Source: an uncultured virus (IMG/VR IMGVR_UViG_2061766007_000215) (taxonomy: Duplodnaviria > Heunggongvirae > Uroviricota > Caudoviricetes). From it: a stretch of DNA of 62,072 nucleotides. Within the stretch, counting starts at the first letter, position 1. Every line of letters begins with the position of its first letter. The stretch lies in IMG/VR virus record IMGVR_UViG_2061766007_000215; one strand, written 5' to 3'. The notes under the pieces were generated by a model. It saw nothing but the letters and a program-made list of their open reading frames with translations, was not told the DNA's origin and did not search any database. This document shows positions 1 to 62,072 of the stretch, in pieces. Both the position numbers and the translations under genes were made by a program.

Positions 1-1
1 A

Positions 2-559
2 GATTATACTATTAAGATAAATCAAGAAAATAATATTGAACAAATAACAGGATTTACAGGAACATTAACGGCTACTGTTAAAGATTTAGATACTATAGTT
101 GATGATTTACAAGTTAATTGGTATTCAAGTGATAATACAGTTGTTAAAATAGATAATAATGGTAATTATGAAATAGTTGGTACAATAGTTGGAGATAAAG
201 CAACTATTACTTGTTGTCTAGATGTTAATAAAGATGTTAAAGATTCTATTGATATAGAAATTGTTTCAAGTGTTGTTACAAATAAAGTAATTGTAGTTAA
301 TCCTAACAATATTAAACTACTTAAAGAAAGAGATAAAGTAGACTTTATTTGTAATGTCTATAATGAAGGGGAGTTATTGCCCGATGTGGTTAACTGTGTT
401 GGTAGTGGTGTACCTAATAGTATATATACTCTTATTAGTCAGCCTAGTGGTTATAAACTCATTATACACAAAAAATATAACAAACCGCTCACATTAACAT
501 TTAGTGCCGCAGGTTGTACTGATTATATAATGACCATTAAGTTAATAGGTCTATTATAA
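2..559 (+). CDS. 5'-truncated virion protein with Ig-like (Big_2-type) domain
   Basis: Frame is open from base 2 to TAA 559 (longer than the track ORF). It reads ...LTATVKD...VNWYSSDNTVVKIDNNG...GDKATITC, a typical Big_2 pattern. Confidence 0.6.
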   Translation, partial: DYTIKINQENNIEQITGFTGTLTATVKDLDTIVDDLQVNWYSSDNTVVKIDNNGNYEIVGTIVGDKATITCCLDVNKDVKDSIDIEIVSSVVTNKVIVVNPNNIKLLKERDKVDFICNVYNEGELLPDVVNCVGSGVPNSIYTLISQPSGYKLIIHKKYNKPLTLTFSAAGCTDYIMTIKLIGLL

Positions 560-569
560 GGAGATATAT

Positions 570-1184
570 ATGTTATCTAATGGAAATAGTTCAATGGCTT
601 TTAATGACTTTTCCGAAATGCCTTATATCCCTTATAAGATATTAGAGGCATTATTAACAGAAGAGTCACAAATAGCAGAGGACTTTTGGAAACTTTTAAA
701 ATATGCAGATGTTAAAGCCTTAGAAAAGGATAATTTAACATATAATGAAAAAATAGAACTTATATGGAAAGGTGAATCAATAGAACAAAATTACAACGTG
801 TTCTTAAAACCACTTGTAGGTTCTTCTTTAGATACGGCAGAAGCCCAAACACAATTTAGAATATTTAGGTTTACTAATATGCCTACAAATCAATTTGAAG
901 CAATCATTACATTTGAAGCAGATTTTATAACAAATGAAAAAACGGCATTAGTATATCAAAATGGTATGTTGTGTGAAAGAACTGATTTAATGGAGTCTAT
1001 GTTTTTAAATATTATGAATGGTAGAGATATTGGATTAGGTAGTGGGTTTGTTAATTTTAATAGAGAATTTAGTCGTTCTTGTAATTCTCAATTAAATATT
1101 GGTAACTCTAAAAGTTTCTATGGTCGCTCGTTAGTAATGGCGGTTAATTTCGCTAGTGGTGAAAGCGGTGGTCTTTGTGGTTGA
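570..1184 (+). CDS. hypothetical virion morphogenesis protein
   Basis: 204-aa ORF with AAGGAG RBS; lies just upstream of the tail genes. Confidence 0.55.
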   Translation: MLSNGNSSMAFNDFSEMPYIPYKILEALLTEESQIAEDFWKLLKYADVKALEKDNLTYNEKIELIWKGESIEQNYNVFLKPLVGSSLDTAEAQTQFRIFRFTNMPTNQFEAIITFEADFITNEKTALVYQNGMLCERTDLMESMFLNIMNGRDIGLGSGFVNFNREFSRSCNSQLNIGNSKSFYGRSLVMAVNFASGESGGLCG

Positions 1185-1992
1185 TATTAAAGACCTTGAA
1201 TTAAGATATTTTTGTAATGGTTATAATGTTCCATATAAGGTAAAAAAAGGTGGAGATTTAAATATAAAACCAATATTAGTAAAAGATTATCCTTATTATG
1301 AAATGGCTAAAAATATCTTAGAAATACCAAAAAACGAAACCAATGATATAAATGTTATTAAAATGTCATATTTAGAGTTTTTAATTAATTATATTATAAA
1401 TACTAATGAAATATATAGTGGATATTTTATTAAAATATGTGAATTATGTTTTGGTTATACAAATGTAGGAATAATAAAACATAATAAAAAGTATTGTATA
1501 GCATTATGTGATGATGAGCAAATAGTAAAGTATATTATAACACCAAAAGAATTTGACGAAATCAGTAAAATTATACTTAATCAAAATGATGCTCATTATG
1601 ATGGTAGATATGTTAATCCCGATGTTAGAGAACTTATGAATGAATATTATAAAGTAAAATATTCTAATACACATTCTCCAAGTTTAGAAGAAAAGAAAGC
1701 ATTTATTACAAGTAAAACAGGGATAGACATTAATACTATTAACGAAATGACATATAGATATTTTGATTTAGTATATAGTTCAAGTGTTAATAATGACCTT
1801 TATTTTGCTCAAAAAATGGTTCAATGTTCATATAAATATGATGTTAAAGAAGATGTTCGTCACCCTTTATTTGAACCACCTAAAGACCCTTATGCAGAAA
1901 TATTTGAAGATACAGGTATTCTTGGTGAAAAGGGTGTTAGTGGAGCAGATAAATTAAACGCACAAAATGCTAAAATGATGCTTGAAAATTAA
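1177..1992 (+). CDS. hypothetical tail-module protein
   Basis: Long ORF; probable GTG start at 1177 after GAAAGCGGTG; followed by a terminator. Confidence 0.55.
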   Translation: MVDIKDLELRYFCNGYNVPYKVKKGGDLNIKPILVKDYPYYEMAKNILEIPKNETNDINVIKMSYLEFLINYIINTNEIYSGYFIKICELCFGYTNVGIIKHNKKYCIALCDDEQIVKYIITPKEFDEISKIILNQNDAHYDGRYVNPDVRELMNEYYKVKYSNTHSPSLEEKKAFITSKTGIDINTINEMTYRYFDLVYSSSVNNDLYFAQKMVQCSYKYDVKEDVRHPLFEPPKDPYAEIFEDTGILGEKGVSGADKLNAQNAKMMLEN

Positions 1993-1998
1993 GTTAAT

Positions 1999-2027
1999 AA
2001 TATGGGAGTTATTTTAACTCCCATATT
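1999..2027 (+). terminator. hairpin, probable intrinsic terminator
   Basis: AATATGGGAGTTA / TAACTCCCATATT inverted repeat. Confidence 0.6.
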
Positions 2028-2120
2028 TGTATAGTATATAAGATAACTTAACAGTTATTTTTATATAATATATTATATAAAAAATATTAGAATAACTTAT
2101 TATTAAGGAGGAAATTCATT

Positions 2121-2480
2121 ATGGCAAGTAAATTTATTCTTGCAGGTGTTGGTGATATTCAGTTATTTGACCAAGGTTCGGGTGAAATAATTGTTACATC
2201 TAAAACACTTACTGATAGTGGAATAAACTTTAGTGTTACCGCAGAAGATATTCGTGGTGGTAAGGCAAATGCTATTCTTGGTAAATACTTCCATGATACT
2301 GCTATGGAACTTACTCTTACGGATGCACTTTTCTCACTAGAGTATCTTGCACTTAACGTTGGTGGTACAATTACGGCAGGTTCTAACGTATTTAAGACAG
2401 AGCCTATTACCACAACTGTAGCAGACACAATTACTGTATCTGAAACACCTCAGATGTTTGGTTCTGTAGGAACTATCGGT
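2121..2480 (+). CDS. major tail (tube) protein, exon 1
   Basis: Strong AAGGAGG RBS and highly expressed codon style. Ends ...GTIG at the U-G splice site and joins in frame to 3742. Confidence 0.75.
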
Positions 2481-2731
2481 TGACGTATACTAGCCGAATT
2501 TACATAGTAATATGTAACTAATAAACCCCTTTAATTGCTAGAAACTCCTAAAGATATACTAACTACAACGTAATGATGAAATAAACATAAGCGTGAATGT
2601 TGCGAAAGCAGAAAAAATAGTATATATAATATATGGCGCAAGCCTAAATATTTTAACAATGGACAATTAGCAACCAAGACCCGAATAGGGTAAGGCTCAA
2701 CGACTATCGAAAACAATAATAAATATAACTC

Positions 2732-2760
2732 TTGACAAAGAGAATAAGATGTGTTATAAT
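2732..2760 (+). promoter_or_regulatory. consensus sigmaA/sigma70 promoter inside the intron
   Basis: TTGACA-17 nt-TATAAT with extended -10 TG. Confidence 0.8.
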
Positions 2761-2901
2761 ATAATAAAAATATTATACTCATACGAAGTGAGTAGAGTAC
2801 ATTTCAAGCGGAATGGAAATAGGGGGCAACCTTTAATTAGGTTGAAGATATAGTCTAAACACTTAGGGAAACCAAGTGAGGAAATTTTAAAGGAATTAAA
2901 T

Positions 2902-3714
2902 ATGGAAAACAATTATTATGTATATCTATATAAAAGAAAAGATAATGGTAATGTATTTTATATAGGTAAAGGCAAAGGTCGCAGAGATAAAGATATTAAT
3001 GGTCATAATAATTTTTGTAAGAATATTGCAAATAAATATGGCTATATAATAGAAAGAGTAAAAGAAAATCTTTTAGAACAAGAAGCATTAGATTTAGAAA
3101 TCCAAACTATTGATTATTATGTTAATACTTTAGGTTATAGTATTGCGTTAAATTATGGTGATGAAAAAAGAGATAGAAATAATGATAAATTTTTATGTAA
3201 TCACACTTTAGGTGGTGATTCTCCAAACGGTCATCATAGAATGTCTTTAAAAGAAAGACAAAAACGTAGTAATAATTGGTTGGGTGATAAAAATATTGCT
3301 AAGAGGAAAGATGTAAGAGAAAAATTAAGTAAACACGCAAAAGAAAATAATTCGTTTGCAAAACCCGAAGTAATTGAAAAAATTACTCAAAAGACTATAG
3401 AAAGATTAAATGACCCAAAAGTAAAACAACAGAGGTCTGAGTTTTATAAAGCCTTTTATAAAACAGAAAGTGGTAAAAAGGCTATAGAAAAAGCACGTAA
3501 AACTAAAAAAGATAAAAATCTTTCTACACATAATTCAATAAAATTATATTGTATTGAAACAAATAAAATATATGATTCTCTTACAAAATTTCAAAAAGAA
3601 CATGGAATAGATAGGCATAAAATTCATAAGTTGTTTAAAGAAACAAATAATGAATATATAGAAGTAATCGACAAATATAATTCATCTTTACTACATATAA
3701 AAATTTCCGTTTAA
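2902..3714 (+). CDS. intron-encoded GIY-YIG homing endonuclease
   Basis: YYVYLY...VFYIGKG..R...E...N motif; basic NUMOD-like C-terminus (IKLYCIETNKIYDS). Confidence 0.85.
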   Translation: MENNYYVYLYKRKDNGNVFYIGKGKGRRDKDINGHNNFCKNIANKYGYIIERVKENLLEQEALDLEIQTIDYYVNTLGYSIALNYGDEKRDRNNDKFLCNHTLGGDSPNGHHRMSLKERQKRSNNWLGDKNIAKRKDVREKLSKHAKENNSFAKPEVIEKITQKTIERLNDPKVKQQRSEFYKAFYKTESGKKAIEKARKTKKDKNLSTHNSIKLYCIETNKIYDSLTKFQKEHGIDRHKIHKLFKETNNEYIEVIDKYNSSLLHIKISV

Positions 3715-3741
3715 GTGTAGCGAACTTAAATAAATATATTG

Positions 3742-4220
3742 TGGTACACAATAGCAGGTAAAGATGAATGGACAAAGATTACATTTGATGCTGAAACAAA
3801 GAGTGCTACAGTATCTAATTTACCTTCGGGTACTTCTGTTTGTGTTAAGTATATTCACACAGATGCGGCGGCTGAACAGTTTATAGTTTCATCTGCATTT
3901 ATTCCCGACCAAGTACACGCAGTTCTTACACTTCCACTCTTTAAGGCAACTGTAGGAGCAGACGCTTCTTATACGTCAAGTTCTAAGGTTGGCGAAGTAC
4001 AGGTTGATATACCTAACTTCCTTCTTGCGGGAGCGCAGGAACTTTCACTTTCTTCATCGGGTGCGGCTACAACTGCTCTTAGTGGTTCTGCACTTGCTTC
4101 TTATACGGGTAATGAAGGTTGTGATGCAGATGGTTACTATGCAGTTCTCAAGCAAGTTATATTTGGTAAGGACGAATGGGCTGATGTAAAGGCTATCGTT
4201 ATTGCTGATTCTGATATTGA
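3742..4220 (+). CDS. major tail (tube) protein, exon 2 (truncated by gap)
   Basis: Begins TGG (WYTIAGKDEW) right after the terminal G; no RBS of its own; in frame with exon 1. Confidence 0.75.
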
Positions 4221-4230
4221 NNNNNNNNNN

Positions 4231-4338
4231 GTATTTCCATGATACTGCTATGGAACTTACTCTTACAGATGCGCTTTTCTCACTTGAGTATCTTGCACTT
4301 AACGTTGGTGGTACAATTACGGCAGGTTCTAATGTATT
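4231..4338 (+). repeat. second-allele fragment of the tail tube gene (copy of about 2284-2392)
   Basis: Same peptide YFHDTAMELTLTDALFSLEYL with synonymous changes, bounded by N-gaps. Confidence 0.85.
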
Positions 4339-4538
4339 NNNNNNNNNNNNNNNNNNNNNNNNNNNNNNNNNNNNNNNNNNNNNNNNNNNNNNNNNNNNNN
4401 NNNNNNNNNNNNNNNNNNNNNNNNNNNNNNNNNNNNNNNNNNNNNNNNNNNNNNNNNNNNNNNNNNNNNNNNNNNNNNNNNNNNTTGAAAAGGGTAAAGT
4501 TTATACTTTGCCCTTTTCTTACATATTGGAGTTTAGTT

Positions 4539-5057
4539 ATGGATTTATGTGAACACGCTTTTTATAAACCCGAAGAAAAATATACACCTAGTTTATATTG
4601 CAAAATAGATGATAAAAGGTGTATATATAGTAAAAGATGTTTAAAAGTAGACCGCTTTATTCCTTTAGAGGGAGAAAAGTGGAGGGAGTGTTATAAATAC
4701 ATTATGGAAAAACGTAAGAATATACCACAGGGTTCTTGTCTAGTACAGACAACAAGACCACATAAGAATGGTAATCTTTATTTGTATGTATTAACAGATG
4801 AAGATAAGATAGAAAGAATATTGTCTGATTTTAAGAAACTTGACCAAGAGTATGTGTATCTTAGAAAGTCTGTAAACGGTAAATATCAGATTTCTTTAGA
4901 GCCTTTTACTATTGAACAAGAGTTTATAAATAAGCCCGAAATAGTAGAAGAAAAAATTGAAACCAAAGAAGATAAGGTTGAATCCAAAGAAATAGAAAGT
5001 AAACCAAAGAAAAGAACTTATAATAAGAAAAAGAAAAATGAAGCAGAGAGAGATTAA
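4539..5057 (+). CDS. hypothetical protein (Cys-rich N-terminus, charged C-terminus)
   Basis: ATG 4539 after GGAG RBS; MDLCEHAF... Confidence 0.6.
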   Translation: MDLCEHAFYKPEEKYTPSLYCKIDDKRCIYSKRCLKVDRFIPLEGEKWRECYKYIMEKRKNIPQGSCLVQTTRPHKNGNLYLYVLTDEDKIERILSDFKKLDQEYVYLRKSVNGKYQISLEPFTIEQEFINKPEIVEEKIETKEDKVESKEIESKPKKRTYNKKKKNEAERD

Positions 5058-5371
5058 ACAAGGTGACGTTTATATGGTTAATTTATCTAATGATACTATT
5101 GACCACGAAACAGGAAAAGTCCGACCTTGTATAATTGTTTCTTGTAATAAGCGTAATGATAATAGTAGTAATATATTTATATTTCCNNNNNNNNNNNNNG
5201 TATAAAAAAGACTATAATTTCTTTACTTATTCAAGCAACACAGTATTATGTGAAGAGGGTAGGTCTATAAGTAAAAAAAGGTTGGAAAGAAAATTAGGTT
5301 CTATTGAACTAAAAGATTTATTAGAAATATTAAAGATAAAAGAATATATTTTTATAGAAAAAAAAATATAG
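5038..5371 (+). CDS. PemK/MazF-like endoribonuclease (gap inside)
   Basis: From ATG 5038: MKQREIKQGDVYMVNL...HETGKVRPCIIVSCN; after the gap: VLCEEGRSISKKRLERKLG. Both halves match the MazF pattern. Confidence 0.75.
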
Positions 5372-5504
5372 CGTTTTGTTAATATTAAAATATATTGGCA
5401 AAACGCTATAATTAATTTGGAAATTATAACGCTATAGCGTTAGTACATAGATAAAATGGAGATGATATCTCCAAATAAATATATATTTAAAGGAGATATT
5501 GCGT

Positions 5505-5939
5505 ATGGGCGAATTTGAGGATTTAAAAAAGAAAATAGACCACTTGGAATATGATGAGATAAATCCTATGAAAGAAGATATTAATGAAATAAAAATTGCA
5601 TTAACGAGTAATGATTTGTTAATAAAACAAGCATTAGAAAGTAATAAAAAAGTATCTGATTCATTAGAAGTATTAAAAGATACTATGGTAGAAGTTTCAC
5701 GTTCTGTTAGAGATAGTAATAGAATAAATGATGAAATAACCAAAACCATAGAAGAACTTAATAAAAGAATAGGGTCTGTAGATAATAATACAAAAGAGGC
5801 TCTTGAAAAGTTTGAATGTAAAATAACAGAAATAGACAACAAATCCAAACTTGATGTTATGCTATGGATTAAAAATAATTGGTTTGGAATTGTTGGTATA
5901 ATTGGAATTATTTATACAATAATCAAAAATATGATATAA
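5505..5939 (+). CDS. coiled-coil protein with C-terminal transmembrane helix (XhlA-like architecture)
   Basis: Heptad-rich; ends WFGIVGIIGIIYTIIK. Confidence 0.5.
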   Translation: MGEFEDLKKKIDHLEYDEINPMKEDINEIKIALTSNDLLIKQALESNKKVSDSLEVLKDTMVEVSRSVRDSNRINDEITKTIEELNKRIGSVDNNTKEALEKFECKITEIDNKSKLDVMLWIKNNWFGIVGIIGIIYTIIKNMI

Positions 5940-5961
5940 AAATATAGAAAGGGGAAACCTT

Positions 5962-6150
5962 ATGGAAAGTATTGTAAGAGTAGGTGGCTCTGCGGTTGAT
6001 AAAAGTGGTGACCTTAGAGGTCTTACTACAGATACCAAACCAACTGCCGCTAATGGTAATGATGTTCCTCACGGTACAACGTGGATAAATATGGATGATG
6101 GTTCGGCATATATGTATAATAAAAATAATGATACATGGTACGAAGTATAA
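5962..6150 (+). CDS. small virion-associated protein
   Basis: 62 aa with RBS; DTKPT...GTTWINMDDGSAYMY...WYEV pattern common in tail modules. Confidence 0.55.
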   Translation: MESIVRVGGSAVDKSGDLRGLTTDTKPTAANGNDVPHGTTWINMDDGSAYMYNKNNDTWYEV

Positions 6151-6172
6151 TGATAAGGAGGTGAACGTATAA

Positions 6173-9100
6173 ATGGATGGAGTAGTTGCATACATCCTTG
6201 GTAAGTCCTATACAAAGAAAAGCCTCATTGGTATAGGGGCATTAGCGGGCGCACCTTGTCAAGTACAAAGTATTAATAAAGTAGATAAAACTACTACTAT
6301 AACTCTTAAATGGGAAGATAATCAAGGTGGAGTTCATACACAAAGTTTTGATATTGAAGATGGTGCAGACGGAGTTAGTGTAAGTAATGCTACAATTAAC
6401 CCAAGTGGTCATTTAATACTTACATTATCAGATGGTAACAATATAGATTGTGGACAAGTATTACCACAATATAGTACAATGCCTTCACCTAGTGCAAGTA
6501 ACGTAGGTCAGATATTACAATATATTGGAAATAATACACCTAATTACACTAATGGATATTTTTATCAATGTATAAATGATGGTGGTGTATATAAATGGAT
6601 AGAAAAACCTGTTCAAGATTCTTATTCAAAAACTGAAATAGGTAATTTATCTAATTTACCCGATAATACAAAAAATGTAGTAGAAAATATTGGGAGTCTT
6701 AAACTTTCAATAGACCAATTACAAGCAAGTAAATTATCTATTTCTGACATAGATAATGCGCTTTCAGATTCAAGTGAAAATCCTGTTCAAAATAAAGTAA
6801 TAAAACTTACTATAGACCAATTAAGGGGTTCTTTACTTGATTTAATTAATGATAAAGAAGATAGATTTAGATATACTACAATGCCTACTGCTGATAGTAT
6901 AAACGTAGGCAAAATAGTAGAATATATAGGTAATACAACCGCTACATATACCAATGGATATTTTTATCAATGTAGATTTGATGGAACTAATTATAGTTGG
7001 GTTCAAAAAAATATACAACCTAGTAATGGTGGTACAGGTGGTGATGGTGTAGTAGATGGTTATTATAATCCTACCGACCATTTATTCTATGAAGAAAATA
7101 CATTTATTAATCCTATAGTTGGTGATAATAATACTCTTTATGTATCACTTGATACTAACTTAGTTTATAGATTTGACGACCCTATATTTGTAAGAGTAGA
7201 TGATAGTGGTGGTGTTGTAAATGGTTATTATAACACATTAGATGGAAAGTTCTATGAAGATTCTACTTATACAACTGAAATAGTAGGTGAATTAGATAAA
7301 ATATATATTTCAGTAGATACAAATATTCAATATAGGTGGGATGGTACTCAATTTATTACAATAAGTAGTAGCGTAACGGTTGACGACCATTTATCTGATA
7401 CAAGTGAAAATCCCGTACAAAACAAGGTAATTAAACTTGCATTAGACCAAATACAAGCGTCAATGCTTACTGCGGAACAAAAAGAAAAACTTATTAAACT
7501 TGAGCCTATCTATCTTATTGGTAGTGGTCTTAATCTTGACCCGATAACAGGGGAACTTAGAGCAAGTGGAATAGATGTTCCTATTGATGACCATTTATCT
7601 AATACATCACTTAATCCTGTACAAAATAAAGTTATAACAGAAAAAATAAATGATTTAGATGCACTTATGGCTACTAAATTATCTGTTAGTGATGTAGATA
7701 ATGCTTTAAGTGGTACAAGTTTAAATCCTGTTCAAAATAAAGTTATTAAACTTACTATTGACCAAATGCAAGGTTCTATCTTAGAAAAGATAAGAAAGAG
7801 ATTAGATGCTCAAGAAAATAATTTTGCTATTTGGGATAATGGTGGGGAAGTAAAAGATAGTGGAATATCAAAAGATATAATTCCTAGTAGTGCAAGTTCA
7901 AGTAATAAACTTTTGGTTAAAAGTGATATAGATAGTGCTTTATCTACTACAAGTGAAAATCCTGTTCAAAATAAAGCAATTACAGTTCCATTACAGGCAT
8001 TACAAGGTTCTTTAATTAATAAGGCAGATAAAGTAAGTAGTGCAACTAATGATAATTTCGCTACGTTAGATGCTAATGGAAATCTTAAAGATAGTGGAAT
8101 AAATAAAAATATTGTTCCAAGTAGTGCTACAAGTTCTAATAAACTTGCTACTATTGCAGATATTCCCGATGAATTAAATGATTTAGATGATGTTGTTATT
8201 ACAACACCTGTTAATAGTCAAATACTTGCATATAATAGTACATCGGGTAAATGGGAAAATAAAACAGGTCAAGAAACTATTGGTGGTTTAGTATTTAAAG
8301 GTTCTATATTATTTGCAAATTTACCTACTTCGGGTATGTCAAATGGTGACGCTTATGATATTAAGGACGCATTTACTACTGACAATAGATTTGAAGAAGG
8401 TAGTGGAATAGCCTGTGGTGCAGGTACAGACGTTGTATGGGTAGCATCTGAAAATAAATGGAATATTTTAACACCATCGGGTGTTTATTCCTTTAATGGT
8501 CGTACAGGTGCAATACAACCTGCTACAAGTGATTATGATGCCAACCAAGTTGATTATAATAATACAACAAGTGGGTTAACGGCTACAGACGTTCAAGCGG
8601 CTATTGATGAAAATGTTTCTAATTTAAGTTCACATATTAGTAATACAAACAATCCTCATAGTGTTACTGCTACACAAGTTGGTCTTGGTAGTGTTGTAAA
8701 TACAGGAGATAGTGCTACACCTGTTAGTGGTGGTACAACCAAATTTACAACAGGTGGTGCTTATACTGAATTAAATAAAAAGGCAGATAAAGTTACAAAT
8801 GCAACTAATGGTAATTTTGCAGGACTTGATGCTAATGGAAATTTAACTGATAGTGGTAAAAAAGCAAGTGATTTTGCTACTGATAATCAAACATTTTCAC
8901 AAGCATCAACAAGAACTAACATTGCAAGTGGAGAATCATTTTCAACTATCTTTGGCAAAATAATGAAATGGTTTGCTGACCTTAAAGATTTAGCATTTAT
9001 TAATAAGCCTAGTAGCGGTCAAACTACAACATTTTTACGTGGTGATGGTACATGGGTTGCACCTTCGGGGGCAAGTTCATGGGATACACCAATAAATTTA

Positions 9101-9319
9101 GCAGAAGGTCAAACTTATCAAAATTTTACAGGTTTAAGTAGTTCTTATGCTTACGAAGTATGGTTTGATTGTGCAAATAATGTTGCACCTCCTACTTTAA
9201 CAAATTTTATTTTTACAAGTAGTACAGAAGCAACAGCAACATTTAGTGCAGTTACAAGCGCACAAACAGGAACAGGTAATGAATGTAAAATTAGATTAAG
9301 AATGATTTCTTTGTCATAA
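6173..9319 (+). CDS. tail fibre-like repeat protein
   Basis: 1048 aa; repeated D..LS..S.NPVQNK.I, GYYN..D..FYE and KADKV..ATN.NFA.LDANGNL.DSG modules; FLRGDGTW. Confidence 0.75.
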   Translation: MDGVVAYILGKSYTKKSLIGIGALAGAPCQVQSINKVDKTTTITLKWEDNQGGVHTQSFDIEDGADGVSVSNATINPSGHLILTLSDGNNIDCGQVLPQYSTMPSPSASNVGQILQYIGNNTPNYTNGYFYQCINDGGVYKWIEKPVQDSYSKTEIGNLSNLPDNTKNVVENIGSLKLSIDQLQASKLSISDIDNALSDSSENPVQNKVIKLTIDQLRGSLLDLINDKEDRFRYTTMPTADSINVGKIVEYIGNTTATYTNGYFYQCRFDGTNYSWVQKNIQPSNGGTGGDGVVDGYYNPTDHLFYEENTFINPIVGDNNTLYVSLDTNLVYRFDDPIFVRVDDSGGVVNGYYNTLDGKFYEDSTYTTEIVGELDKIYISVDTNIQYRWDGTQFITISSSVTVDDHLSDTSENPVQNKVIKLALDQIQASMLTAEQKEKLIKLEPIYLIGSGLNLDPITGELRASGIDVPIDDHLSNTSLNPVQNKVITEKINDLDALMATKLSVSDVDNALSGTSLNPVQNKVIKLTIDQMQGSILEKIRKRLDAQENNFAIWDNGGEVKDSGISKDIIPSSASSSNKLLVKSDIDSALSTTSENPVQNKAITVPLQALQGSLINKADKVSSATNDNFATLDANGNLKDSGINKNIVPSSATSSNKLATIADIPDELNDLDDVVITTPVNSQILAYNSTSGKWENKTGQETIGGLVFKGSILFANLPTSGMSNGDAYDIKDAFTTDNRFEEGSGIACGAGTDVVWVASENKWNILTPSGVYSFNGRTGAIQPATSDYDANQVDYNNTTSGLTATDVQAAIDENVSNLSSHISNTNNPHSVTATQVGLGSVVNTGDSATPVSGGTTKFTTGGAYTELNKKADKVTNATNGNFAGLDANGNLTDSGKKASDFATDNQTFSQASTRTNIASGESFSTIFGKIMKWFADLKDLAFINKPSSGQTTTFLRGDGTWVAPSGASSWDTPINLAEGQTYQNFTGLSSSYAYEVWFDCANNVAPPTLTNFIFTSSTEATATFSAVTSAQTGTGNECKIRLRMISLS

Positions 9320-9328
9320 CTTAAATTT

Positions 9329-9365
9329 TATAAGAGTGGGAATAATAAATATTTTCACTCTTATA
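9329..9365 (+). terminator. hairpin, probable terminator
   Basis: TATAAGAGTG / CACTCTTATA. Confidence 0.55.
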
Positions 9366-9387
9366 GTACATATTAAGGAGAAATGTA

Positions 9388-9822
9388 ATGAAAATAGTTA
9401 GAGATTATTTAACAAGTTCTGAAATTAGTTATATAATTGAAGCAATGTTAGAGAAAGAAACCGCTCTTGAAAGAGAAGTGGTTAAAGTTGCTTTGGTTGC
9501 TCAATTACTTTGTGAAGAAATAGGTGACTTTGAAGATTGTAATGACATATATGATAAAGTAGTAGCCGATGATAAACTTAATTTTAGTGCTATTATAAAT
9601 AATTATGATATTATTGATAAATTATATGCAGAAGAAACAGGTATTAATAGTATTATCAAAGGTTTTGTTGAAGATATAAATAAAAAATTAGATGAATCTG
9701 TTAAGAATCTTGATTTAAATGGTGTAATTAAGCAATTAAAAGAGATTTCAGAAACAGATAATAAAAATACTACTGTAAAGGGTGGTAAAAATGGCGCAAA
9801 AACCAAAAAGGATATATCATAG
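9388..9822 (+). CDS. hypothetical protein
   Basis: 144-aa ORF with AAGGAG RBS. Confidence 0.6.
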   Translation: MKIVRDYLTSSEISYIIEAMLEKETALEREVVKVALVAQLLCEEIGDFEDCNDIYDKVVADDKLNFSAIINNYDIIDKLYAEETGINSIIKGFVEDINKKLDESVKNLDLNGVIKQLKEISETDNKNTTVKGGKNGAKTKKDIS

Positions 9823-10390
9823 TGTAAAAGAATTTGAAGTTGATGCAGAAAAGGCTACAAAAGTAGCAATGGATAGAACTTTAGAAAGTTTTAAAGAAGA
9901 ACTTAAACGATTTATTGAATCCGAAGTTTATAACGCTTATCAACCTAAATGGTACAAAAGAACAAATTCTTTATTACAAGATTCTACTTTAGAAACATAT
10001 ATTTATAAAAATGTGGCTAAAGGTATTGGTGGTGGAATTAGATTTAATCCCGAATATTATAATAGTCATAGTGAAAGAGATAGAGAATTTCATCATGGTA
10101 ATGAAATAAGATTATTAGAATTTGGTAGTTATTTAGAAATTATGAATGATAGTTCTAAATTAAATCCTAATAATCCTTATAATTTTCCTGTAGTAGAGCG
10201 TGGACATTTTTATGATGATTTTGTAAGATATATTGACGCTAATTTTAATGATGTTTTTCAAAGTTATTTTAATGCCGCTATGGGTGTTAAACCAAATCTT
10301 ATGGGATATTCTAGTAAAAAGAAACAACCTACTATGAATTTAAGTAGTAGTACAAGTCATTTAGCAAGTATAGGAACACATAATGTTTAA
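9791..10390 (+). CDS. hypothetical protein (possible neck/tail-completion protein)
   Basis: ATG 9791 with own RBS; VYNAYQPKWYKRT motif; position in tail module. Confidence 0.5.
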   Translation: MAQKPKRIYHSVKEFEVDAEKATKVAMDRTLESFKEELKRFIESEVYNAYQPKWYKRTNSLLQDSTLETYIYKNVAKGIGGGIRFNPEYYNSHSERDREFHHGNEIRLLEFGSYLEIMNDSSKLNPNNPYNFPVVERGHFYDDFVRYIDANFNDVFQSYFNAAMGVKPNLMGYSSKKKQPTMNLSSSTSHLASIGTHNV

Positions 10391-10393
10391 TAT

Positions 10394-10426
10394 AAAAAAG
10401 GGGATATTTTAATTATCCCCTTTTTT
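10394..10426 (+). terminator. intrinsic terminator (potentially bidirectional)
   Basis: AAAAAAGGGGATA / TATCCCCTTTTTT. Confidence 0.7.
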
Positions 10427-10455
10427 AGTACATATAATAATTATAGGAGGAAATT

Positions 10456-11001
10456 ATGATTTTATCTTTAGATGCGTCTACCACTTGTATTGGTTGGGCG
10501 GTATTTGAGGAAGATAACCTCATAGAATACGGGAGAATCGAACCTACAGAAAAAGGTTTAGATTGGCGTGATAGAGTCCATAATTTGCTCCCACAATTAG
10601 AGGAATTAATATTAAAATATAGTCCTACAGACATATACCAAGAAGATGTACCTATGGGTGGAGCAGGTGGTGCTATGATTATAGCACAATTAAATTATTT
10701 ACAAGGCGTATTATCTGTTATAGAAAGATTATATTCTAATATTCAATATATTAATGTTGGAACTTGGCGTAAAAATATTGGCATCAATAGTGGTCAAGAC
10801 CAACGTAGAAATGCTAAGAAAATTAAATCTATTGAAAAAGCAAATGAATTATTTAACCTTGATTTACCTTTAGAATTTACAAGTACGGGTAATTACAAGG
10901 AAAATGGTAGTGATGATATAGCAGATTCAATTTTGTTATATTGTTCAACCCGTGATAAATATAAGGTTAAAGGTAAATCGTTTGGAAAGGAGGTTAAATA
11001 A
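10456..11001 (+). CDS. RuvC-like Holliday junction resolvase
   Basis: ILSLDASTTCIGWAVF, YQED, W(RK), DDIADS catalytic pattern. Confidence 0.75.
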   Translation: MILSLDASTTCIGWAVFEEDNLIEYGRIEPTEKGLDWRDRVHNLLPQLEELILKYSPTDIYQEDVPMGGAGGAMIIAQLNYLQGVLSVIERLYSNIQYINVGTWRKNIGINSGQDQRRNAKKIKSIEKANELFNLDLPLEFTSTGNYKENGSDDIADSILLYCSTRDKYKVKGKSFGKEVK

Positions 11002-11003
11002 TT

Positions 11004-14000
11004 ATGGCTATTGGAAATACTGATTTAGGTATTACTCTTGGTGCTAGAGTTGATACTAGTCAAGCACAAAAAGATATAAATGCTTTTATAAGAAATGATA
11101 GTGAAAATAAAACAAGAAAACTAGTTCTTAATGCAGATATTAATTTAAACAAAATTAATGAAAAATTAGAAAAAGCAATTAATACTAAAGGTTGGACTAA
11201 ACAAATAGAGGATGGTATGCAAAAAATATCTACCTCTATTAGAAGTGGATTATCAAGAACTTTAGAAGATGGCACTGTAGTTAGAGATTTAACAAAAGTC
11301 ACAGAAACATTTAAAAACGAATTTGGTAAAATACAAGAACGTGTAACTGTTTTTAAAGATAGCGCAATGAAACCTATTGCAAGTTCTTTACAAACAGTTA
11401 AAGAAGGTGTTAAAGATGTTTCTACTACAACTTCTACCGTAGTTAAAGAAATAGACAATGTTACTACTAAAGTAACTACACTTGAAAAAGTAATATTAGA
11501 TACTAATAATGAAGAACATAAAATTATAACTACAACTAAAGAGTGGGTAGATGAACAAAATAAATTACACCAAGAAATAAAAGTCACTGATGAAAATGAA
11601 AAACAATTATCAGCAACACAAAAAGTTGTAATTAATGATACAAAAAAAGCCGCCAAAGCCATAAAAGAAATGAGTGAGGCTTTAACAGGAATAAATGCAC
11701 CTACTGACCACAGAACAAGTAAAATTACTTATGTTGATAAAAATGGTGTTAAAACTGTTAAAGAAATGGTAGATGGTATTGATACTCTAATTACTAAAAC
11801 AAGAGAATATACCACAACTCAAGGGGCTTTAGTTAAAGAAACAAAAGTTCTTAATACTATTACAGGTGAAACTAAAGTTCATACAGAGGTAATTAAAAAT
11901 AAAGAACAAGAAATTCAAAAGAGTAAAGAATTAACGGAACAATTAAGAAAAGAAAGATTAGAAAGAGTTGAAACACAAAAACAAATTGATAATGCTTTAG
12001 TATCTACCACATCTACTAAAACTACAGGAAAAATAACACAATTTGGTGACAATAGTGGTAGACAATATGATGCTACTATTACAGAAATAAGAAAAGTAGA
12101 TGAAGCAAATAAAACAGTAATTCAAACGACATATGAATTTATAAATGCACAAAATCAACTTGTAAGACAAACTAGGATTACAGATGAAAATAATAGAAAA
12201 TTAGCGGCTGATACTATAGAAATTAGTAAATCTAATGAAGAGGCTACTAATTCTTCTAAAAAATATAGTAATGCACTTAATAATATTAATACATCTACAA
12301 AACAAACAATTCAACAAACTAAAACATTTAGTCAATCATTAAGTGATGCTATATCAAGACTTGCTAAATATTATGTTGCAAGTTTACCAATACAAGCCTT
12401 TAGAAAAGCAATAACTGAAACGATACAAACCGTTAAAGACTTTGATGATGCTTTAGTCGAATTTCGTAAAGTTTCAGATTTAGCAGGTAATAGTTTAACA
12501 GAATATATTGCTAAACTTGCTAAAATGGGTGAAATTACGGGTTCTACTATGCAAGCAATGGTAGAAGCGGCTACAGAATTTAAAAAATCAAGTTTTGATG
12601 AATCTGATAGTGCAAAATTGGCAAGCATTGCTGAAATGTATCGTAATATTGCCGATGAAGAAATAACTGCGGCTGAATCTGCAAGTTTTATTATTTCTCA
12701 AATGAAAGCATTTAATATTAATGCTAATGAGGCAGAACATATTATAGATGCAGTAAATGAAACTTCAAATAAATTTGCGGTTTCCTCTGCTGATATTGCA
12801 ACTAATTTAAGTAAAATGTCAGCAGTAATGGCGGTAAACAACGTATCTTTTGAACAACAAATAGGTATGCTTGTAGGTGTTACAGAAATAACACGTAATG
12901 CCTCATCTGCTACCCGTGGTCTTACTATGATTGCTAGTAGGTTAACACAGGTTCTTGATGATTCTTCAAGTACAGGTAAAAAACTTACTGATATCTATGA
13001 AAAACTTGATATATCTCTTAAAGATGAAAACGGACAATTAAGAAGTACTTATGATATACTTAAAGATTTATCTGAAAAATGGAATACTTTAAGTGAAAAT
13101 GAACAAAAATATATTTCATTAACAAGTGCAGGTGCAAGACAACAAAATGTTTTCACAAGTTTAATGAAAAATTTTAATTCAGTTATGAAAGCAACCAAAA
13201 CTGCATATGATTCTACAGGTTCAGCCGCTAGAGAAAATGCAAAGGTAATGGACACTATTTCTAAAAAAATGGAAGTATTACGTTCAGAATTTCAACAAAT
13301 TGTTATTGGAAAAGGCGGTTTAACTGAATTATCAAAAGGATTTTTAGATGTTGCAATAGCGGCATTAAAATTTATTGATGCTATAGGCGGTTTAACACCC
13401 TTATTAGTTACATTAGCAGGAATAATAATAACAATTAAAGCCGATGCTATTGTTAATGGATTTATAAAATTTAATAATATAATTATTAATTTAATTCCAA
13501 ATTTACAATCAATGATAGCGGCTTTTATACAAACTACAATAGAAACGGGTAGTTTATCAGCAGGTATAAAAGCATTAGGTATTTCTGCTTCAACTGCACA
13601 AATAGCATTAGGTGCATTAACTGCGGTTGTTTCACTTACAGTAATAGCATTTAAAAAATATCAACAACAACAAGAAGAAAATCATAGAATAGCAAAAGAA
13701 GTATTAAAAGATTATGAGAGTTATTCTGATAGTTTAACTGAAACTCTTAAAAAAATAGAAAATGAGAACGTTAGTAAATCAGAATTAATTGAAATTAATA
13801 AAAAGTTAAATGATTCTTATGATGATGAAAAAGCCCAACTTGAAGATATAAAAAGTTTAAGAGAAGAAAACATTAAATTATTATATAAAGAAGCCCAAGA
13901 AAAAGCAAAAGCAACCACAAGAGAAACTTTATCAGAAACAGAAAAAGCAAAAAGTTATTTAAATTCTAAGGTTAAGAACACAGATTTAGGTGGTTATAAC

Positions 14001-16616
14001 ATAGAAAGAAATACTCTATTAGATACTATGGAGTATACCAAAACAATGACTTCTACTATCGGTAAAAGTCGTGCAGAACAATTAGATATTGTTGGAAAAG
14101 CAATAGATAAATATAATGAAAAAATTTCTAATAATATAGAATTAAGTAAATCAGAATCTTTAACCTTACAACAATTAACTATAACATATAATACACTCAA
14201 AGAAAAATATGATGATGCTACAAATACGGTTAATACTTATAATCAAGCAGAAGAAGTATTAAATCAAACAGAAGAAGAATTTATTAATACTTTAAGAGCA
14301 AAAGCAAATGAACAAGGAATAACCACAGAACTTACTATTGAGGAACAAAATGAATTAATAAATCAATATCATTTAACCGAGGAAGCCATTCAAGAAGTAA
14401 TGGATGCTCAAGAGGGAATGACTCGTTCTGAGGCTATTCAATATTTAGTAGACCAAGCAGATGCGGCAGGTGATTTAGCAAATGCTTCTGAGGATTTAGC
14501 AAAAACACTTGATAATCTTGCTCAATCTTTAGGTATAACTGCTACTGAATTAAAAGATTTAAGAAATAGGTTTGATGATTTAACTCTTAGTAAATTTCTT
14601 TCTCAATTAGCAGAACTTAAACAAACTATTAGTGATACAAGTGCAGTAATAGATAATTTACAAGAGGCTCTTTCTACTGCTCAAACTGCATTAGACGAAT
14701 ATAATAATTCGGGATATTTAACTTTAGATACATTCCAAAGTTTAATGGGTGTATCTGCTCAATATTTAGCGGCATTAGTTAATGATAATGGTCAATTAGA
14801 AATCAATCAAACTACTCTTGGTAATCTCGTTGAACAAATTAAAATTGCTAAAATTGAAGAATTGGCTCATGCGGCGGCATTAGAAATAGCGGCATTAAAT
14901 AATCAAGAAGCGGCTAATACCGCTAATGCGGCAAGTGTTTCTGTTAGTGCGGCAGGTAATTCTTTTGCAGAAGCAGGAAGTAAGGCGGCAAAAGCGGCAG
15001 AAGGTGTTGCTATATTTAACGCTGAGTTATCTAAAGCCACAGGTGGAACTTTAGGTGATTTTTCGGGTTCTGAAAAAGCAATTATTGATAAATATAGAAA
15101 TCTTGCAAGAGAAATTTCTACTCTTACTGTTAATACTACAAAAGCAGGTAATGCGGCTAAATCAGCAGGTAGAGCAGGTGCAGGTGCGGCTAAACAAGCA
15201 AAAGATGCGACAAAAGACCTCAATAGCGAATTAGAAAAAACAAAATCTAATTATGAAAAAGTTATAAGTTGGATTGGTAAACAGTACGACAAAGAAATTG
15301 ATGGTATAAGAAAAGCAAAAGATGAAGCCGTTAAAGCCGCAGAAGAAGAGATAAGGGCTAAAGAAAAAGAAAAAGACGAAGCATTAGGCTATATTGAGGA
15401 AGAAATAAAAGCACTTGAAAAACAAAAAGATGCCCGTGAAAAATATTGGGATAAACAAATTGACGCACTTAAAAAGGCAAATAAAGAAAAGAAAGATGCA
15501 TTAGAGTTACAAGAAAAACTTGATGCACTTGAAAAGGCTAAAAACACTAAAGTTAAAATATATAAAGAGGGTCAAGGCTTTGTATATGACGTTGATAGAA
15601 CCGAAGTGGCAAAAGCCCAAAAAGAACTTGACGAATACTTATCTGAAAAGGCATATGAAGAAAAATTAGCACGTTTAGAGGCTCTTAAAGATGCCGAAAT
15701 GGAAAACTTTGATAAGCGTATTGACGCTTATAATAATTTTAAGGATAAGGTTGAAAAAGCATACGAAGAAGAAATTTCAGCGTTAGAAGAACATAAGAAT
15801 AACTTAGAAGAACAATATGATGCTGAAATAGAAATGTATGAAAATTATAAGCAACAATTTGAAGATATGGTCAATGCTTATGAAGAACAACAAATGAAAT
15901 TGTTGTTTACTCAATTAACAGGCATTGACGCAGAAAATAAGAATTGGATGACAAGGCTTGATAATCTTCAACATTTTGTAGATGAATATAACCGACTACA
16001 AGCACAACTCGACACAGGAAATTATGCAGGTGGCGGTGGTGGTGCTGACACAGGCGGTGGCGGTGGTGGTGCTGACACAGGCGGTACTACTACAACAAGA
16101 ACTGTTACTAATCAAGACACACCCGATAATCAGTATTCACCTGTTCAAAATAGTAAAAGTACCCTTAGTAATTCAACAGGTAAAACAGGTTATGTTCCTA
16201 CATCAGTAACAAATGCTTTAGGCACAAATTCAAGCGGTAGAGTTAAATCTCACGCAAGCGGTGTAGGTTCTGTTAAATCAGATGAAATAGCAATAGTAGG
16301 TGAAAATCCTAACAAAGAAATAGTTATAGGTTCTAAAATTAATAATGGGGAACTTATGTCACTTGAAAAAGGAACAGGAGTAGTAAATGCTGACAGTTCT
16401 AAAACTTTAGCAAGTATGCTTAATGAAGTAGGTCAATTTGGTTCAAGTGGATTTGGGAGTGGAAATGGAACTCTCAATAATAATATTAACAATGATAGTC
16501 TTGTTGTTAATGGTGTAACAATTCAAGGTTCTAATATTAAAGACCCCGAAACATTTGTTAATGGGTTACTTAATCTTAAAGCAGAAGCGTTACAACGTGC
16601 ATATAGACACCGTTAA
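11004..16616 (+). CDS. tail tape measure protein
   Basis: 1870 aa; TP901-type core (FDDALVEFRKVSD...IIDAVNETSNKFAVSS...LKDENGQLRSTYDILKDL), coiled coils, C-terminal HASG...GE. Confidence 0.92.
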   Translation: MAIGNTDLGITLGARVDTSQAQKDINAFIRNDSENKTRKLVLNADINLNKINEKLEKAINTKGWTKQIEDGMQKISTSIRSGLSRTLEDGTVVRDLTKVTETFKNEFGKIQERVTVFKDSAMKPIASSLQTVKEGVKDVSTTTSTVVKEIDNVTTKVTTLEKVILDTNNEEHKIITTTKEWVDEQNKLHQEIKVTDENEKQLSATQKVVINDTKKAAKAIKEMSEALTGINAPTDHRTSKITYVDKNGVKTVKEMVDGIDTLITKTREYTTTQGALVKETKVLNTITGETKVHTEVIKNKEQEIQKSKELTEQLRKERLERVETQKQIDNALVSTTSTKTTGKITQFGDNSGRQYDATITEIRKVDEANKTVIQTTYEFINAQNQLVRQTRITDENNRKLAADTIEISKSNEEATNSSKKYSNALNNINTSTKQTIQQTKTFSQSLSDAISRLAKYYVASLPIQAFRKAITETIQTVKDFDDALVEFRKVSDLAGNSLTEYIAKLAKMGEITGSTMQAMVEAATEFKKSSFDESDSAKLASIAEMYRNIADEEITAAESASFIISQMKAFNINANEAEHIIDAVNETSNKFAVSSADIATNLSKMSAVMAVNNVSFEQQIGMLVGVTEITRNASSATRGLTMIASRLTQVLDDSSSTGKKLTDIYEKLDISLKDENGQLRSTYDILKDLSEKWNTLSENEQKYISLTSAGARQQNVFTSLMKNFNSVMKATKTAYDSTGSAARENAKVMDTISKKMEVLRSEFQQIVIGKGGLTELSKGFLDVAIAALKFIDAIGGLTPLLVTLAGIIITIKADAIVNGFIKFNNIIINLIPNLQSMIAAFIQTTIETGSLSAGIKALGISASTAQIALGALTAVVSLTVIAFKKYQQQQEENHRIAKEVLKDYESYSDSLTETLKKIENENVSKSELIEINKKLNDSYDDEKAQLEDIKSLREENIKLLYKEAQEKAKATTRETLSETEKAKSYLNSKVKNTDLGGYNIERNTLLDTMEYTKTMTSTIGKSRAEQLDIVGKAIDKYNEKISNNIELSKSESLTLQQLTITYNTLKEKYDDATNTVNTYNQAEEVLNQTEEEFINTLRAKANEQGITTELTIEEQNELINQYHLTEEAIQEVMDAQEGMTRSEAIQYLVDQADAAGDLANASEDLAKTLDNLAQSLGITATELKDLRNRFDDLTLSKFLSQLAELKQTISDTSAVIDNLQEALSTAQTALDEYNNSGYLTLDTFQSLMGVSAQYLAALVNDNGQLEINQTTLGNLVEQIKIAKIEELAHAAALEIAALNNQEAANTANAASVSVSAAGNSFAEAGSKAAKAAEGVAIFNAELSKATGGTLGDFSGSEKAIIDKYRNLAREISTLTVNTTKAGNAAKSAGRAGAGAAKQAKDATKDLNSELEKTKSNYEKVISWIGKQYDKEIDGIRKAKDEAVKAAEEEIRAKEKEKDEALGYIEEEIKALEKQKDAREKYWDKQIDALKKANKEKKDALELQEKLDALEKAKNTKVKIYKEGQGFVYDVDRTEVAKAQKELDEYLSEKAYEEKLARLEALKDAEMENFDKRIDAYNNFKDKVEKAYEEEISALEEHKNNLEEQYDAEIEMYENYKQQFEDMVNAYEEQQMKLLFTQLTGIDAENKNWMTRLDNLQHFVDEYNRLQAQLDTGNYAGGGGGADTGGGGGGADTGGTTTTRTVTNQDTPDNQYSPVQNSKSTLSNSTGKTGYVPTSVTNALGTNSSGRVKSHASGVGSVKSDEIAIVGENPNKEIVIGSKINNGELMSLEKGTGVVNADSSKTLASMLNEVGQFGSSGFGSGNGTLNNNINNDSLVVNGVTIQGSNIKDPETFVNGLLNLKAEALQRAYRHR
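16032..16085 (+). repeat. 27-bp in-frame tandem duplication (Gly-rich linker)
   Basis: GGCGGTGGTGGTGCTGACACAGGCGGT x2. Confidence 0.9.
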
Positions 16617-16624
16617 TATAAAAA

Positions 16625-16652
16625 TAAGGGGAATTGAAATATATTCCCCTTA
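16625..16652 (+). terminator. hairpin, probable terminator
   Basis: TAAGGGGAAT / ATTCCCCTTA. Confidence 0.6.
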
Positions 16653-16744
16653 GTACATATTAAATATATTTTAACTATATAATATGTCTAATAAAGTTAA
16701 AATATATATATTTAGACATATTAAGATAGGAGGAATATAAAAAA

Positions 16745-17755
16745 ATGACACAAAATGAAGTTGATATTATAAAAAATGCAGTATTAGATGCAACAGAAGC
16801 ATATGTTGATGCAAGAATGGGAATGGCAAGTTTTGTTAAAACTCAAATTGGTGTTGTTCAAAATGCTACTAAAAATATAAAAGGAAAATGGGAACATACT
16901 GTAAAATGTAATGCAACTAATTCAACAAGGGGAATTATATATCATAATGTGTTATCTGTAAATAACATCCATTTTGAAAAAAATAGTACAGTATTTGTGC
17001 TTGCACCTAATGCTCAGTTTTCTAATCAATTTATATTAGGTAAATTAGATAATGTTCTTTATGAAATAGTTGGTGGAAGTATTAATATAAATGATAAATT
17101 TATAGTTAATAATTTAGGAAGTGTAAAATGTAAATCTACACTTGATTGTAGCGATTTAGTAGTACGTGAAATGATACAATTAATACCCGAAGGACAACAA
17201 GGTGCGGTTGTTGAAATGACACCTAGTAAAATAGGTAATGATTATGTAGGAATAAATATTAGTAGTACTAATTTATATGCACTTAGTAGTAGTGGTTCTA
17301 CTTATATACGACCAACAAGCATTGAGTGCAACGGGGGAACTATATATGTTCGTCAAGGTGCAAGTGGTAGTGGACATTATATTTATTGTAATTATACTAA
17401 TATTATTAGTGATGAAAAAGGTTCAGTTTCTTGGACGGGTTCAGATATAAGATATAAAAAAAATATAGAAAATTTAACACTTAACTTTTCAAAAGAATTA
17501 ATATTCAAATTACAACCAAAAGAATATGAACTTAAATGTGAAGAAGGTAAACGCTATGGGTTTATTGCACAAGATGTAAGAAAATCTCTTGATGAAATGG
17601 GTTGTAAAGATTCAAGGCTTGAATATGAATCAGAAATGTCAAAAGAAAAAATGCACCAATTAAATTATTCAGATATAATTGCGCCATTAACTATGTGTGT
17701 GCAAGATTTGTATAAACAAATAGATGCCTTAAAAACACAAATAGAGGAAAAATAA
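16745..17755 (+). CDS. tail-tip protein with C-terminal intramolecular chaperone (Peptidase_S74-like)
   Basis: SDIRYKKNI...YGFIAQDV...LNYSDIIAPL plus coiled coil. Confidence 0.8.
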   Translation: MTQNEVDIIKNAVLDATEAYVDARMGMASFVKTQIGVVQNATKNIKGKWEHTVKCNATNSTRGIIYHNVLSVNNIHFEKNSTVFVLAPNAQFSNQFILGKLDNVLYEIVGGSININDKFIVNNLGSVKCKSTLDCSDLVVREMIQLIPEGQQGAVVEMTPSKIGNDYVGINISSTNLYALSSSGSTYIRPTSIECNGGTIYVRQGASGSGHYIYCNYTNIISDEKGSVSWTGSDIRYKKNIENLTLNFSKELIFKLQPKEYELKCEEGKRYGFIAQDVRKSLDEMGCKDSRLEYESEMSKEKMHQLNYSDIIAPLTMCVQDLYKQIDALKTQIEEK

Positions 17756-17976
17756 TGGAAGTAAGTATTAATACAAATATAAACTTATTTAGAAAAAACA
17801 TTGCAGAAGCGATTAATATATCGCAATTACCTGTTGGTGTTTTATATTATTTACTTAAAGATATACTTTCCGATGTTGAAAATATTTATGAAGAAACCTT
17901 AAAAAAGGAATCAGAAGAAATACAAAAACAACTTGAGAAAGAAGAAAAGGAAGATATTAAAGAACATCAAGAATAA
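17755..17976 (+). CDS. small hypothetical protein
   Basis: 73 aa, translationally coupled to the upstream gene. Confidence 0.6.
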   Translation: MEVSINTNINLFRKNIAEAINISQLPVGVLYYLLKDILSDVENIYEETLKKESEEIQKQLEKEEKEDIKEHQE

Positions 17977-18004
17977 TATATATTTAAGAGAAAGGAGGTA
18001 AAAC

Positions 18005-20209
18005 ATGGCTCTTGTTAAACCAATGGTTAATGAAATTGTGGCTTTTGACGCAGAGCATGAGGCTACTATATCATTTATTGCTAATGGTGGTGACCAAGTA
18101 GTTAAAAATGAAATTAAAGTTGTATATAATGAATATGTACAGGGATATTATAACCCTATTGACTACTTGTTTTATAAAGAAAGTACATTTGAAACGCCTG
18201 TAAATGGCGAAGTAGGAGTTATCTATATAGATATGAATACAAATAAAAATTATCTATATGATACTGACAATAGTATATTTGTACTTACAACTTTAACAGA
18301 AGTTATTGCTTATCAAGATGAAGTGATAAGTTATAATCTTAATCATGTTATACCTGCCGATACTTTAACTAATGGTAGATATTATAAAGTTGCTATTAGA
18401 ACTTATGACGCAGTAGGAAATATAAGTGATTGGTCTAATTATCAACCATTTTATTGTTATACTACTCCAACTTTATTGTTAAATGTTATAAGTGGTCAAA
18501 CATTATCTGAATCATCATATACATTTAGATTGGAATATAATCAAATTGAAGGTGAAAAAGTAGATTATGCTTTGATTCAATTATATAATGCTAATAGTAT
18601 ATTAATAGGCACAAGTGGTAATTTGTATAATACAGATTATCCACCTATGGAATTTTCATATCCTGTATATGGGCTTACAAATCATTCGCAATATTATGTA
18701 AAAGCAACTGTTATAACAATTAACGGAACTATCGTACAAACAAGTATGATTAGATTTTATGTTAATTATGATGTAATTTATGATGCGGCTACATTAACTG
18801 CCACAGTAGATTCTTGTAATGGATATGTAAATCTTCATAGTAGTTTAATAGCAAATGTATTAGGAGAATCTAACCCCGACCCTTTAACATATATTGATAA
18901 TGAAATGGCAGATTTAAGAAGTGCTGTTGGTGATATAACAAATATACATTCATATTGGGCTAAATGGGGAAATGATACATTTATAATTCCTAAAAATTTT
19001 ATATTAAGATTATGGTTTTATCCTGCAAGACAACCATTTGATATAATTAGATTATCAAATGATAGTAATACCACATATTTATCTATATCATTAAAAAGAA
19101 GCACTACGCAAGATTATTTATCTATAAGAACAGACAATGGAACAACTATAGATACACCTTTAAATATGTTTTGTAATGGTAATACTAAAATATTTTTATG
19201 GGTTAAAGTTGTTGATAATAATTGGACGGTGCAACATAATATATTAGAAAGTGCAATAACGGTATTAAATTGGAATGATAGTAATGATAATATACCATTA
19301 AATACTACAAGCGATGTACATTATGTAAATGAAACTTATGAAACATTTACTCCAAGTGCAAATAATTATCAACCTATGAGTGATATACTTACAAACATTG
19401 TTGTGGGTAATGGTGTTATAGACCATATGAATATTATGGGTGATACTACTATTCCTTATTCAGAAGTCAAACCCGATTGGGGAGTAGGTACATTATTAAA
19501 TGTAACTTTTAATGGTAATATAGTTGCTACGCCTCATTATACTAAAATTGTATTAAAGAGAAAAGATGAATCAGTTCTTAATTGGATAAATATGTCTGAA
19601 ATAATAGTAAGAGATAATGTTCCAAATTATATTGATTTTAATGATAGTTTTATTCCCACAGGAATACAACAAGAATACGCTTTAGTAGTATATATTAATG
19701 ATATACCGAGTGAATACTATACTGTTGATGTTACACCACAATGGGGAAAATATTTCTTATCTGATAAAAATAATAGATTTATCTTAAATTATGCAGTAAT
19801 ATATAGTAACCATGTACAAAACATACAAAATGGTATGTTTATGCCTATTGGTGCGACTTATCCTATTATAGTACAAAATGGAGAAGGTAATTATAGAAGC
19901 GGCAGTTTACAATTTAAGGTATTAGGTTATCAGTTTGAAATAGATAAAAGACTTGATAGAGTAAGTATTACTAATCAGTTAGATGATATATTAAAATTCT
20001 TAACAAATGGAAAGGCTAAATGTCTAACTGATTTTAATGGTAATATATTTATTATTAAAGTTATAAATAGTCCTCAAATATCTTTTGATGCAAATTGGGG
20101 AAATGGTATTGCTACTGTATCTTTTGATTGGGTAGAACAAGGTAAATATAATGATTATGATAGTATGTTAGAATTAGGCTTATTTGATTACATAGCGTCA
20201 GACGAATAG
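18005..20209 (+). CDS. minor tail/baseplate protein with FN3-like domains
   Basis: LTNGRYYKVAIRTYD...SDWS FN3-like motif; C-terminal GNYRSGSL...FLTNGKAKCL. Confidence 0.65.
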   Translation: MALVKPMVNEIVAFDAEHEATISFIANGGDQVVKNEIKVVYNEYVQGYYNPIDYLFYKESTFETPVNGEVGVIYIDMNTNKNYLYDTDNSIFVLTTLTEVIAYQDEVISYNLNHVIPADTLTNGRYYKVAIRTYDAVGNISDWSNYQPFYCYTTPTLLLNVISGQTLSESSYTFRLEYNQIEGEKVDYALIQLYNANSILIGTSGNLYNTDYPPMEFSYPVYGLTNHSQYYVKATVITINGTIVQTSMIRFYVNYDVIYDAATLTATVDSCNGYVNLHSSLIANVLGESNPDPLTYIDNEMADLRSAVGDITNIHSYWAKWGNDTFIIPKNFILRLWFYPARQPFDIIRLSNDSNTTYLSISLKRSTTQDYLSIRTDNGTTIDTPLNMFCNGNTKIFLWVKVVDNNWTVQHNILESAITVLNWNDSNDNIPLNTTSDVHYVNETYETFTPSANNYQPMSDILTNIVVGNGVIDHMNIMGDTTIPYSEVKPDWGVGTLLNVTFNGNIVATPHYTKIVLKRKDESVLNWINMSEIIVRDNVPNYIDFNDSFIPTGIQQEYALVVYINDIPSEYYTVDVTPQWGKYFLSDKNNRFILNYAVIYSNHVQNIQNGMFMPIGATYPIIVQNGEGNYRSGSLQFKVLGYQFEIDKRLDRVSITNQLDDILKFLTNGKAKCLTDFNGNIFIIKVINSPQISFDANWGNGIATVSFDWVEQGKYNDYDSMLELGLFDYIASDE

Positions 20210-20223
20210 GAGTGTGATATTAT

Positions 20224-21582
20224 ATGGATATAAATCAACGTGAATATGCTGTCGCTAAACAAAATGGCAGAATTATACATACTAAAATTAATGTATTAAA
20301 CTTTGATTTCCAAATAGTAGGTGAAATTAGTGGTGTCGTATTAGATGGTTCAACCTATAATATTGATGCCACTAGTGACATCAGAAGAACTTGTAGTATA
20401 TCACTAATTCCAAAAGATAAAACTTTTAGTGTTGAATATGGTTCAAAAATTTGGATGGATAAATATGTACAAGTTTTTATTGGTATTGAAGATTCCTTAA
20501 ACAATAATGAAATTGTATATAGCAATTTAGGTTTATACATGATTAATAATCCCGAACAAGTTTATGATGCTACTAATGATACTATTACAATAAATGGTAT
20601 TGATTTAATGGCAAAAATAACAGGTATGAGAAATGGTTATTTAGAAGGTATTACTTATCAAGTGCCTATAGATAGTAATATTAAACAAGTAATAACTTCT
20701 TTAATAAATCAAGAATGTGGATTTACTAAATATAGTATAGACCAACCCGAACCTACAATTTTAACACCATATGAAATGTCTTTTGGATTAGGTTCAACTG
20801 CGTATAATATTTTATCGCAATTAAGAGATATTAATGCCAATTATCAAACATATTTTGACCAAGACGGTATATTTTGGTTTAATAAAATACCAAGTGGTTA
20901 TAATGAACAGATTATGGTTGATGATGACATTTGGAAAAAAGTTTTAATAAGTTATAAAAGAAGTTATGATTTTGAAAATGTTAAAAATTACATAGAAGTA
21001 TTTGGAAAAACACAAGATGATGGAAATACACCTTATGGGGTTGCATATGAAAAAAATCCCGATAGTCCTTTTTATGTTGGTGAAATAAATCCTATAACAG
21101 GTAAATTTGAAAACGAAATAAGAATAGTTTTAAGTGGTGGAGAATATGATAATATTTATCCTTTAGTAGAATATTATAGTTATAATCAAGTTACTAATCC
21201 TAGTGGAAATCCACAAGCACATGGGTGGTATGAACTTGTAAGAGGTTCTTATGTATTAACTACCGATACTACTGTACAAGGTGGTAAAATATATTATGAA
21301 CGTGTTCAAAATGATATAGATGAATTTAATTCATTAGCGCAACAAAGGGCAAATTATGAACTTTATACAAGGTGTCGTTTACAAGACCAAATAGAATTAA
21401 CTTGTGTACCTGTTTATTGGTTAGATGTAAATTGGTTAATTGAAATAACATTACCTAATAAACAAACACAAATTGAAGAAAAAGAATATTATATTATAAA
21501 AAAAATAAGCACGACATTAGGAACAAGCGGAACTCAAAATATTACATTAATGAAATATTATCCGTTTTATCCTTTTAATTAA
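20224..21582 (+). CDS. tail hub/baseplate protein (DUF5048-like)
   Basis: IDATSDIRRTCSI, GIDLMAK, YFDQDGIF, CVPVYWLDVN motifs. Confidence 0.6.
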   Translation: MDINQREYAVAKQNGRIIHTKINVLNFDFQIVGEISGVVLDGSTYNIDATSDIRRTCSISLIPKDKTFSVEYGSKIWMDKYVQVFIGIEDSLNNNEIVYSNLGLYMINNPEQVYDATNDTITINGIDLMAKITGMRNGYLEGITYQVPIDSNIKQVITSLINQECGFTKYSIDQPEPTILTPYEMSFGLGSTAYNILSQLRDINANYQTYFDQDGIFWFNKIPSGYNEQIMVDDDIWKKVLISYKRSYDFENVKNYIEVFGKTQDDGNTPYGVAYEKNPDSPFYVGEINPITGKFENEIRIVLSGGEYDNIYPLVEYYSYNQVTNPSGNPQAHGWYELVRGSYVLTTDTTVQGGKIYYERVQNDIDEFNSLAQQRANYELYTRCRLQDQIELTCVPVYWLDVNWLIEITLPNKQTQIEEKEYYIIKKISTTLGTSGTQNITLMKYYPFYPFN

Positions 21583-21602
21583 AATACGAAAGGAGGAAAA
21601 AG

Positions 21603-22133
21603 ATGGCAAGTTTCGCTCCTATAAAAGGAACACAAGCACAAATAAATGCAACGCCTATTGTAGATGGACAATTTTTATGTGAAACAGACCAAAATTTAGA
21701 TGGTAAGATTTATATAGATGACGGAAACATAAGAGTTCCTATTGGTGGTGGTTCAACTGCATTACGTACACTTGGCGATGTTAATTTATCTAATCTTACA
21801 AATAAAGACATATTACAATATAATGATTCTACTCAAAAATGGGATAATGTATTGTTAATTGATTGGCTTAGAGATTCGGGTGGCAATATACAAGAACAAA
21901 TTTGTCTTGAAAGTTCAACAGATACTACATATCAATTTACTAATTTAAACAGCAATTATGGTTATGAAGCATGGATAAATTGTGCAGATAATCAATTACC
22001 ACCACAAGTAAAAGGAATTGCATTTAATAGTTCAACCTTAACGGCTACTGTTACTGTAGGTAAAGTTACAAGCGCACAAACAGGCACAGGCGGTAATCAA
22101 TGTAAATTAAGATTACGTGCAATAATGAATTAA
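21603..22133 (+). CDS. short tail fibre/adaptor protein
   Basis: PIVDGQFLCETD, LGDVNLSNLTNKDILQY..W; C-terminal domain homologous to the end of the 1048-aa fibre. Confidence 0.6.
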   Translation: MASFAPIKGTQAQINATPIVDGQFLCETDQNLDGKIYIDDGNIRVPIGGGSTALRTLGDVNLSNLTNKDILQYNDSTQKWDNVLLIDWLRDSGGNIQEQICLESSTDTTYQFTNLNSNYGYEAWINCADNQLPPQVKGIAFNSSTLTATVTVGKVTSAQTGTGGNQCKLRLRAIMN

Positions 22134-22165
22134 TGTATAATTAAAAGAAATGGAGGATATATAAT

Positions 22166-22399
22166 ATGTATTATGTAGTAAGAGTAAAGTATCTTAAAGA
22201 TGGTACAGAGAAGAGAAGTGAACTTATGGCTTATGAAACAAAGCAACAGGCTCTTTCAAAATTCCATACAAATATGGGTACAGATATGGCTGATGAAACT
22301 CTTAATGGTTCTATGTGTGTTGTTTTAAATGCACAAGGCGGTACAGTTGAAGGTGATTATTGGAATACTCCCGAACCCGAATCTAATGAAGGTGAATAA
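22166..22399 (+). CDS. hypothetical protein
   Basis: 77 aa with GGAGG RBS. Confidence 0.6.
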   Translation: MYYVVRVKYLKDGTEKRSELMAYETKQQALSKFHTNMGTDMADETLNGSMCVVLNAQGGTVEGDYWNTPEPESNEGE

Positions 22400-22425
22400 T
22401 TATTAATTAATAATAATTATTAGTT

Positions 22426-22456
22426 AATTTAGGGGATATTTATTATCCCCTAAATT
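22426..22456 (+). terminator. hairpin, probable terminator
   Basis: AATTTAGGGGATA / TATCCCCTAAATT. Confidence 0.6.
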
Positions 22457-22491
22457 TTACATATTAAAATATCAAAGAAGGAGAAATTATT

Positions 22492-22785
22492 ATGTGGCAA
22501 AGAGGTATAGGTGGTAGCACACCGACAGTTGAAATAAAAGACGTATCTACGGCAGGCACTTATACATTCGAAATGCAAAATGGAATGTTTATGTGTCGTA
22601 GAGGTGCGGAAGGAAATACATATGCTTATAATAGTTATGTATCGGGTTATGTGCTTGACGGACAGTTTAAAAAAATCGCTAATGCAACGGGTTTTAACGC
22701 AACATATAGCAACGGAGTTGTAACGGTAACGGTTGCTTCGGGAGTTGCGGCAGGTTCGCAAATGTTTATATATAAAGACAATTAA
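22492..22785 (+). CDS. small beta-rich protein, possible receptor-binding tip
   Basis: AAGGAG RBS; MWQRGIGG start; visibly higher GC than its neighbours. Confidence 0.5.
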   Translation: MWQRGIGGSTPTVEIKDVSTAGTYTFEMQNGMFMCRRGAEGNTYAYNSYVSGYVLDGQFKKIANATGFNATYSNGVVTVTVASGVAAGSQMFIYKDN

Positions 22786-22861
22786 AATCACTTGCCTATA
22801 ACCTTTATTTTTTCAAATTTATATAAAAGAATTAAATAAATAAAGTAGAAAGGTTATAAAA

Positions 22862-23053
22862 ATGTTATATATATTAACTTTAATACTTTCATTTTTTACA
22901 TTATTAATAAATATAATAATGTGTTTTTCAGAACCCGACTCATATATTTTTAAAATGTTTAATGAAACAGATATATGGGTATGTATCGGAATATGTATAG
23001 TCTTTATTATAATAGGATTAATAAGAGATAAAAGAAATGAGCGAAATAATTAG
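22862..23053 (+). CDS. small two-TM membrane protein
   Basis: Two hydrophobic stretches. Confidence 0.5.
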   Translation: MLYILTLILSFFTLLINIIMCFSEPDSYIFKMFNETDIWVCIGICIVFIIIGLIRDKRNERNN

Positions 23054-23121
23054 AATGGGTGACATTACGGGTTTTGATGATGCTGAAATTATCGAAATTG
23101 AAGATGATGTTTACTTAGTAA

Positions 23122-23391
23122 TTGATGATGATTATGATAATACAGAAGATTAAATCTAAGTTTAAAAACGCTAAAGCATTAGATATATATGTTACGTTTT
23201 CTATATTATCACTTATAATATACACTATAATTTCACAATTATTATCAATATATTATGGAGTGATATTAGATACACTAACTACTTGTTTCTTTGGATTTTT
23301 TGGTGGTGAAATTGTAACGTGTGGTCTAATTAAGATATTTAAACTTAAAGATAAAGAAAAAAACTCCGAAGAAATTGACGGAGTGGGTTGA
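23122..23391 (+). CDS. two-TM membrane protein (holin-like)
   Basis: DTLTTCFFGFFGGEIVTCGLIK; start uncertain. Confidence 0.55.
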   Translation: MMMIMIIQKIKSKFKNAKALDIYVTFSILSLIIYTIISQLLSIYYGVILDTLTTCFFGFFGGEIVTCGLIKIFKLKDKEKNSEEIDGVG

Positions 23392-23416
23392 CAATTTAAT
23401 ATTTATATGATATAAT
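23388..23416 (+). promoter_or_regulatory. consensus sigmaA promoter upstream of the ncRNA cluster
   Basis: TTGACA-17 nt-TATAAT, extended -10 TG. Confidence 0.8.
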
Positions 23417-23429
23417 ATATATGTGATAG

Positions 23430-24326
23430 AAAAAACTTATTAGTTTTTGTAAGGGTTGGGCTACCATACCCGACCCTAGTTTTAAAAGGTATAAATATAT
23501 GAAAGTAATTATAGGATTTTTATTTATAGGTTGGATATTTAATATCTGTGAAGAAATAATTGCATGAATATTTGAATGTATAGAAAATAAAGATTGGTTT
23601 TGCCTTGCATTACCATTTATTATAATTGCTCTTAGTATATTTATAACTTGGTTATTATATCGTTTTGGTATATATACAGATAAATTAATTGAACCTATCA
23701 CACATTAAGGTTGTAGTTAGTTGCCCTATATGGTCAGTTAATGATTTTGGGTGTGATATATACTGCGCCTTTAAGGGCATTAATAAATGAANNNNNNNNN
23801 NNNNNNNNNNNNNNNNNNNNNNNNNNNNNNNNNNNNNNNNNNNNNNNNNNNNNNNNNNNNNNNNNNNNNNNNNNNNNNNNNNNNNNNNNNNNNNNNNNNN
23901 NGAGTCGTAGACAAGGAGAAGGACAGGGTACGACAATTATATTAAAAGGTATAATAATATGAGCAGACTTGAAGAATTAGCAAATAGTTTATTTGGTGAA
24001 ATGAGAGATATGACACNNNNNNNNNNATCAATTTTGTACTTATTAATGGGGAACTTACACAGAATTAATAATATGGGGTGTAAGTAAGTCTGTAGTTGAG
24101 AATGGGTAAAACAGACAAGAGAGGTCTTGCTTTAATAGACGACTCACAAATACGCTTTGCGGTGTGCGGTAAAGAAACACCGTTTCTTTAAGAAATTTCT
24201 TAATGCAATGGTAATAGTTAAGAATTTGGGAATATTTCTTTTGCGTACTTTGTTGAATAACCCATAAAAAATTTCGACAAATGACGAGGTATCTACCTTG
24301 TTTGCGGTGCAAGGTTAAAAAACCGC
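23430..24326 (+). ncRNA. putative structured ncRNA cluster, copy Y (gapped)
   Basis: Five sequence/structure modules shared with 27983-28663. Confidence 0.6.
23499..23708 (+). pseudogene. small membrane-protein ORF with internal TGA
   Basis: MKVIIGFLFIGWIFNICEEIIA*IFECIENKDWFCLALPFIIIAL...; TGA at 23565. Confidence 0.4.
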
Positions 24327-24501
24327 TTAATATTTATGAGTAGANNNNNNNNNNTGAAAAGAACAATTAAAAAAGAAATATTCCAAGACAACTTTATAAA
24401 ACGTTGGACTTGTGGTGCTAAAAATCATCCCCAAGGTTGGTCTTGGTGGAAAAGGCACAATAGAAAGTTATTAAGACATAAATTAAAAGGAGATATTAAA
24501 G

Positions 24502-24719
24502 ATGAATGAAATATTAGCATTTCTTTCAGAGAATTGGTATGTAATAGCAGTAGTTTTAGTATTACTTTTTGGTATTTACTATACTATTACAAATAAACAG
24601 AAAGTTAAGATTTGGCTCGAATGGGCGGTTACTACTGTAGAAAAGGAACTTGGAACAAAAACAGGACAACTTAAATTAAGAAAGGTCTATGATATGTTTA
24701 TAGAAAGATTTCCTATCTT
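24502..24719 (+). CDS. holin, allele 1 (truncated by gap)
   Basis: N-terminal TM plus WL.WAV..E.ELG.KTGQLKLR.VYDMF (LL-H-like holin pattern). Confidence 0.7.
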
Positions 24720-24730
24720 NNNNNNNNNNA

Positions 24731-25136
24731 AAGAAAGTAAAAGGAGTTCCCAATGTTAAGGTTAAGACGAATGAAGATGATTTCTTTTTTACATTTGATG
24801 AGTTTATAAAAGTTAGAGATAAACTTGTTGAACAAGGAGATTTACAAAATGCCGTAATGTGGTCTCTTGCTTTTGATTCAGCAGGAAGACGTAATGAAAT
24901 ATTTCAAGTTAAAAAGCAAGGACTACTTGATGGTAATAAAACCAATGTTGTTATTGGTAAACGTGGGAAACAATTTCCACTTGTGTATCTCAATGACACA
25001 AAAGAATTAATTCGACAGTATTTAGAACAGCGTGGCGATGATGATATAGACTCGTTGTGGATATGTGGATCTGGTGAAAATAAACGTCCGGCTGCCCCAG
25101 AGGTTCTTTATAATCGTATGACTGGCAAAATAAACG
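24731..25136 (+). CDS. tyrosine recombinase, internal fragment
   Basis: FDSAGRRNEIFQV (box I Arg), VIGKRGK, YLEQRGDDDIDSLW. Confidence 0.75.
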
Positions 25137-25151
25137 NNNNNNNNNNATTTA

Positions 25152-25253
25152 ATGGGTATTCCACCTGCTTGTAGAAATTGTGGTAATCATCCTGTTAATG
25201 GCGGTAGTGGTATTTGTCATTGTACATTAGGTATGCCTAAAATAACTTATTAA
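25152..25253 (+). CDS. small Cys/His-rich ORF end (possible Zn-binding)
   Basis: MGIPPACRNCGNHPVNGGSGICHCTLG; second allele at 29147-29245. Confidence 0.55.
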   Translation: MGIPPACRNCGNHPVNGGSGICHCTLGMPKITY

Positions 25254-25263
25254 GGAGATAATT

Positions 25264-25440
25264 ATGAAACCACCTACACCCGAAGAAATTTATGAAGAGA
25301 TGTTAGCAATTAAAGAATTTGATGATAACCCCGAAATGGTACATATTAATTTTGATGAATATATATGTGAAGTTTTAAAATCTTATGGCTTTCATAAGGG
25401 TGTGGAAGTATTTGAAAATACTGAAATATGGTATTCTTAA
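25264..25440 (+). CDS. hypothetical 58-aa protein (allele-specific)
   Basis: AAGGAG RBS; absent between the same flanking genes at about 29250. Confidence 0.55.
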   Translation: MKPPTPEEIYEEMLAIKEFDDNPEMVHINFDEYICEVLKSYGFHKGVEVFENTEIWYS

Positions 25441-25459
25441 TATAAAGGAGATTTAAATT

Positions 25460-25786
25460 ATGAATGAAATAATAGCGTTTCTTTCAGAAAATTGGTATGT
25501 AATAGTAATGGTGTTGGTCTTGCTTTTTGCTATTTATTACACGATAACGAACAAGACTAAAGTTAAAGAATGGCTCTGTTACGCAGTAACCATAGCAGAA
25601 CGTGATTTAAAATCGGGTACAGGACAACTTAAACTTAGACAAGTTTATGATATGTTTATTGAAAGATTTCCTATATTCTCTAAACTTGTACCTTTTTCAA
25701 CGTTCTCTATGTGGGTGGACGAGGCTCTTGTGTTCCTTCGTGAACAATTAGAAAAAAATGAAGCAATTAAGAATTTTGTGGGATAA
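25460..25786 (+). CDS. holin, allele 2
   Basis: N-terminal TM, GTGQLKLRQVYDMF; directly upstream of the endolysin. Confidence 0.75.
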   Translation: MNEIIAFLSENWYVIVMVLVLLFAIYYTITNKTKVKEWLCYAVTIAERDLKSGTGQLKLRQVYDMFIERFPIFSKLVPFSTFSMWVDEALVFLREQLEKNEAIKNFVG

Positions 25787-25897
25787 AATTAAAGATATTA
25801 AAGCCACCTTAGAAATAGGGTGGCTTTATTTTATAGGTAAACCAAATGGAATAGATAGAATATATATTTTATCTATCTATAAAGGAGGTAAACTAAA

Positions 25898-27481
25898 ATG
25901 AGCAAAATCGGTCATGCAAGCCTTGGTAGTAATGGCAAGACTACAGGTGATAAATCGGGTGACCAAGGAAGGGAAGTTGTTACAACTTCTTGGATGAAGA
26001 AAAATTGGAGTTATGTTTTAAGAGCAAAGGATTCCAATATAGCAGAATTAATGTCTAAGGCTTGTGAAGCGGGTTGTGCTAATCAATGCGTGGGATATAA
26101 TCAAACCCGTAGAAACAGTTTAAAAGCACAAGCAAAATTAGTTGGAATGGATTTGTCACGTATTAAAACAGATTGTGATTGTGATTGTAGTTCATTTATG
26201 ACAGTATGTGCTGAGTGTGCAGGTATTCCTATTCCTTATAATGGAAGTAATGCCCCCACCACAAGTTCGATGAAGGTGGCGTTTATGAATACAGGATATT
26301 TTGATTTACTTACAGATAAAAAATTTCTCGATTCTGATAAGTACCTCAAAAGGGGCGATATATTAGTAGCCGTTGGTCAACACGCAATTATGTGTCTTGA
26401 GAACGGGGTTATGGCAGATATTTCACAATTAGCAAATCAACAACAAGTACCTATTAAAGCCGTTGATTTATCACAATTTAATGTGGTAACTGATTATAAA
26501 CAAATGGCTAATGAGATAAAATATATTTTCTTGCGTATAGGTAGGCGTGGTTCAACCGATGGTAATATTGTAGAAGATACAGGATTTAAGAAACATATAG
26601 ATAATTGTATTGCTAATGGAATACAAAATTTGGGTTTGTACTTTTATGACCAAAGCATTTCAGAACAAGAAGCAATAGAACAGGCTAATTGGATTGTAGA
26701 TAAATTAAAATATTATAATATTACTAAAAATATTACACTACCAATTTACATTGATTCAGAATCAAGTCCTAATCATAATGGTCGTGCAGATAATATATCT
26801 AAAGAACAACGTACTAAGAATATTATAGCATTTTGTGATAGAATTAAATTGTTAGGATTTAAAGAAGGGGTTTATTCGGCTGATAGTTGGTATAAGTCAA
26901 TGTTAGATTTTGACCAAATAAAAAATTATAATATTTGGTGTGCAAGATATTCAACTGAGAAACCAACCATACCTAAGTACGATATTTGGCAATATGGCTC
27001 AGAACAGTTTATTTGGGCGCAAAAACCGATTGATGTGAATTGGATATACAATTTATCTACTAATATCCAAAAACCCGAAAATGGGGCTAATAAGAGCCAA
27101 ATTAAGACTATTAATAATAAAGTAAAAGTAACTGATTATCTTAATATAAGAAATCAACCGTTATCTAATGCACCTATAGTTGGTAAATTATATCTTAATG
27201 ACCAAGTGCCTATATTTGGTTATGTCCATGATTGGTATATGATAAGCACAACTATGGATAAATGGGTTAGTGCTAAATATGTATTTACTAATACAGGTAA
27301 AACTACCGCAAATCTAAATTATAGAGCAGGTGTTGGAACAAATAATAAATCACTAGGTATTTATGAGAAAGGTACAGTTGTTAAACTACTTAATAAAGCA
27401 GAATTTAATGGCGATACTTGGTATTTATGTTTAGATAATAAAGATAGATTTGGTTGGTGTAGTGGGAAGTATATAGAATGA
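25898..27481 (+). CDS. endolysin: NlpC/CHAP-like + GH25 muramidase + 2 SH3b
   Basis: DCSSF...GDILV...H; AVDLSQFN...YIDSE...IWCARY...IWQY...DVN; LNIR and LNYR SH3b repeats. Confidence 0.88.
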   Translation: MSKIGHASLGSNGKTTGDKSGDQGREVVTTSWMKKNWSYVLRAKDSNIAELMSKACEAGCANQCVGYNQTRRNSLKAQAKLVGMDLSRIKTDCDCDCSSFMTVCAECAGIPIPYNGSNAPTTSSMKVAFMNTGYFDLLTDKKFLDSDKYLKRGDILVAVGQHAIMCLENGVMADISQLANQQQVPIKAVDLSQFNVVTDYKQMANEIKYIFLRIGRRGSTDGNIVEDTGFKKHIDNCIANGIQNLGLYFYDQSISEQEAIEQANWIVDKLKYYNITKNITLPIYIDSESSPNHNGRADNISKEQRTKNIIAFCDRIKLLGFKEGVYSADSWYKSMLDFDQIKNYNIWCARYSTEKPTIPKYDIWQYGSEQFIWAQKPIDVNWIYNLSTNIQKPENGANKSQIKTINNKVKVTDYLNIRNQPLSNAPIVGKLYLNDQVPIFGYVHDWYMISTTMDKWVSAKYVFTNTGKTTANLNYRAGVGTNNKSLGIYEKGTVVKLLNKAEFNGDTWYLCLDNKDRFGWCSGKYIE

Positions 27482-27732
27482 TAGTATATCGTTATGAAAA
27501 ATCAGATAAAGGTGGAGTATTTTTTACATTAAATGGAATTAATAGAAATAGTAATGTATGTTCTAATGATAATTGGATAAGTTGTTGTGAAAGTGAAGAA
27601 TTATTAAAACAATGGTTTTCAGAAAGAAACATAGATACATCTGATTGTCATATAGTTATTTATAATATTCCAAAAGAAGTAATAAAGAAAACAAGAACAC
27701 ATTTGATTTTTCCAAAAGAATATTTATATTAA
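27478..27732 (+). CDS. hypothetical protein (allele-specific)
   Basis: 84 aa overlapping the endolysin stop; missing after the second endolysin allele. Confidence 0.55.
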   Translation: MIVYRYEKSDKGGVFFTLNGINRNSNVCSNDNWISCCESEELLKQWFSERNIDTSDCHIVIYNIPKEVIKKTRTHLIFPKEYLY

Positions 27733-27741
27733 TAAAAAATT

Positions 27742-27780
27742 AAAGGGAAAAGATATATATTTTATCTTTTCCCTTTTTTT
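27742..27780. terminator. bidirectional intrinsic terminator
   Basis: AAAGGGAAAAGATA / TATCTTTTCCCTTTTTTT; near-identical copy at 32571-32608. Confidence 0.75.
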
Positions 27781-27797
27781 AGTTTNNNNNNNNNNGT

Positions 27798-27983
27798 AGA
27801 CATTCAAGGATTGAAAGTCTACAGCAAGGGACAGACGATAGGCTTAAAGATGAAAATGGTAAAAATCGTAAATATCCGATTGAGCAGATTCAAGTAATGG
27901 CCCATCATTCAGATTTATCCACTACTGCCGGATATCTTAAAAATCATGACGAGGATACGATTAATGAAATGTTTGGATTTTAA
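27798..27983 (+). CDS. tyrosine recombinase, C-terminal fragment
   Basis: RHSRIE...IQVMAHHSDLSTTAGYLK (box II His and catalytic Tyr); missing from the ORF track. Confidence 0.75.
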   Translation, partial: RHSRIESLQQGTDDRLKDENGKNRKYPIEQIQVMAHHSDLSTTAGYLKNHDEDTINEMFGF

Positions 27984-28740
27984 AAACTTAATAGTTTTGT
28001 AAGGATTAAGTCTGACTATAAATCCTAGTTTTTAATTGAACCTATCACACATTAAGGTTGTAGCGTGTTGCCCGATGTACACGGTCAGTTCGTGATTTTG
28101 GGTGTGATATATACAGAGCCTTTAAGGGCATTAATAAATGAACGAAAGTCGTTAGAGTCTTTCAGCAGAAGCGGTATCTAGTGGGATTTAATTTGCGGAT
28201 TAAATCATTCATCAAAAGTCTAAAACCGCTAATATCAATTCTGTACTTATAATGGGTAGACTTGCCTATCTATATGATAGTGGTAATTTTAGGGCGACAA
28301 GTCAGATTAGTTTGAGTCGGGGCGACTAATCAAATTATATAGGGGATTCCTGTTGGCGAGAAGTGGTAAGGCAACCATAAGTATTCCAAATAAATGCAGG
28401 TGGGAACGTGTCGTAGACAAGGAGAAGGACAGGGTACGACATTATGTGAGTGACGGGAACGTTAAAATTATGAATATTAAAGATTTACACCTTAATACAT
28501 ATAAATACCATATAAAAGTTAGCAGATTTACAGATATATATACTAACTCTTTATGGTATGCGGTTAAGGCATATATACGAAAATATATCTAATGGCAATA
28601 ACGCTTTTTGCGTTTCAGTAAAACAACAAGACCTTGTTTTCGGTGCAAGGTTAAAAAAACCGACAAACTTAGCCCTTTACGGGCAGTTATAAAGTCAAGA
28701 AAAAGGCTAACTGACTTTGTTTCGGTTGGCTTTTTTCAAT
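27983..28740 (+). ncRNA. putative structured ncRNA cluster, copy X (contiguous)
   Basis: About 750 nt with no credible ORF, dense hairpins and pseudoknots, modules conserved with copy Y. Confidence 0.65.
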
Positions 28741-28754
28741 ATTAAGGAGTAATT

Positions 28755-29107
28755 ATGGCAAAGAAAATAGAAAAAGTCCGTTTATGTAAAGGACATAATT
28801 CTCCTTTGCTTAATTGCTTAGGAGATATGAGAGAATCCGAGTTTTATACAAGTTGGTCTAAATTTACTGATGGTAAAGTTCCATATTGTAAAACTTGTGT
28901 AAATAAAATATATGAATATTATTTAAGAGAAACGGGTTCTGATAAAACTGCATTATATTTTACTTTAATGAAATTAGATATTCCCTTTATCGAGGAAGTA
29001 TATAATAGTATTGCAGAAAAGAAAACTGTAACTATTAGTACATATATCACAACCTTACAAAGAAAAACTACCTGTCAAGATATTTGGAGTGATTTTACGG
29101 CTACAGA
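28755..29107 (+). CDS. Zn-finger protein, possible terminase small subunit (truncated)
   Basis: FY.S....DGKVPYCKTC...LDIPF resembles SPbeta-like small terminase N-termini (from memory, not searched). Confidence 0.4.
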
Positions 29108-29255
29108 NNNNNNNNNNGTCCTACAGGTGTTAATTTTTATGATTTAATGGGTATTCCATCTGCTTGTAGAAATTGTGGTAACCACCCTGTTAATGGCGGT
29201 AGTGGTATTTGTCATTGTACATTAGGATTACAAACATTTTATTAAGGAGATAATT

Positions 29256-29588
29256 ATGAACGAAATAATAGCATTTCTTTCAGAAAATTGGTACGTAATA
29301 GTAATGGTGTTGGTCTTGGCGTTTGCTATTTATTACACGATAACGAATAAACAAAAAGCAAAAGAATGGTTACGTTGGTGTGTAACTGTAGCAGAAAATG
29401 AACTTGGAAAAAGTACAGGTCAACTTAAATTGCGTATGGTGTATGATATGTTTATAGAAAAGTTTCCTGTATTTTCTAGTATATTGCCCTTTAACATTTT
29501 TTCAAAGTGGGTCGATTTAGCCCTTGAATGGATGAGAGAACAAATAGATAAAAATGAAGCAATTAAGGCATTTACAGAAAATAATTAA
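29256..29588 (+). CDS. holin, allele 3
   Basis: Homologous to 25460-25786. Confidence 0.75.
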   Translation: MNEIIAFLSENWYVIVMVLVLAFAIYYTITNKQKAKEWLRWCVTVAENELGKSTGQLKLRMVYDMFIEKFPVFSSILPFNIFSKWVDLALEWMREQIDKNEAIKAFTENN

Positions 29589-29721
29589 AGAATTAATTAA
29601 ATAATCCGATATAAATAAGTACGGAATAGGGTCGCTCCCGATAAGTCGCATAGTCCAACGATTTTCCGTACTTTTTTTAAAATTTGGATTTTTTAATATT
29701 TTAATATAAAGGACACATATT

Positions 29722-30813
29722 ATGAGTATTAAAGCAAGCAATAAAGAAATAATTAAAGAAGATGAAATATGGACAGTATATGTTCATATTATACCAAAAG
29801 AAATATCAAAATACGATTATAATAAATATTATGTAGGTATTACAAGTAGACCTGTTAAATATAGGTGGAATAATGGTAATCATTATAAAGAACAATTATT
29901 TTATAATGCAATTAAAAAATATGGTTGGGATAATATAATACATTATATAGTTGCTACACATCTTTTAGAAGATGAAGCAAAAGAATTAGAAAAAACATTA
30001 ATAAATAAATTAAAATGTAATATATATAAAGATAAGTATGGTTATAACTCTACAGATGGTGGTGATGGTGCATATATATTAGGTTATGTTCCATCAGAAA
30101 ACGCACGATTAAAAATGAGTAAAAATCATTGTGACGACAATGGTAAAAAAAGAATATATCAATTTGATATAAATGGTAAATACATAAAATCTTATAGTAG
30201 TGCAATAGAGGCATCTCGTTTATTGGGATTTAAAAGTCATCATTTTAGTAAATATATAAAAAATCAAGAACTATATCGTGGATATTTGTGGGGTTATGAA
30301 TCTGATATTGAATTAATTGATAATATTCCTGTATTAAAATATAGATATAAAGAAAAAATAAAAAAGATTTCTTGTTCTAAAAAAATATATCAATTTGACC
30401 TTAATGGTAATTATATAACAACTTATTTAAATGTAAAAGACGCAGTAAATAAAGCCAATATAACATATAGTGTTGGTGAATGTATTAAAAAACACAAACC
30501 CTTTTGTGGATATTTATGGGGATTTGATAAAAATATCACATTAATTAATAATATACCTAAATTAAATTATACTTATAAAAGAATTATACCTAAAAGATGT
30601 AAACCTATATATATGTTTGATTTTTATGGAAGATTCATTAAAAAATATGATACGGCTATTGAAGCAGGAAAAGAAAATAATATTAGTAATCAATATATTA
30701 CTAGGTCGGCTAGAATATTAAATACAAGTGGCGGGTATTATTGGAGATATGAAAACGGTATAAGTTTTGATGAAAACAATAATCCTATTTTATTAATAGA
30801 GAATATAAAATAA
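29722..30813 (+). CDS. free-standing GIY-YIG homing endonuclease with NUMOD1-like repeats
   Basis: WTVYVH...KYYVGIT...RW..G...GYNST.GGDG; three IYQFD.NG.YI..Y repeats. Confidence 0.85.
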   Translation: MSIKASNKEIIKEDEIWTVYVHIIPKEISKYDYNKYYVGITSRPVKYRWNNGNHYKEQLFYNAIKKYGWDNIIHYIVATHLLEDEAKELEKTLINKLKCNIYKDKYGYNSTDGGDGAYILGYVPSENARLKMSKNHCDDNGKKRIYQFDINGKYIKSYSSAIEASRLLGFKSHHFSKYIKNQELYRGYLWGYESDIELIDNIPVLKYRYKEKIKKISCSKKIYQFDLNGNYITTYLNVKDAVNKANITYSVGECIKKHKPFCGYLWGFDKNITLINNIPKLNYTYKRIIPKRCKPIYMFDFYGRFIKKYDTAIEAGKENNISNQYITRSARILNTSGGYYWRYENGISFDENNNPILLIENIK

Positions 30814-30981
30814 TGTTAATTTTGTTGGATAAATTAAAAGATTTTAAAGCCACTCTAAAATTAGGGTGGCTTTGTTTTTTAGGTAAACCAAATAAAGATA
30901 TAGATAAAATATATTTTAATTTTATTAATAAAAATAAANNNNNNNNNNTAATATTTATGATAATTAAGGGGATGATAAAAC

Positions 30982-32565
30982 ATGAGTAAAATCGGAAATT
31001 CCTCCATAGATGAACGTAATAAAACGAGTGGTGGTAAAGCAGGTGACCAAACAGGCAGAGAAGTTTGTACAACTTCATGGTATAAAAAAAATTGGACATA
31101 TGTTTTACGTGCTAAAGATAAAAATATAGCCGAACGTATGGCAAAGGCTTGTGAAGATGGTTGTGCAAATCCCGCACTTGGTTATGACCAAAATCAGCGC
31201 AATTCTTTACGAACTCAAGCAAAACTTTGTGGTATGAATTTAGCGTTAATTAAAACTGATTGTGAATGTGATTGTAGTTCATTTATGTCAGTATGTGCTG
31301 AATGTGCAGGTGTTCCTATTTCTTATAATGGTAATAATGCACCCACTACATCATCTATGAAGTCAGCATTTATGAATACGGGTTATTTTGATTTACTTAC
31401 AGATAATAAATATCTACAAGATGATAAGTATCTTAAAAGAGGGGATATTTTAGTAGCCGTAGGTCAACATACTGTAATGATATTAGAAGATGGTGTTATG
31501 GCTGATATATCTAAAATAGAAACAGTATCAACTCAAATTAAAGCGGTTGATATTTCACAATTTAATATTATAACTGATTATAAAAAGATGACTAATGAAA
31601 TAACTCATATAATCATACGTATAGGTAGACGTGGTTCATCTGATGGAAATATAGTAGAGGACAATTCATTCCAAAAGCACATAACTAATTGTATATCTAA
31701 TGGAATAAAAAATATTGGAGTTTATTTTTACGACCAAAGCATTTCAGAACAAGAAGCAATAGAACAGGCTAATTGGATTGTAGATAAATTAAAATATTAT
31801 AATATTGATAAAAATATTACATTACCAATTTATATTGATTCAGAAGCAAGTCCTAATCATATAGGTCGTGCTGATAATATATCTAAAGACCAACGTACTA
31901 AGAATATTATAGCATTTTGTAATAGAATTAAATTATTAGGATTTAAAGAAGGGGTCTATGCGTCTGACAGTTGGTACAAGTCAATGCTTAATTTTGACCA
32001 AATAAAAAATTATAATATTTGGTGTGCAAGATATTCAACTCAAAAACCGACTATATCTAAGTATGATATTTGGCAATATGGCTCAGAACAATTTATTTGG
32101 GGTCAAAAACCGATTGACGTGAATTGGATATATACTTTATCATCTAATACTCAAAAACCCGAAAATAACCCCCCTACGTACAAAATAAAGGATATTAATA
32201 ATAGGGTTAAAGTAAGTGACTATCTTAATATAAGAAACCAACCATTACCTAATGCACCTATAATTGGTAAATTATATCCTAATGACCAAGTTCAAATATT
32301 TGGATATGTTCATGATTGGTATATGATAAGTACGACTATGGATAAATGGGTTAGTGCTAAATATATAATAACTAATACAGGTAAAACAATATCTAACCTA
32401 AATTATCGTGCAGGTGTAGGAACAAATAATAAATCATTGGGTATTTATGAAAAAGGAACTATTGTTAAATTACTTAATAAAGCAAATTATAATGGGGAAA
32501 TATGGTATTTATGTTTAGATAATCAAGATAGATTTGGTTGGTGTAGTGGAAAATATATTGAATAA
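30982..32565 (+). CDS. endolysin, second allele
   Basis: 527 aa, colinear with 25898-27481. Confidence 0.88.
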   Translation: MSKIGNSSIDERNKTSGGKAGDQTGREVCTTSWYKKNWTYVLRAKDKNIAERMAKACEDGCANPALGYDQNQRNSLRTQAKLCGMNLALIKTDCECDCSSFMSVCAECAGVPISYNGNNAPTTSSMKSAFMNTGYFDLLTDNKYLQDDKYLKRGDILVAVGQHTVMILEDGVMADISKIETVSTQIKAVDISQFNIITDYKKMTNEITHIIIRIGRRGSSDGNIVEDNSFQKHITNCISNGIKNIGVYFYDQSISEQEAIEQANWIVDKLKYYNIDKNITLPIYIDSEASPNHIGRADNISKDQRTKNIIAFCNRIKLLGFKEGVYASDSWYKSMLNFDQIKNYNIWCARYSTQKPTISKYDIWQYGSEQFIWGQKPIDVNWIYTLSSNTQKPENNPPTYKIKDINNRVKVSDYLNIRNQPLPNAPIIGKLYPNDQVQIFGYVHDWYMISTTMDKWVSAKYIITNTGKTISNLNYRAGVGTNNKSLGIYEKGTIVKLLNKANYNGEIWYLCLDNQDRFGWCSGKYIE

Positions 32566-32570
32566 AATTA

Positions 32571-32608
32571 AAGGGAAAAGATATATATTTTATCTTTTCC
32601 CTTTTTTT
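32571..32608. terminator. bidirectional terminator between convergent modules
   Basis: Hairpin between the endolysin (+) and thyX (-). Confidence 0.75.
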
Positions 32609-32611
32609 AGT

Positions 32612-33142
32612 TTATTTAAAATATATATTTAATGGTTTATTACAAGCAGAAAATTCGGGGCAACCCTTTTGATACATACACATGGGAACTAAAAACTCTT
32701 TAAATTCGGGATTAGTTTTAAGAACCTGTCTAACAATTTCTTTCATAACTTCTCTCGTTTCTTTTGATGCTTGATTGCACAATCTACGTCTTGCCATAAA
32801 CATAAGTTCTTGTGCATTTATGTACATTATATGACTAACTAATTCCCCTTGTGGCTTTTGCGCTCTTGGAATATTATTATTAGCCCTATCATCTCTTTGA
32901 GATTGAACAAAATGTTCAACTCCATATCCATGACGTACAAAATGCACACTTACCCAATAAGGTATTTCCATTTTAAATGCAAACCATAAGGTTCTGATAG
33001 GACTATGTTCTGCTCTTAATATCTTTATTTTCCATTCATCTGTAGGTAGTTGTGTTGATGATTTACCTATAGTATTTAATGCACATTGTTTACAGAATAG
33101 CCAATCTTCATCTGTGGGGTATTTTATCATTTCAATCTTCAT
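32612..33142 (-). CDS. thyX: FAD-dependent thymidylate synthase
   Basis: EHSPIR...VSVHFVRH...QSQR...RRLC..A..ETR. Confidence 0.8.
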   Translation of the reverse strand: MKIEMIKYPTDEDWLFCKQCALNTIGKSSTQLPTDEWKIKILRAEHSPIRTLWFAFKMEIPYWVSVHFVRHGYGVEHFVQSQRDDRANNNIPRAQKPQGELVSHIMYINAQELMFMARRRLCNQASKETREVMKEIVRQVLKTNPEFKEFLVPMCMYQKGCPEFSACNKPLNIYFK

Positions 33143-33326
33143 TCTTTTTCTTTTCCTTTATATCATAAATCATAATTCCATAACCAATACCTAACAAAAT
33201 AAATGTGATAATAGTTAATGTAAAATTATGTAATCCTTTAAAAAGATTAAAACAACTTAATATAACACTTATAAGAAATAATATTACACAAATAACATTT
33301 CTATTTGAATTAAACCATCTTATCAT
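33132..33326 (-). CDS. small membrane protein
   Basis: Two TM helices; allele at 40810-40998. Confidence 0.6.
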   Translation of the reverse strand: MIRWFNSNRNVICVILFLISVILSCFNLFKGLHNFTLTIITFILLGIGYGIMIYDIKEKKKNED

Positions 33327-33334
33327 ATAATCAC

Positions 33335-33880
33335 CTACTTTATTTGAATATTATAATTTGTAACTATTTTAGCACCTGTGATTTCTTTTCCATCTTTTAT
33401 AGCGTTATTAATTGCTACTTTATCGGGTTTTTCTTCAATTTTGGTCTTTATGTACTCTTTAGGAAGTTTATTAAAATCAAAAACTTCAACACTATCAGAT
33501 TTACGATAACTTATTTTAGAATGGGGTAATTCAAGTTTATATTTATTAATACCCTCAGTATCAAGATTACCTTGTTCATCTGTAAATTGACTTTTAACAA
33601 AATAATCTACACGATTCTTTAACCATTCACGCTTTTTTTCTCTTGCTTTCTTTTCTGTGGTTAGACGTTTAATTTCTTTATCAATTACGTCTATTTCCCC
33701 ATCTATCATTTTCTGTAAACAATTGGTATTATCAAGTTTTGTTTGCAGGTCTATTTGAATAGAATTATAAAGTTCATTAAACTCTTCTTCTGTTTCAATT
33801 ATTTCACCTGTGTCGGGGTCTACAGAATACTCTAATAAAGTCATCATAGCGTCCTGTATTTCAAATAAATTCTTATTCAT
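33335..33880 (-). CDS. Siphovirus Gp157 family protein
   Basis: EIKRL...ISYRKS.SVE...P.EY....PDKVAI..AIK.G.EI.GA. Confidence 0.85.
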   Translation of the reverse strand: MNKNLFEIQDAMMTLLEYSVDPDTGEIIETEEEFNELYNSIQIDLQTKLDNTNCLQKMIDGEIDVIDKEIKRLTTEKKAREKKREWLKNRVDYFVKSQFTDEQGNLDTEGINKYKLELPHSKISYRKSDSVEVFDFNKLPKEYIKTKIEEKPDKVAINNAIKDGKEITGAKIVTNYNIQIK

Positions 33881-34179
33881 TCTTCTTCATCTCCAATCAC
33901 TTTAACACTTACATTAGGATTAACCATTATATCATCATCTGTAACGCCATTATGCTCACACAGAATAACGTGTAGGCTTTCATATAAATCTGTTAATAAT
34001 TCCCCGTAATAACCTTTTTTACGACCACCAAATGCGGTAAGTTTGTGTTTAACGTCTAAATAATGGTCGGGAATTGCACCAACACAATCATAAATAGCCT
34101 GTATATCTGCTAGGTTTAGTTCTAATTGTATTCTTTCATTCCAATCGGTTTCATTATTTCTATTTAATTCTCTAATCAT
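33877..34179 (-). CDS. hypothetical protein
   Basis: Allele at 41552-41842. Confidence 0.6.
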   Translation of the reverse strand: MIRELNRNNETDWNERIQLELNLADIQAIYDCVGAIPDHYLDVKHKLTAFGGRKKGYYGELLTDLYESLHVILCEHNGVTDDDIMVNPNVSVKVIGDEEE

Positions 34180-34352
34180 TTGTTTTTATTCTCCGTTTTA
34201 ATAAACATTATATAATTATTATTTTGATTACAACATTCTCTTAAAAGAGATATTGTGTAAATACCTTCTCTCTTTGTGCCATTACCCCTTAGACATTCAT
34301 CGTATCTAGGACATTCTTTAGATGCACAAAGACATATATCATCTTCAAACAT
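34176..34352 (-). CDS. small Cys-rich hypothetical protein (58 aa)
   Basis: MFEDDICLCASKECPRYDECLRG...; similar sequence at about 41850-42010. Confidence 0.5.
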   Translation of the reverse strand: MFEDDICLCASKECPRYDECLRGNGTKREGIYTISLLRECCNQNNNYIMFIKTENKNK

Positions 34353-34354
34353 AT

Positions 34355-34783
34355 TTATATCCTTTCATAATTATAACCTTTTTCTGTGGTATAATAAATA
34401 TTTTGTATTCCTCTGTCTTTTAATGCTTTAGTACAACTTGGACAGGGCTTACACATTCTTGTTTTACCACAACTCTCACGATATACAAATATTGATACTT
34501 TCGACCAATCTAATTCTAAGTCTTTTGTATCAATAAGACATTTCATCTCACTATGTAAACAAGGCAAATGAGTGTCAGCAGAATAAGACCTATTATCGAG
34601 TTGCAAGTGTTCTCTGTATTTGTTATACTTGTACTGTATGGGATTCGTCTTTCTGCTATTCCACCCATTTGCGATTACCTTGTTTTTGTATACTAATACT
34701 GAACCAATATGAACTTTTTTCTTGTTATAGTCGCTGAACTTTGAAGCGTTCTTTGCTAATTTAAAAAACTTATTTATATTCAT
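34355..34783 (-). CDS. cytidine/dCMP deaminase-family protein
   Basis: IGSVLV...GWN...LHSE...PCPSC Zn motif. Confidence 0.8.
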   Translation of the reverse strand: MNINKFFKLAKNASKFSDYNKKKVHIGSVLVYKNKVIANGWNSRKTNPIQYKYNKYREHLQLDNRSYSADTHLPCLHSEMKCLIDTKDLELDWSKVSIFVYRESCGKTRMCKPCPSCTKALKDRGIQNIYYTTEKGYNYERI

Positions 34784-34789
34784 AGATAT

Positions 34790-34818
34790 ATTATATCATA
34801 TAAATACCTATTTGTCAA
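34790..34818 (-). promoter_or_regulatory. consensus sigmaA promoter
   Basis: TTGACA-17-TATAAT; ATG 6 nt downstream. Confidence 0.8.
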
Positions 34819-35036
34819 GAGTTTATTTCATCTCCATCATCTGATTCAAGTTCGACCAAAAAGTTTTCTCCGTTATCTATTGGTAAATTGGTATCTTGAA
34901 CATAATTTATAAATGCGGGTAACAACACATAATCATCTTTATCTACTCTGCCTTTTATATAATTATTCCAAAACAACCAATCTGTACTTGTAAGTTCTTT
35001 ATCTAATTCATTTTGATTTATTTGAAAGATTAACAT
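34815..35036 (-). CDS. hypothetical protein
   Basis: Allele at 42483-42683. Confidence 0.6.
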   Translation of the reverse strand: MLIFQINQNELDKELTSTDWLFWNNYIKGRVDKDDYVLLPAFINYVQDTNLPIDNGENFLVELESDDGDEINS

Positions 35037-35051
35037 TATATCACCTATGTT

Positions 35052-35867
35052 TTATTTATTTTTAATTATATCTTCTATAATTAAATCATATTTATCTTTC
35101 TTACGTTTCATATATATAGTTGCATTATCGTACAAATAATTATATACTTTTAACATATCTTCATTACTACGATAAGCAATAGACCACAAACTTTCTTTTT
35201 CTTGATATAAAGATATAATACTAGTATTTATTTCTTTATGTAAAAATTGTATAACATCATTTAAAAATTCTTTATTTCCTTGACATAATCTAATTGCTTT
35301 TGTATAAGAATTAGGTCTATCTTTTCTTTTATAAAACGCTATACTACCATCACCATCTATAATTCCTCTTAATAAATGTGGGTACATATTATGATTAATA
35401 TTAGTTGGGAATATAGTATTTAAACTCTTTCTTGGAATAACACCATATTTTGATAAATCTTTAACCATCTTATTTGATGATATTGATATTTCAAAACAAC
35501 CTCTGTTATCACTTGTAATATGTTTATTTATATAAATATCTTTTATAAAAGATTCTAAAAGATATTTGTCACATTCTTGTAAACATATACTAATACTATT
35601 TTGTTTTGTACTATGTTCAAATATACAACCATCTGATATTATTAATCCTAAAAAATATGCTTTATTTTCAGTATCTATAGTTTCAAAATAATTTTCTATA
35701 AATTGTGGTGAAAATAATTTAGTTTTTGTATATGTGTTAATATTGTTTTCTTTTAACACTTTAGAAATTGTTGGTTTACATAGATTAAATTTTTTAGCAA
35801 CATTTTCTATAGTCATTGGTTTTGATAAATAATAATTTACAATATCTTCTTTTGAATAATTTTTCAT
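35052..35867 (-). CDS. free-standing LAGLIDADG homing endonuclease
   Basis: KAYFLGLIISDGCI and LLRGIIDGDGSI. Confidence 0.88.
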   Translation of the reverse strand: MKNYSKEDIVNYYLSKPMTIENVAKKFNLCKPTISKVLKENNINTYTKTKLFSPQFIENYFETIDTENKAYFLGLIISDGCIFEHSTKQNSISICLQECDKYLLESFIKDIYINKHITSDNRGCFEISISSNKMVKDLSKYGVIPRKSLNTIFPTNINHNMYPHLLRGIIDGDGSIAFYKRKDRPNSYTKAIRLCQGNKEFLNDVIQFLHKEINTSIISLYQEKESLWSIAYRSNEDMLKVYNYLYDNATIYMKRKKDKYDLIIEDIIKNK

Positions 35868-35875
35868 ATAATTTC

Positions 35876-36358
35876 TTATGAAATCCTTTCAGCATATTGA
35901 TTAGGACTTGATAATTCTATTCCTAATATTTCATCATAATGGTGTGGTTGGTCGGGAATAAAACGTCCAAATTTAATAATAATGTTAGGAAATTGTTTTA
36001 AATTTCGTATAATATATCCTTTATTATATATTTCTTCTTCTGTATATCCTGTATAAATCACAATATCATCAATAGTTTTATTCCTTATTGCACATATTAA
36101 TTCCCATAAATTTTCCCAACTATCAAAAGGTTCTAACCCACCACATACAATAGCGTTTGTAATAGGATTATCTATATATTTTTGTGCTATTTTATCAGCA
36201 CGTATTTTTATATTAGGAAGTTTTACTAATTTACTATTTTGACATATAGATTGACCACATTCTTTATCACATTTAAAACTACAAGTAGGAAATATAATAA
36301 ACATGGATATTTTTTTATAATTTATTGTATCTGTTTCAATAATATCTTTAACTAACAC
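35876..36358 (-). CDS. nrdG: anaerobic RNR activating radical SAM protein
   Basis: CSFKC...CQN cluster motif, GGLEPF, YTGY, S.NQYA; adjacent to nrdD. Confidence 0.85.
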   Translation of the reverse strand: MLVKDIIETDTINYKKISMFIIFPTCSFKCDKECGQSICQNSKLVKLPNIKIRADKIAQKYIDNPITNAIVCGGLEPFDSWENLWELICAIRNKTIDDIVIYTGYTEEEIYNKGYIIRNLKQFPNIIIKFGRFIPDQPHHYDEILGIELSSPNQYAERIS

Positions 36359-38306
36359 TATTATCCCACTTTCTTAATTTAAACTCTTCTTTACGCTCTT
36401 TACTCCAAGTTTTAGTAGGTACATAAAAACCAACTACTCTTGAATATTCAGCCGTTTTAGGTTCTCCACAAGTAGGGCAAGTGTCACCATAAAATGCGTG
36501 ATTATGATTACAAGCAGAAATTTTTGTGTTAAATGCAAAATATGTTACACCGCTTTGTGCAATATAATTTGTCATTTTAAGAGCCTTTTCATAACTATTA
36601 AATGGTGCATCTATATTATAATGAAGTATTGAACCACCATTACAATAACCATCAAAAGCGGCTTGTATCTTAATTCTTTCTTGACCTGTAGTTTGAATAC
36701 CTAAAGGAATAAACTGATTACCATAAAGAGGTAAATCATAAATCTTAGCCTTTGGATAGAAAAACTTATCCTTTTTCATTAACTTACCTGCGGCACTTTC
36801 AGCAGGTATTTGTTCTGTGTTTATCTGATAATCACAATTATTTTCTGCTATAAATTCTGCTATAACTTCTCTAATTGTTTCAAATATCTTACGACCAAGT
36901 GTATAAGCCTTATCCGTATAATAAACATTTCCTAATTCATCTTTTTCAATATATTTAAATTTTTTCATAGTTTCATATATACCGATAAATCCTACTGTAT
37001 TATATAGATGTTCAAAATCAATAAGATTATATGTGAAGTTAGGCAATAGTCCTTTTTCTACATTTCTTTTAATTATATGTCTTACACAATCTAAGGCTTG
37101 AAGATTTATATTTGTCCTTCTCTTTAATTCTGAAAGATATTCTTCTTCGTTTTTAGTATCAAGAGCAAGTCTAGCAAGGTTAATTGTAGATACTTTAACA
37201 GAACCAACTTTAAGAGCCGTTCCTCCTACGGAATTGAAATAGCCTAAGTCACGTATATCTGATTTAAGTCTACAACAATTTGAAAGACTATTAACTGATG
37301 TATCTACAAATATATTACTGTCAGACCATTTCATATTATGTTTAATAGCCCATTCAGCAAATTCTTTATCTTCAAATCCATCAAGTGTTTCTAAATCATA
37401 ATTACCTTGTTTTCTTAATAGACTAATAGTGCTAACAGGGAATGTAAACATACACGTACTGCGTATATCTGACATAACTTCCATATACCACTTTTGAAAC
37501 TCTATAATTTCTTCTTCAAAATCAATCATAAAAGTTCCATCGGGAAATTCTGAACCACCAAAAAGTGCTTCAAAGTAAGGTCTATCAAATACACTTGTAT
37601 TAGTAAATGCACTTTGTGAACCATCTCTTACATAAGGTTGATTAAGAGCATATATAAGACGTTGAAATGCTTGGTCTGCATAATATCTTTCATTATGTGA
37701 AATCTTTATACCAAGATAATCATTATCTACATCTTTCTTCCAAAAATAAAACATATAAGGAATTATATTAGGTAAACCAACCGCACCACTTGTTCTATTA
37801 CTTGCAAAACTTACAAATTCTTTTACAAAATCTACAAATGTAATAAGGTGTTGTGCAGGTAAAGCATTATGTCCATCAATAAAATATAACCCTTTTTCTG
37901 CTAAATCTTTAAGGTCATAAGCAAAACAATATGAACGGAAAGAACAAGAATTAGCATCGTGCATATATAAAGCACCAATCCATTCCATTTCTAACCAATC
38001 ATTAGCCGCTTTAAACCCATACTTTTTCTGAATTTCATAATATATTTTATTAAATGCTAAAAGTTTACTATGTGGTTTAGGCATTTCTCTTTCAAGAGTT
38101 ACAATGTCTTTATGACTAACATTTGAGTTTCCATCAATAGAAGCATCTGCAACGGTTGTTTTGTCTATAAAATTGTTAATAAAATCGGTATATGATAACT
38201 GTGGGTCATCAAACCCATTAATCTCTGCAATATCAGTTCCATACTTTTCTTGCATACGATTATAAGCAGTTACAAAGTTTTTGCATAAATTAATATTAAT
38301 ATACAT
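36348..38306 (-). CDS. nrdD: class III ribonucleotide reductase, no ATP cone, CCR-type active site
   Basis: YMHD, TFPV, NCCRL, EQIPAES, C-terminal Zn site (CPTC), SRVVGFY glycyl-radical motif. Confidence 0.92.
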   Translation of the reverse strand: MYININLCKNFVTAYNRMQEKYGTDIAEINGFDDPQLSYTDFINNFIDKTTVADASIDGNSNVSHKDIVTLEREMPKPHSKLLAFNKIYYEIQKKYGFKAANDWLEMEWIGALYMHDANSCSFRSYCFAYDLKDLAEKGLYFIDGHNALPAQHLITFVDFVKEFVSFASNRTSGAVGLPNIIPYMFYFWKKDVDNDYLGIKISHNERYYADQAFQRLIYALNQPYVRDGSQSAFTNTSVFDRPYFEALFGGSEFPDGTFMIDFEEEIIEFQKWYMEVMSDIRSTCMFTFPVSTISLLRKQGNYDLETLDGFEDKEFAEWAIKHNMKWSDSNIFVDTSVNSLSNCCRLKSDIRDLGYFNSVGGTALKVGSVKVSTINLARLALDTKNEEEYLSELKRRTNINLQALDCVRHIIKRNVEKGLLPNFTYNLIDFEHLYNTVGFIGIYETMKKFKYIEKDELGNVYYTDKAYTLGRKIFETIREVIAEFIAENNCDYQINTEQIPAESAAGKLMKKDKFFYPKAKIYDLPLYGNQFIPLGIQTTGQERIKIQAAFDGYCNGGSILHYNIDAPFNSYEKALKMTNYIAQSGVTYFAFNTKISACNHNHAFYGDTCPTCGEPKTAEYSRVVGFYVPTKTWSKERKEEFKLRKWDNSVS

Positions 38307-38328
38307 TTAAAATTTGCTCCTAATCGTT

Positions 38329-38532
38329 TTATTTTTCGTTTACCCACTTAACCGCTTTTGTAAAATCCATTAAATTATCATCTACTTCAAGGTAGGGGGC
38401 TTGTTGTATTCCTTTTGATAACATAAGGTCTACATCGTTACATATTTCAAAATCAATATTTTTACTTTGTAATTTCTTTTCAAGAACATTACATTTTGGA
38501 CAATTTGTTGAATATAATATTATTTTAGCCAT
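38329..38532 (-). CDS. glutaredoxin/NrdH-like redoxin
   Basis: LYSTNCPKC...APYL. Confidence 0.85.
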   Translation of the reverse strand: MAKIILYSTNCPKCNVLEKKLQSKNIDFEICNDVDLMLSKGIQQAPYLEVDDNLMDFTKAVKWVNEK

Positions 38533-38726
38533 ACTTCAATCCAATCTTCTTCATCAAATGTTTGAGTTTCCATAACTTCCATATTCATCATTGACTTTGC
38601 TTGGTCTGTAAATTGGTTGGGATAATTATAATCGGTATGCGGTTCTTCATCATTTTCATTTTCAAACCATAACAATATAAGTTTTCGTGTAGGATTATCC
38701 CTTATAAAATCTTTAAGTGTCATTTC
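38520..38726 (-). CDS. hypothetical protein
   Basis: MTLKDFIRDN... after AGGAGG RBS; near-identical allele at 44948; start approximate. Confidence 0.55.
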   Translation of the reverse strand, partial: EMTLKDFIRDNPTRKLILLWFENENDEEPHTDYNYPNQFTDQAKSMMNMEVMETQTFDEEDWIEVWLK

Positions 38727-38745
38727 ATAAATTACCTCCTTTCTT

Positions 38746-39192
38746 TTATTTTTGACTCCCATAATATTGTGCGCCTATCTTAATAGGGTTCTGACCAATA
38801 GGTTTGTTATTAAACTTTAACCTATTATATTCTAAAACATTAGTTTGACCATTTAATACCATAGCCACACATTCATAAGTATCATCAGTAGGCGTTGCTT
38901 TAGCAATATCTCTATTTTTCCAAGTGCTGAATTGTCCTTTTTGTGAAAGAACTTCTTCTACGGTATTCGGGTATCTTGGGTCAAATATACGATTGAATAT
39001 TGTTTCGATAGTGGCATATTTACTTTCTCTAATATCGTGTCCACATTCTAATTGTACAATACGTGAAACGAGTTCAATTTCATAAGCCGTAAGTTGTATG
39101 TTCCACCTGTTAACGGGTGTTTCTTCTGCTTTAACAGTTGTGGTAGTAAAAGTTACAAGTAAAAGTGCTACAATAATAATTTTCTTAATCAT
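38746..39192 (-). CDS. SleB/Hydrolase_2-like cell wall hydrolase with signal peptide
   Basis: RIVQLE...IFNR....YPNTVEEVLSQKGQFS. Confidence 0.75.
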   Translation of the reverse strand: MIKKIIIVALLLVTFTTTTVKAEETPVNRWNIQLTAYEIELVSRIVQLECGHDIRESKYATIETIFNRIFDPRYPNTVEEVLSQKGQFSTWKNRDIAKATPTDDTYECVAMVLNGQTNVLEYNRLKFNNKPIGQNPIKIGAQYYGSQK

Positions 39193-40408
39193 TCACATTC
39201 CCCTTTTCTAGTAATTCTTTTAAGAAAGTATTTCTCTTATCAACTACATCAATTAACAAACTATTATTAAATGCTTTTTGACTTCCTATATCACAATGTT
39301 TTTCTTTTGCTCTTGTATCAGATACATAAAGTAACTGTTTACTTAATAATCTCTGATGTTGTTCACTTACTACGTTTATTACGGCTTTCCACTCACCACC
39401 TTGGCTTCTATGTGTTGATATTGCTCTTGCAAGTAAAAGAGTATCTAATTTAGTCTTGGGAATAACTATAAGTTCTTCATCGAACTGACAAACTAAATAC
39501 TTTTCCTGCACATCACGAACAACCCCTATTTGTCCGTTAAATAACTGTGTTAAAGGTACATCATCTTCCGTAAGAATACCATCAGAATTATTAATCATTT
39601 CCCACGATTCTAATGGCATAGCCTTATAATCGTTCTTAGTGTTAACAATACGACTATTCTTTCTGAATATTATGTTAACACCATTTCTTTTGTATGAGAG
39701 TGATAATTCATTGGGTTTAGGTGGATTATATTCGTTTTCAATATATTCATTAAGTTTAAATGTGCCACAATCCCCTACATTATAGGGTGAAAGAATAATA
39801 ATGTCCTCTACTTTATATATTCCGCATAAGCGTTCATATTCCTTTATTATTTCTTCAAAAATTTCATTTGTTTCGATGAACTTGTAATTATTTGAAATTG
39901 TAAGTACGTTCCCGTTGACTTTGCATCTATCACTATCAAAAAACTGTTTACCCTGTCTTACATTCTCACCAACAAATGCACCACCGCTTGTATCATATCT
40001 GAAAACTTTTGTAAGTTCTGCGGTAGGAACTTTACCACTTTCAATAAGGTCGCTGAATACACAACCTTTTGAAATACTTGGTAATTGGTACATATCACCA
40101 CAAAGAACAAACTTTGCTCTTTCGTTGGTTATACATTTTAACATCATTATAAATACGTCTAACCCTACCATTGACATTTCATCTATAATGATAATATCAG
40201 AATTAATTTCTCCGTCTTTAAGACACTTTCTATGAATCGTACTAGCCTTACGATTAGTTTGATTTGCAAGCCTTAAAGCCGCCGCTCCTGTGGGTGCAAG
40301 TAACGAATATGAAAGACCATTATCTTCCATAAGTTTAATAAGAGCCTTAACCGATGAAGTTTTACCCGAACCTGCTTTACCACTAAGGATAGCAATATCA
40401 TATTCACA
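39185..40408 (-). CDS. RecD2-like SF1B helicase, C-terminal part
   Basis: GKAGSGKT (upstream of the track start), APTGAAA, IDEMSM, GD..QLPSI, HRSQGGE. Confidence 0.88.
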   Translation of the reverse strand, partial: CEYDIAILSGKAGSGKTSSVKALIKLMEDNGLSYSLLAPTGAAALRLANQTNRKASTIHRKCLKDGEINSDIIIIDEMSMVGLDVFIMMLKCITNERAKFVLCGDMYQLPSISKGCVFSDLIESGKVPTAELTKVFRYDTSGGAFVGENVRQGKQFFDSDRCKVNGNVLTISNNYKFIETNEIFEEIIKEYERLCGIYKVEDIIILSPYNVGDCGTFKLNEYIENEYNPPKPNELSLSYKRNGVNIIFRKNSRIVNTKNDYKAMPLESWEMINNSDGILTEDDVPLTQLFNGQIGVVRDVQEKYLVCQFDEELIVIPKTKLDTLLLARAISTHRSQGGEWKAVINVVSEQHQRLLSKQLLYVSDTRAKEKHCDIGSQKAFNNSLLIDVVDKRNTFLKELLEKGNVND

Positions 40409-40418
40409 NNNNNNNNNN

Positions 40419-40805
40419 TGTTTCCTCAGACGCTTGATTACATAATCTACGTCTAGCCATAAACATTAGTTCTTGAGCATTAATGTACATTATATGAGTA
40501 ACAAATTCCCCTTGGGGTTTTTCTGCTCTTGGAATATTATTATCTGCTCTATCATCTCTCTGAGATTGTACAAAGTGTTCGACACCCAAACCATGACGGA
40601 CAAAGTGAACCGAAACCCAATAAGGCATCTCAATTTTAAACGCAAACCAAAGAGTTCTAATAGGACTATGTTCTGCTCTTAATATCTTTATTTTCCATTC
40701 TTCACTAGGTAATTGTGTTGATGTTTTACCTATTGTGTTAAGCGCACATTGTTTACAGAATAGCCAATCTTCATCTGTAGGGTGCTTTAACATTTCTACT
40801 TTCAT
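40419..40805 (-). CDS. thyX: ThyX, second allele (truncated)
   Basis: Near-identical to 32612-33142. Confidence 0.8.
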
Positions 40806-40809
40806 TTAT

Positions 40810-40998
40810 TCACCTTTTCTTTATATCATAAATCATAATTCCCCAACCACAACCTAATATAACAAATGTAATACAGGTCAATGGTGTATTGTGTAAACCT
40901 GTAAAAAGATTAAAACAACTTAATATAATACTTATAAGAAACAATATTACACAAATAACAAATTTATTTGATTTAAACCATCCTTTAAATTTATTCAT
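40810..40998 (-). CDS. small membrane protein, second allele
   Basis: Homolog of 33132-33326. Confidence 0.6.
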   Translation of the reverse strand: MNKFKGWFKSNKFVICVILFLISIILSCFNLFTGLHNTPLTCITFVILGCGWGIMIYDIKKR

Positions 40999-41007
40999 AT
41001 TTTCACC

Positions 41008-41550
41008 TTACTTTATTTGAACATTATAATTAGTTATTAATCTAGCACCATTAATTTCTTTACCATTCTTAATTGCTTCTTTGATAGCAACCTTATCGGG
41101 ATTCTCTTCAACTTTCTTTTTTATGTACTTACTAGGTAGAAGTTCAAGATTTGTTATTTCCACACTATCAGATTTACGATATGAAATCTTTGAGTGTGGT
41201 AATTCAAGTTTGTATTTATGTACTGATTCAATATCGAGATTACCTTCCTCGTCTGTAAACTGTCGCTTAATAAAGTAATCTATTCTATTCTTTAACCATT
41301 CCTTCTTTGATTCTCTTGCTTTCTTTTCTGCCGTAAGTCGCTTAATCTCCTTATCAATAACACTAAGGTCACCATCTATAGTTTTAATTAGGCAATTAGT
41401 ATTATCAAGTTTAGTGTGCAAATCAAGTTGAATTGAATCATATAATGCATTAAATTCTTCTTCTGTTTCTACAAGAACACCATCTTCATCTATATTGTAT
41501 TCAAGTAGATTAAACATTTCGTCTTGAATTTCAAAGAGGTTTTTACTCAT
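41008..41550 (-). CDS. Siphovirus Gp157 family protein, second allele
   Basis: Homolog of 33335-33880. Confidence 0.85.
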   Translation of the reverse strand: MSKNLFEIQDEMFNLLEYNIDEDGVLVETEEEFNALYDSIQLDLHTKLDNTNCLIKTIDGDLSVIDKEIKRLTAEKKARESKKEWLKNRIDYFIKRQFTDEEGNLDIESVHKYKLELPHSKISYRKSDSVEITNLELLPSKYIKKKVEENPDKVAIKEAIKNGKEINGARLITNYNVQIK

Positions 41551-41551
41551 C

Positions 41552-41842
41552 TTATTCTCCTATTACTTTAAGGTCTACATTATTATTTACCATCATATCA
41601 TCATTAGTAACACCATTATGTTCTAAAATAATTTGGTTTAAATCGTCATATAAATCATTTATTAAATCATTATAAACTTCATGTAAACGATTAAATGTAG
41701 TGCATTTGTGCTTAATATCAAAATATTTTGGTGGTACTGCACCAATACAATCATATATAATCTGCAAATCTTGTAGTGTCATTTCTAATTGTATCTTTTC
41801 GTGCCAATCCGTTTCTGTTTTTCTTCCTAATTCTCTAATCAT
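41552..41842 (-). CDS. hypothetical protein, second allele
   Basis: Homolog of 33877-34179. Confidence 0.6.
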   Translation of the reverse strand: MIRELGRKTETDWHEKIQLEMTLQDLQIIYDCIGAVPPKYFDIKHKCTTFNRLHEVYNDLINDLYDDLNQIILEHNGVTNDDMMVNNNVDLKVIGE

Positions 41843-42013
41843 TTCTTTTCTCCGTTTTAATAAACATTATATAATTATTATTTTGATTACATATCTCTCT
41901 TAGAAGAGATATTGTATAAATCCCTTCCCTCTTTGTGCCATTTCCTCTTAAACATTCATCATATCTAGGACATTCTTTTGATGCACAAAGACATATATCA
42001 TTTTCCCACATTT

Positions 42014-42445
42014 TTATATCCTTTCATAATTATAACCTTTTTCTGTAGTATAATAAGTATTTATTATTCCTCTATCTTTTAACGCTTTTGTGCAACTAGG
42101 ACAAGGTTTACATATTCTTGTTTTGCCACAACTTTCACGGTATACAAATATTGATGCTTTAGACCAATCTATATCTAAATCCTTTGTATCAATAAGACAT
42201 TTCATTTCTGCGTGTATGCAAGGTAAATGATTATCAGCACAATATCCTCTATTATTTTCTGTATTTAAGTTTTCTCTATATTTATTATATTGATACTGTA
42301 TGGGATTAGTCTTTTTACTATTCCAACCATTTGCTATTATTTTATTTTTATAAACCAAAACCGCACCAATATGTACGTTCTTTTTATTATAATCACTAAA
42401 CTTTGATGCGGTTTTGGCTAATTTAAAAAATTTATTTGTATTCAT
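42014..42445 (-). CDS. cytidine/dCMP deaminase-family protein, second allele
   Basis: IHAE...PCPSC; start taken as ATG 42445 by alignment with allele A. Confidence 0.8.
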   Translation of the reverse strand: MNTNKFFKLAKTASKFSDYNKKNVHIGAVLVYKNKIIANGWNSKKTNPIQYQYNKYRENLNTENNRGYCADNHLPCIHAEMKCLIDTKDLDIDWSKASIFVYRESCGKTRICKPCPSCTKALKDRGIINTYYTTEKGYNYERI

Positions 42446-42451
42446 GTGTAT

Positions 42452-42480
42452 ATTATACCACATAAATATTTATTTGTCAA
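42452..42480 (-). promoter_or_regulatory. consensus sigmaA promoter
   Basis: TTGACA-17-TATAAT. Confidence 0.8.
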
Positions 42481-42482
42481 GT

Positions 42483-42683
42483 CTATTCATCTTCTAATTC
42501 TACAAAGAATTGTCCATTATTATCTACAGGTTGGTCTGTATCTTGAATATAATCTATAAAAGCAGGTAATAAGCAATAATCATTATCTTTTACTCTTTGT
42601 GATAGATATGCGTTCCAAAATAACCAATCTTTACTATTCAATTCTCCGTTTAATTCATTTTGATTTATTTGAAAGATTAACAT
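42483..42683 (-). CDS. hypothetical protein, second allele
   Basis: Homolog of 34815-35036. Confidence 0.6.
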   Translation of the reverse strand: MLIFQINQNELNGELNSKDWLFWNAYLSQRVKDNDYCLLPAFIDYIQDTDQPVDNNGQFFVELEDE

Positions 42684-42687
42684 TTTA

Positions 42688-44919
42688 TCACCTATGCTTA
42701 ACTCTCATTTCTACTTCTTGTTGTTTACCAAGATTGAAAGCCGACCTATAATCTCCCGTTAAATAGCCTGTGACACGTCTTAATCTACGTATATTATGAC
42801 TACCACATTCGGGGCAAGTATCATTCATATCATCAGTAAAACCACAATCATTACACATATCATTAGGAACATTAATAGCAAAATAAGGTATATCTTTATC
42901 CATAGCATAATTTACTATTGCTTCTAATGCTTGTAGATTATGTTTAACTGAACCATCTAGTTCTATATAAGTAATACAACCTGCGGAACTATAACCTGTT
43001 AGTTGTGATTCTATATCTATTTTTTCAATAGGCGACATATTTATCCATACGGGTACGTGCATTGAATTTGTAAAAAATTCTTTATCAGAAATATTAGGTA
43101 TTTCACCATATTGCTCTTTAAATTTTTGCATAGCCGTATAACATAAGTTTTCGGAAGGGCTATAATATACACCAAAATTAAGATAATAAGTATAATCAGT
43201 TAATTCACCATTGATTATCAACTCTTTATGATGTAATTCTTTTTTAAATTCAGCACATCTATCTTTAAATAATTGTTCTATACGTTTTGCTAGTTCCATA
43301 CCTTTAGGATTTGTATGGTCACAACCCATAAGTATTTGTAAACATTCTGCAAGTCCTAATTGACCGATTGCAAGTGTACCATGTTTAAGTGCTGATATAA
43401 TACCTTCTTCGGGTACATATCCTGCCATTGTATTATTTTCATACATAAACTTAGCGGCATCGGGCGATTGAGAACATATATAATCAAAACGTTCTATTAA
43501 TGTGTCTTTGGTGTCATAAATTGCTTTATCTAAAATATTAATAAATTCATCAATATTTTTACTTCCAATTTCTCCACTTGTTTCCATAGCAAGAGTTGGT
43601 AAGATTATTGTACAAGGACAGATATTTCCACGACCATCTTTAAGTTGACCAAATCCATTAGCATCAAATCCATTGGCGGTTCTGCATCCCATTGTACTAA
43701 AATAAGTACGTGGGTCATTTATATCATAACCTTCGTTACCACTCCAATCACAATTTGCATAATTTGGGTATAATCTTTGTGCCGTAGATTTGAGGGCTAA
43801 TTGGAATAAATCATAATTAGGGTCGCCTTTTTGTCTATTAACACCTTTCATACATTGGAAGATACCACAAGGAAATATACTTGTTTTATGAAATTTTCCA
43901 ACACCTTTTATACTACCTTCAATGAGTGCTTTAGTTACCATACGACCTTCGGGTAAAGTACAAGTACCGTAGTTAATTGAGGTGAATGGCAGTTGATTTC
44001 CCGACCTTGATTGAAGTGTATTTAAATTATGATACATACCTTCAACCGCTTGGTTAAGTTCTTTTTCTGTTCTATTTAAAGCATATTTATAAGCCTTTTT
44101 ATTATAAGATTTATAATCAGATTCATCAATAGATAATCCATTATTAAAACTATAATCTAATTCATGTTCTTCTATTAATTCAATATATTCTTTATAATGT
44201 TTAAAAAAAGATTTTCTTACATAAGGTATCATAGTCCAATCTAAGTGTGTAGCAGATACCCCACCAAACTGTTGTAAACTTTGTAATTGAAATATAACTG
44301 CAACTAATTGGAAAGCCGTATTAATAGAATTAGCAGGTCTTACATCAGTTTGTCTTGTATTGAAGCCTTTAGCAAGTAAATCATCAAACGGAATACTTAA
44401 ACAATTATGAGAGCCTATAGCATAACTATCAAGGTCATGTATATAGATTCTATTCTTTAAATGATTTTCTTTTGATTTACGACACATACAATTATTAAGT
44501 GCATATTCTTTTAATACATCAGAAGATACTGCACCCATTTTTCCACCAAAAGAACGTTCATCTACATTAGCGTTTTGATTTTCTACATTTGTTGCTTTTA
44601 ATCGTCTTGTGATAGATTTATTAAGTTTGCTACGTTTATCTCTCTCTAATGTTCTATTATTCCTATAAAGAATATAACTTTTAGCAACATCTTTACGATT
44701 ACTTGCCATTAGTTTTTTTTCAATTATATCCTGTATTTCTTCTACATTTAAATCTTTGTTTTCATTTTCTTTTTCAATACTTTGTGCTATTGTTTCAATT
44801 TTTTCTTTACTTTCATCAGTAAGTTCTTTATCAATATCTATAAAGGCTTGTTCTAATGCCTTTATAATTTTTCCTTTATTGAATTGAACAATTCTACCAT
44901 CACGTTTAGTTACTTGCAT
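42688..44919 (-). CDS. nrdD: class III ribonucleotide reductase with ATP cone, MGCR-type active site
   Basis: VTKRDGR ATP cone, YIHDLD, HNC, MGCRT, YYSPSENLC, RRVTGYL. Confidence 0.93.
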   Translation of the reverse strand: MQVTKRDGRIVQFNKGKIIKALEQAFIDIDKELTDESKEKIETIAQSIEKENENKDLNVEEIQDIIEKKLMASNRKDVAKSYILYRNNRTLERDKRSKLNKSITRRLKATNVENQNANVDERSFGGKMGAVSSDVLKEYALNNCMCRKSKENHLKNRIYIHDLDSYAIGSHNCLSIPFDDLLAKGFNTRQTDVRPANSINTAFQLVAVIFQLQSLQQFGGVSATHLDWTMIPYVRKSFFKHYKEYIELIEEHELDYSFNNGLSIDESDYKSYNKKAYKYALNRTEKELNQAVEGMYHNLNTLQSRSGNQLPFTSINYGTCTLPEGRMVTKALIEGSIKGVGKFHKTSIFPCGIFQCMKGVNRQKGDPNYDLFQLALKSTAQRLYPNYANCDWSGNEGYDINDPRTYFSTMGCRTANGFDANGFGQLKDGRGNICPCTIILPTLAMETSGEIGSKNIDEFINILDKAIYDTKDTLIERFDYICSQSPDAAKFMYENNTMAGYVPEEGIISALKHGTLAIGQLGLAECLQILMGCDHTNPKGMELAKRIEQLFKDRCAEFKKELHHKELIINGELTDYTYYLNFGVYYSPSENLCYTAMQKFKEQYGEIPNISDKEFFTNSMHVPVWINMSPIEKIDIESQLTGYSSAGCITYIELDGSVKHNLQALEAIVNYAMDKDIPYFAINVPNDMCNDCGFTDDMNDTCPECGSHNIRRLRRVTGYLTGDYRSAFNLGKQQEVEMRVKHR

Positions 44920-44947
44920 ATTAAAATGCTCCTTAATAAAATATATT

Positions 44948-45160
44948 TTATTTTAACCAAACTTCAATCCAATCTTCTTCGTCAAATGTTTGAGTTTCCA
45001 TAACTTCCATATCCATCATTGACTTTGCTTGGTCTGTAAATTGGTCGGGATAATTATAATCGGTATGTGGTTCTTCATCATTTTCATTTTCAAACCATAA
45101 CAATATAAGTTTTCGTGTAGGATTATCCCTTATAAAATCTTTAAGTGTCATTTCATAGAT
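44948..45160 (-). CDS. hypothetical protein, second allele
   Basis: MTLKDFIRDN...; start approximate. Confidence 0.55.
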   Translation of the reverse strand: MYEMTLKDFIRDNPTRKLILLWFENENDEEPHTDYNYPDQFTDQAKSMMDMEVMETQTFDEEDWIEVWLK

Positions 45161-45386
45161 TACCTCCTTCCTCATTATATTCTTTATCTGCACGTTTTTC
45201 CCAAATAAATCTTTGTATTTTAAAGATTATATTAAATGGAAAATGATAAATCATTTTTCCATAATAATAATTAGTTATTGTAGGACATTCCCATACAGTT
45301 TTACCATACATAGATAAAAGCATTATTTGTTTACAACCTTCTTTGTCGTTAAAATATTTGCAAAACATACAATTTAAATCTCTCAT
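45153..45386 (-). CDS. hypothetical Cys-containing protein (allele-specific)
   Basis: Absent from the equivalent position at about 38740. Confidence 0.5.
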   Translation of the reverse strand: MRDLNCMFCKYFNDKEGCKQIMLLSMYGKTVWECPTITNYYYGKMIYHFPFNIIFKIQRFIWEKRADKEYNEEGGNL

Positions 45387-45818
45387 TTTTGACTCCCGTA
45401 ATATTGTGCGCCTATTTTAATAGGATTTTGACCAATAGGTTTATTATTAAACTTTAATCTATCATATTCTAAAACATTAGTTTGACCATTTAATACCATA
45501 GCGACACATTCATAAGTATCATCAGTAGGTGTTGCTTTAGCAATATTTCTATTCTTCCAAGTGCTAAATTGACCTTTTTGTGAAAGAACTTCTTCTACAG
45601 TATTCGGGTATCTTGGGTCAAATATACGATTGAATATTGTTTCGATGGTGGCATATTTGCTTTCTCTAATATCGTGTCCACATTCTAATTGTACAATACG
45701 TGAAACAAGTTCAATTTCATCAGCCGTAAGTTGTATGTTCCATCTGTTAATGGGTATTTCTTCTGCTCTAACAGTTGTGGTAGTAAAAGTTACAAGTAAA
45801 AGTGCTACAATAATAATT
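45383..45818 (-). CDS. SleB-like hydrolase, second allele
   Basis: Track ORF fuses it to the helicase across an N-gap. Confidence 0.75.
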
Positions 45819-45853
45819 NNNNNNNNNNNNNNNNNNNNNNNNNNNNNNNNNNN

Positions 45854-46447
45854 TTGTGTTAAAGGCACATCTTCTTCTGTAAGAATACCATCAGAATTGT
45901 TAATCATTTCCCAAGATTCTAACGGCATAGCCTTATAATCATTTTTAGTATTAACAATACGACTATTTTTTCTGAATATTATGTTAACACCATTTCTTTT
46001 ATATGAAAGTGATAATTCATTAGGTTTAGGTGGATTATATTCGTTTTCGATATATTCATTAAGTCTAAACGTACCACAATCACCAACATTATAAGGCGAC
46101 AAAATAATAATATCTTCTACTTTATATATTCCGCATAATCTTTCATATTCCTTTATTATTTCTTCAAAAATTTCATTTGTTTCTATAAACTTATAATTGT
46201 TTGAAATTGTAAGTATATTATTTTTAATCTTACATCTATCACTATCAAAGAACTGCTTACCCTGTCTTACATTTTCACCAACAAATGCACCACCACTTGT
46301 ATCATATCTAAACACTTTTGTAAGTTCTGCGGTAGGCACTTTACCACTTTCAATAAGGTCGCTAAATACACAACCTTTTGAAATACTTGGTAATTGATAC
46401 ATATCACCACAAAGAACAAACTTTGCTCTTTCGTTGGTTATACACTT
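45854..46447 (-). CDS. RecD2-like helicase fragment, second allele
   Basis: Same peptide as part of 39185-40408. Confidence 0.8.
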
Positions 46448-46457
46448 NNNNNNNNNN

Positions 46458-47072
46458 TGACCTATTTAGTATAGAAATTAAAACCTTATAAGGATTTTCT
46501 TTAAGTGCCGTATCTATGTTATTTTCATCTGTATATTCAGAAATTAACTGTTTAATATCAGTTATGTTAATCTCATAATCTTTAAATCTCTGTAACATAC
46601 CATAATACTTATACTTTTCTGTAAGATTACGTGTATAAGCATTAAGATATGCAGACCCTACACCATGAATAAGAGATAAATCAATACTCTCTTGCCCTTC
46701 TGTAAGTATCTTTTCTATAAAATTAGGGTATGCGTCAAGGATATTATTAGCAATCTTTTCACTTGAAGTACAATCCATAAGTATTTCAAATGATTCAGCC
46801 CTTGTAAGTGTTTTAAAATCAAGACCTGCCATTGAAGGCACACTAATAATACGTACACAAGAACCATATTTAGGGTCGCAAGATATTTCTTCAACCTCTA
46901 AATCATATTCCTTACCTTCGACAATATAACTATCTTCACCCTTGGATGAAAATGTCATATAAGGGGATAATTTAAGACGCTCATATCCACTTATACCGCT
47001 CCATGAGAAGATACGGAAATCTCCATTTGAAAAATTTGTTCTTAAACATTTTGCTCTTAATTTAAATGACAT
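46458..47072 (-). CDS. RecD2-like helicase N-terminal part
   Basis: FSNGDFRIF...PKYG...HhH IHGVG...ENPY. Confidence 0.7.
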
Positions 47073-47097
47073 AAAATTAACTCCTTATCTGATATCT

Positions 47098-47126
47098 ATT
47101 ATACCAAATAAGGAGTCATTTGTCAA
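47098..47126 (-). promoter_or_regulatory. consensus sigmaA promoter for the helicase
   Basis: TTGACA-17-TATAAT inside an inverted repeat. Confidence 0.8.
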
Positions 47127-47149
47127 GTGTTTTTATAAAATTATTTTAA

Positions 47150-47719
47150 TCAATATCCATATTGTTGCGCCCAATAAAATGTTCCATCTTCTTCATAAAT
47201 AGATATTGCCATTTTATCAAATTCATCATAAAGTATATTGTCTTTATGTGTTGGACTATTCATCCATGCTTCTACACAATCATTAGCGTTATTAAATCCA
47301 TAGGCTAAATTTTCTCCACCTTGGATTTTACTATTAACTGTATACCATTGTTGTCCATTAGGTCTAGTATGAGAAAAATTTTGTGAACATTCTTTTGCTC
47401 TAACACTTGCAACTGTTTCAAGGTTTTTATCCCAAGAAAGTGTATCAAGTCCTGCTTTTGCCCTAATTTCATTAACTTCATTAAAGGCTTCTAATGCCTC
47501 TGCTCTAAGCCCCGTATCAGTAGCAGATTCAGCAAGAGCAATAGCCTCATTATCAAGATAATGATATTGTTCTGCTCTAATATCTGTACTTGACCTAATT
47601 GCGCTTATATCATCTACTCTTCCACAACTTACAAAAGATGTACAAGATATAAGAACTACTATTATTATACCTATAATCATAATAGTTGAGTAAATACGCA
47701 TCTTAAACATATCTTTCAT
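47150..47719 (-). CDS. CAP/SCP-domain exported protein
   Basis: NEIRAKAGL..L...FSHTRP.G...GENLA...WMNSPTHKDNIL; hydrophobic N-terminus. Confidence 0.85.
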   Translation of the reverse strand: MKDMFKMRIYSTIMIIGIIIVVLISCTSFVSCGRVDDISAIRSSTDIRAEQYHYLDNEAIALAESATDTGLRAEALEAFNEVNEIRAKAGLDTLSWDKNLETVASVRAKECSQNFSHTRPNGQQWYTVNSKIQGGENLAYGFNNANDCVEAWMNSPTHKDNILYDEFDKMAISIYEEDGTFYWAQQYGY

Positions 47720-47732
47720 ATTATTTCTCCTT

Positions 47733-48755
47733 TTACTCAAATTTCTTTACTATAGTATAGTTTTTAAGTATTTCTTCTTGTTCCTCTGATTGTACCCATT
47801 CATCGTTTTCATTCTTTTTACGCTTATGTTGAGTATTAAATACGGCTTTTATTATATCCCCACTATCACAAGGATTTAAATTATAAGCACTACGTTTTAC
47901 TTTATTTTGAAAATATTCACCTGTAGATGGGTGGTATATAGTAATAAACTTAGTACCATATTTATTTGTTTCAATGTTCCCAACTACATAAATATTGTCG
48001 GGGATTGTATTATCTATTCTATCTGTATAACCTAGTATACCCATTTCATTTGATATACGTTCTATATTAGTTATCGGTTCATATGGTGTTTTATTACATA
48101 TTACTTCAATTACATTAGGCATATTAATACCGTTAATTGTCTTTTCTGTGACTTTTTCAATGTAAGGCTTAATATCCTCTAATGTAATTCCAAAAACGTC
48201 TAATTCAGCCGATTTAAGAGTTTTACGCTTATATAATGATATAAATATATTAAAGTTGTTTAAAAGATAATTTATATCTCCAAATTCTCTAAAGAAATCT
48301 ATCTTAATAAGTTTTTCTATTTCATTCTTCTGTGCAAGTTTTTTTGTAAATATATCAAATAATAATTCTGTAAAGTTAGAATATATTTTATCTCTTAAAA
48401 AGGTATATAGATTATTTCCACATAATACGCCTATATTTTTAATTGAACCTATACCTTTGTATATTATCTTATTATCAGTATCACAACTATATTTACTTGT
48501 GGAATGTCTAAATACAGGTGGCTCTATTTTAATGTTAAAATATTTACACTCATTAGTTAAGCGTTCTGATTTAGCCCCATCATCACTATAAAGATTAAAT
48601 ACTACTGTATAATATTCTACAGGATAATTAGCCTTTAAATAAGCACAATATAAACAATCTAAAGCAGTTGCTAATCCGTGAGGTGAATTAAAAGAATAAG
48701 ACATATTACTTTGCATATCAGCCCACGACTCATCAAACCCATCATAACTACCTGT
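47733..48755 (-). CDS. dnaE: DNA polymerase III alpha, C-terminal fragment
   Basis: YSFNSPH...YLKANYPVEYY, GIGSIKNIG. Confidence 0.85.
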   Translation of the reverse strand, partial: TGSYDGFDESWADMQSNMSYSFNSPHGLATALDCLYCAYLKANYPVEYYTVVFNLYSDDGAKSERLTNECKYFNIKIEPPVFRHSTSKYSCDTDNKIIYKGIGSIKNIGVLCGNNLYTFLRDKIYSNFTELLFDIFTKKLAQKNEIEKLIKIDFFREFGDINYLLNNFNIFISLYKRKTLKSAELDVFGITLEDIKPYIEKVTEKTINGINMPNVIEVICNKTPYEPITNIERISNEMGILGYTDRIDNTIPDNIYVVGNIETNKYGTKFITIYHPSTGEYFQNKVKRSAYNLNPCDSGDIIKAVFNTQHKRKKNENDEWVQSEEQEEILKNYTIVKKFE

Positions 48756-48765
48756 NNNNNNNNNN

Positions 48766-49977
48766 AACTCCTAACCACTCAAAATATTTCATAATATTTT
48801 CTTGAAATATACATCTATTATAAGTGTTTTTAAAGAGTTCATCAAGATATTTAGACCCTGTAGAATAAGGTTTTCTATCTATAAAATCATCACGTAAACT
48901 TTCAAACGATGGTCTTATAGATGCTACAAACATTGTAAGTTCCTCTAATGTTCTAGGCTTAAACTTAGTAAGTAATTCTGTAGCCCAAGAACCATCTACT
49001 TGATTTAGTGTACAAGTTAGACCATTATCAAAAAGTTCCCATACATTTTCGTCTATATTATTTAAGACTTCTTTTATTGTCATAATGGGTCGGTTTATCA
49101 TTTTAAAAACTTTATCTATAATATCCCATACAGTAACAATAAGATAATCGTTTTTAAGATATTTCCAAGTATCTGCTTCATTTGAAGTTATCATAGTACA
49201 TATGTTTTCACCTATTCTAACTACACCAAGTTCTTCTCTAATATCACCATTAAGAAGTAAATGAGCGCAAGGGTGAACAGATGCAGACACTATAGTTCCA
49301 ACATATTTTTTTGCTTCTGTAATTAAATCTTTCCATTCTAAAGTATTTTCATATGATTCTACAGATTTAGCCACTTCATTATAACTGTCATATTCTAAAT
49401 TATGTGAACGGCAAATATTTCTAAATGCTTCTGATATTTTCATAGNNNNNNNNNNCACTTCAATTACATTAAGCATATTAATACCGCTGATTGTCTTTTC
49501 TGTGGCTTTTTCAATATAAGGCTTAATATCCTCTAATGTAATTCCAAAAACGTCTAATTCGGACGTTTTGAGCGTTTTACGCTTATATAATGATATAAAA
49601 ACATAAAAACTGTTTAAAAGATAATTAATATCACCAAATTCTCTGAAATAATCTATTTTGATAAGTTTTTCTAATTCGTTTTTCTGTGCAAGTTTGTTTG
49701 TAAATATATCGAACAACAGTTCAATAAAGTTAGAATATATTTTATCTTTTAATGTGTATAGATTATTACCGCAATTAGTTCCTATGTTTTTAATTGAACC
49801 TATGCCTTTATAAATTATTTTATTATCGGGGTCACAACTATATTCGCTAGTAGAATGTCTAAATATAGGTGATTCTATTTTGATGTTAAAATACTTACAT
49901 TCATTAGTTAAACGTTCTGATTTAACTCCATCATCACTATAAAGATTAAATACTACTGTATAATATTCTACAGGATA
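48766..49977 (-). CDS. dnaE: DNA polymerase III alpha fragments joined across gaps
   Basis: Duplicates of middle and C-terminal regions of the other copies. Confidence 0.75.
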
Positions 49978-49987
49978 NNNNNNNNNN

Positions 49988-50320
49988 AATATTATTAGCA
50001 ATCTTTTCACTTGAAGTGCAATCCATAAGTATTTCAAATGATTCAGCCCTTGTAAGTGTTTTAAAGTCAAGACCTGCCATTGATGGTACACTAATAATAC
50101 GAACGCAAGAACCATATTTAGGGTCGCAAGATATTTCTTCAACCTCTAATTCATAATCTTTACCTTCTACAATATAACTATCTTCACCCTTAGATGAAAA
50201 CGTCATATAAGGGGATAATTTAAGTCTTTCATATCCACTTATACCCGACCACGAAAATATACGAAAATCCCCGTTTGAAAAATTACATCTTAAACATTTT
50301 GCTCTTACTTTAAATGACAT
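49988..50320 (-). CDS. RecD2-like N-terminus, second allele (truncated)
   Basis: Near-identical to 46458-47072. Confidence 0.7.
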
Positions 50321-50346
50321 AATAAAAAATCTCCTTTGTTACAACT

Positions 50347-50375
50347 ATTATATCATAACAAAGGAGAAATGTCAA
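50347..50375 (-). promoter_or_regulatory. consensus sigmaA promoter
   Basis: TTGACA-17-TATAAT inside an inverted repeat. Confidence 0.8.
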
Positions 50376-50391
50376 GGGTTTTATTTAATTA

Positions 50392-50931
50392 TTATTCACC
50401 ATAATTAAATTGTTCTGACCAATAATAAGTTCCATCTTCTTCATAGATAGATATAGCGGCTTTTTCAAATTCATCATATAAAATATTATCCTTATGACTA
50501 GGGCTATTCATCCATGCTTCTACTACATCTTCTGCATTATCAAAGCCATAAGCAAGATTTTCACCACCTTGAATTTTACTATTAACAGTATACCAAGGTT
50601 GTCCACTAGGTCTAGTATGTGAAAACTTTTCAGAACACTCTTTTGCTCTAACACTTGCAACGGATTCAAGATTTATATCCCAAGTAAGTTCATCAAGTTC
50701 TGCTTTTGCACGTTCTTCATTAACAAGATTGCTTGCTTCTATTGCAACGGCTCTAAGCCCACTATCGTTAGCAGACTCAGCAAGGGCTATTGCCTCATCA
50801 TCAAGATAATGATACTGTTCTGCTCTAATATCAGCAGATGACCTTATTGCCGAATTATGGTCAATTCCTTTACAACTAGTTAACATAATAGCAGATAAGG
50901 TAATTATTGAAAATATTTTAATTTTATTCAT
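50392..50931 (-). CDS. CAP/SCP-domain lipoprotein, second allele
   Basis: Lipobox LTSC plus CAP motifs. Confidence 0.85.
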   Translation of the reverse strand: MNKIKIFSIITLSAIMLTSCKGIDHNSAIRSSADIRAEQYHYLDDEAIALAESANDSGLRAVAIEASNLVNEERAKAELDELTWDINLESVASVRAKECSEKFSHTRPSGQPWYTVNSKIQGGENLAYGFDNAEDVVEAWMNSPSHKDNILYDEFEKAAISIYEEDGTYYWSEQFNYGE

Positions 50932-50943
50932 ATTATCACTCCT

Positions 50944-53900
50944 TTACTCAAATTTATTTACTATAGTATAGTTTTTAAGTATTTCTTCTTGTTCCTCTGA
51001 TTGTACNNNNNNNNNNNNNNNNNNNNNNNNNNNNNNNNNNNNNNNNNNNNNNNNNNNNNNNNNNNNNNNNNNNNNNNNNNNNNNNNNNNNNNNNNNNNNN
51101 NNNNNNNNNNNNNNNNNNNNNNNNNNNNNNNNNNNNNNNNNNNNNNNNNNNNNNNNNNNNNNNNNNNNNNNNNNNNNNNNNNNNNNNNNNNNNNNNNNNN
51201 NNNNNNNNNNNNNNNNNNNNNNNNNNNNNNNNNNNNNNNNNNNNNNNNNNNNNNNNNNNNNNNNNNNNNNNNNNNNNNNNNNNNNNNNNNNNNNNNNNNN
51301 NNNNNNNNNNNNNNNNNNNNNNNNNNNNNNNNNNNNNNNNNNNNNNNNNNNNNNNNNNNNNNNNNNNNNNNNNNNNNNNNNNNNNNNNNNNNNNNNNNNN
51401 NNNNNNNNNNNNNNNNNNNNNNNNNNNNNNNNNNNNNNNNNNNNNNNNNNNNNNNNNNNNNNNNNNNNNNNNNNNNNNNNNNNNNNNNNNNNNNNNNNNN
51501 NNNNNNNNNNNNNNNNNNNNNNNNNNNNNNNNNNNNNNNNNNNNNNNNNNNNNNNNNNNNNNNNNNNNNNNNNNNNNNNNNNNNNNNNNNNNNNNNNNNN
51601 NNNNNNNNNNNNNNNNNNNNNNNNNNNNNNNNNNNNNNNNNNNNNNNNNNNNNNNNNNNNNNNNNNNNNNNNNNNNNNNNNNNNNNNNNNNNNNNNNNNN
51701 NNNNNNNNNNNNNNNNNNNNNNNNNNNNNNNNNNNNNNNNNNNNNNNNNNNNNNNNNNNNNNNNNNNNNNNNNNNNNNNNNNNNNNNNNNNNNNNNNNNN
51801 NNNNNNNNNNNNNNNNNNNNNNNNNNNNNNNNNNNNNNNNNNNNNNNNNNNNNNNNNNNNNNNNNNNNNNNNNNNNNNNATTTTCTCTCCAATGTTCTTT
51901 TAAACGTTCTTCTAGTTTATCGAAATCTTCTTTGTGTATCTTTTTCTTTGAAATCTTTTTAATAAGACCTATAGATTCAGCAGGTGTGACTCCCAACCAC
52001 TCAAAATATTTCATAATATTTTCTTGGAATACACACCTATTATAAGTATTTTTAAAAAGTTCATCAAGATATTTTGAACCTGTAGAATAAGGTTTTCTGT
52101 CTATGAAATCATCACGTAAACTTTCAAATGATGGTCTTATAGATGCTACAAACATTGTAAGTTCTTCTAATGTTCTAGGTTTAAATTTAGTAAGTAATTC
52201 TGTAGCCCATTGACCATCAACTTGATTAAGAGTACAGGTTAAACCATTATCAAAAAGTTTCCATACATTTTCGTCTATATTATTTAAGACTTCTTTTATT
52301 GTCATAATGGGTCGGTTTATCATTTTAAAAACCTTATCTATAATATCCCATACAGTAACAATAAGATAATCATTTTTAAGATATTTCCAAGTATCTGCTT
52401 CGTTTGAAGTTATCATAGTACATATATTTTCACCTATTCTAACTACACCAAGTTCTTCTCTAATGTCACCATTAAGAAGTAAATGAGCGCAAGGGTGAAC
52501 TGACGCAGACACTATAGTTCCAACATATTTTTTTGCTTCTGCAATTAAATCTTTCCATTCCAAATTATTTTCATATGATTCTACAGATTTAGCCACTTCA
52601 TTATAACTATCATATGGTAAATTATGTGAACGGCAAATATTTCTAAATGCTTCTGATATTTTCATAGTACCATAAGCAACCATAGGATAACAACCATATT
52701 CACCTAATAAATCTCTTGTGGCTTTTACAAATGGTTCTTGTGCTGATATATTCATATCAATATCGGGCATAGCCTTATTTTCAAGAAGTCTTGCCGTTGA
52801 CATAAACCTATCACTATACATAGGTAAATCAACTGTAAGCCTGTCTATTTGAGTTATACCTAATATTTTATTTATTAAAAAACTACCACAACTACCACGA
52901 CCTGTACGTGTTAACACTCCACCATACTCATTAACGGCTTTATCAATAACATTTACGTTAAGTAAAAAATAATCGGGAGTATGTATTTCGTCTTTTGTAT
53001 CATAAATAACTTGTAATTCTTTCTTACACTCTTCTATATATTCGTCACGTTTATCTAATGGTACATTATCTCTATCCATTACTTTTTCAAAGTTATCATT
53101 AAGATAATCTACTAATATCTGATATTTTTCCTCATCTGTCTTGTTAGGATAAATTGTAGGCATTTTAATATCAGTATTAATATCTATATTTTCAACTTTG
53201 TCAAAGATAATAGTATTATTAATAGCCTTAATTACCTGCTCTTCTGTAAGGACACCTTGTATAATAAATCTCTCAACCATAGTATCATAGTCGGGATAAT
53301 CTAATACAAAACTATCTTCATCATCATATGTAATTCCTTTACCTTTAAGTAATTCAAGTCTTTCACTAGATTGTTCGGGATAAATATAATGAGAATCGTT
53401 AGCGGCTATTAATTCAAGCCCATATTGTTCTTGACACCAAAGAGCCTTTTCGTTAATTTCTTTTTGAATATCAAAATTATGATTTTGTACTTCAAGAAAA
53501 ACATTTTTACCAAAATGTTCTATAAGAGGTAAAAATATTTCATTATAACTATCACTATCTTTTAATAAACCTGCTACACAAGCAGTTGTAATATATATTT
53601 CATCTTTTCCAATTTTAAGTAAGTCATCTAAAAATAAACGTGGCTTATAATAATACCCTTCTATATTTGCGTGAGAACTAGCAAGGTTGAGTTTCTTCCT
53701 TGCTATGTTTGTTTTTGGTATTAAAATTATATGATAATTACGTGGGTCTTTTTCTAATGGATTAGGTACAATATAACCTTCTATACCAAATTTAACGTTT
53801 AACCCATTAGCGTCTGCAAGTTGTTTTGCTTCAAATATATCTCCACCACTACCGTGATTAGTAGTCCATACATTAGATTCTCCTAATTCTAATGCACGAT

Positions 53901-53988
53901 TTACATAATCAATAAAGTGTGCGTTTGTATCGGGAGTAAATATATTACTTATATGGTCGTGTTTATGATAATTATTGTATCTTTTCAT
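50944..53988 (-). CDS. dnaE: DNA polymerase III alpha subunit (gap inside)
   Basis: PHP domain NYHKH...TNHG...NDSHY, GRGS, MPDIDMN catalytic motif. Confidence 0.92.
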   Translation of the reverse strand: MKRYNNYHKHDHISNIFTPDTNAHFIDYVNRALELGESNVWTTNHGSGGDIFEAKQLADANGLNVKFGIEGYIVPNPLEKDPRNYHIILIPKTNIARKKLNLASSHANIEGYYYKPRLFLDDLLKIGKDEIYITTACVAGLLKDSDSYNEIFLPLIEHFGKNVFLEVQNHNFDIQKEINEKALWCQEQYGLELIAANDSHYIYPEQSSERLELLKGKGITYDDEDSFVLDYPDYDTMVERFIIQGVLTEEQVIKAINNTIIFDKVENIDINTDIKMPTIYPNKTDEEKYQILVDYLNDNFEKVMDRDNVPLDKRDEYIEECKKELQVIYDTKDEIHTPDYFLLNVNVIDKAVNEYGGVLTRTGRGSCGSFLINKILGITQIDRLTVDLPMYSDRFMSTARLLENKAMPDIDMNISAQEPFVKATRDLLGEYGCYPMVAYGTMKISEAFRNICRSHNLPYDSYNEVAKSVESYENNLEWKDLIAEAKKYVGTIVSASVHPCAHLLLNGDIREELGVVRIGENICTMITSNEADTWKYLKNDYLIVTVWDIIDKVFKMINRPIMTIKEVLNNIDENVWKLFDNGLTCTLNQVDGQWATELLTKFKPRTLEELTMFVASIRPSFESLRDDFIDRKPYSTGSKYLDELFKNTYNRCVFQENIMKYFEWLGVTPAESIGLIKKISKKKIHKEDFDKLEERLKEHWRENXXXXXXXXXXXXXXXXXXXXXXXXXXXXXXXXXXXXXXXXXXXXXXXXXXXXXXXXXXXXXXXXXXXXXXXXXXXXXXXXXXXXXXXXXXXXXXXXXXXXXXXXXXXXXXXXXXXXXXXXXXXXXXXXXXXXXXXXXXXXXXXXXXXXXXXXXXXXXXXXXXXXXXXXXXXXXXXXXXXXXXXXXXXXXXXXXXXXXXXXXXXXXXXXXXXXXXXXXXXXXXXXXXXXXXXXXXXXXXXXXXXXXXXXXXXXXXXXXXXXXXXXXXXXXXXXXXXXXXXXXXXXXXXXXXXVQSEEQEEILKNYTIVNKFE

Positions 53989-54558
53989 TTATATAATCCT
54001 TTGAAAATCTTCTATTCTCTCGTTATCTTTTAAATATCTCCACCAATGATTATATGAATACTTTCTTCTGCCTTTACATACGTCACAAATGTGTTTATGA
54101 GCATTTTTATTATTGAAATATTTATCAATATCATATTGAGTTTCAAAAACTCCAATATCTTGATGTGTATGTAAATCACACATAACTACGGCTACTTTAT
54201 GATTTATAGGTCTGTCATAAGGATTTCTATTCTTCATTTGAGTTGATAAATTAGCCCATCTTAAATTGTCTGCTCTGTTATTTAAAGCGTTTATATCTAT
54301 ATGGTCTATTGTCGGTAAATTATCGGGATTAGGAATAAAGGCTTCTGCAACTAATTTATGTACTTGTATAAGTTTATAATTTGAATCCTTATCGTATAAT
54401 CCTACGTAAGCCCGTTGATATAATGTGCCATCTTTTCTTTTACGAGAATTTATATTCCATTTTAATATCTTTTTATTATTAATACTATAAATATTTCCAT
54501 AATTGGAAACTTTATACCTACCCTCATATCCTTCAATGTCTTTCCAAATTTCTTTCAT
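53989..54558 (-). CDS. NUMOD4-HNH homing endonuclease
   Basis: EIWKDIEGYEGRYKVSNYG; VHKLVAEAFIPNP...IDHID....NN...NLRW. Confidence 0.9.
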   Translation of the reverse strand: MKEIWKDIEGYEGRYKVSNYGNIYSINNKKILKWNINSRKRKDGTLYQRAYVGLYDKDSNYKLIQVHKLVAEAFIPNPDNLPTIDHIDINALNNRADNLRWANLSTQMKNRNPYDRPINHKVAVVMCDLHTHQDIGVFETQYDIDKYFNNKNAHKHICDVCKGRRKYSYNHWWRYLKDNERIEDFQRII

Positions 54559-54567
54559 ATGACCACC

Positions 54568-55023
54568 TTATAGTTTTATTTTAATGCTTATATCTTTTAA
54601 ATCATTAAGTCTGATAATATATCCTAAAGCAAAATCACCCATATCCACCAACTTCAAATTGTATTGGTGTTCTAATACCCATTCTCTTAATTCCTGTGTA
54701 TTAAAGATATATAGAATATTAGTATTTATTAAATAATAAAATATATAATCTGCTTCGGTTTTTTCAAAACAACCTAATGTGTAAAACCTTTTATCTGAAT
54801 ATATTTCATAAACCATATTACCTGTTCTATCGGCAATCCTATCTGTTTTAACTTCTATCTTATTGATTCCATCATTTGTAATTTGAAGAAAATCTATATC
54901 AAATTGCTGAAACCATTTATCCTTTGAAACATCAATAAGATTAATAGTTGAAGAATGATTTGATAGATAATTATATATTATATATTCTCCTTTATTCCCG
55001 ACTTGAACATCTGAATTAAACAT
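54568..55023 (-). CDS. PD-(D/E)XK nuclease-fold protein
   Basis: G..GE...IDF...IEVKTD...GN..YE...ADYIFY. Confidence 0.65.
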   Translation of the reverse strand: MFNSDVQVGNKGEYIIYNYLSNHSSTINLIDVSKDKWFQQFDIDFLQITNDGINKIEVKTDRIADRTGNMVYEIYSDKRFYTLGCFEKTEADYIFYYLINTNILYIFNTQELREWVLEHQYNLKLVDMGDFALGYIIRLNDLKDISIKIKL

Positions 55024-55466
55024 TACATATATTCCTTAAATTCATCTTCTATTAATTGCCACTCATTATTAGGCACACCACCGCATAATGCCTTTTCATA
55101 AAGATTATATAAGCATATCTGTAAATATATATCATCGTGCCAAAGAACTTGATTATCTATAATAACAGAATTATTATATTTGTCACGAAAATATAAATTT
55201 CCTTTTCTAATATTTTCACAAAAGTTTAAATAAGATTTCTCAGTAACTTTATATCCACGTTTATTCATTTCTTTTAATATCATATTAGTGTATTCTATAA
55301 AATGAATAGTTGGATAATTTAATACTTCATTTACAAGTATATGATTAGGAGTGCCGTTATCTGCTATATTTTTAGCAATACAACAACACTCACGCCATTG
55401 TGCAACTAATTGTTTTTGAGGTAAATATGGAATAAGTTTATAATGCCAAAGTCTTATGATAATCAC
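55023..55466 (-). CDS. pyrimidine-dimer DNA glycosylase (DenV/endonuclease V-like)
   Basis: RLWH..LIPYLP.KQL.AQWRECC...EM.KRGY. Confidence 0.75.
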   Translation of the reverse strand: MIIIRLWHYKLIPYLPQKQLVAQWRECCCIAKNIADNGTPNHILVNEVLNYPTIHFIEYTNMILKEMNKRGYKVTEKSYLNFCENIRKGNLYFRDKYNNSVIIDNQVLWHDDIYLQICLYNLYEKALCGGVPNNEWQLIEDEFKEYM

Positions 55467-55488
55467 CTGCTTTCAAATTGATAATTAT

Positions 55489-55517
55489 ATTATATCATAT
55501 TAATTATCATTTGTCAA
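55489..55517 (-). promoter_or_regulatory. consensus sigmaA promoter
   Basis: TTGACA-17-TATAAT. Confidence 0.8.
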
Positions 55518-55608
55518 GGTGTTATCTTTATCTTCTTTTTCGCATATTCCACTAATATACATAGTATCTTTAAAATATATTTTAACTTCTTCCCCTATNN
55601 NNNNNNNN

Positions 55609-56148
55609 TTATAATGAACTTCCTGTATCATATATCTCTACAACCAATGTATCTGATACTGATAGTGCGATATTTACAGTAGAGGGTGTTATTAAGGATA
55701 TTGTAGATGAATATGATAACAATGGTGGTACAACGGGTAGATACCTTATTGACCTTGTAGTTCCTAACTTCTTTGGTGTTGATGTATTCAATTTTGTAAT
55801 GCTCGACAAGTGGAATAACAACATTGATGGTGAGGAAGTAGAATTTACTAAGGAAATGTTCTATAATGCTAATAATGCAGAAAATTCATTCTGCAAGGCA
55901 GGAGATACAGTTAAACTTAGTGGTGATATTGAAGGTCATTCATTTGGTTCAGTTGCTACAGTATCAGATGCTAAAAAGACATTTGGTGGTGGTGCTAAGT
56001 CTGTTAGGTCGGGATTTACACGTATTGAGTGGACAGTTAAGAGTGGTGATTTTGTAGAAGATTCTGAGCAGTATGATTTAGATATTATTAAAAAGGCTCT
56101 TGAAGAGCGTGAAATTACTCTTGATAATCATTATAAGCAGAGGCTTGA
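55609..56148 (+). CDS. putative single-stranded DNA-binding protein fragment
   Basis: AIFTVEGVI...TGRYLI...GDTVKLSGDI...FG, OB-like; second allele at 56456-56960; function inferred. Confidence 0.45.
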
Positions 56149-56455
56149 NNNNNNNNNNTACTTTTATTCTTATAATTGCATCTACATAATTATCCATATT
56201 CTACCTCACACACTAGCCCTAATTTGAATAACCTTTCTCCAATAAGGTTCATACTCTTTTAATTTATTTTCTATCATTTCATCAAATTCATAATTATCAA
56301 GTTTTTCATATTCTTCATCATCTTCATATTTGTTATACATATCTTCTTCAAACTCATCTCTATCAATATAAGTCTTTTCTTCATCTATATCCTGCTCACA
56401 ATCAAGTATTTCACCTATACCAAATCTAATTTCGGGTGCATACCANNNNNNNNNN

Positions 56456-56960
56456 ATGAAGGTCTTATTCCTAAAGTAGAAGGTAAGATTACATTTGTAG
56501 ACGTTAATAAGAATATTACTAATACAGATGAATTTAAGAGAACCGCAGAACCTACAAGAGTTAAGGTTAGTTCAAAACTTTCTCTTAATGAGGCTCTTAA
56601 TAAAGACCAAAGCGACCTTGTATTCTATAATGAACTTCCTGTATCATATATCTCTACAACTAATGTATCTGATACTGATAGTGCTATCTTTACAGTAGAA
56701 GGTGTTATTAAGGATATTGTAGATGAATATGATAATAACGGTGGCACAACAGGTAGATACCTTATTGACCTTGTAGTTCCTAATTTCTTTGGTGTTGATG
56801 TATTCAATTTTGTAATGCTTGACAAGTGGAATAATAACATTGATGGTGAGGAAGTAGAGTTTACTAAGGAAATGTTCTATAATGCCAATGATACAGAAAA
56901 CTCATTCTGTAAGGCAGGAGATACAGTTAAACTTAGTGGTGATATTGAAGGTCATTCATT
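56456..56960 (+). CDS. putative SSB fragment, second allele
   Basis: Overlaps in sequence with 55609-55940. Confidence 0.45.
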
Positions 56961-58650
56961 NNNNNNNNNNNNNNNNNNNNNNNNNNNNNNNNNNNNNNNN
57001 NNNNNNNNNNNNNNNNNNNNNNNNNNNNNNNNNNNNNNNNNNNNNNNNNNNNNNNNNNNNNNNNNNNNNNNNNNNNNNNNNNNNNNNNNNNNNNNNNNNN
57101 NNNNNNNNNNNNNNNNNNNNNNNNNNNNNNNNNNNNNNNNNNNNNNNNNNNNNNNNNNNNNNNNNNNNNNNNNNNNNNNNNNNNNNNNNNNNNNNNNNNN
57201 NNNNNNNNNNNNNNNNNNNNNNNNNNNNNNNNNNNNNNNNNNNNNNNNNNNNNNNNNNNNNNNNNNNNNNNNNNNNNNNNNNNNNNNNNNNNNNNNNNNN
57301 NNNNNNNNNNNNNNNNNNNNNNNNNNNNNNNNNNNNNNNNNNNNNNNNNNNNNNNNNNNNNNNNNNNNNNNNNNNNNNNNNNNNNNNNNNNNNNNNNNNN
57401 NNNNNNNNNNNNNNNNNNNNNNNNNNNNNNNNNNNNNNNNNNNNNNNNNNNNNNNNNNNNNNNNNNNNNNNNNNNNNNNNNNNNNNNNNNNNNNNNNNNN
57501 NNNNNNNNNNNNNNNNNNNNNNNNNNNNNNNNNNNNNNNNNNNNNNNNNNNNNNNNNNNNNNNNNNNNNNNTCCCGAAAGCGATAGGGAAGTAATTTGCT
57601 CAAATTGTGACCAACCTATTTTCAAATATCATAAATTGGATTTTGATTATAGACCGAAGTATTGCCCTAATTGCGGTGCGAAGATGGAAAGTGAGGATAA
57701 GGAATGACTAAATTAACGTGTAGTCTTGAACATTGGTTGTTTGAAAATCATAAAGACAAGTTAGGTTTGATACTTTTTGGGCATGTTGAATTATTTACTT
57801 CGGATATGCAAAAAGAGTATTTGAAGTGNNNNNNNNNNNNNNNNNNNNNNNNNNNNNNNNNNNNNNNNNNNNNNNNNNNNNNNNNNNNNNNNNNNNNNNN
57901 NNNNNNNNNNNNNNNNNNNNNNNNNNNNNNNNNNNNNNNNNNNNNNNNNNNNNNNNNNNNNNNNNNNNNNNNNNNNNNNNNNNNNNNNNNNNNNNNNNNN
58001 NNNNNNNNNNNNNNNNNNNNNNNNNNNNNNNNNNNNNNNNNNNNNNNNNNNNNNNNNNNNNNNNNNNNNNNNNNNNNNNNNNNNNNNNNNNNNNNNNNNN
58101 NNNNNNNNNNNNNNNNNNNNNNNNNNNNNNNNNNNNNNNNNNNNNNNNNNNNNNNNNNNNNNNNNNNNNNNNNNNNNNNNNNNNNNNNNNNNNNNNNNNN
58201 NNNNNNNNNNNNNNNNNNNNNNNNNNNNNNNNNNNNNNNNNNNNNNNNNNNNNNNNNNNNNNNNNNNNNNNNNNNNNNNNNNNNNNNNNNNNNNNNNNNN
58301 NNNNNNNNNNNNNNNNNNNNNNNNNNNNNNNNNNNNNNNNNNNNNNNNNNNNNNTTGATGGTTGAACCAAAGGAAAGTGAGAAGATAGATTGCAAAATAA
58401 CAAAATGCGAAAACTGTAAAAATCATAATTATTGTGATTATGAGCCACAGGAAAGTGAGGAGCAGACAGAATGAGAAAAACAATATGCGATATATGTGGC
58501 AAGGAAATGCGAAATGAAATGTTGGGAGCACCGATTAGTTCTTATAAGTTTTGCATATCAACTCATGGAAAAGCATGGGATATATGTTTTGAATGTCGGG
58601 AAGAACTAAATAAGTGGATAAAACAACGCAAGGCAGAAAGTGAGAAATGA

Positions 58651-58941
58651 ATGAAACTGATAATTGATATACCCGAAGGTGTATATAAATACGGAACATT
58701 AGGTTTATATTTTGATTGTTATAGTATGAGATTACACGACACGATTTTGAGCGGTATACCTATACCCGACAATGCGACAAATGGGGATGTGATAAAGGTA
58801 TTATTCAAAAACTCGTTATATGAAGAAGATGCAGAAACATCTGATAACGAGGATTACATTTGTATGCATAATGGGTTAAATAGCGTATGCGACTTTGATA
58901 TAAAGTGGTGGAATAACCTATATCAGAAAGGCGATAAGTAA
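58651..58941 (+). CDS. hypothetical phage protein
   Basis: MKLIIDIPE...ATNGDVIK.LF...WWN..Y. Confidence 0.6.
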   Translation: MKLIIDIPEGVYKYGTLGLYFDCYSMRLHDTILSGIPIPDNATNGDVIKVLFKNSLYEEDAETSDNEDYICMHNGLNSVCDFDIKWWNNLYQKGDK

Positions 58942-59183
58942 TGAGGTTAATTGATGCAGATAAATTTGCTAATGATGAATACCTTGAGAAAAGATATGGA
59001 ACAGACTTTTATTGGGAGTTTAGAAAAAGATTAGATAAGCAACCGACAGTATGCGACATAGAGCAGATAAGAGCAGAGATAGAAGAGTTGGAAACATATT
59101 ACGATAATGACTATTTTTCGGGAAACCGAGATGCAATGTTTAAGTGTGACGATGTATTTGATATTATCGACAAATATAAATAA
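58941..59183 (+). CDS. hypothetical phage protein
   Basis: MRLIDAD...QPTV pattern common in Firmicute phages. Confidence 0.6.
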   Translation: MRLIDADKFANDEYLEKRYGTDFYWEFRKRLDKQPTVCDIEQIRAEIEELETYYDNDYFSGNRDAMFKCDDVFDIIDKYK

Positions 59184-60845
59184 GGAGCGTGGGATATGAC
59201 AGGAAAAGAAATTTTAGTAAAATATTGTCAAGAACACAACGGAGAAGAAATATATAACTTTATAAAAAGAATATTTGATGCGTCATTAGAATGGACAGAT
59301 TCAAGATTATTTATTATTGATTGGTTAGATGAGGAACAGAAACAAAAATAAGGAGCAAATAAAAATGACAGTAAATATATGTGGAATACCACATAAGGTA
59401 ATAGAACGTGAAGATGGTTTTGAAAATGAAGTATGTGGACTTATTGATTATAAGAAATGTGAAATTAAGATTAACAAGAATATGTCTAAAGANNNNNNNN
59501 NNGTCACATTGGACGCATATAATTGGAACAATAAGGGTTTCACCTATGGGAAGAACTCAGCCGGAGAAAAGATATATTCTCGATACCGTATTAGCCCATC
59601 TTCCGCTTGTAACTGGATCCGAAAGAGATATGGAAATACATATTAATGTAGGTGGCGGTGCCTCCAGTAGTTCTTCGTGCGATGAATTTGATATGTGTAC
59701 AGACAAAGGAAAAGATTGGTACGGAAATAGGTCTCGTAAAGGTTGGTTTGATATGGAAGAAGACTACTTATTAACAGTAGTTGGAAATCTTAGAGACAGG
59801 GAGTTTGATGAAACATATAAAGAGTTTCAAAAATGGTTAACGAGATTGGCTAANNNNNNNNNNNNNNNNNNNNNNNNNNNNNNNNNNNNNNNNNNNNNNN
59901 NNNNNNNNNNNNNNNNNNNNNNNNNNNNNNNNNNNNNNNNNNNNNNNNGTAATCCGGAAGTTGAACCCAATTGGTGTGAGTATCTAATGTGGAAACGTTG
60001 GAAAGATACGCCATTGCCATTAGAACTTGTCTATAAATATTACGATGACGAANNNNNNNNNNNNNNNNNNNNNNNNNNNNNNNNNNNNNNNNNNNNNNNN
60101 NNNNNNNNNNNNNNNNNNNNNNNNNNNNNNNNNNNNNNNNNNNNNNNNNNNNNTGTGGTATTAAAATATGAAACCGTTGATGCCATGTGGGGGATAGGAA
60201 AAATAATGATTACAGACAACGATATAAAAGCATTACAAGAAGGTAAATACCTATATTTTTCAGATGGTGAATATGCTCATATTTTATGTTATGACAAAGC
60301 CAAGGAAGAAGGTAAATGAATGACGAGAGAAGNNNNNNNNNNGTAGATACACAAGACGGTATGTCAGAGTGGAGAAATGCCGTAAATGATGTTGTTGAAG
60401 AAATATTGCACAAGGTTGAACAGTTACCATCCGTCACGCAGAAGTCGGGGAAGTGCAAGAACTGCAAATACNNNNNNNNNNAAACAAGACGGTAAAGACT
60501 GGCTTGATGACAGAGATATTCCTATGCTTGAAGAATGTGTCAAGGCACTATCGCAAGAGCCGTGTGATGATGCGATAAGCCGAGATGCGGTTGACAAGTA
60601 TATTGCAAGGTTGTTAAGCGGTTATCTGTATGACGGGGAAAGAGAACGTCTTGAAATCTTTTCCGCTTATTTATGGGAGTTACCATCCGTCACGCAGAAG
60701 TCGGGGAAGTGCAAGAACTGCAAATACTTTGAATACGATAGTGTGGCAAAGGTTGACGGAATACCGCTTATAGTAGCACACGAAATNNNNNNNNNNTGAG
60801 GATGGGTATTGTTACTTGTTTGAGCCGCAGAAAGATGAGGAATGA

Positions 60846-61040
60846 ATGATGTGGAAATCTGTGTTAGCAATATGGGGTTCAACGGCAGTAGCAATAGGAA
60901 TAGCATTATATTATACACATGATATAAGGTGCTTATGGTTTTTGCTTATCCCATCATTGATGAGTTTTCAAACTGATAGCAATAAGAAAAAAGACAAAGA
61001 AGAAGTGAGTATGGGAGTTACGAATGAAGATGATAATTGA
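60846..61040 (+). CDS. small membrane protein
   Basis: IWGSTAVAIGIALYYT...CLWFLLIP. Confidence 0.55.
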   Translation: MMWKSVLAIWGSTAVAIGIALYYTHDIRCLWFLLIPSLMSFQTDSNKKKDKEEVSMGVTNEDDN

Positions 61041-61233
61041 TATAAACGAAGATATTATAACGGCAATAAAAGAAAATCGTATAGTTCCAAAGCAATTATA
61101 CACATTATTCGATAGCGTTATTAATGGCACATTTATATCTGAAACAAGTGAATTGCCTTGTGATATATATACAGAGGGATATTTCAAAGGATATGACGAT
61201 GGGATGAACAATCTTGTATTAACTGAAACGTGA
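61024..61233 (+). CDS. hypothetical protein
   Basis: MKMIIDI..., overlapping operon-style. Confidence 0.5.
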   Translation: MKMIIDINEDIITAIKENRIVPKQLYTLFDSVINGTFISETSELPCDIYTEGYFKGYDDGMNNLVLTET

Positions 61234-61252
61234 ATGAAAGTGAGGATAAGGA

Positions 61253-61522
61253 ATGACAGTAAATATATGCGGAATACCACATAAAGTAATAGAACGTGCA
61301 GATGGTTTTGAAAATGAAATATGTGGAATGATTGATTATAAGAAATGTGAAATTAAGATTAACAAGAATATGTCTAAAGAACATAAGTTAGAAACTCTTT
61401 GCCACGAAATAATTCACGGAATATTCTTTCATTTAGGATATAATGAACACGCTACTAATGAACAGTTGGTACAGGCTTTAGGAAATGCTATTTATCAGAG
61501 TTTTGATATAAAGGAGATATAA
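61253..61522 (+). CDS. small zincin-like metallopeptidase domain protein
   Basis: TLCHEIIHG (HExxH); partial allele at 59365-59492. Confidence 0.7.
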   Translation: MTVNICGIPHKVIERADGFENEICGMIDYKKCEIKINKNMSKEHKLETLCHEIIHGIFFHLGYNEHATNEQLVQALGNAIYQSFDIKEI

Positions 61523-61812
61523 TGTCGAAAGAAGAAGTAATAGAAACATTAGAAAATCATCATTTATGGACAGGAGAGCCAAGAGAACTAATTGACGTAA
61601 GAAAAGCAAATAAAGCACTTAATATAGCAATAGATGCAATTAAAAAGTTATCAGAAATAGAAGATATTATTACTTGTCCGTTGCCTATTCAAGAAGATGT
61701 TTTTAGATATAAGGCTATATGTAATGTAATAAGAAAATCAAATTTTCAAGAAAAAGCAAGAATGACAATGAAAGAAGGTTGTTATCTTGAACAAGGAATA
61801 ACACAATGTTAA
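61522..61812 (+). CDS. hypothetical protein
   Basis: 96 aa with AAGGAG RBS. Confidence 0.5.
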   Translation: MSKEEVIETLENHHLWTGEPRELIDVRKANKALNIAIDAIKKLSEIEDIITCPLPIQEDVFRYKAICNVIRKSNFQEKARMTMKEGCYLEQGITQC

Positions 61813-62072
61813 GGAGTGCGAAATGAAATATAAACCATTAGATATGTTTTTAAAACAAACAGATGAACTTAAAGAACTTATAGNNNNNNNNNNAAATATA
61901 GACCATTAGATATGTTTTTAAAACAAACAGATGAACTTAAAGAACTTATAGCAAAATATCCCGACTATCCTATTGTGGTTATAGTTGATTCAGAAGTAGT
62001 TGCTGATTATGATTATGGTTGGTGGTATGCACCCGAAATTAGATTTGGTATAGGTGAAATACTTGATTGTGA

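Follow-up and report, generated by a model that had tools for sequence, protein, structure and literature searches.

How a phage obtains its tail-tube protein is the question raised by a locus in which the gene for this protein is interrupted, after 120 codons, by an in-frame stop codon and a long intervening sequence. The locus belongs to an uncultured virus (IMG/VR IMGVR_UViG_2061766007_000215), and the whole 62,072-nucleotide stretch of its DNA that was analysed is referred to here as the window. Exon 1 of the tail-tube (major tail) gene occupies 2121..2480 on the plus strand and comprises codons 1-120, with its last letter being the U of the wobble pair in P1, and exon 2 occupies 3742..4220 on the same strand, where it is ended by an assembly gap after 4220. 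Exon 1 matched phrog_2729, a virion structural protein, in PHROGs with an E-value of 1.6e-17, and the intron-less homologue P0066 was 92.5% identical to exon 1 (residues 1-120) and 89.4% identical to exon 2. The homologues, which are about 360 aa in all, extend beyond exon 2 into a C-terminal Ig-like (Big_2) domain, detected in P0066 with an E-value of 5.7e-9, and the missing end of exon 2 is contained in the nearest record, G001. The identity of the gene as that of the major tail protein, which had been put forward in a sequence-only reading of this DNA, was borne out by a fold comparison made on P0066, not on the spliced product: the P0066 model (pLDDT 77.6) matched solved tail-tube structures with Foldseek E-values of 5.8e-10 to 3e-9, including 8ygm, 9jgi, and 8xkn, and also matched lambda gpV, T5 pb6, and YSD1. 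Furthermore, a relative that is 33% identical to the L002 protein is annotated as 'major tail protein' in Enterocloster phage PMBT24, which has the same gene order, and the tape measure gene of the window lies downstream at 11004-16616, in the order found in PMBT24. A gap-broken ORF at 5038-5371 was also seen, by position and by eye, to resemble a PMBT24 tail-module gene that stands in the same place and is annotated 'mRNA interferase'.

No second intact copy of the tail-tube gene was found in the window and, therefore, any tube protein would need to be made from an mRNA that has been spliced. The segment 4232-4338 was considered as a real second gene copy and rejected; it is a variant of exon-1 codons 56-90 that lies between N gaps and has five third-position changes, and it is probably a strain allele that was included by scaffolding. 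The window resembles a mosaic made up of strain variants, in which the genes for endolysin, dCMP deaminase, anaerobic ribonucleotide reductase, exonuclease V, and DNA polymerase are each present twice or in overlapping pieces (25898-32565, 34355-42463, 36348-44919, 39185-47072, and 47733-53988). The hosts indicated by genome bins (Coprobacillaceae 93%, Clostridia, Treponema, and Erysipelotrichaceae) were inconsistent and were not trusted.

The intervening sequence (2481..3741, plus strand; 1261 nt, phase 0), which has the in-frame TGA first and a G last, was identified as a group I intron of the IA2 type. The sequence-only reading had placed the end of exon 1 after ATCGGT at 2480, with a U·G wobble in P1, and this pair could be read directly as U2480·G2493. 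The TGA with which the intron had been said to open (2481-2483) is in frame after the 120-codon ORF and gives a 120-aa stop product, and the proposed intron end at G3741 is supported by P10, in which the TACTA-side strand at 2488-2492 pairs with 3742-3746 through five pairs, one of which is G·U. Because an open frame is obtained with 39 different U|...G pairs in a range of ±30 nt, this pattern combined with the frame is a weak criterion and, hence, the boundaries rest on comparisons with relatives. The pair 2480/3741 was singled out by colinearity with homologues, by the pairing of P1, P10, and P9.0, and by natural DNA that joins 2480 to 3742, as described below. As for the colinearity check that had been suggested, Gly120 and Trp121 are adjacent in the intron-less homologues, which run straight through the GTIG/WYT junction. 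Codons 120 and 121 were adjacent in 116 of the 125 loci compared, a count that includes duplicates across collections and from which one further row, an artefact of the intron-bearing L144, was dropped. Two other phages, L001 and L144, carry introns of 1227 and 1262 nt, respectively, at the same site, and these also read GGT|TGA...TG|TGG.

A local scan with Rfam RF00028 gave a match at 2456-2878 (E 1.6e-7; 37.3 bits against a gathering score of 50; model positions 1-253) with long insertions in P5 and P7.1, and the intron was missed in whole-window Rfam scans both at the gathering threshold and by E-value. A scan of viral contigs with a pattern of the 3' end found L001's contig as its sole match. 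The major tail protein of this gut phage family is easily mis-annotated, because gene callers split the gene into a 120-aa fragment and a spurious fragment started at a TTG, and the Rfam threshold misses the intron. Read-through of the TGA and separate translation of exon 2 from the TTG at 3739 were also considered and rejected, as there is no ribosome-binding site upstream and the homologues form one chain.

The 5' end of the structure (2476..2497, plus strand) contains P1 (2476-2481/2492-2497, six pairs) and the P10 strand of the guide (2488-2492). The U·G pair of P1 is kept in L001 and L144. The guide and the exon were found to co-vary in L001, which has an extra C-G pair in P1 and, by eye, a longer P10. 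Two of the five P10 pairs were found to be broken in L144 in the direct register, with pairing being regained, by eye, only with a bulged A. The region that follows (2500..2696, plus strand) contains P2 (2500-2506/2511-2517), the 5' strand of P3 (2526-2531), P4 (2536-2541/2667-2672), P5 (2546-2548/2661-2663, with a long extension), and P6 and P6a (2674-2695). The catalytic core (2700..2856, plus strand) contains P7 (2702-2706/2851-2855), with G2702-C2855, a bulged C2701, and A2700-U2856, the extended P7.1 (approximately 2707-2796), P7.2 (2800-2805/2810-2815), the 3' strand of P3 (2821-2826), and P8 (2827-2832/2839-2844). P7.1, in which a base of two pairs carries a long variable extension, is the weakest part of the structure model. 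Next to the core (2857..2888, plus strand) are the 5' strand of P9.0 (2857-2858, with 3739-3740), P9 with a GAAA loop (2860-2878), and the 5' strand of P9.1 (2880-2888), which forms nine pairs with 3700-3708 and closes the ORF loop; P9.1 differs in L001, where ten pairs were seen by eye. The 3' end (3700..3741, plus strand) provides the 3' strand of P9.1, the P9.2 hairpin (3710-3716/3724-3730), the 3' strand of P9.0, and the terminal G.

The P3-P7 pseudoknot core and the P4-P6 domain are, thus, present. P7 is invariant across the introns of the window, L144, and L001, and its G-C pair is the guanosine-binding pair by its established role. Compared with L001, 10 compensatory changes were found, in P2 (3), P3 (1), P4 (1), P5 (1), P6 (1), and P6a (2), with the rest in P9, as counted against this one divergent partner without a significance test and before the registers of P7.2 and P8 were revised. 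The intron core has 72-83% similarity to introns found in phages of Clostridium, Bacillus, Staphylococcus, and Enterocloster, one of which introns is annotated 'Group I catalytic intron'. Regarding the subgroup, the intron has P7.1, P7.2 (six pairs), P9.0, P9.1, and P9.2, and the IA2 type is defined by the hairpins P7.1 and P7.2 and by P9.0, P9.1, and P9.2 (PMC4227781). An IStron, which would have an IS element (TnpA/TnpB) downstream of P9.2, was considered and rejected, as there are only 11 nt between P9.2 and the terminal G and the sole ORF, which is GIY-YIG-like, is in P9.1. Taken together, the pairing from P1 to P10, the compensatory changes, and the same-site introns of L001 and L144 uphold the group I assignment made in the sequence-only reading, and the identity of the intron and both of its splice sites are almost certainly correct.

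The intron contains a 270-codon ORF (2902..3714, plus strand) for a putative GIY-YIG-type homing endonuclease, which is looped out of the P9.1 stem and has its last codons overlapping P9.1 and P9.2. AAGGAA at 2890..2895 (plus strand), which ends 6 nt before the ATG, is its likely ribosome-binding site. The encoded protein has an N-terminal nuclease domain, helical DNA-binding modules, and a C-terminal helix-turn-helix-like module. The hallmarks of GIY-YIG nucleases are described as two Tyr-Gly strand motifs 10-11 residues apart together with catalytic Arg, Glu, and Asn (PMC2988022). In the ORF, Y8, Y20, G22, R28, H35, E66, and N100 are invariant in all 21 of the aligned homologues, and Y8, Y20, G22, R28, E66, and N100 appear to correspond to residues of I-TevI, with the first motif being a Y-V-Y variant. 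In a fold search of the PDB, the first dozen ranks were GIY-YIG-type domains including I-TevI, with E-values of 4e-3 to 8e-2 and none at or below 0.001, and the top match was PD-T4-3, itself a GIY-YIG protein. Matches in BFVD were GIY-YIG or intron endonucleases (E 1.7e-11 to 2e-8), the Atlas features score was 0.96, with a TM of 0.69 to a LEM-3-like GIY-YIG cluster, and the match to the DNA-binding domain of I-TevI (1i3j) was weak (E 0.026). The ORF itself had no family match in Pfam or NCBIfam and no clear family in PHROGs, and the Pfam GIY-YIG family PF01541 was found in 2 of the 21 homologues (best E 1.9e-4). A dN/dS of 0.165 was obtained against L144 and of 0.475 against L001, indicating that the ORF is under purifying selection. 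Homologues of the ORF numbered 25, including 10 that are 268-271 aa long with identities of 64-93%; among viral contigs, a single-sequence scan gave no confirmed relative, and an alignment-based scan gave L001's contig as the only close one among 49. The endonuclease is probably active or was so recently. Two further ORFs resembling homing endonucleases were observed in the window, namely a NUMOD1/GIY-YIG-like one at 29722-30813, directly preceding the second gene for endolysin, and a LAGLIDADG-like one at 35052-35867.

A perfect consensus of a sigma70/sigmaA-type promoter, TTGACA-N17-TATAAT with an extended -10 TG (2732..2760, plus strand), lies in the P7.1 extension and precedes the start of the endonuclease by 141 nt. 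Such 12/12 promoters were observed 7 times in the 62-kb window against an expectation of 0.22, a number reached in 0 of 100 shuffles, and weaker promoter-like sites in the region were at chance level (15 found, 12.7 expected). The six further perfect sites are at 23388, 34790, 42452, 47098, 50347, and 55489, with five of them being on the minus-strand DNA-metabolism arm, which holds the genes for dCMP deaminase, exonuclease V, NrdD, and DNA polymerase, and four of these five look like two duplicated pairs. The intron promoter is kept in L144 and is degenerate in L001; as the L001 ORF is nevertheless intact, the promoter is not required for the element. We lean, by a small degree, towards the view that the P7.1 promoter may drive the endonuclease early.

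As an answer to the question raised by the locus, we consider it very probable that an IA2 group I intron between tail-tube codons 120 and 121 would be removed, likely by self-splicing, to give a protein of about 360 aa, and that it is likely to home by means of its own GIY-YIG-type endonuclease. Ribosomes would stop at the opening TGA, which would leave the core free to fold. Guanosine bound in P7 would then attack after U2480, and exon 1 would subsequently attack after G3741, aligned by P10, with the two transesterifications restoring the frame as in established group I chemistry. The endonuclease would probably be produced not mainly from the tail transcript but from the P7.1 promoter, which is of the type preceding the DNA-metabolism genes. 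It would appear during DNA replication and, in a co-infecting relative, would cleave the tail allele that lacks the intron, in accordance with the model of I-TevI (PMC2988022), and repair of the cut allele would copy the intron in. The internal promoter would, in our own reasoning, time the nuclease to DNA replication, as the tail transcript would not. The endonuclease ORF and the internal promoter, which were not mentioned in the sequence-only reading, would make the intron mobile.

To follow the locus in natural populations, 21 sequencing runs were listed, none of them of RNA, and eight were examined, all as DNA contigs, so that the joins in them show intron-less DNA and not splicing. Contigs of X5 and X10 (two of the eight runs) join 2480 directly to 3742, where the joint may slide by 2 letters; X1 and X6 have an intron-less allele whose junction letters are different, the join in X8 is more divergent, and X7, X9, and X11 had no join at the 2480/3742 site. 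Single contigs span both intron ends in X1 (0 differences), which is probably the source sample of the window, and in X5, which is from another study; in X6, where the intron is covered, a single further letter at the 3' end would have been needed for it to count as bridged. Intron-bearing and intron-less alleles coexist in X1, X5, X6, and X10, and record G001 has both together in one scaffold. The best-matching runs are recorded as bovine gut metagenomes. The same-site intron was found in 3 of the 95 distinct alleles, and relatives that are 85-93% identical were found to be without it. In the exon-2 tree, at least two gains or losses are needed, with L001 being sister to the intron-less L104 (100/98). 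The exon-1 tree, in which the window and L144 are sisters (95/86), has 210 columns and may have the last codon of the window misplaced, and the exon-2 tree was preferred. The intron label did not cluster significantly on the trees, with values as low being reached in 54 and 500 of 500 shuffles. The patchiness of the tree is as compatible with repeated loss as with homing, and the distribution would be consistent with mobility without proving it.

A reading that is compatible with the self-splicing homing intron, not exclusive of it, is that the intron serves as a weapon, with the early nuclease cutting the essential tail gene of intron-less co-infecting relatives and with alleles that have a GGA glycine and a changed exon-2 start being escape alleles. 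In X1, the contig with the intron has a depth of 31 and no mismatches and stands beside an intron-less allele of similar depth (30.7) that differs right at the junction, and the same junction letters occur in X6 and G001; interference competition has been described for PhiPA3, as summarised in PMC11878797. However, contig depth does not equal genome share and X1 is probably the window's own source, and GGA is also common in distant alleles without known exposure (16 of 83 junction strings). Moreover, intron-less alleles with an intact junction are present in X5 and X10, and in X10 such an allele has a depth of 35.7 vs 4-6.5 for the intron pieces, on the same understanding of contig depth. L144 has the intron before the same W-V-S exon-2 start and, therefore, the variant exon-2 start does not block the intron. 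We regard this reading as possible, though rather doubtful.

It would also be conceivable that the intron splices and that its endonuclease is useless for homing, the intron being inherited vertically with occasional loss and the promoter being incidental. The presence of the intron in so few of the distinct alleles would fit this, as would the pairing of the window with L144 in the exon-1 tree, which vertical descent predicts, the degenerate promoter of L001, and the relatives of the intron core, whose P7.1 loops are short and different. We nevertheless think it unlikely, in view of an ORF that is full length, has all the catalytic-type residues and a low dN/dS against L144, and has numerous homologues, 10 of them of nearly the same length, and in view of a 12/12 promoter that is so rarely expected by chance in 62 kb.

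The splicing might instead act as a regulatory switch that gates tail assembly by the GTP level or translation, or the 120-aa product might have a role of its own. The dependence of the tube protein on splicing in a window with no second intact copy would favour such a switch, and the idea of a 'molecular switch' has been raised for phage introns (PMC11878797). However, most alleles are without the intron, including those of close relatives, and phage group I introns are described as generally starting with a stop codon, which keeps ribosomes off the core (PMC2504315, PMC3984707) and is tied to intron folding (PMC2504315). The 120-aa fragment would, furthermore, be unlikely to fold into a tube subunit, because the stop falls within a strand-rich, well-modelled inserted domain of the homologue. 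We judge a regulatory role to be quite improbable. Finally, an assembly artefact, as might be suspected in a gapped scaffold with duplicated variant segments including the exon-1 piece at 4232-4338, is ruled out by the single contigs bridging both junctions in X1 and X5, and with the independent same-site copies in L001 and L144, which have compensatory changes, an artefact or a dead insertion inactivating the gene deserves next to no credence.

Among known systems, the td intron of T4 is also of the IA2 type, and Staphylococcus phage Twort has three introns in one gene of 142 codons. The sequence-only reading had held that an intron in a tail structural gene is less common than in other genes. 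This was supported in part, as each of the 45 introns in a survey of Bastillevirinae interrupted a gene for DNA metabolism or terminase (PMC11878797), but examples from structural genes, those of the tail tube included, had already been published (PMC11878797, PMC2504315, PMC3706429), and phage introns are described as favouring DNA-metabolism or structural genes (PMC4227781). Tail-tube gene introns have been reported for Twort orf142 (PMC11878797) and for Bacillus cereus-group prophages (PMC2504315), and spliced introns for tail and capsid genes of mycobacteriophages (PMC3706429). A search of titles and abstract openings, not targeted at gut phages, found no published work on tail introns of this phage family.

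Twort resembles the window in having group I introns in the tail-tube gene of a Firmicute-type phage (PMC11878797), and the window core matches introns of Twort-like staphylococcal phages at 71-74%. It differs in being a contractile-tailed member of Herelleviridae with exon skipping, whereas the window has one intron with a GIY-YIG-type ORF in a siphophage-type tube gene of about 360 aa. In the B. cereus-group prophages, which also have tape-measure introns, the tail-tube gene likewise contains an in-frame group I intron, and a stop codon is located at the beginning of this intron or close to it. Clostridium phage c-st, which is described among the relatives of that intron (PMC2504315), gave the best match to the window core (82.6%). 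According to that source, however, the tail-tube intron of the prophages is without an endonuclease, with only term-IVS1 and TMP-IVS3a having one, and the host gene is of a different family (PMC2504315). T4 td/I-TevI has a GIY-YIG endonuclease with a modular DNA-binding tail that is expressed from a promoter inside the intron, as would be the case in the window; in contrast, T4 is described as having middle and late promoters inside introns of early and middle genes and no early ones for the endonuclease genes (PMC2988022), whereas the window has a consensus host-type promoter in a structural-gene intron, where the promoter lies in P7.1 and the ORF in the loop of P9.1. The mycobacteriophages BAKA (tail) and LittleE (capsid) also have introns in structural genes, one of them high-copy, with splicing shown by RT-PCR, but the class of these introns is given as uncertain, that of BAKA is described without an endonuclease, and that of LittleE has a LAGLIDADG-like ORF on the opposite strand (PMC3706429).

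Introns were also observed at other sites of the tail-tube family. In 18 of the 95 alleles, group I-type introns are located further upstream, near codons 46, 47, and 54, as labelled by hand and, in two cases, by 3' ends only. Exon 1 must end in G, one base before the U, to keep the frame in 12 of the 14 tested; one was canonical and one ambiguous. An exhaustive check of 11 showed that the alternative in-frame U|...G pairs present within 15 nt would insert or delete codons or put intron-derived residues in place of conserved ones, and the P10 register also fits a G-ending exon by eye. These G-ending-exon introns at codons 46/54, which contain no transposon or IS element, are L082:3124-3557, L083:3160-3568, L087:2625-3000, L089:1132-1518 and 1544-3000, L095:1517-3000, L134:983-2499, L149:995-2500, L154:2657-3038, L157:1027-2500, L158:715-1077, and L166:2657-3052. 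L166 has no U·G pair, as its guide places an A opposite the U; in L087-L089, two introns flank a very short middle exon. The upstream introns of L083 and L158 are ORF-less, and the long forms encode a DUF559/MTES_1575-type nuclease (two of two scanned). Such a G|U 5' splice site is rare and has been described for group B IStrons and one Turicibacter intron (PMC4227781). ORF-less group I introns are present after codon 47 in L065 (2508-2907) and L101 (373-766), with that of L101 being canonical and that of L065 ambiguous, having either a canonical splice with one residue lost or a G-ending exon. The window's own intron has a canonical 5' splice site.

In Enterococcus phage ECP3 (KJ801817.2; L183:1951-2337), an intron that is not annotated was also observed, close to where the tail-tube gene ends. 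Its core is 83% identical to that of L083, and a G-ending exon 1 gives a C-terminus that matches intron-less homologues of Listeria and Staphylococcus phages; this type of core match is common to many Enterococcus phages. Downstream of the tail gene, L083 also has another group I intron (7134-7427), which, with 52.8 bits, exceeds the Rfam threshold. In addition, Staphylococcus phage genes in L184 (1801-3583) and L185 (1790-3473), SbcD-like and 'tail lysin', respectively, are split by a related core with an ORF annotated as a transposase, and these elements are possibly IStron-like.

It may be speculated, as a tentative extension that we would not ourselves expect to hold in full, that the intron took up the phage's replication-arm promoter in P7.1 and, thus, would obtain an early nuclease from a late gene for use against intron-less gut siblings, the reverse of the situation in T4, with the junction variants representing escape. 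The tail-tube gene would then be a four-site battleground of introns that also shelters transposon-free G|U introns with a different nuclease family. The findings do not overturn current views. The intron of the window represents an endonuclease-bearing addition to the short list of introns in high-copy structural genes, and its internal consensus promoter provides a testable answer to the problem of how the homing nuclease of a late gene may be timed with DNA replication, for which natural intron-bearing, intron-less, and junction-variant alleles all exist.

Follow-up and report, generated by a model that had tools for sequence, protein, structure and literature searches.

The hyperplastic regions of T4-type phages hold promoter/stem-loop cassettes, the PeSLs, which occur in many copies per genome and have flanking ORFs, and T4 also possesses a cluster of tRNAs and stable RNAs. 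In RNA anti-CRISPRs, the RNA partner of a host defence protein is imitated by CRISPR repeats that phages carry singly or as mini-arrays. For type III antitoxin RNAs, mimicry is so far known from one laboratory case, the Pectobacterium phage PhiTE, which is reported to escape ToxIN via a pseudo-ToxI RNA (Blower et al. 2012, PMC3475682). This pseudo-ToxI probably counteracts the toxin as a mimic of the antitoxin, and it represents one kind of mimic, whose tandem repeats expand under selection (PMC3475682). The tenpI repeats of the related tenpIN systems are described as long, non-identical and pseudoknot-capable, and for viruses the authors speculate that one repeat could be enough (Nadig et al. 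2025, PMC12283969). Finally, the RNA RCd22 of Clostridioides difficile has been described to neutralise an Abi_2 toxin by direct binding (Saunier et al. 2025, bioRxiv 10.1101/2025.04.15.648962). A natural phage array of different RNA mimics was not found in full-text literature searches or in the relevant passages of a review of November 2026.

The window analysed here, a stretch of 62,072 nucleotides from an uncultured member of the Caudoviricetes (IMG/VR IMGVR_UViG_2061766007_000215), consists of 31 pieces with 30 runs of N between them, and it contains two copies of a non-coding region, X (27983-28740) and Y (23430-24326), between which the blocks M2, M5 and M6 recur clearly and M1 and M3 weakly (Table 1). 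In a blastn comparison of the X contig (27796-29107) with the whole window, M2 was aligned over 111 nt with 88% identity (28032-28142 / 23685-23791, E 1.5e-35), M5 over 37 nt with 97% (28410-28445 / 23904-23940) and M6 over 28 nt with 96% (28631-28658 / 24295-24322). The matches of M1 (27982-28007 / 23431-23457, 27 nt, 89%, E 0.019) and M3 (28234-28256 / 24027-24050, 24 nt, 92%, E 0.019) are each at chance level when taken alone, and they are credible only because the same blocks recur in four relatives, designated L001, L003, L004 and L019. The recurrence described in the first-pass annotation is thereby borne out, solidly for M2, M5 and M6 and by way of the relatives for M1 and M3. Apparent extra copies of M2 at 48436 and 49780 were rejected as chance matches of 17-24 nt within a minus-strand gene. 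Copy Y is interrupted at 23792-23901 by a run of 110 N and has N10 joints at 24017 and 24345, so that the order of its modules is unreliable and the site of block B cannot be read. The annotation had further assigned the copies to two diverged phage genomes, which needs correction to two strains of one phage clade, with endolysins that are 80% identical in protein. It had also noted that the main genome appears to lack the GGCC and CCGG sites of the X contig; the contig has one of each, both inside the ORF fragment at its 5' end, and the rest of the window has no GGCC and two CCGG. The absence of a credible ORF was in turn confirmed, as none of at least 80 aa is found on either strand in 27983-28754, and the short ORFs listed there are not conserved in the relatives.

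Table 1. Positions of the non-coding modules and neighbouring features in the window, with copy Y first and copy X below it.
Feature	Position	Strand	Remarks
SigmaA-type consensus promoter heading copy Y	23388..23416	+	12/12 match, TG-extended
M1, copy Y	23430..23483	+	pair of hairpins with a short U run after the second; compensatory change in 1 of 15 pairs
Small hydrophobic ORF between M1 and M2, copy Y	23490..23708	+	in-frame TGA at 23565-23567
M2, copy Y	23685..23791	+	long hairpin with 27-nt hairpin insert; 3' side enters N gap
M5, copy Y	23904..23935	+	hairpin with purine-rich loop; found by blastn
Small contig of copy Y	24027..24344	+	block C, L001-insert hairpin, palindromic hairpin, M6
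Block C, copy Y	24027-24044	+	in small contig
Hairpin common to copy Y and L001 insert	~24045-24108	+	in small contig
Palindromic hairpin before M6, copy Y	24184-24206	+	holds a perfect 16-nt palindrome
M6, copy Y	24295-24326	+	in small contig
ORF 3' end, truncated by contig start	27798..27983	+	61 codons; contains the GGCC and CCGG of the contig
M1, copy X	27978..28031	+	matched to copy Y by blastn
M2 long hairpin, copy X	28043..28109	+	27 pairs in family alignment
27-nt hairpin insert on 3' side of M2	28114..28142	+	absent from L001
B (28135-28180), b2 (28181-28231), C (28232-28249)	28135..28249	+	hairpin domain; B pairs with C, b2 is an apical extension
D	28250..28333	+	two or three hairpins; 93-99% identity with L001 and L003; absent in L004 and L019
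E (28334-28409) and M5 hairpin (28410-28441)	28334..28445	+	both conserved in L003 and L019
Module F remnant	28446..28479	+	23 nt identical to the full L004/L019 unit
Stretch found in X only among the loci	28480..28630	+	also in another rumen sample (X18 record 11)
M6	28631..28663	+	hairpin whose loop can pair 3' of an A-rich run; H-type pseudoknot as drawn
H, short hairpin module	28664..28694	+	3' of M6 in X; 3' of M1 in L003, L004 and L019
Intrinsic-terminator-like hairpin and U run	28699..28737	+	16-pair helix; ends the non-coding stretch before the ORF at 28755

The phages concerned form a small family from the cattle rumen, and the stretch was detected in bovine gut metagenomes. The carriers belong to one clade of lytic-looking phages of rumen Firmicutes, in which the array lies between the tail and the lysis genes, while 17 more distant phages with the upstream ORF have neither the promoter nor the array; the region is a clade-specific, accessory insertion. 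Blastn searches with the regions of X, L001, L003 and L019 against public phage and plasmid collections gave no match, IMG/VR pattern scans for M2 and M5 returned the contig of L001 only or nothing, and a scan in which either M6 helix was allowed to vary gave no new contig. The host assignment is based on one MAG bin, the MAG that holds L019. Metagenome contigs are uninformative on transcription, ends and strand. The sole run recorded as RNA, X19, contributed two contigs (28093-28249 and 28405-28438) with possible DNA carry-over, and two further runs, whose status as RNA libraries is only guessed, are probably DNA.

We think that the region is best explained as a promoter-driven array of independent small RNAs that would act as decoys of host RNA antitoxins, a reading to which we assign a probability of about 0.45 and which agrees best with one of the options of the first-pass annotation, namely an array of small phage RNAs serving as protein decoys or anti-defence RNAs. 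The decoy role would follow from homology for one module, it is suggested for a second one, and for the rest we infer it. As in PhiTE, one module, F, is a phage non-coding RNA that resembles a host type III antitoxin repeat and comes without a toxin gene. Unlike in PhiTE, the TenpI-like unit is single, and a dozen unrelated modules, which are shuffled, accompany it behind a common promoter.

Module F is complete in L004 and L019, with one unit per phage and no tandem copies, and it is homologous to tandem repeats that, in genomes of Coprobacillaceae, are located 5' of genes for TenpN-like type III toxins. Its identity amounts to 80-88% with three tandem 54-nt repeats in the genome G055 and to 81% with a unit in G068. 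The G055 array of 2.6-3 units of 54 nt lies between a promoter and a terminator, 5' of a 155-aa ORF (L038:976-1440, minus strand). The host loci therewith resemble tenpIN (NF047358) in having a promoter, 54-nt tandem repeats, a terminator and a predicted toxin of the ToxN fold, whereas the phages have the RNA unit without the toxin. The 155-aa ORF matches the NCBIfam TenpIN model with an E value of 2.1e-7, as do all 25 of 25 homologues (best 2.6e-14), and the top five Foldseek hits of its AF2 model (pLDDT 87), 7d8o, 2xd0, 4ato, 4glk and 4rmo, are ToxN, AbiQ and CptN with TM scores of 0.56-0.71; the ORF is accordingly predicted to possess the fold of ToxN-type endoribonucleases and to belong to their family. 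As the match reaches 31 bits and the NCBIfam cut-off is 90, these host toxins are distant relatives and not equivalogs, and Pfam, PADLOC and PDB sequence searches gave no match for the ORF. A covariance model of F (R1) recognised the motif directly 5' of four of the six TenpN-like loci and, elsewhere in 437 kb, only in the two phage copies used to build it; in the window, which has only the 23-nt fragment, it found no match at E <= 1. F and the host repeats can be drawn with the same pseudoknot of 13 pairs, in which 78 of 78 cells are paired as compared with 34-55% when slid; there is one compensatory pair, a score that 187 of 500 shuffles reach as well. The remnant in X lacks both pseudoknot partner strands, so that neither helix is possible there. 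An hmmsearch of the window and of L001, L003, L004, L005, L007, L011, L012 and L019 detected no TenpN-like ORF; F is therefore an orphan in the phages, which is what a mimic should be. At the level of sequence, the homology of F in L004 and L019 to a host type III antitoxin RNA is established.

A second decoy is suggested by an insert of L019 that is homologous to a small host RNA located immediately 3' of Abi_2 genes; the two align in six of six places from five genomes, with three compensatory pairs. Like RCd22, the host RNA is about 100 nt long, has a terminator as well as a sigmaA promoter and adjoins an Abi_2 gene, whereas RCd22 lies upstream of its gene and carries two abiF motifs (RF03085) and the host RNA here lies 3' of the gene and is RF03085-negative. 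Identification of the latter as an abiF motif was rejected, as neither these loci nor the phage records matched; the search returned one unrelated match with E 0.013. Within the order to which the MAG holding L019 belongs, 78 of 301 genomes have ToxN-family genes, and within its family 44 of 81 have Abi_2. Defences of these kinds are thus common among the hosts, which points to a pressure on the phage and favours the decoy reading.

Host counterparts have thus been found for two of about 14 module types, neither of which is complete in the window. For M1, M2, B-C, D, E, M5, M6 and H, the modules that are complete there, blastn gave nothing credible among 81 family genomes, 401 order genomes, 30 Abi_2, 30 ToxN and 6 TenpN loci, PLSDB and INPHARED, and local alignment of 15 host tandem arrays with the phage arrays produced a signal for F alone; these modules may be decoys as well. 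M6-like matches in the order search lie within coding genes and are due to chance, and the L048 and L049 matches are likewise inside genes. Motifs that by eye seemed common to phage modules and host ToxI-like repeats were given no support by alignment scores.

Because one module in the relatives copies a bacterial RNA antitoxin, the array may disarm suicide-type defences. In the mechanism that we propose, the host sigmaA polymerase would transcribe the array early and strongly, and the modules would work in trans, imitating RNA antitoxins of the host and serving as decoys. They would hold type III toxins, that is, TenpN/ToxN-type endoribonucleases, and possibly also Abi_2-type effectors, bound and silent. 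The decoys would be needed once the infection stops the synthesis of the host antitoxin, and abortive infection would therefore fail. It is possible, albeit doubtful, that the array even constitutes a battery, in which each ultra-conserved module, for example B-C or M6, copies the RNA antitoxin or RNA cofactor of a different host abortive-infection system. The phages would then shuffle the modules like cassettes so as to match the defence repertoire of their hosts. With RNA anti-CRISPRs the decoys would share the principle but not the target, which is proposed to be toxin-antitoxin or abortive infection systems, and no module resembled a CRISPR repeat in the searches made.

The region also shares traits with the hyperplastic regions of T4-type phages, as it is a highly plastic region of a lytic-looking phage that is probably driven by an early promoter, with border hairpins and a homing endonuclease gene nearby. 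In contrast to PeSLs, its modules are single-copy per strain and mostly have no flanking ORF, and there is no tRNA gene in the window or L001. Mobile PeSL-like cassettes were rejected on this ground, although the promoter type recurs. The minus strand has similar promoters near 34818, 42480 and 55517. The promoter just 5' of copy Y is as perfect as had been claimed, including its TG extension, and L001, L003, L004 and L019 have this promoter in front of the region too.

An alternative that we regard as unlikely is a hyperplastic "moron" region whose blocks are hairpins acting in cis, namely 5' and 3' UTR elements, attenuators, or processing or stabilising sites of small accessory ORFs; the blocks would double as short homologies for cassette shuffling and would have outlasted the ORFs. 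The hydrophobic ORF of copy Y, whose last codons form the 5' strand of M2, has an intact counterpart of 69 aa in L001, and in both M1 lies before this ORF and M2 over its stop, while the ORF is precisely missing from X, L003, L004 and L019. A cis role would also be in line with a 20-nt ribosome-binding block before three small ORFs, the position of M5 before a small ORF in Y, a terminator 3' of M6 in X, L011 and L012, and the clade-specific nature of the insertion. (The ORFs 3' of M6 in L011 and L012 were considered as XhlA, which Pfam did not support.) However, X, L003 and L019 each contain about 0.8 kb of consecutive modules without a conserved ORF, the modules occur once per genome instead of recurring at many ORFs, five lineages have B and C at 100% identity although no ORF flanks them, and the homology with host antitoxin repeats would be left unexplained.

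The non-coding region is conserved far above the neutral level, as its blocks are 88-100% identical between relatives and the endolysin genes of the same phages 72-81%, with 43-65% at fourfold sites. B is identical at 46 of 46 positions in X, L001, L003 and L019 and at 43 of 43 in L004, and C at 18 of 18 across five sequences. The B-C frame, open in L003, is closed at the b2 junction of X and shows no synonymous differences, so that B-C is non-coding. E is identical with L019 at 71 of 71 positions and 96% identical with L003, M5 is 95-100% identical among X, Y, L003 and L019, and M6 has 27 invariant columns across eight sequences. It might be argued that the modules are functionless debris, passively captured at a recombination hotspot and including pieces of host toxin-antitoxin loci, and that the high identity reflects recent exchange among co-circulating phages. 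Indeed, the genomes are mosaics throughout, with segments of 72% to 97% identity that are also found across this locus, the F remnant in X is degenerate, and different, unrelated inserts occur at identical junctions. We nevertheless consider this improbable, as blocks of 18-46 nt are 98-100% identical amid unrelated flanks where coding genes differ by 20-28%, substitutions and indels respect the helices, the consensus promoter is kept 5' of the region, and the 27-nt core of M6 in X has 96% identity (26/27) in two otherwise unrelated IMG/VR phage contigs.

The modules, of about 30-110 nt each, meet at sharp junctions (28035, 28180, 28249/50, 28445, 28658 and 28693) that are joined to differing sequence across the loci and also in rumen-run contigs of other studies. 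Each of D, E, M5, b2 and F is lacking in one or more contiguous relatives, and H follows M1 in some and M6 in another. As modules are thus present, absent or reordered at recurring junctions in contiguous relatives, the region is not one large RNA, and the "one large ornate RNA" that the first-pass annotation had offered as an option is not supported. A ROOL- or GOLLD-like RNA, with the variable parts as peripheral insertions, would fit some indels at apical loops and the location in a phage near a T-loop-like element in L001 and L019, but long-range helices differ among the five MFE folds, and we hold such an RNA to be very improbable. No match to ROOL, GOLLD, OLE, raiA or HEARO was obtained at the gathering score or at E <= 10. 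A search of the window with Rfam 15, the check that had been recommended, indeed gave zero matches at the gathering score to any family, T-box and group I and II introns included, and at E <= 10 there were 13 weak matches in 23300-28800 and five in L001, none of them credible. The proposed ribozymes found no support, as hammerhead, twister, pistol, hatchet and group I models did not match at E <= 10, and ARAGORN detected no gene in the window and L001, in accordance with the earlier remark that the region was not recognised as tRNA or tmRNA. An insert with a T-arm-like hairpin is present in L001 and L019. The terminator-like hairpin at 28699-28737 matches the CsrC model in part (23.5 bits, gathering score 61), which was rejected, as only the terminator part of that model is covered. 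A preQ1-I riboswitch (RF00522) was rejected for M6, for which the search gave no match in L001, L011, L012 and L019, although it recovered a true preQ1 element from another place in the MAG.

Several lines of evidence support the view that the region is folded as RNA on the plus strand. In the family alignment of M2, 96.2% of 133 cells are paired versus 32-47% when slid, and of its covariation, three compensatory pairs, the score is reached by one in 500 shuffles. Five invariant G-U pairs make the M2 helix plus-strand only. The B-C helices are present in five of five MFE folds, with b2 adding helices on top, and indels gain or lose whole hairpins at apical loops, examples being b2 and, in the L003 insert, the inner hairpin. 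In L012 the palindromic hairpin 5' of M6 stays paired despite two double changes, and in M6 one pair is changed on both sides in X and a neighbouring pair is broken in L001. Overall the covariation is thin, and single-sequence folds of M1+M2 are no better than shuffles (z -1.7 and -1.3). In L004 the M1 stem is shortened and capped by a 4-nt loop; the terminator scan did not call M1 as a terminator. By eye, the 27-nt hairpin insert of M2 resembles module H. The earlier interpretation is supported as regards conservation above neutral, plus-strand folding, a consensus promoter and the lack of an Rfam match.

The ORF fragment that abuts M1 in X had been labelled a recombinase, which could not be confirmed, as it has no Pfam family and its single PHROG match (E 1.4e-4) is to a PHROG of unknown function; its junction with M1 also occurs in a run of another study (X5 record 14). 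Among the loci only X has such a fragment, and integron-like cassettes were rejected for this reason. That the blocks are DNA sites for recombination, packaging, replication origin or operator function is hardly probable, as this fragment, the perfect palindrome 5' of M6 and direct repeats 3' of M6 in L012 stand against G-U pairs in M2 for which the opposite strand would have A-C mismatches, one-sided changes in its alignment that yield G-U on the plus strand only, a recombinase-like fragment in X alone and modules that are not repeated within a genome.

If the decoy reading is true, shuffled sets of small RNAs directed at RNA-based toxin-antitoxin and Abi defences would be a routine cargo of uncultured gut phages, and orphan phage RNAs could be paired with host toxins by homology. 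The reading would also point to new RNA-protein defence pairs in the hosts, for example the small RNA beside Abi_2 genes. A battery, if real, would be the RNA counterpart of the anti-defence islands that encode proteins. Even if F alone is a mimic, it would provide a natural example of the TenpI type in a new host group.

The array of RNA modules, present in the window as copies X and Y, is real, and judged from sequence it is best described as an accessory locus of shuffled, independent small structured RNAs driven by a predicted promoter. In a blastn comparison of the X piece with the whole window, the recurrence of blocks between the two copies, as listed in the first-pass annotation, was confirmed for M2, M5 and M6; the matches of M1 and M3, taken alone, are at chance level. 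In the window, every module occurs once per strain, and short matches at 48436 and 49780 are chance hits that sit within a minus-strand gene. The perfect sigmaA promoter described for copy Y is borne out by the sequence. Promoters of the same consensus type head replication and nucleotide-metabolism genes, and this type appears to be the standard host-polymerase promoter of the phage. As copy Y is interrupted by a 110-N run and two N10 joints, its module order is unreliable.

The 62-kb window consists of 31 pieces with 30 N runs between them and contains one phage in two versions. The earlier view of two diverged phage genomes is corrected to two strains of the same phage, with endolysins that are 80% identical (420/528); holin, Gam, dCMP deaminase and NrdD genes are likewise present twice. 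The phage looks lytic: a complete integrase is missing, and its genes include those for a DNA polymerase, NrdD and exonuclease V as well as tape-measure and tail-fibre genes. Copy Y is located 3' of the tail genes and is followed by holin and endolysin, and the pieces after copy X carry holin, a GIY-YIG/NUMOD endonuclease and endolysin. This homing-endonuclease-like ORF occurs in strain X only, and strain Y has no counterpart there. NrdD also differs by strain, being a 743-aa ORF in one and in the other a 652-aa ORF, whose match falls into two stretches, that adjoins 160-aa NrdG-like and 271-aa endonuclease ORFs; a homing-endonuclease or intron origin may account for this. As remarked before, GGCC and CCGG are rare: the roughly 59 kb outside the N runs, with a G+C content of about 29%, contain them once and three times, respectively, and the 5' ORF fragment of the X piece accounts for one of each. 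Composition alone would give about 25-30 each, which suggests restriction-site avoidance. A hydrophobic small ORF of copy Y has an in-frame TGA at a codon that is TGG in the relative L001; since code 11 leaves the window's large ORFs intact, gene breakage or an assembly error is a likelier cause than recoding.

Features of the array locus and its surroundings, with module orders taken from the locus sequences and blast tables (window coordinates unless a contig is named)
Feature	Position	Description
Putative promoter, copy Y	23388-23416	12/12 match, TG extension
Same promoter type	minus strand ~34818-34764, 42480-42426, 55517-55486	
In-frame TGA, copy Y ORF	23565-23567	
X piece	27796-29107	1312 nt; copy X lies ahead of 130-aa ORF
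M1, X/Y match		27 nt, 89%, E 0.019
M2, X/Y match		111 nt, 88%
M3, X/Y match		24 nt, 92%, E 0.019
M5, X/Y match		37 nt, 97%
M6, X/Y match		28 nt, 96%
M6 core	28632-28658	27 nt
Recurring junctions	28035, 28180, 28249/50, 28445, 28658, 28693	
Endolysins	25898-27481, 30982-32565	527 aa each
GIY-YIG/NUMOD1 ORF	29722-30813	between holin and endolysin
NrdD regions	35055-38306, 42691-44919	
Promoter-M1 insert	L001:1650-1752; L019 minus strand ~3690-3575	closed by 6-bp stem
Direct repeats	L012 minus strand ~2995-2900	three, ~12 nt
Copy X order	array 27983-28740	ORF fragment, M1, M2 with 27-nt hairpin insert, B, b2, C, D, E, M5, F remnant, 150 nt unique, M6, H, terminator
L001 order		promoter, 104-nt insert, M1, 69-aa ORF, M2 without 27-nt hairpin, B, b2, C, 212-nt insert, D, palindromic hairpin + M6
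L003 order		promoter, M1, H, M2, B, C, 144-nt insert, D, E, M5, unique stretch, palindromic hairpin + M6, ORFs
L004 order		promoter, 140-nt insert, shortened M1, H, diverged M2, 116-nt insert, B, C, F, palindromic hairpin + M6
L019 order		promoter, L001-insert variant, M1, H, 57-nt insert, M2, B, C, shorter L003-insert form, E, M5, F, palindromic hairpin + M6

An endolysin protein-anchored scan retrieved three relatives with the array, L001 from IMG/VR and L003 and L004 from metagenome contigs, and an M6 pattern scan of species genomes added a contig from a Coprobacillaceae MAG, L019; in all four the array region is free of N. The suggestion of one large ornate RNA can be excluded as far as a fixed architecture is concerned, because H changes its position and D, E, M5, b2 and F are each present or absent depending on the locus. 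Six junctions of copy X recur in rumen-run contigs of other studies, joined there to further sequences. Seventeen more distant IMG/VR phages share the small membrane ORF located ahead of the promoter and lack promoter and array; in them, further ORFs follow directly, so the array is a clade-specific insertion. The insert between promoter and M1 in L001 and L019 has a T-arm-like hairpin and conserved 5' and 3' parts around a middle that differs between both phages; ARAGORN and Rfam do not recognize it, and its 5' part occurs again within the 144-nt insert that L003 and L019 carry.

Identity along the locus is mosaic, with segments of 72% to 97%, and the endolysin genes of these phages, as background, share 72-81% of their DNA sequence and 43-65% of their fourfold sites. 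B is identical at 46/46 positions in X, L001, L003 and L019 and at 43/43 in L004, C at 18/18 in five sequences, E at 71/71 between X and L019, and M5 is 95-100% identical. The M6 core also occurs, 26/27 (96%) identical to X, in non-coding DNA of two otherwise unrelated IMG/VR contigs of higher G+C, L011 and L012, which match the Y, L004 and L019 form across 31-33 nt. A terminator follows M6 immediately in L011 and about 110 nt further in L012, and a small coiled-coil/membrane ORF comes next in both. IMG/VR pattern scans gave no further M6 variants. The direct repeats between M6 and terminator in L012 may be a protein-binding site.

M2 forms a long hairpin of 27 pairs, in which 96.2% of 133 cells are paired versus 32-47% with slid partners, and three pairs are changed on both sides; 1/500 shuffles reached its covariation score and 9/500 its count of both-side-changed pairs, numbers that are flattered by building the structure from the same five sequences that were scored. 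Five invariant G-U pairs and two one-sided changes that also yield G-U indicate that the predicted helix belongs to the plus strand only. M1 consists of two hairpins with one compensatory pair and a shorter stem in L004. In 5/5 minimum-energy folds, B is paired with C, b2 adds helices atop this hairpin, and the L003 insert and its L019 form are one complete inner hairpin apart. In L012, two double changes leave the six pairs of the palindromic hairpin 5' of M6 intact. For M6 itself, an H-type pseudoknot can be drawn; one pair of its second helix is double-changed yet paired in X, but a neighboring pair is broken in L001. Folding energies of single sequences are not remarkable.

The absence of a known family held up: Rfam gave no match in the window at gathering score and nothing credible in 23300-28800 or L001 at E <= 10, ARAGORN found nothing in the window or L001, and INPHARED and PLSDB contain nothing similar to the array region. 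A preQ1-I riboswitch was considered for M6 and rejected, its covariance model giving no match there.

A blastn search with the L019 region against 81 species genomes of the MAG's family connected module F to a host locus, where it matches three tandem units in the genome G055 at 80-88% identity. This locus runs from a promoter through repeats of 54 nt (TRF counts 2.6 copies, blast three) and a terminator to a 155-aa ORF. Pfam, PADLOC and PDB sequence searches with this ORF were without match, and NCBIfam TenpIN matches it at E 2.1e-7, with a score short of the curated cut-off; all 25 aligned homologues match TenpIN, the best at 2.6e-14. The top five PDB matches of its AlphaFold model (pLDDT 87) are ToxN (7d8o, 2xd0, 4ato), AbiQ (4glk) and CptN (4rmo), at TM 0.56-0.71. 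The alignment of phage F with the host units spans their entire length and contains two crossing helices common to both; in this putative pseudoknot 78/78 cells are paired versus 34-55% when slid, with one compensatory pair, and 187/500 shuffles are equally good. The F covariance model matches L050, L004, L019 and L052 at E <= 3e-12, all four being part of the alignment behind the model, and independently L051 (E 0.017) and L057 (E 0.44), with no other match in 437 kb. Every host match has a TenpN-like gene or fragment immediately downstream, and these matches account for 4/6 such loci found in the family. No TenpN-like protein is encoded in the window or in the phage DNA searched of the relatives. 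In copy X, F is reduced to 23 nt that lack both partner strands, and the model does not match this remnant.

The 57-nt insert of L019 is about 80% identical to a host small RNA that has a promoter and a terminator of its own and is located directly 3' of Abi_2 (PF07751) genes in 6/6 places in five genomes; three of 28 predicted pairs show compensatory changes. This conserved RNA of about 95 nt (L039, L040, L041, L043, L045 and L047, in G026, G027, G029, G031 and twice in G030) is a candidate new Abi_2-linked RNA, unmatched in Rfam, including the abiF motif, which was thereby rejected as its identity. A preprint describes an adjacent small RNA that neutralizes an Abi_2 protein in Clostridioides difficile (bioRxiv 10.1101/2025.04.15.648962), whereas here the link is by position only.

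Apart from F and the L019 insert, searches of 81 family and 401 order genomes gave no host counterpart for any module, the order-level searches scoring only two candidates per genome, so that weak matches may be missed; M6-like matches at that level were rejected, as they lie inside genes. Local comparison with 6 TenpN, 30 Abi_2 and 30 ToxN loci likewise gave no counterpart of the other modules, and among 15 aligned host tandem arrays F alone stands out from shuffled controls (z 14-19 versus <=3.7 for the rest). Of the proposed small phage RNAs, protein decoys or anti-defence RNAs, the shuffled array of structured RNAs fits best, and a decoy role is supported by homology for F in the relatives only. 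No natural multi-module array of this kind was found in full-text literature searches and in term-matched passages of a November 2026 review; the nearest precedent described is the pseudo-ToxI of phage PhiTE (PMC3475682).

Of 301 genomes sampled from the order, 78 have ToxN-family genes, and Abi_2 genes are present in 44/81 genomes of the family. Decoying of host RNA antitoxins would be the best-supported function of the array, drawing on homology for one module in relatives, on a suggestion from position for a second, and extended by inference to the modules complete in the window. On the host side, 30 ToxN loci of Erysipelotrichales genomes yielded 14 tandem arrays (within L089-L114) with 1.9-3.2 copies of 32-40 nt units in several sequence types, which represent a ready set of ToxI-like antitoxins for Erysipelotrichales.

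What the first reader, a model, noticed from the sequence alone, without database searches (positions are those of the whole stretch)
28034..28142. Module M2: about 105-nt candidate double-pseudoknot RNA
Seen in both copies (also 23687-23791): AACCT/AGGTT (28039-43 / 28055-59) crosses TATCACAC/GTGTGATA (28043-50 / 28102-09). There is an internal GGTCA/TGATT hairpin whose loop varies (GTTCG vs GTTAA), and an invariant TGCCC (28069-73) complementary to GGGCA (28126-30). Differences between copies fall in loops and linkers. Inference: a compact, multiply pseudoknotted fold with conserved single-stranded residues is what small ribozymes and aptamers look like. It does not match the hammerhead, twister, pistol or hatchet cores as I recall them.
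Basis: partly seen in the sequence, partly recalled or inferred. Interest (0 to 1): 0.7.

Follow-up and report, generated by a model that had tools for sequence, protein, structure and literature searches.

The report
Conserved long RNA hairpin, phage leader
The claimed double-pseudoknot is better read as one long, wobble-rich RNA hairpin of about 77 bases, one building block of a modular untranslated leader RNA that sits ahead of the cell-lysis genes in a small group of rumen phages; its function is still unknown.

Summary
The stated motifs lie at the stated coordinates, and the two copies (23685-23791, 28032-28142) are 88% identical. The double-pseudoknot fold does not hold. Seven copies exist in all: two in the window and five in related rumen or gut phage contigs. 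In 2 of the 7, the 27-nt 3' extension that carries GGGCA is missing, so TGCCC/GGGCA is not a conserved pairing. Together they form an 11-bp helix, P2 (28063-73/28083-93), which also uses TGCCC. TATCACAC/GTGTGATA is kept in all 7 copies, with three one-sided changes that give G·U. AACCT/AGGTT never varies and cannot be tested. RNAalifold and the single-sequence folds give one nested hairpin of about 26 bp. It folds only as plus-strand RNA; the minus strand and ssDNA fold no better than shuffles. No Rfam family matches. M2 lies in a collinear array of optional structured modules. This array runs downstream of a perfect sigma-70 promoter and ahead of the holin and endolysin genes. Best guess: a cis-acting dsRNA processing, stability or protein-recognition hairpin. 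There is no evidence for a ribozyme or an aptamer.

The parts
28036..28114 (+). M2 core, copy B: extended imperfect RNA hairpin with its invariant 5' flank AUUGAACC
   Evidence: CM R1 hit at 28034-28114, 95.4 bits. MFE -20.5 kcal/mol as a nested hairpin.
28043..28050 (+). Outer helix, 5' strand (TATCACAC). It pairs with 28102-28109 (GTGTGATA).
   Evidence: The 7 pairs counted are paired in 7 of 7 copies. Three of those pairs show a one-sided change to G·U or U·G. In run X7, two loose ends read TACCATAC and GTATGGTT, which would be two compensatory changes if both lie on one contig.
28102..28109 (+). Outer helix, 3' strand (GTGTGATA)
28052..28059 (+). Middle helix, 5' strand (UUAAGGUU). It pairs with 28094-28101 (GAUUUUGG).
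   Evidence: Predicted by RNAalifold and by the MFE folds. The helix is nearly invariant, with one G·G break in L005, so covariation cannot prove it.
28094..28101 (+). Middle helix, 3' strand
28063..28093 (+). P2: apical helix 28063-73 / 28083-93 with a loop of variable length.
   Evidence: 11 pairs, 87% of cells paired, and 3 pairs changed on both sides. Loop-length variants and the changes G88>A and G67>A appear in runs X5 and X7.
28039..28043 (+).
   Evidence: Invariant in 7 of 7 copies, so untestable. No other conserved complement to the 5' flank was found in the 8 leaders.
28110..28136 (+). M2ext: optional 27-nt extension with its own small hairpin (GCCU-UUAA-GGGC, 28118-28129).
   Evidence: Absent from L001 and L005. 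It folds as a local hairpin in the L010 leader fold.
23689..23763 (+). M2 core, copy A: outer helix 23696-23703/23751-23758, P2 23716-23726/23732-23742
   Evidence: CM R1 hit at 23687-23763, 106.1 bits. MFE -18.8 kcal/mol.
23764..23791 (+). M2ext, copy A, followed by a 110-N masked stretch
23388..23416 (+). Perfect sigma-70 promoter (TTGACA-17-TATAAT, with TG upstream of the -10). It heads the leader that contains copy A.
   Evidence: 12 of 12 consensus matches. The same promoter is present in L001, L004, L005, L010 and L011.
23424..23487 (+). M1, copy A: two hairpins, the second followed by AGUUUU (terminator-like). Copy B is at 27982-28031.
   Evidence: Stem differences between copies (GGGUUGGG/CCCGACCC vs GGAUU/AAUCC) are read directly from the sequence.
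23499..23708 (+). Optional 69-codon small membrane ORF. Its TAA stop lies in the 5' arm of M2. Copy A has an in-frame TGA at 23565-23567.
   Evidence: The ORF is intact only in L001 and is absent from winB, L004, L005, L010 and L011.
28137..28249 (+). Modules C1-C2-C3 directly 3' of M2. C1 and C3 form a hairpin, and C2 is an optional insertion at its apical loop.
28250..28441 (+). Modules E1, F1 and M3 of the same leader
28631..28662 (+). M5: small hairpin whose loop is complementary to the sequence after an A-run. Copy A is at 24295-24326.

Best explanation
M2 is a plus-strand RNA element of about 77 nt that folds into one extended, imperfect, G·U-rich hairpin. The hairpin has three parts: an outer helix (TATCACAC/GTGTGATA), a wobble-rich middle helix (UUAAGGUU/GAUUUUGG), and a variable apical helix P2. 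It is not a double pseudoknot. M2 is one module of a collinear array of optional structured modules, 0.5-1.2 kb long. In a narrow clade of rumen and gut Clostridia-type phages this array forms the untranslated leader (or a separate ncRNA) between a consensus sigma-70 promoter and the late/lysis genes. Shown: the element, its conservation, its strand, helix P2 and the outer helix. Inferred: it acts in cis on the transcript as a double-stranded-RNA signal. The most likely role is an RNase III-type processing or stability site; a hairpin bound by a sequence-specific protein is also possible. Either role would set how much of the leader and the downstream mRNA survives. I put about 0.7 on the structural reading and only about 0.25 on the RNase III mechanism specifically.
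For: Seven copies score 89.8-107.1 bits with the model, and nothing else does in 93,770 bases. RNAalifold gives one nested hairpin of 26 pairs, 3 of them with compensatory changes. The same fold is the MFE in 5 of 5 sequences folded, at -18.8 to -27.8 kcal/mol with z from -1.26 to -4.79. It reappears when the whole 741-nt L010 leader is folded. On my structure the covariation score is 0.182 against 0.126±0.016 in shuffles (2 of 500 reach it), and every slid control is at or below 0.056. Three independent one-sided changes in the outer helix all give G·U (L001, L005, L011). Strand asymmetry: the minus strand folds at z 0.02, 0.21 and -1.25, and ssDNA parameters give z -0.14, 0.43, -1.79 and -1.34. 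A perfect promoter lies upstream and is conserved in 6 of 6 promoter-bearing leaders. A 221-nt metatranscriptome contig covers 28093-28249; this is weak evidence because DNA carry-over is possible. About 26 bp of imperfect dsRNA meets the length requirement of RNase III substrates (established knowledge, recalled).
Against: There are only 7 copies, and 4 are nearly identical, so statistical power is low. The tool's own caveat says related sequences can beat the shuffles without any structure. For winB and winA alone, MFE z-scores are modest (-1.26, -1.75). The middle helix is nearly invariant and therefore unproven, and L005 breaks one of its pairs. The 5' flank AAUUGAACC is invariant but unpaired in the nested model, so the nested model leaves it unexplained. 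The lower stem is conserved in sequence, not only in pairing, which fits specific recognition or a tertiary core better than a generic RNase III site. No RNA ends, cleavage data or binding protein are known. Copy B has no recognisable promoter of its own. L006 has the downstream modules without M2, so M2 is dispensable for them.
Confidence: 0.55

Rival explanations
1. M2 forms a single H-type pseudoknot. AACC(U)/(A)GGUU forms a hairpin, and its loop AUCACAC pairs with the downstream GUGUGAU. P2 sits as a hairpin inside the long third loop. This sequence-invariant core would be a tertiary fold such as an aptamer, a switch or a protein site. It might alternate with the rod form.
For: AACCU and AGGUU are invariant in 7 of 7 copies, and the conserved block starts exactly at AUUGAACC whatever lies upstream. 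No other conserved partner for that flank was found in the 8 leaders. Sequence conservation sits in the core while variation sits in P2. The neighbouring module M5 has the same hairpin-loop-to-3' pairing logic. With U43 as a one-base first loop the topology is sterically possible (inference).
Against: There is no covariation for the crossing hairpin. A rough energy estimate gives -11.6 to -14.2 kcal/mol for the pseudoknot against -20.5 for the nested rod in copy B, assuming a pseudoknot penalty of 7-9.6 kcal/mol. The nested fold is the consensus prediction. No Rfam riboswitch or ribozyme matches.
Confidence: 0.15
2. One reading: a 105-nt double pseudoknot made of AACCT/AGGTT, TATCACAC/GTGTGATA, GGTCA/TGATT and TGCCC/GGGCA, acting as a small self-cleaving ribozyme or an aptamer.
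For: All four complementarities exist in both window copies. On the 7-copy alignment 99.3% of cells pair. One compensatory cell in GGTCA/TGATT comes from L005.
Against: The GGGCA arm is absent in 2 of 7 copies, and also in the X7 variant, whose sequence diverges right after the outer helix. The coordinated changes at 28064/65 and 28092/91 go unexplained by this model but are explained by P2. Five-base complements are expected by chance. No hammerhead, twister, twister-sister, pistol, hatchet or HDV-like model matches at E<=10.
Confidence: 0.02
3. M2 has no function of its own as an RNA. It is a conserved junction or cassette in a hyperplastic phage region, kept by recent common descent, gene conversion between the two units, or its use as short homology for module shuffling, in the manner of PeSL cassettes.
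For: Modules are present or absent in blocks between closely related phages. The family is tiny and recent: 7 copies, 1 of 81 genomes of the family, and none in 17 loci of more distant relatives. M2 and C1 start with similar words, AAUUGAAC and AAAUGAAC (read from the sequence).
Against: M2 is 88% identical between the window's two units while the flanking non-coding DNA is not alignable and the paralogous genes are 75-80% identical. Compensatory and wobble-preserving changes, together with the strand asymmetry, indicate selection on an RNA fold. M2 contains no promoter-like site of its own on the plus strand. The only terminator-like site listed inside it is the short copy-B hairpin at 28080-28094.
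Confidence: 0.15
4. M2 is one peripheral domain of a single large, modular structured ncRNA formed by the whole 0.5-1.2 kb leader. Its function would lie in the assembled RNA, as with ROOL or GOLLD-type phage RNAs, and not in M2 alone.
For: The module order is collinear in 8 of 8 leaders, apart from two local rearrangements in the window. C2 is an optional insertion at the apical loop of the C1/C3 hairpin. Several hairpins are capped by GAAA. The L010 leader folds at z -3.47.
Against: There is no match to ROOL, GOLLD, OLE or any other Rfam family. Almost every module is optional, M2 included. No long-range covariation was seen. The winB leader region alone folds at only z -1.25.
Confidence: 0.13

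Closest known systems
RNase III processing hairpins in phage polycistronic transcripts (T7 R1.1-type sites; Bacillus phage SP82 Bs-RNase III sites)
   Same: An imperfect hairpin of about 25 bp with bulges. It lies between genes in a phage transcript driven by a strong host-type promoter. It is strand-specific.
   Different: No cleavage has been shown. There is no sequence similarity. The lower stem of M2 is conserved in sequence, which generic RNase III sites do not need. The T7 and SP82 facts are recalled. PMC1935012 was seen only as a search listing that contains the term SP82.
PeSL (promoter-early stem-loop) mobile regulatory cassettes of T4-type phages (PMC2839356, PMC4122927; title and start of abstract seen)
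   Same: Conserved non-coding cassettes in a hyperplastic phage region. Their presence or absence and their flanks mark insertions, deletions and swaps of small ORFs.
   Different: PeSL units are promoter-plus-terminator composites repeated many times per genome. M2 has no promoter-like site on the plus strand, and its only terminator-like site is a short copy-B hairpin. It occurs once per unit and shows RNA-level covariation.
Small self-cleaving ribozymes found in phage-like and rumen metagenome contexts (pistol, hatchet, twister, twister-sister, hammerhead)
   Same: Size class, phage and rumen context, and (for pistol) a hairpin loop that pairs with a 3' segment.
   Different: No Rfam model matches at E<=10. 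There is no conserved catalytic core. The crossing helix is unproven. The pistol architecture is recalled, not tested.
Small H-type pseudoknot aptamers (preQ1-I, SAM-II and similar)
   Same: The hairpin-loop-to-3'-tail pairing logic, which fits the neighbouring module M5 more closely than it fits M2.
   Different: No Rfam hit for M2. For M5 there is only an 8.5-bit, E=6.2 partial match to SAM_alpha. The third loop of M2 would be 42 nt with an inserted hairpin.
ROOL / GOLLD large ornate phage-associated RNAs (PMC12286853; start of abstract seen)
   Same: Rumen or phage origin, and large non-coding structured regions with optional parts.
   Different: No covariance-model match. Here the modules are individually optional. 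No evidence for one global fold.

Membership tests
Known self-cleaving ribozyme classes (Rfam hammerhead, twister, twister-sister, pistol, hatchet, HDV-like) | Match to the family covariance model (conserved core plus helices) | tested here: not met
   Zero matches at gathering score over the whole window. No ribozyme family at E<=10 in 22000-33500, in 28020-28160, or in L001 and L004-L006.
Known self-cleaving ribozyme classes | Site-specific Mg-dependent self-cleavage | not testable with these tools
   Only contigs, not raw reads, were available for the RNA runs.
   The partner arm is absent in 2 of 7 copies (L001, L005). The remaining 5 show no compensatory change. TGCCC pairs within P2 instead.
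   The long-range helix is kept in 7 of 7 copies with three G·U-preserving changes. AACCT/AGGTT is invariant, and a nested alternative for AGGTT is predicted.
RNase III-type dsRNA processing site | About 20 bp or more of mostly continuous dsRNA in a hairpin | tested here: met
   26 predicted pairs, interrupted by a 1-nt bulge, a 3-nt bulge and one or two mismatches.
RNase III-type dsRNA processing site | Located within a transcribed non-coding stretch of a longer transcript | tested here: inconclusive
   A perfect promoter lies upstream of copy A and of 5 homologs. One low-depth metatranscriptome contig was found. Transcript ends are not known.
RNase III-type dsRNA processing site | Staggered double-strand cleavage by RNase III | not testable with these tools
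   Needs an in vitro digest, or end-mapping in wild type against an rnc mutant.
Intrinsic terminator | GC-rich hairpin directly followed by a U-tract | tested here: not met
   The scan flags only a 5-bp sub-hairpin at 28080-28094 followed by ATTTTGGG in copy B. The tract is UUUU, or UUU in L005, and pairs within the middle helix.
PeSL-like regulatory cassette | Composite of an early promoter and a terminator stem-loop, repeated at module borders | tested here: not met
   No promoter-like site lies inside M2 on the plus strand. There is one copy per unit.
ROOL / GOLLD / OLE large RNAs | Match to the Rfam model | tested here: not met
   No hit.
Protein-coding sequence | Reading frame kept across copies | tested here: not met
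   The P2 loop length differs by 1, 4 and 6 nt relative to winA. The only overlapping ORF, the 69-codon ORF ending in the 5' arm, is absent in 5 of 7 copies. The two substitutions in that arm fall at first codon positions (read from the sequence).

The most novel reading that the evidence does not exclude
The sequence-invariant lower part of M2 is a conformational switch or a true pseudoknot core. In this reading AUUGAACC-UAUCACAC-AUUAAGGUUGUA pairs with UGAUUUUGGGUGUGAUA. M2 and its neighbours would then be domains of a previously undescribed, modular, promoter-driven phage ncRNA that controls lysis-gene expression. The neighbours include M5, a small H-type-pseudoknot candidate found in unrelated phage contigs.
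Probability: 0.12. Interest if true: 0.6.

Novelty: new member of a known kind. Interest (0 to 1): 0.3.

Why it matters
If the reading is right, M2 is an unannotated, structure-conserved RNA hairpin in the control region ahead of the lysis genes of uncultured rumen phages. It adds an example of RNA-level regulation or processing in Firmicutes-type phages, where little is known. It also flags a whole leader built from interchangeable structured modules. It does not offer a new ribozyme or riboswitch class. The practical value is modest: a defined 77-nt target for RNase III digestion and structure probing. It is also a caution that short crossing complementarities in AT-rich DNA are expected by chance.

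Tried and rejected
- **Known RNA families.** Rfam found no family for M2 or its neighbours, at gathering score or by E-value on five stretches. The only hits were chance-level ones: mir-32 at E=1.9 over M2, DUF2815 RNA at E=0.94 over M1 of L001, Fusobacteriales-1 at E=0.066 in L006, and SAM_alpha at E=6.2 over M5.
- **tRNA or tmRNA.** ARAGORN found none in the window or in L001.
- **Named phages.** blastn of 27990-28480 found no match. The endolysin has only relatives below 60% identity.
- **Own genome.** No whole genome is held for this window.
- **More homologs.**
  - Exact-pattern scans of viral contigs returned only one relative contig, plus one chance hit in a coding region, L007.
  - The single metagenome scan gave 3 loci, and the single genome scan gave 2.
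  - The covariance model found nothing in 17 loci around more distant relatives of the upstream membrane protein (best E=1.6). It found 1 of 81 genomes of the Coprobacillaceae-MAG family, and nothing in L036 or L037.
  - BLAST of all the leaders against those 17 loci found nothing.
- **Coding explanation.** Rejected because of frame-breaking indels and the loss of the ORF in most copies.
- **ssDNA hairpin or minus-strand RNA.** Rejected because these fold no better than shuffles.
- **Terminator or promoter inside M2.** Rejected.
- **Long-range partner for the 5' flank.** None is conserved.
- **Earlier notes of this scan.** Nothing relevant.
- **Sequencing runs.** Contigs of 3 DNA runs and 1 RNA run were laid. 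Parts without cover, and contig ends, say nothing about transcript ends.
Full report
**What was claimed and what is in the sequence.** BLAST between the two halves of the region aligns 23685-23791 with 28032-28142 at 88.3%. Taken alone, the complementarities are unremarkable. In 2000 dinucleotide shuffles of 28034-28142 the mean was 5.6 five-base complementary pairs against 9 observed, and 14% of shuffles reached 9. An inverted repeat of 8 bases or more appeared in 6% of shuffles. The case therefore rests on conservation and covariation.

**Context.** The window is 29.7% G+C and carries many masked N runs, one of which (23792-23901) cuts off copy A right after M2. It is a tailed-phage genome. 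Large structural ORFs run on the plus strand up to about 22 kb, and replication and nucleotide-metabolism genes run on the minus strand from 32.6 kb. Between them lies a duplicated lysis region.
- Two 527-aa endolysin paralogs (ELLD + GH25 + SH3_3) lie at 25898-27481 and 30982-32565.
- There are three holin-like paralogs.
- A GIY-YIG/NUMOD1 homing endonuclease lies at 29722-30813.

The two M2 copies sit at the head of the two units. The paralogous genes are 75-80% identical, and most of the non-coding DNA between them cannot be aligned. A handful of short non-coding blocks are 88-97% identical, M2 among them. Upstream of copy A lies a perfect extended sigma-70 promoter at 23388-23416, with 12 of 12 consensus matches and a TG. 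Copy B has no comparable promoter. Runs that hold the stretch are mainly bovine, sheep and other animal-gut metagenomes.

**Homologs.** No named phage resembles the region, and no whole genome is held for the window. Pattern and protein-anchored scans recovered five further M2 copies:
- L001, an IMG/VR contig;
- L004 and L005, metagenome contigs;
- L010, a sheep-colon Clostridia MAG contig, and L011, a Coprobacillaceae MAG contig.

L006 has the downstream modules but no M2. A covariance model built from the seven copies scores them at 89.8-107.1 bits and finds nothing else in 93,770 bases. It finds nothing in 17 loci around more distant relatives of the upstream membrane protein (best E=1.6). 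It finds 1 of 81 genomes of the family of the L011 MAG, and nothing in L036 or L037. The family is therefore small and young, which limits statistical power.

**Testing the proposed fold.**
- *TGCCC/GGGCA.* The GGGCA arm lies in a 27-nt extension (28110-28136) that is simply absent in L001 and L005. In L001, GTGTGATA runs straight into the next module. A variant in run X7 also diverges directly after the outer helix. The extension can form its own little hairpin. This pairing is not a conserved feature.
- *GGTCA/TGATT with a 'variable loop'.* The loop differences (GTTCG vs GTTAA) change together with the upstream 'linker' (GCGTG vs GTTAG). Pairing 28063-73 with 28083-93 gives an 11-bp helix, P2. 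In P2, column pair 42/72 reads U-A (5 copies), C-G (1) and G-C (1). Column pair 43/71 reads U-A (6) and G-C (1). Column pair 45/69 reads A-U, G·U and G-C. Overall 87% of cells pair, and 3 pairs change on both sides. TGCCC is part of this helix. Variants in runs X5 and X7 fit it (G67>A, G88>A and several loop-length changes at 28071-28082).
- *TATCACAC/GTGTGATA.* It is paired in 7 of 7 copies. The only three substitutions (A>G in L001, A>G in L005, C>T in L011) each leave a G·U or U·G pair. Two loose ends from run X7 read TACCATAC on the 5' side and GTATGGTT on the 3' side. If they belong to one contig, they are two clean compensatory pairs. I could not verify that.
- *AACCT/AGGTT.* It is invariant, so it is neither supported nor refuted.

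For the whole structure, mine has a covariation score of 0.182 against 0.126±0.016 in shuffles (2 of 500 reach it), and all slid controls are at or below 0.056. Four of the seven rows are near-identical.

**Nested hairpin against pseudoknot.** RNAalifold returns one fully nested hairpin of 26 pairs. It consists of the outer helix, a middle helix UUAAGGUU/GAUUUUGG (5 of its 8 pairs are G·U), a 3-nt bulge, and then P2. The same fold is the MFE of each of the 5 sequences folded. The energies are -20.5, -18.8, -27.8, -19.7 and -19.9 kcal/mol, with z of -1.26, -1.75, -4.79, -2.77 and -2.25. It survives when the whole 741-nt L010 leader is folded. A rough estimate for copy B compares the two folds. 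The pseudoknot sums the P1+P2 energy (-9.6), the stacking of the 7-bp loop helix (about -11.6) and a pseudoknot penalty of 7-9.6. That gives -11.6 to -14.2 kcal/mol, against -20.5 for the rod. The penalty value is recalled, not computed. The single pseudoknot is not excluded. The 5' flank AUUGAACC is invariant whatever lies upstream, is unpaired in the rod, and has no other conserved partner in the 8 leaders.

**RNA, and on which strand.** Because of the many G·U pairs, the minus strand folds no better than shuffles (z 0.02, 0.21, -1.25). The plus strand folded with DNA parameters does no better either (z -0.14, 0.43, -1.79, -1.34). Together with the conserved promoter, this points to plus-strand RNA. 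One 221-nt contig of a bovine metatranscriptome covers 28093-28249 at low depth. That is only a hint, because DNA can be present in such libraries and contigs show neither strand nor ends.

**Not coding.** In winA and L001 a 69-codon small membrane ORF ends with its TAA inside the 5' arm of M2. In winA that ORF carries an in-frame TGA at 23565-23567 where L001 has TGG. The ORF is absent in the other five copies. The two substitutions in the arm fall at first codon positions, and the P2 length changes are not multiples of three.

**The larger picture.** All eight leaders share one collinear order of blocks. Optional blocks are shown in brackets: promoter, (T1), M1, (S1), (ORF69), M2 core, (M2ext), C1, (C2), C3, (D1), (E1), (F1), (M3), (G1), H1, M5, and then a 77-codon ORF, holin-like genes and the endolysin. 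The window shows two local rearrangements (sequences). C2 sits as an insertion at the apical loop of a hairpin formed by C1 and C3, and several hairpins are capped by GAAA (read from the sequences). This looks like a long structured leader or ncRNA built of exchangeable domains. M2 is one of its more constant domains, present in 7 of 8 leaders.

**How it most likely works.**
- *Shown:* a conserved, plus-strand, hairpin-forming RNA module downstream of a consensus promoter and upstream of late/lysis genes.
- *Inferred:* it acts in cis as a double-stranded RNA signal. About 26 bp of imperfect duplex with bulges is the shape of RNase III sites in phage polycistronic transcripts (recalled knowledge of T7 and SP82). 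The only, non-significant, Rfam resemblance is to a pre-miRNA hairpin (mir-32, E=1.9).
- *Qualification:* the sequence invariance of the lower stem fits a sequence-specific protein site or a tertiary core at least as well.

I therefore put only about 0.25 on RNase III processing specifically.

**Comparison with known systems.** No ribozyme, riboswitch or large-RNA family of Rfam 15 matches. The element is not a member of any of them. It works most like phage RNase III/stability hairpins. Its genomic behaviour resembles the PeSL cassettes of T4-type phages (PMC2839356 and PMC4122927; titles and abstract starts seen). It lacks their promoter-plus-terminator composition, however: one search lists no plus-strand promoter inside M2, and the only terminator-like site there is the short copy-B hairpin at 28080-28094.

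**Verdict.** The double-pseudoknot ribozyme or aptamer reading is not supported. M2 is a new, unannotated member of a familiar kind, a conserved cis-acting hairpin in a phage leader RNA, with its function unproven. Interest is modest at 0.3. The modular leader as a whole, and module M5, are the more intriguing leads.

**Limits.** There are seven copies, four of them nearly the same. There was one metagenome scan and one genome scan, each with an exact pattern. No raw RNA reads were available. Pseudoknot energies are approximate. Literature was seen only as search listings and abstract starts. I did not search the literature for this exact element beyond those three searches.

Noticed in passing
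window 24295-24326 and 28631-28662; also L001, L004, L005, L006, L011, L036, L037: Module M5 looks like a small H-type pseudoknot. The stem is CCUUG/CAAGG. Loop bases GCGG are complementary to CCGC, which lies just after an A-run (UUAAAAAA). Copy winB has UCGG...CCGA instead, a compensatory G-C to U-A change. L001 has one mismatch. The same 28-32 nt occur in two otherwise unrelated, higher-GC phage contigs (L036, L037), upstream of small membrane-protein genes. There is no significant Rfam hit.
   Followed up: partly
window 23388-24340 and 27982-28737; L001 1613-2815; L004 1272-2284; L010 1023-1795; L011 and L005 (reverse strand): The whole 0.5-1.2 kb non-coding stretch is a collinear array of optional conserved modules. 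They vary in presence or absence between closely related phages. None of them has an Rfam match.
   Followed up: partly
window 23388-23416: Perfect TTGACA-17-TATAAT promoter with TG. The stop codon of the upstream 85-89-aa membrane protein overlaps its -35 box. It is conserved in five related contigs.
   Followed up: yes
window 23499-23708: A 69-codon small hydrophobic ORF, intact in L001, carries an in-frame TGA at 23565-23567 where L001 has TGG. This is either a pseudogene or a recoded stop. Other large ORFs in the window read normally under table 11.
   Followed up: partly
window 28181-28232: Module C2 (52 nt, itself an 8-bp hairpin) is present or absent precisely at the apical loop of the hairpin formed by C1 and C3. 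It behaves like an expansion segment of an RNA helix.
   Followed up: partly
window 24188-24203; also in L001, L004, L005, L006, L010, L011: A perfect 16-bp palindrome, TTAAGAAATTTCTTAA (module H1), lies just upstream of M5. It is shaped like an operator for a dimeric DNA-binding protein.
   Followed up: no
window 23904-23935 and 28410-28441: Module M3 is 100% identical between the two units. It is a hairpin (GUCGUA...UACGAC) whose purine-rich loop has two AAGGA motifs, like a Shine-Dalgarno sequence or a CsrA site. In copy A it lies directly before a ribosome-binding site.
   Followed up: no
L001 1641-1745; L011 (reverse strand, just after the promoter): An optional module of about 105 nt (T1) sits right after the promoter. 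Its closing stem is AUGCGG/CCGCAU, and it has a T-arm-like GGG-UGCAAAU-CCC hairpin. ARAGORN finds no tRNA in L001, and Rfam finds nothing there.
   Followed up: partly
window 25898-27481, 30982-32565, 29722-30813: Two 527-aa endolysin paralogs (ELLD+GH25+SH3_3, about 80% nt identity) lie with a free-standing GIY-YIG/NUMOD1 homing endonuclease gene just upstream of the second one.
   Followed up: no
window 32612-33142 (-): A 176-aa ORF matches only the last 42 positions of the ThyX (Thy1) profile. The counterpart ORF in L001 is 239 aa. The gene may be truncated or split.
   Followed up: no
window 23959-24016, 24326-24335, 25147-25231, 29142-29226: The 77-codon ORF that follows the leader in the relatives (MSRLEEL...CRNCGNHPVNGGSG...) is broken up and rearranged in both units of the window. 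Its 3' part is 96% identical between the units.
   Followed up: no
window 27742-27776 and 32570-32604: A near-identical bidirectional terminator hairpin closes each unit.
   Followed up: no
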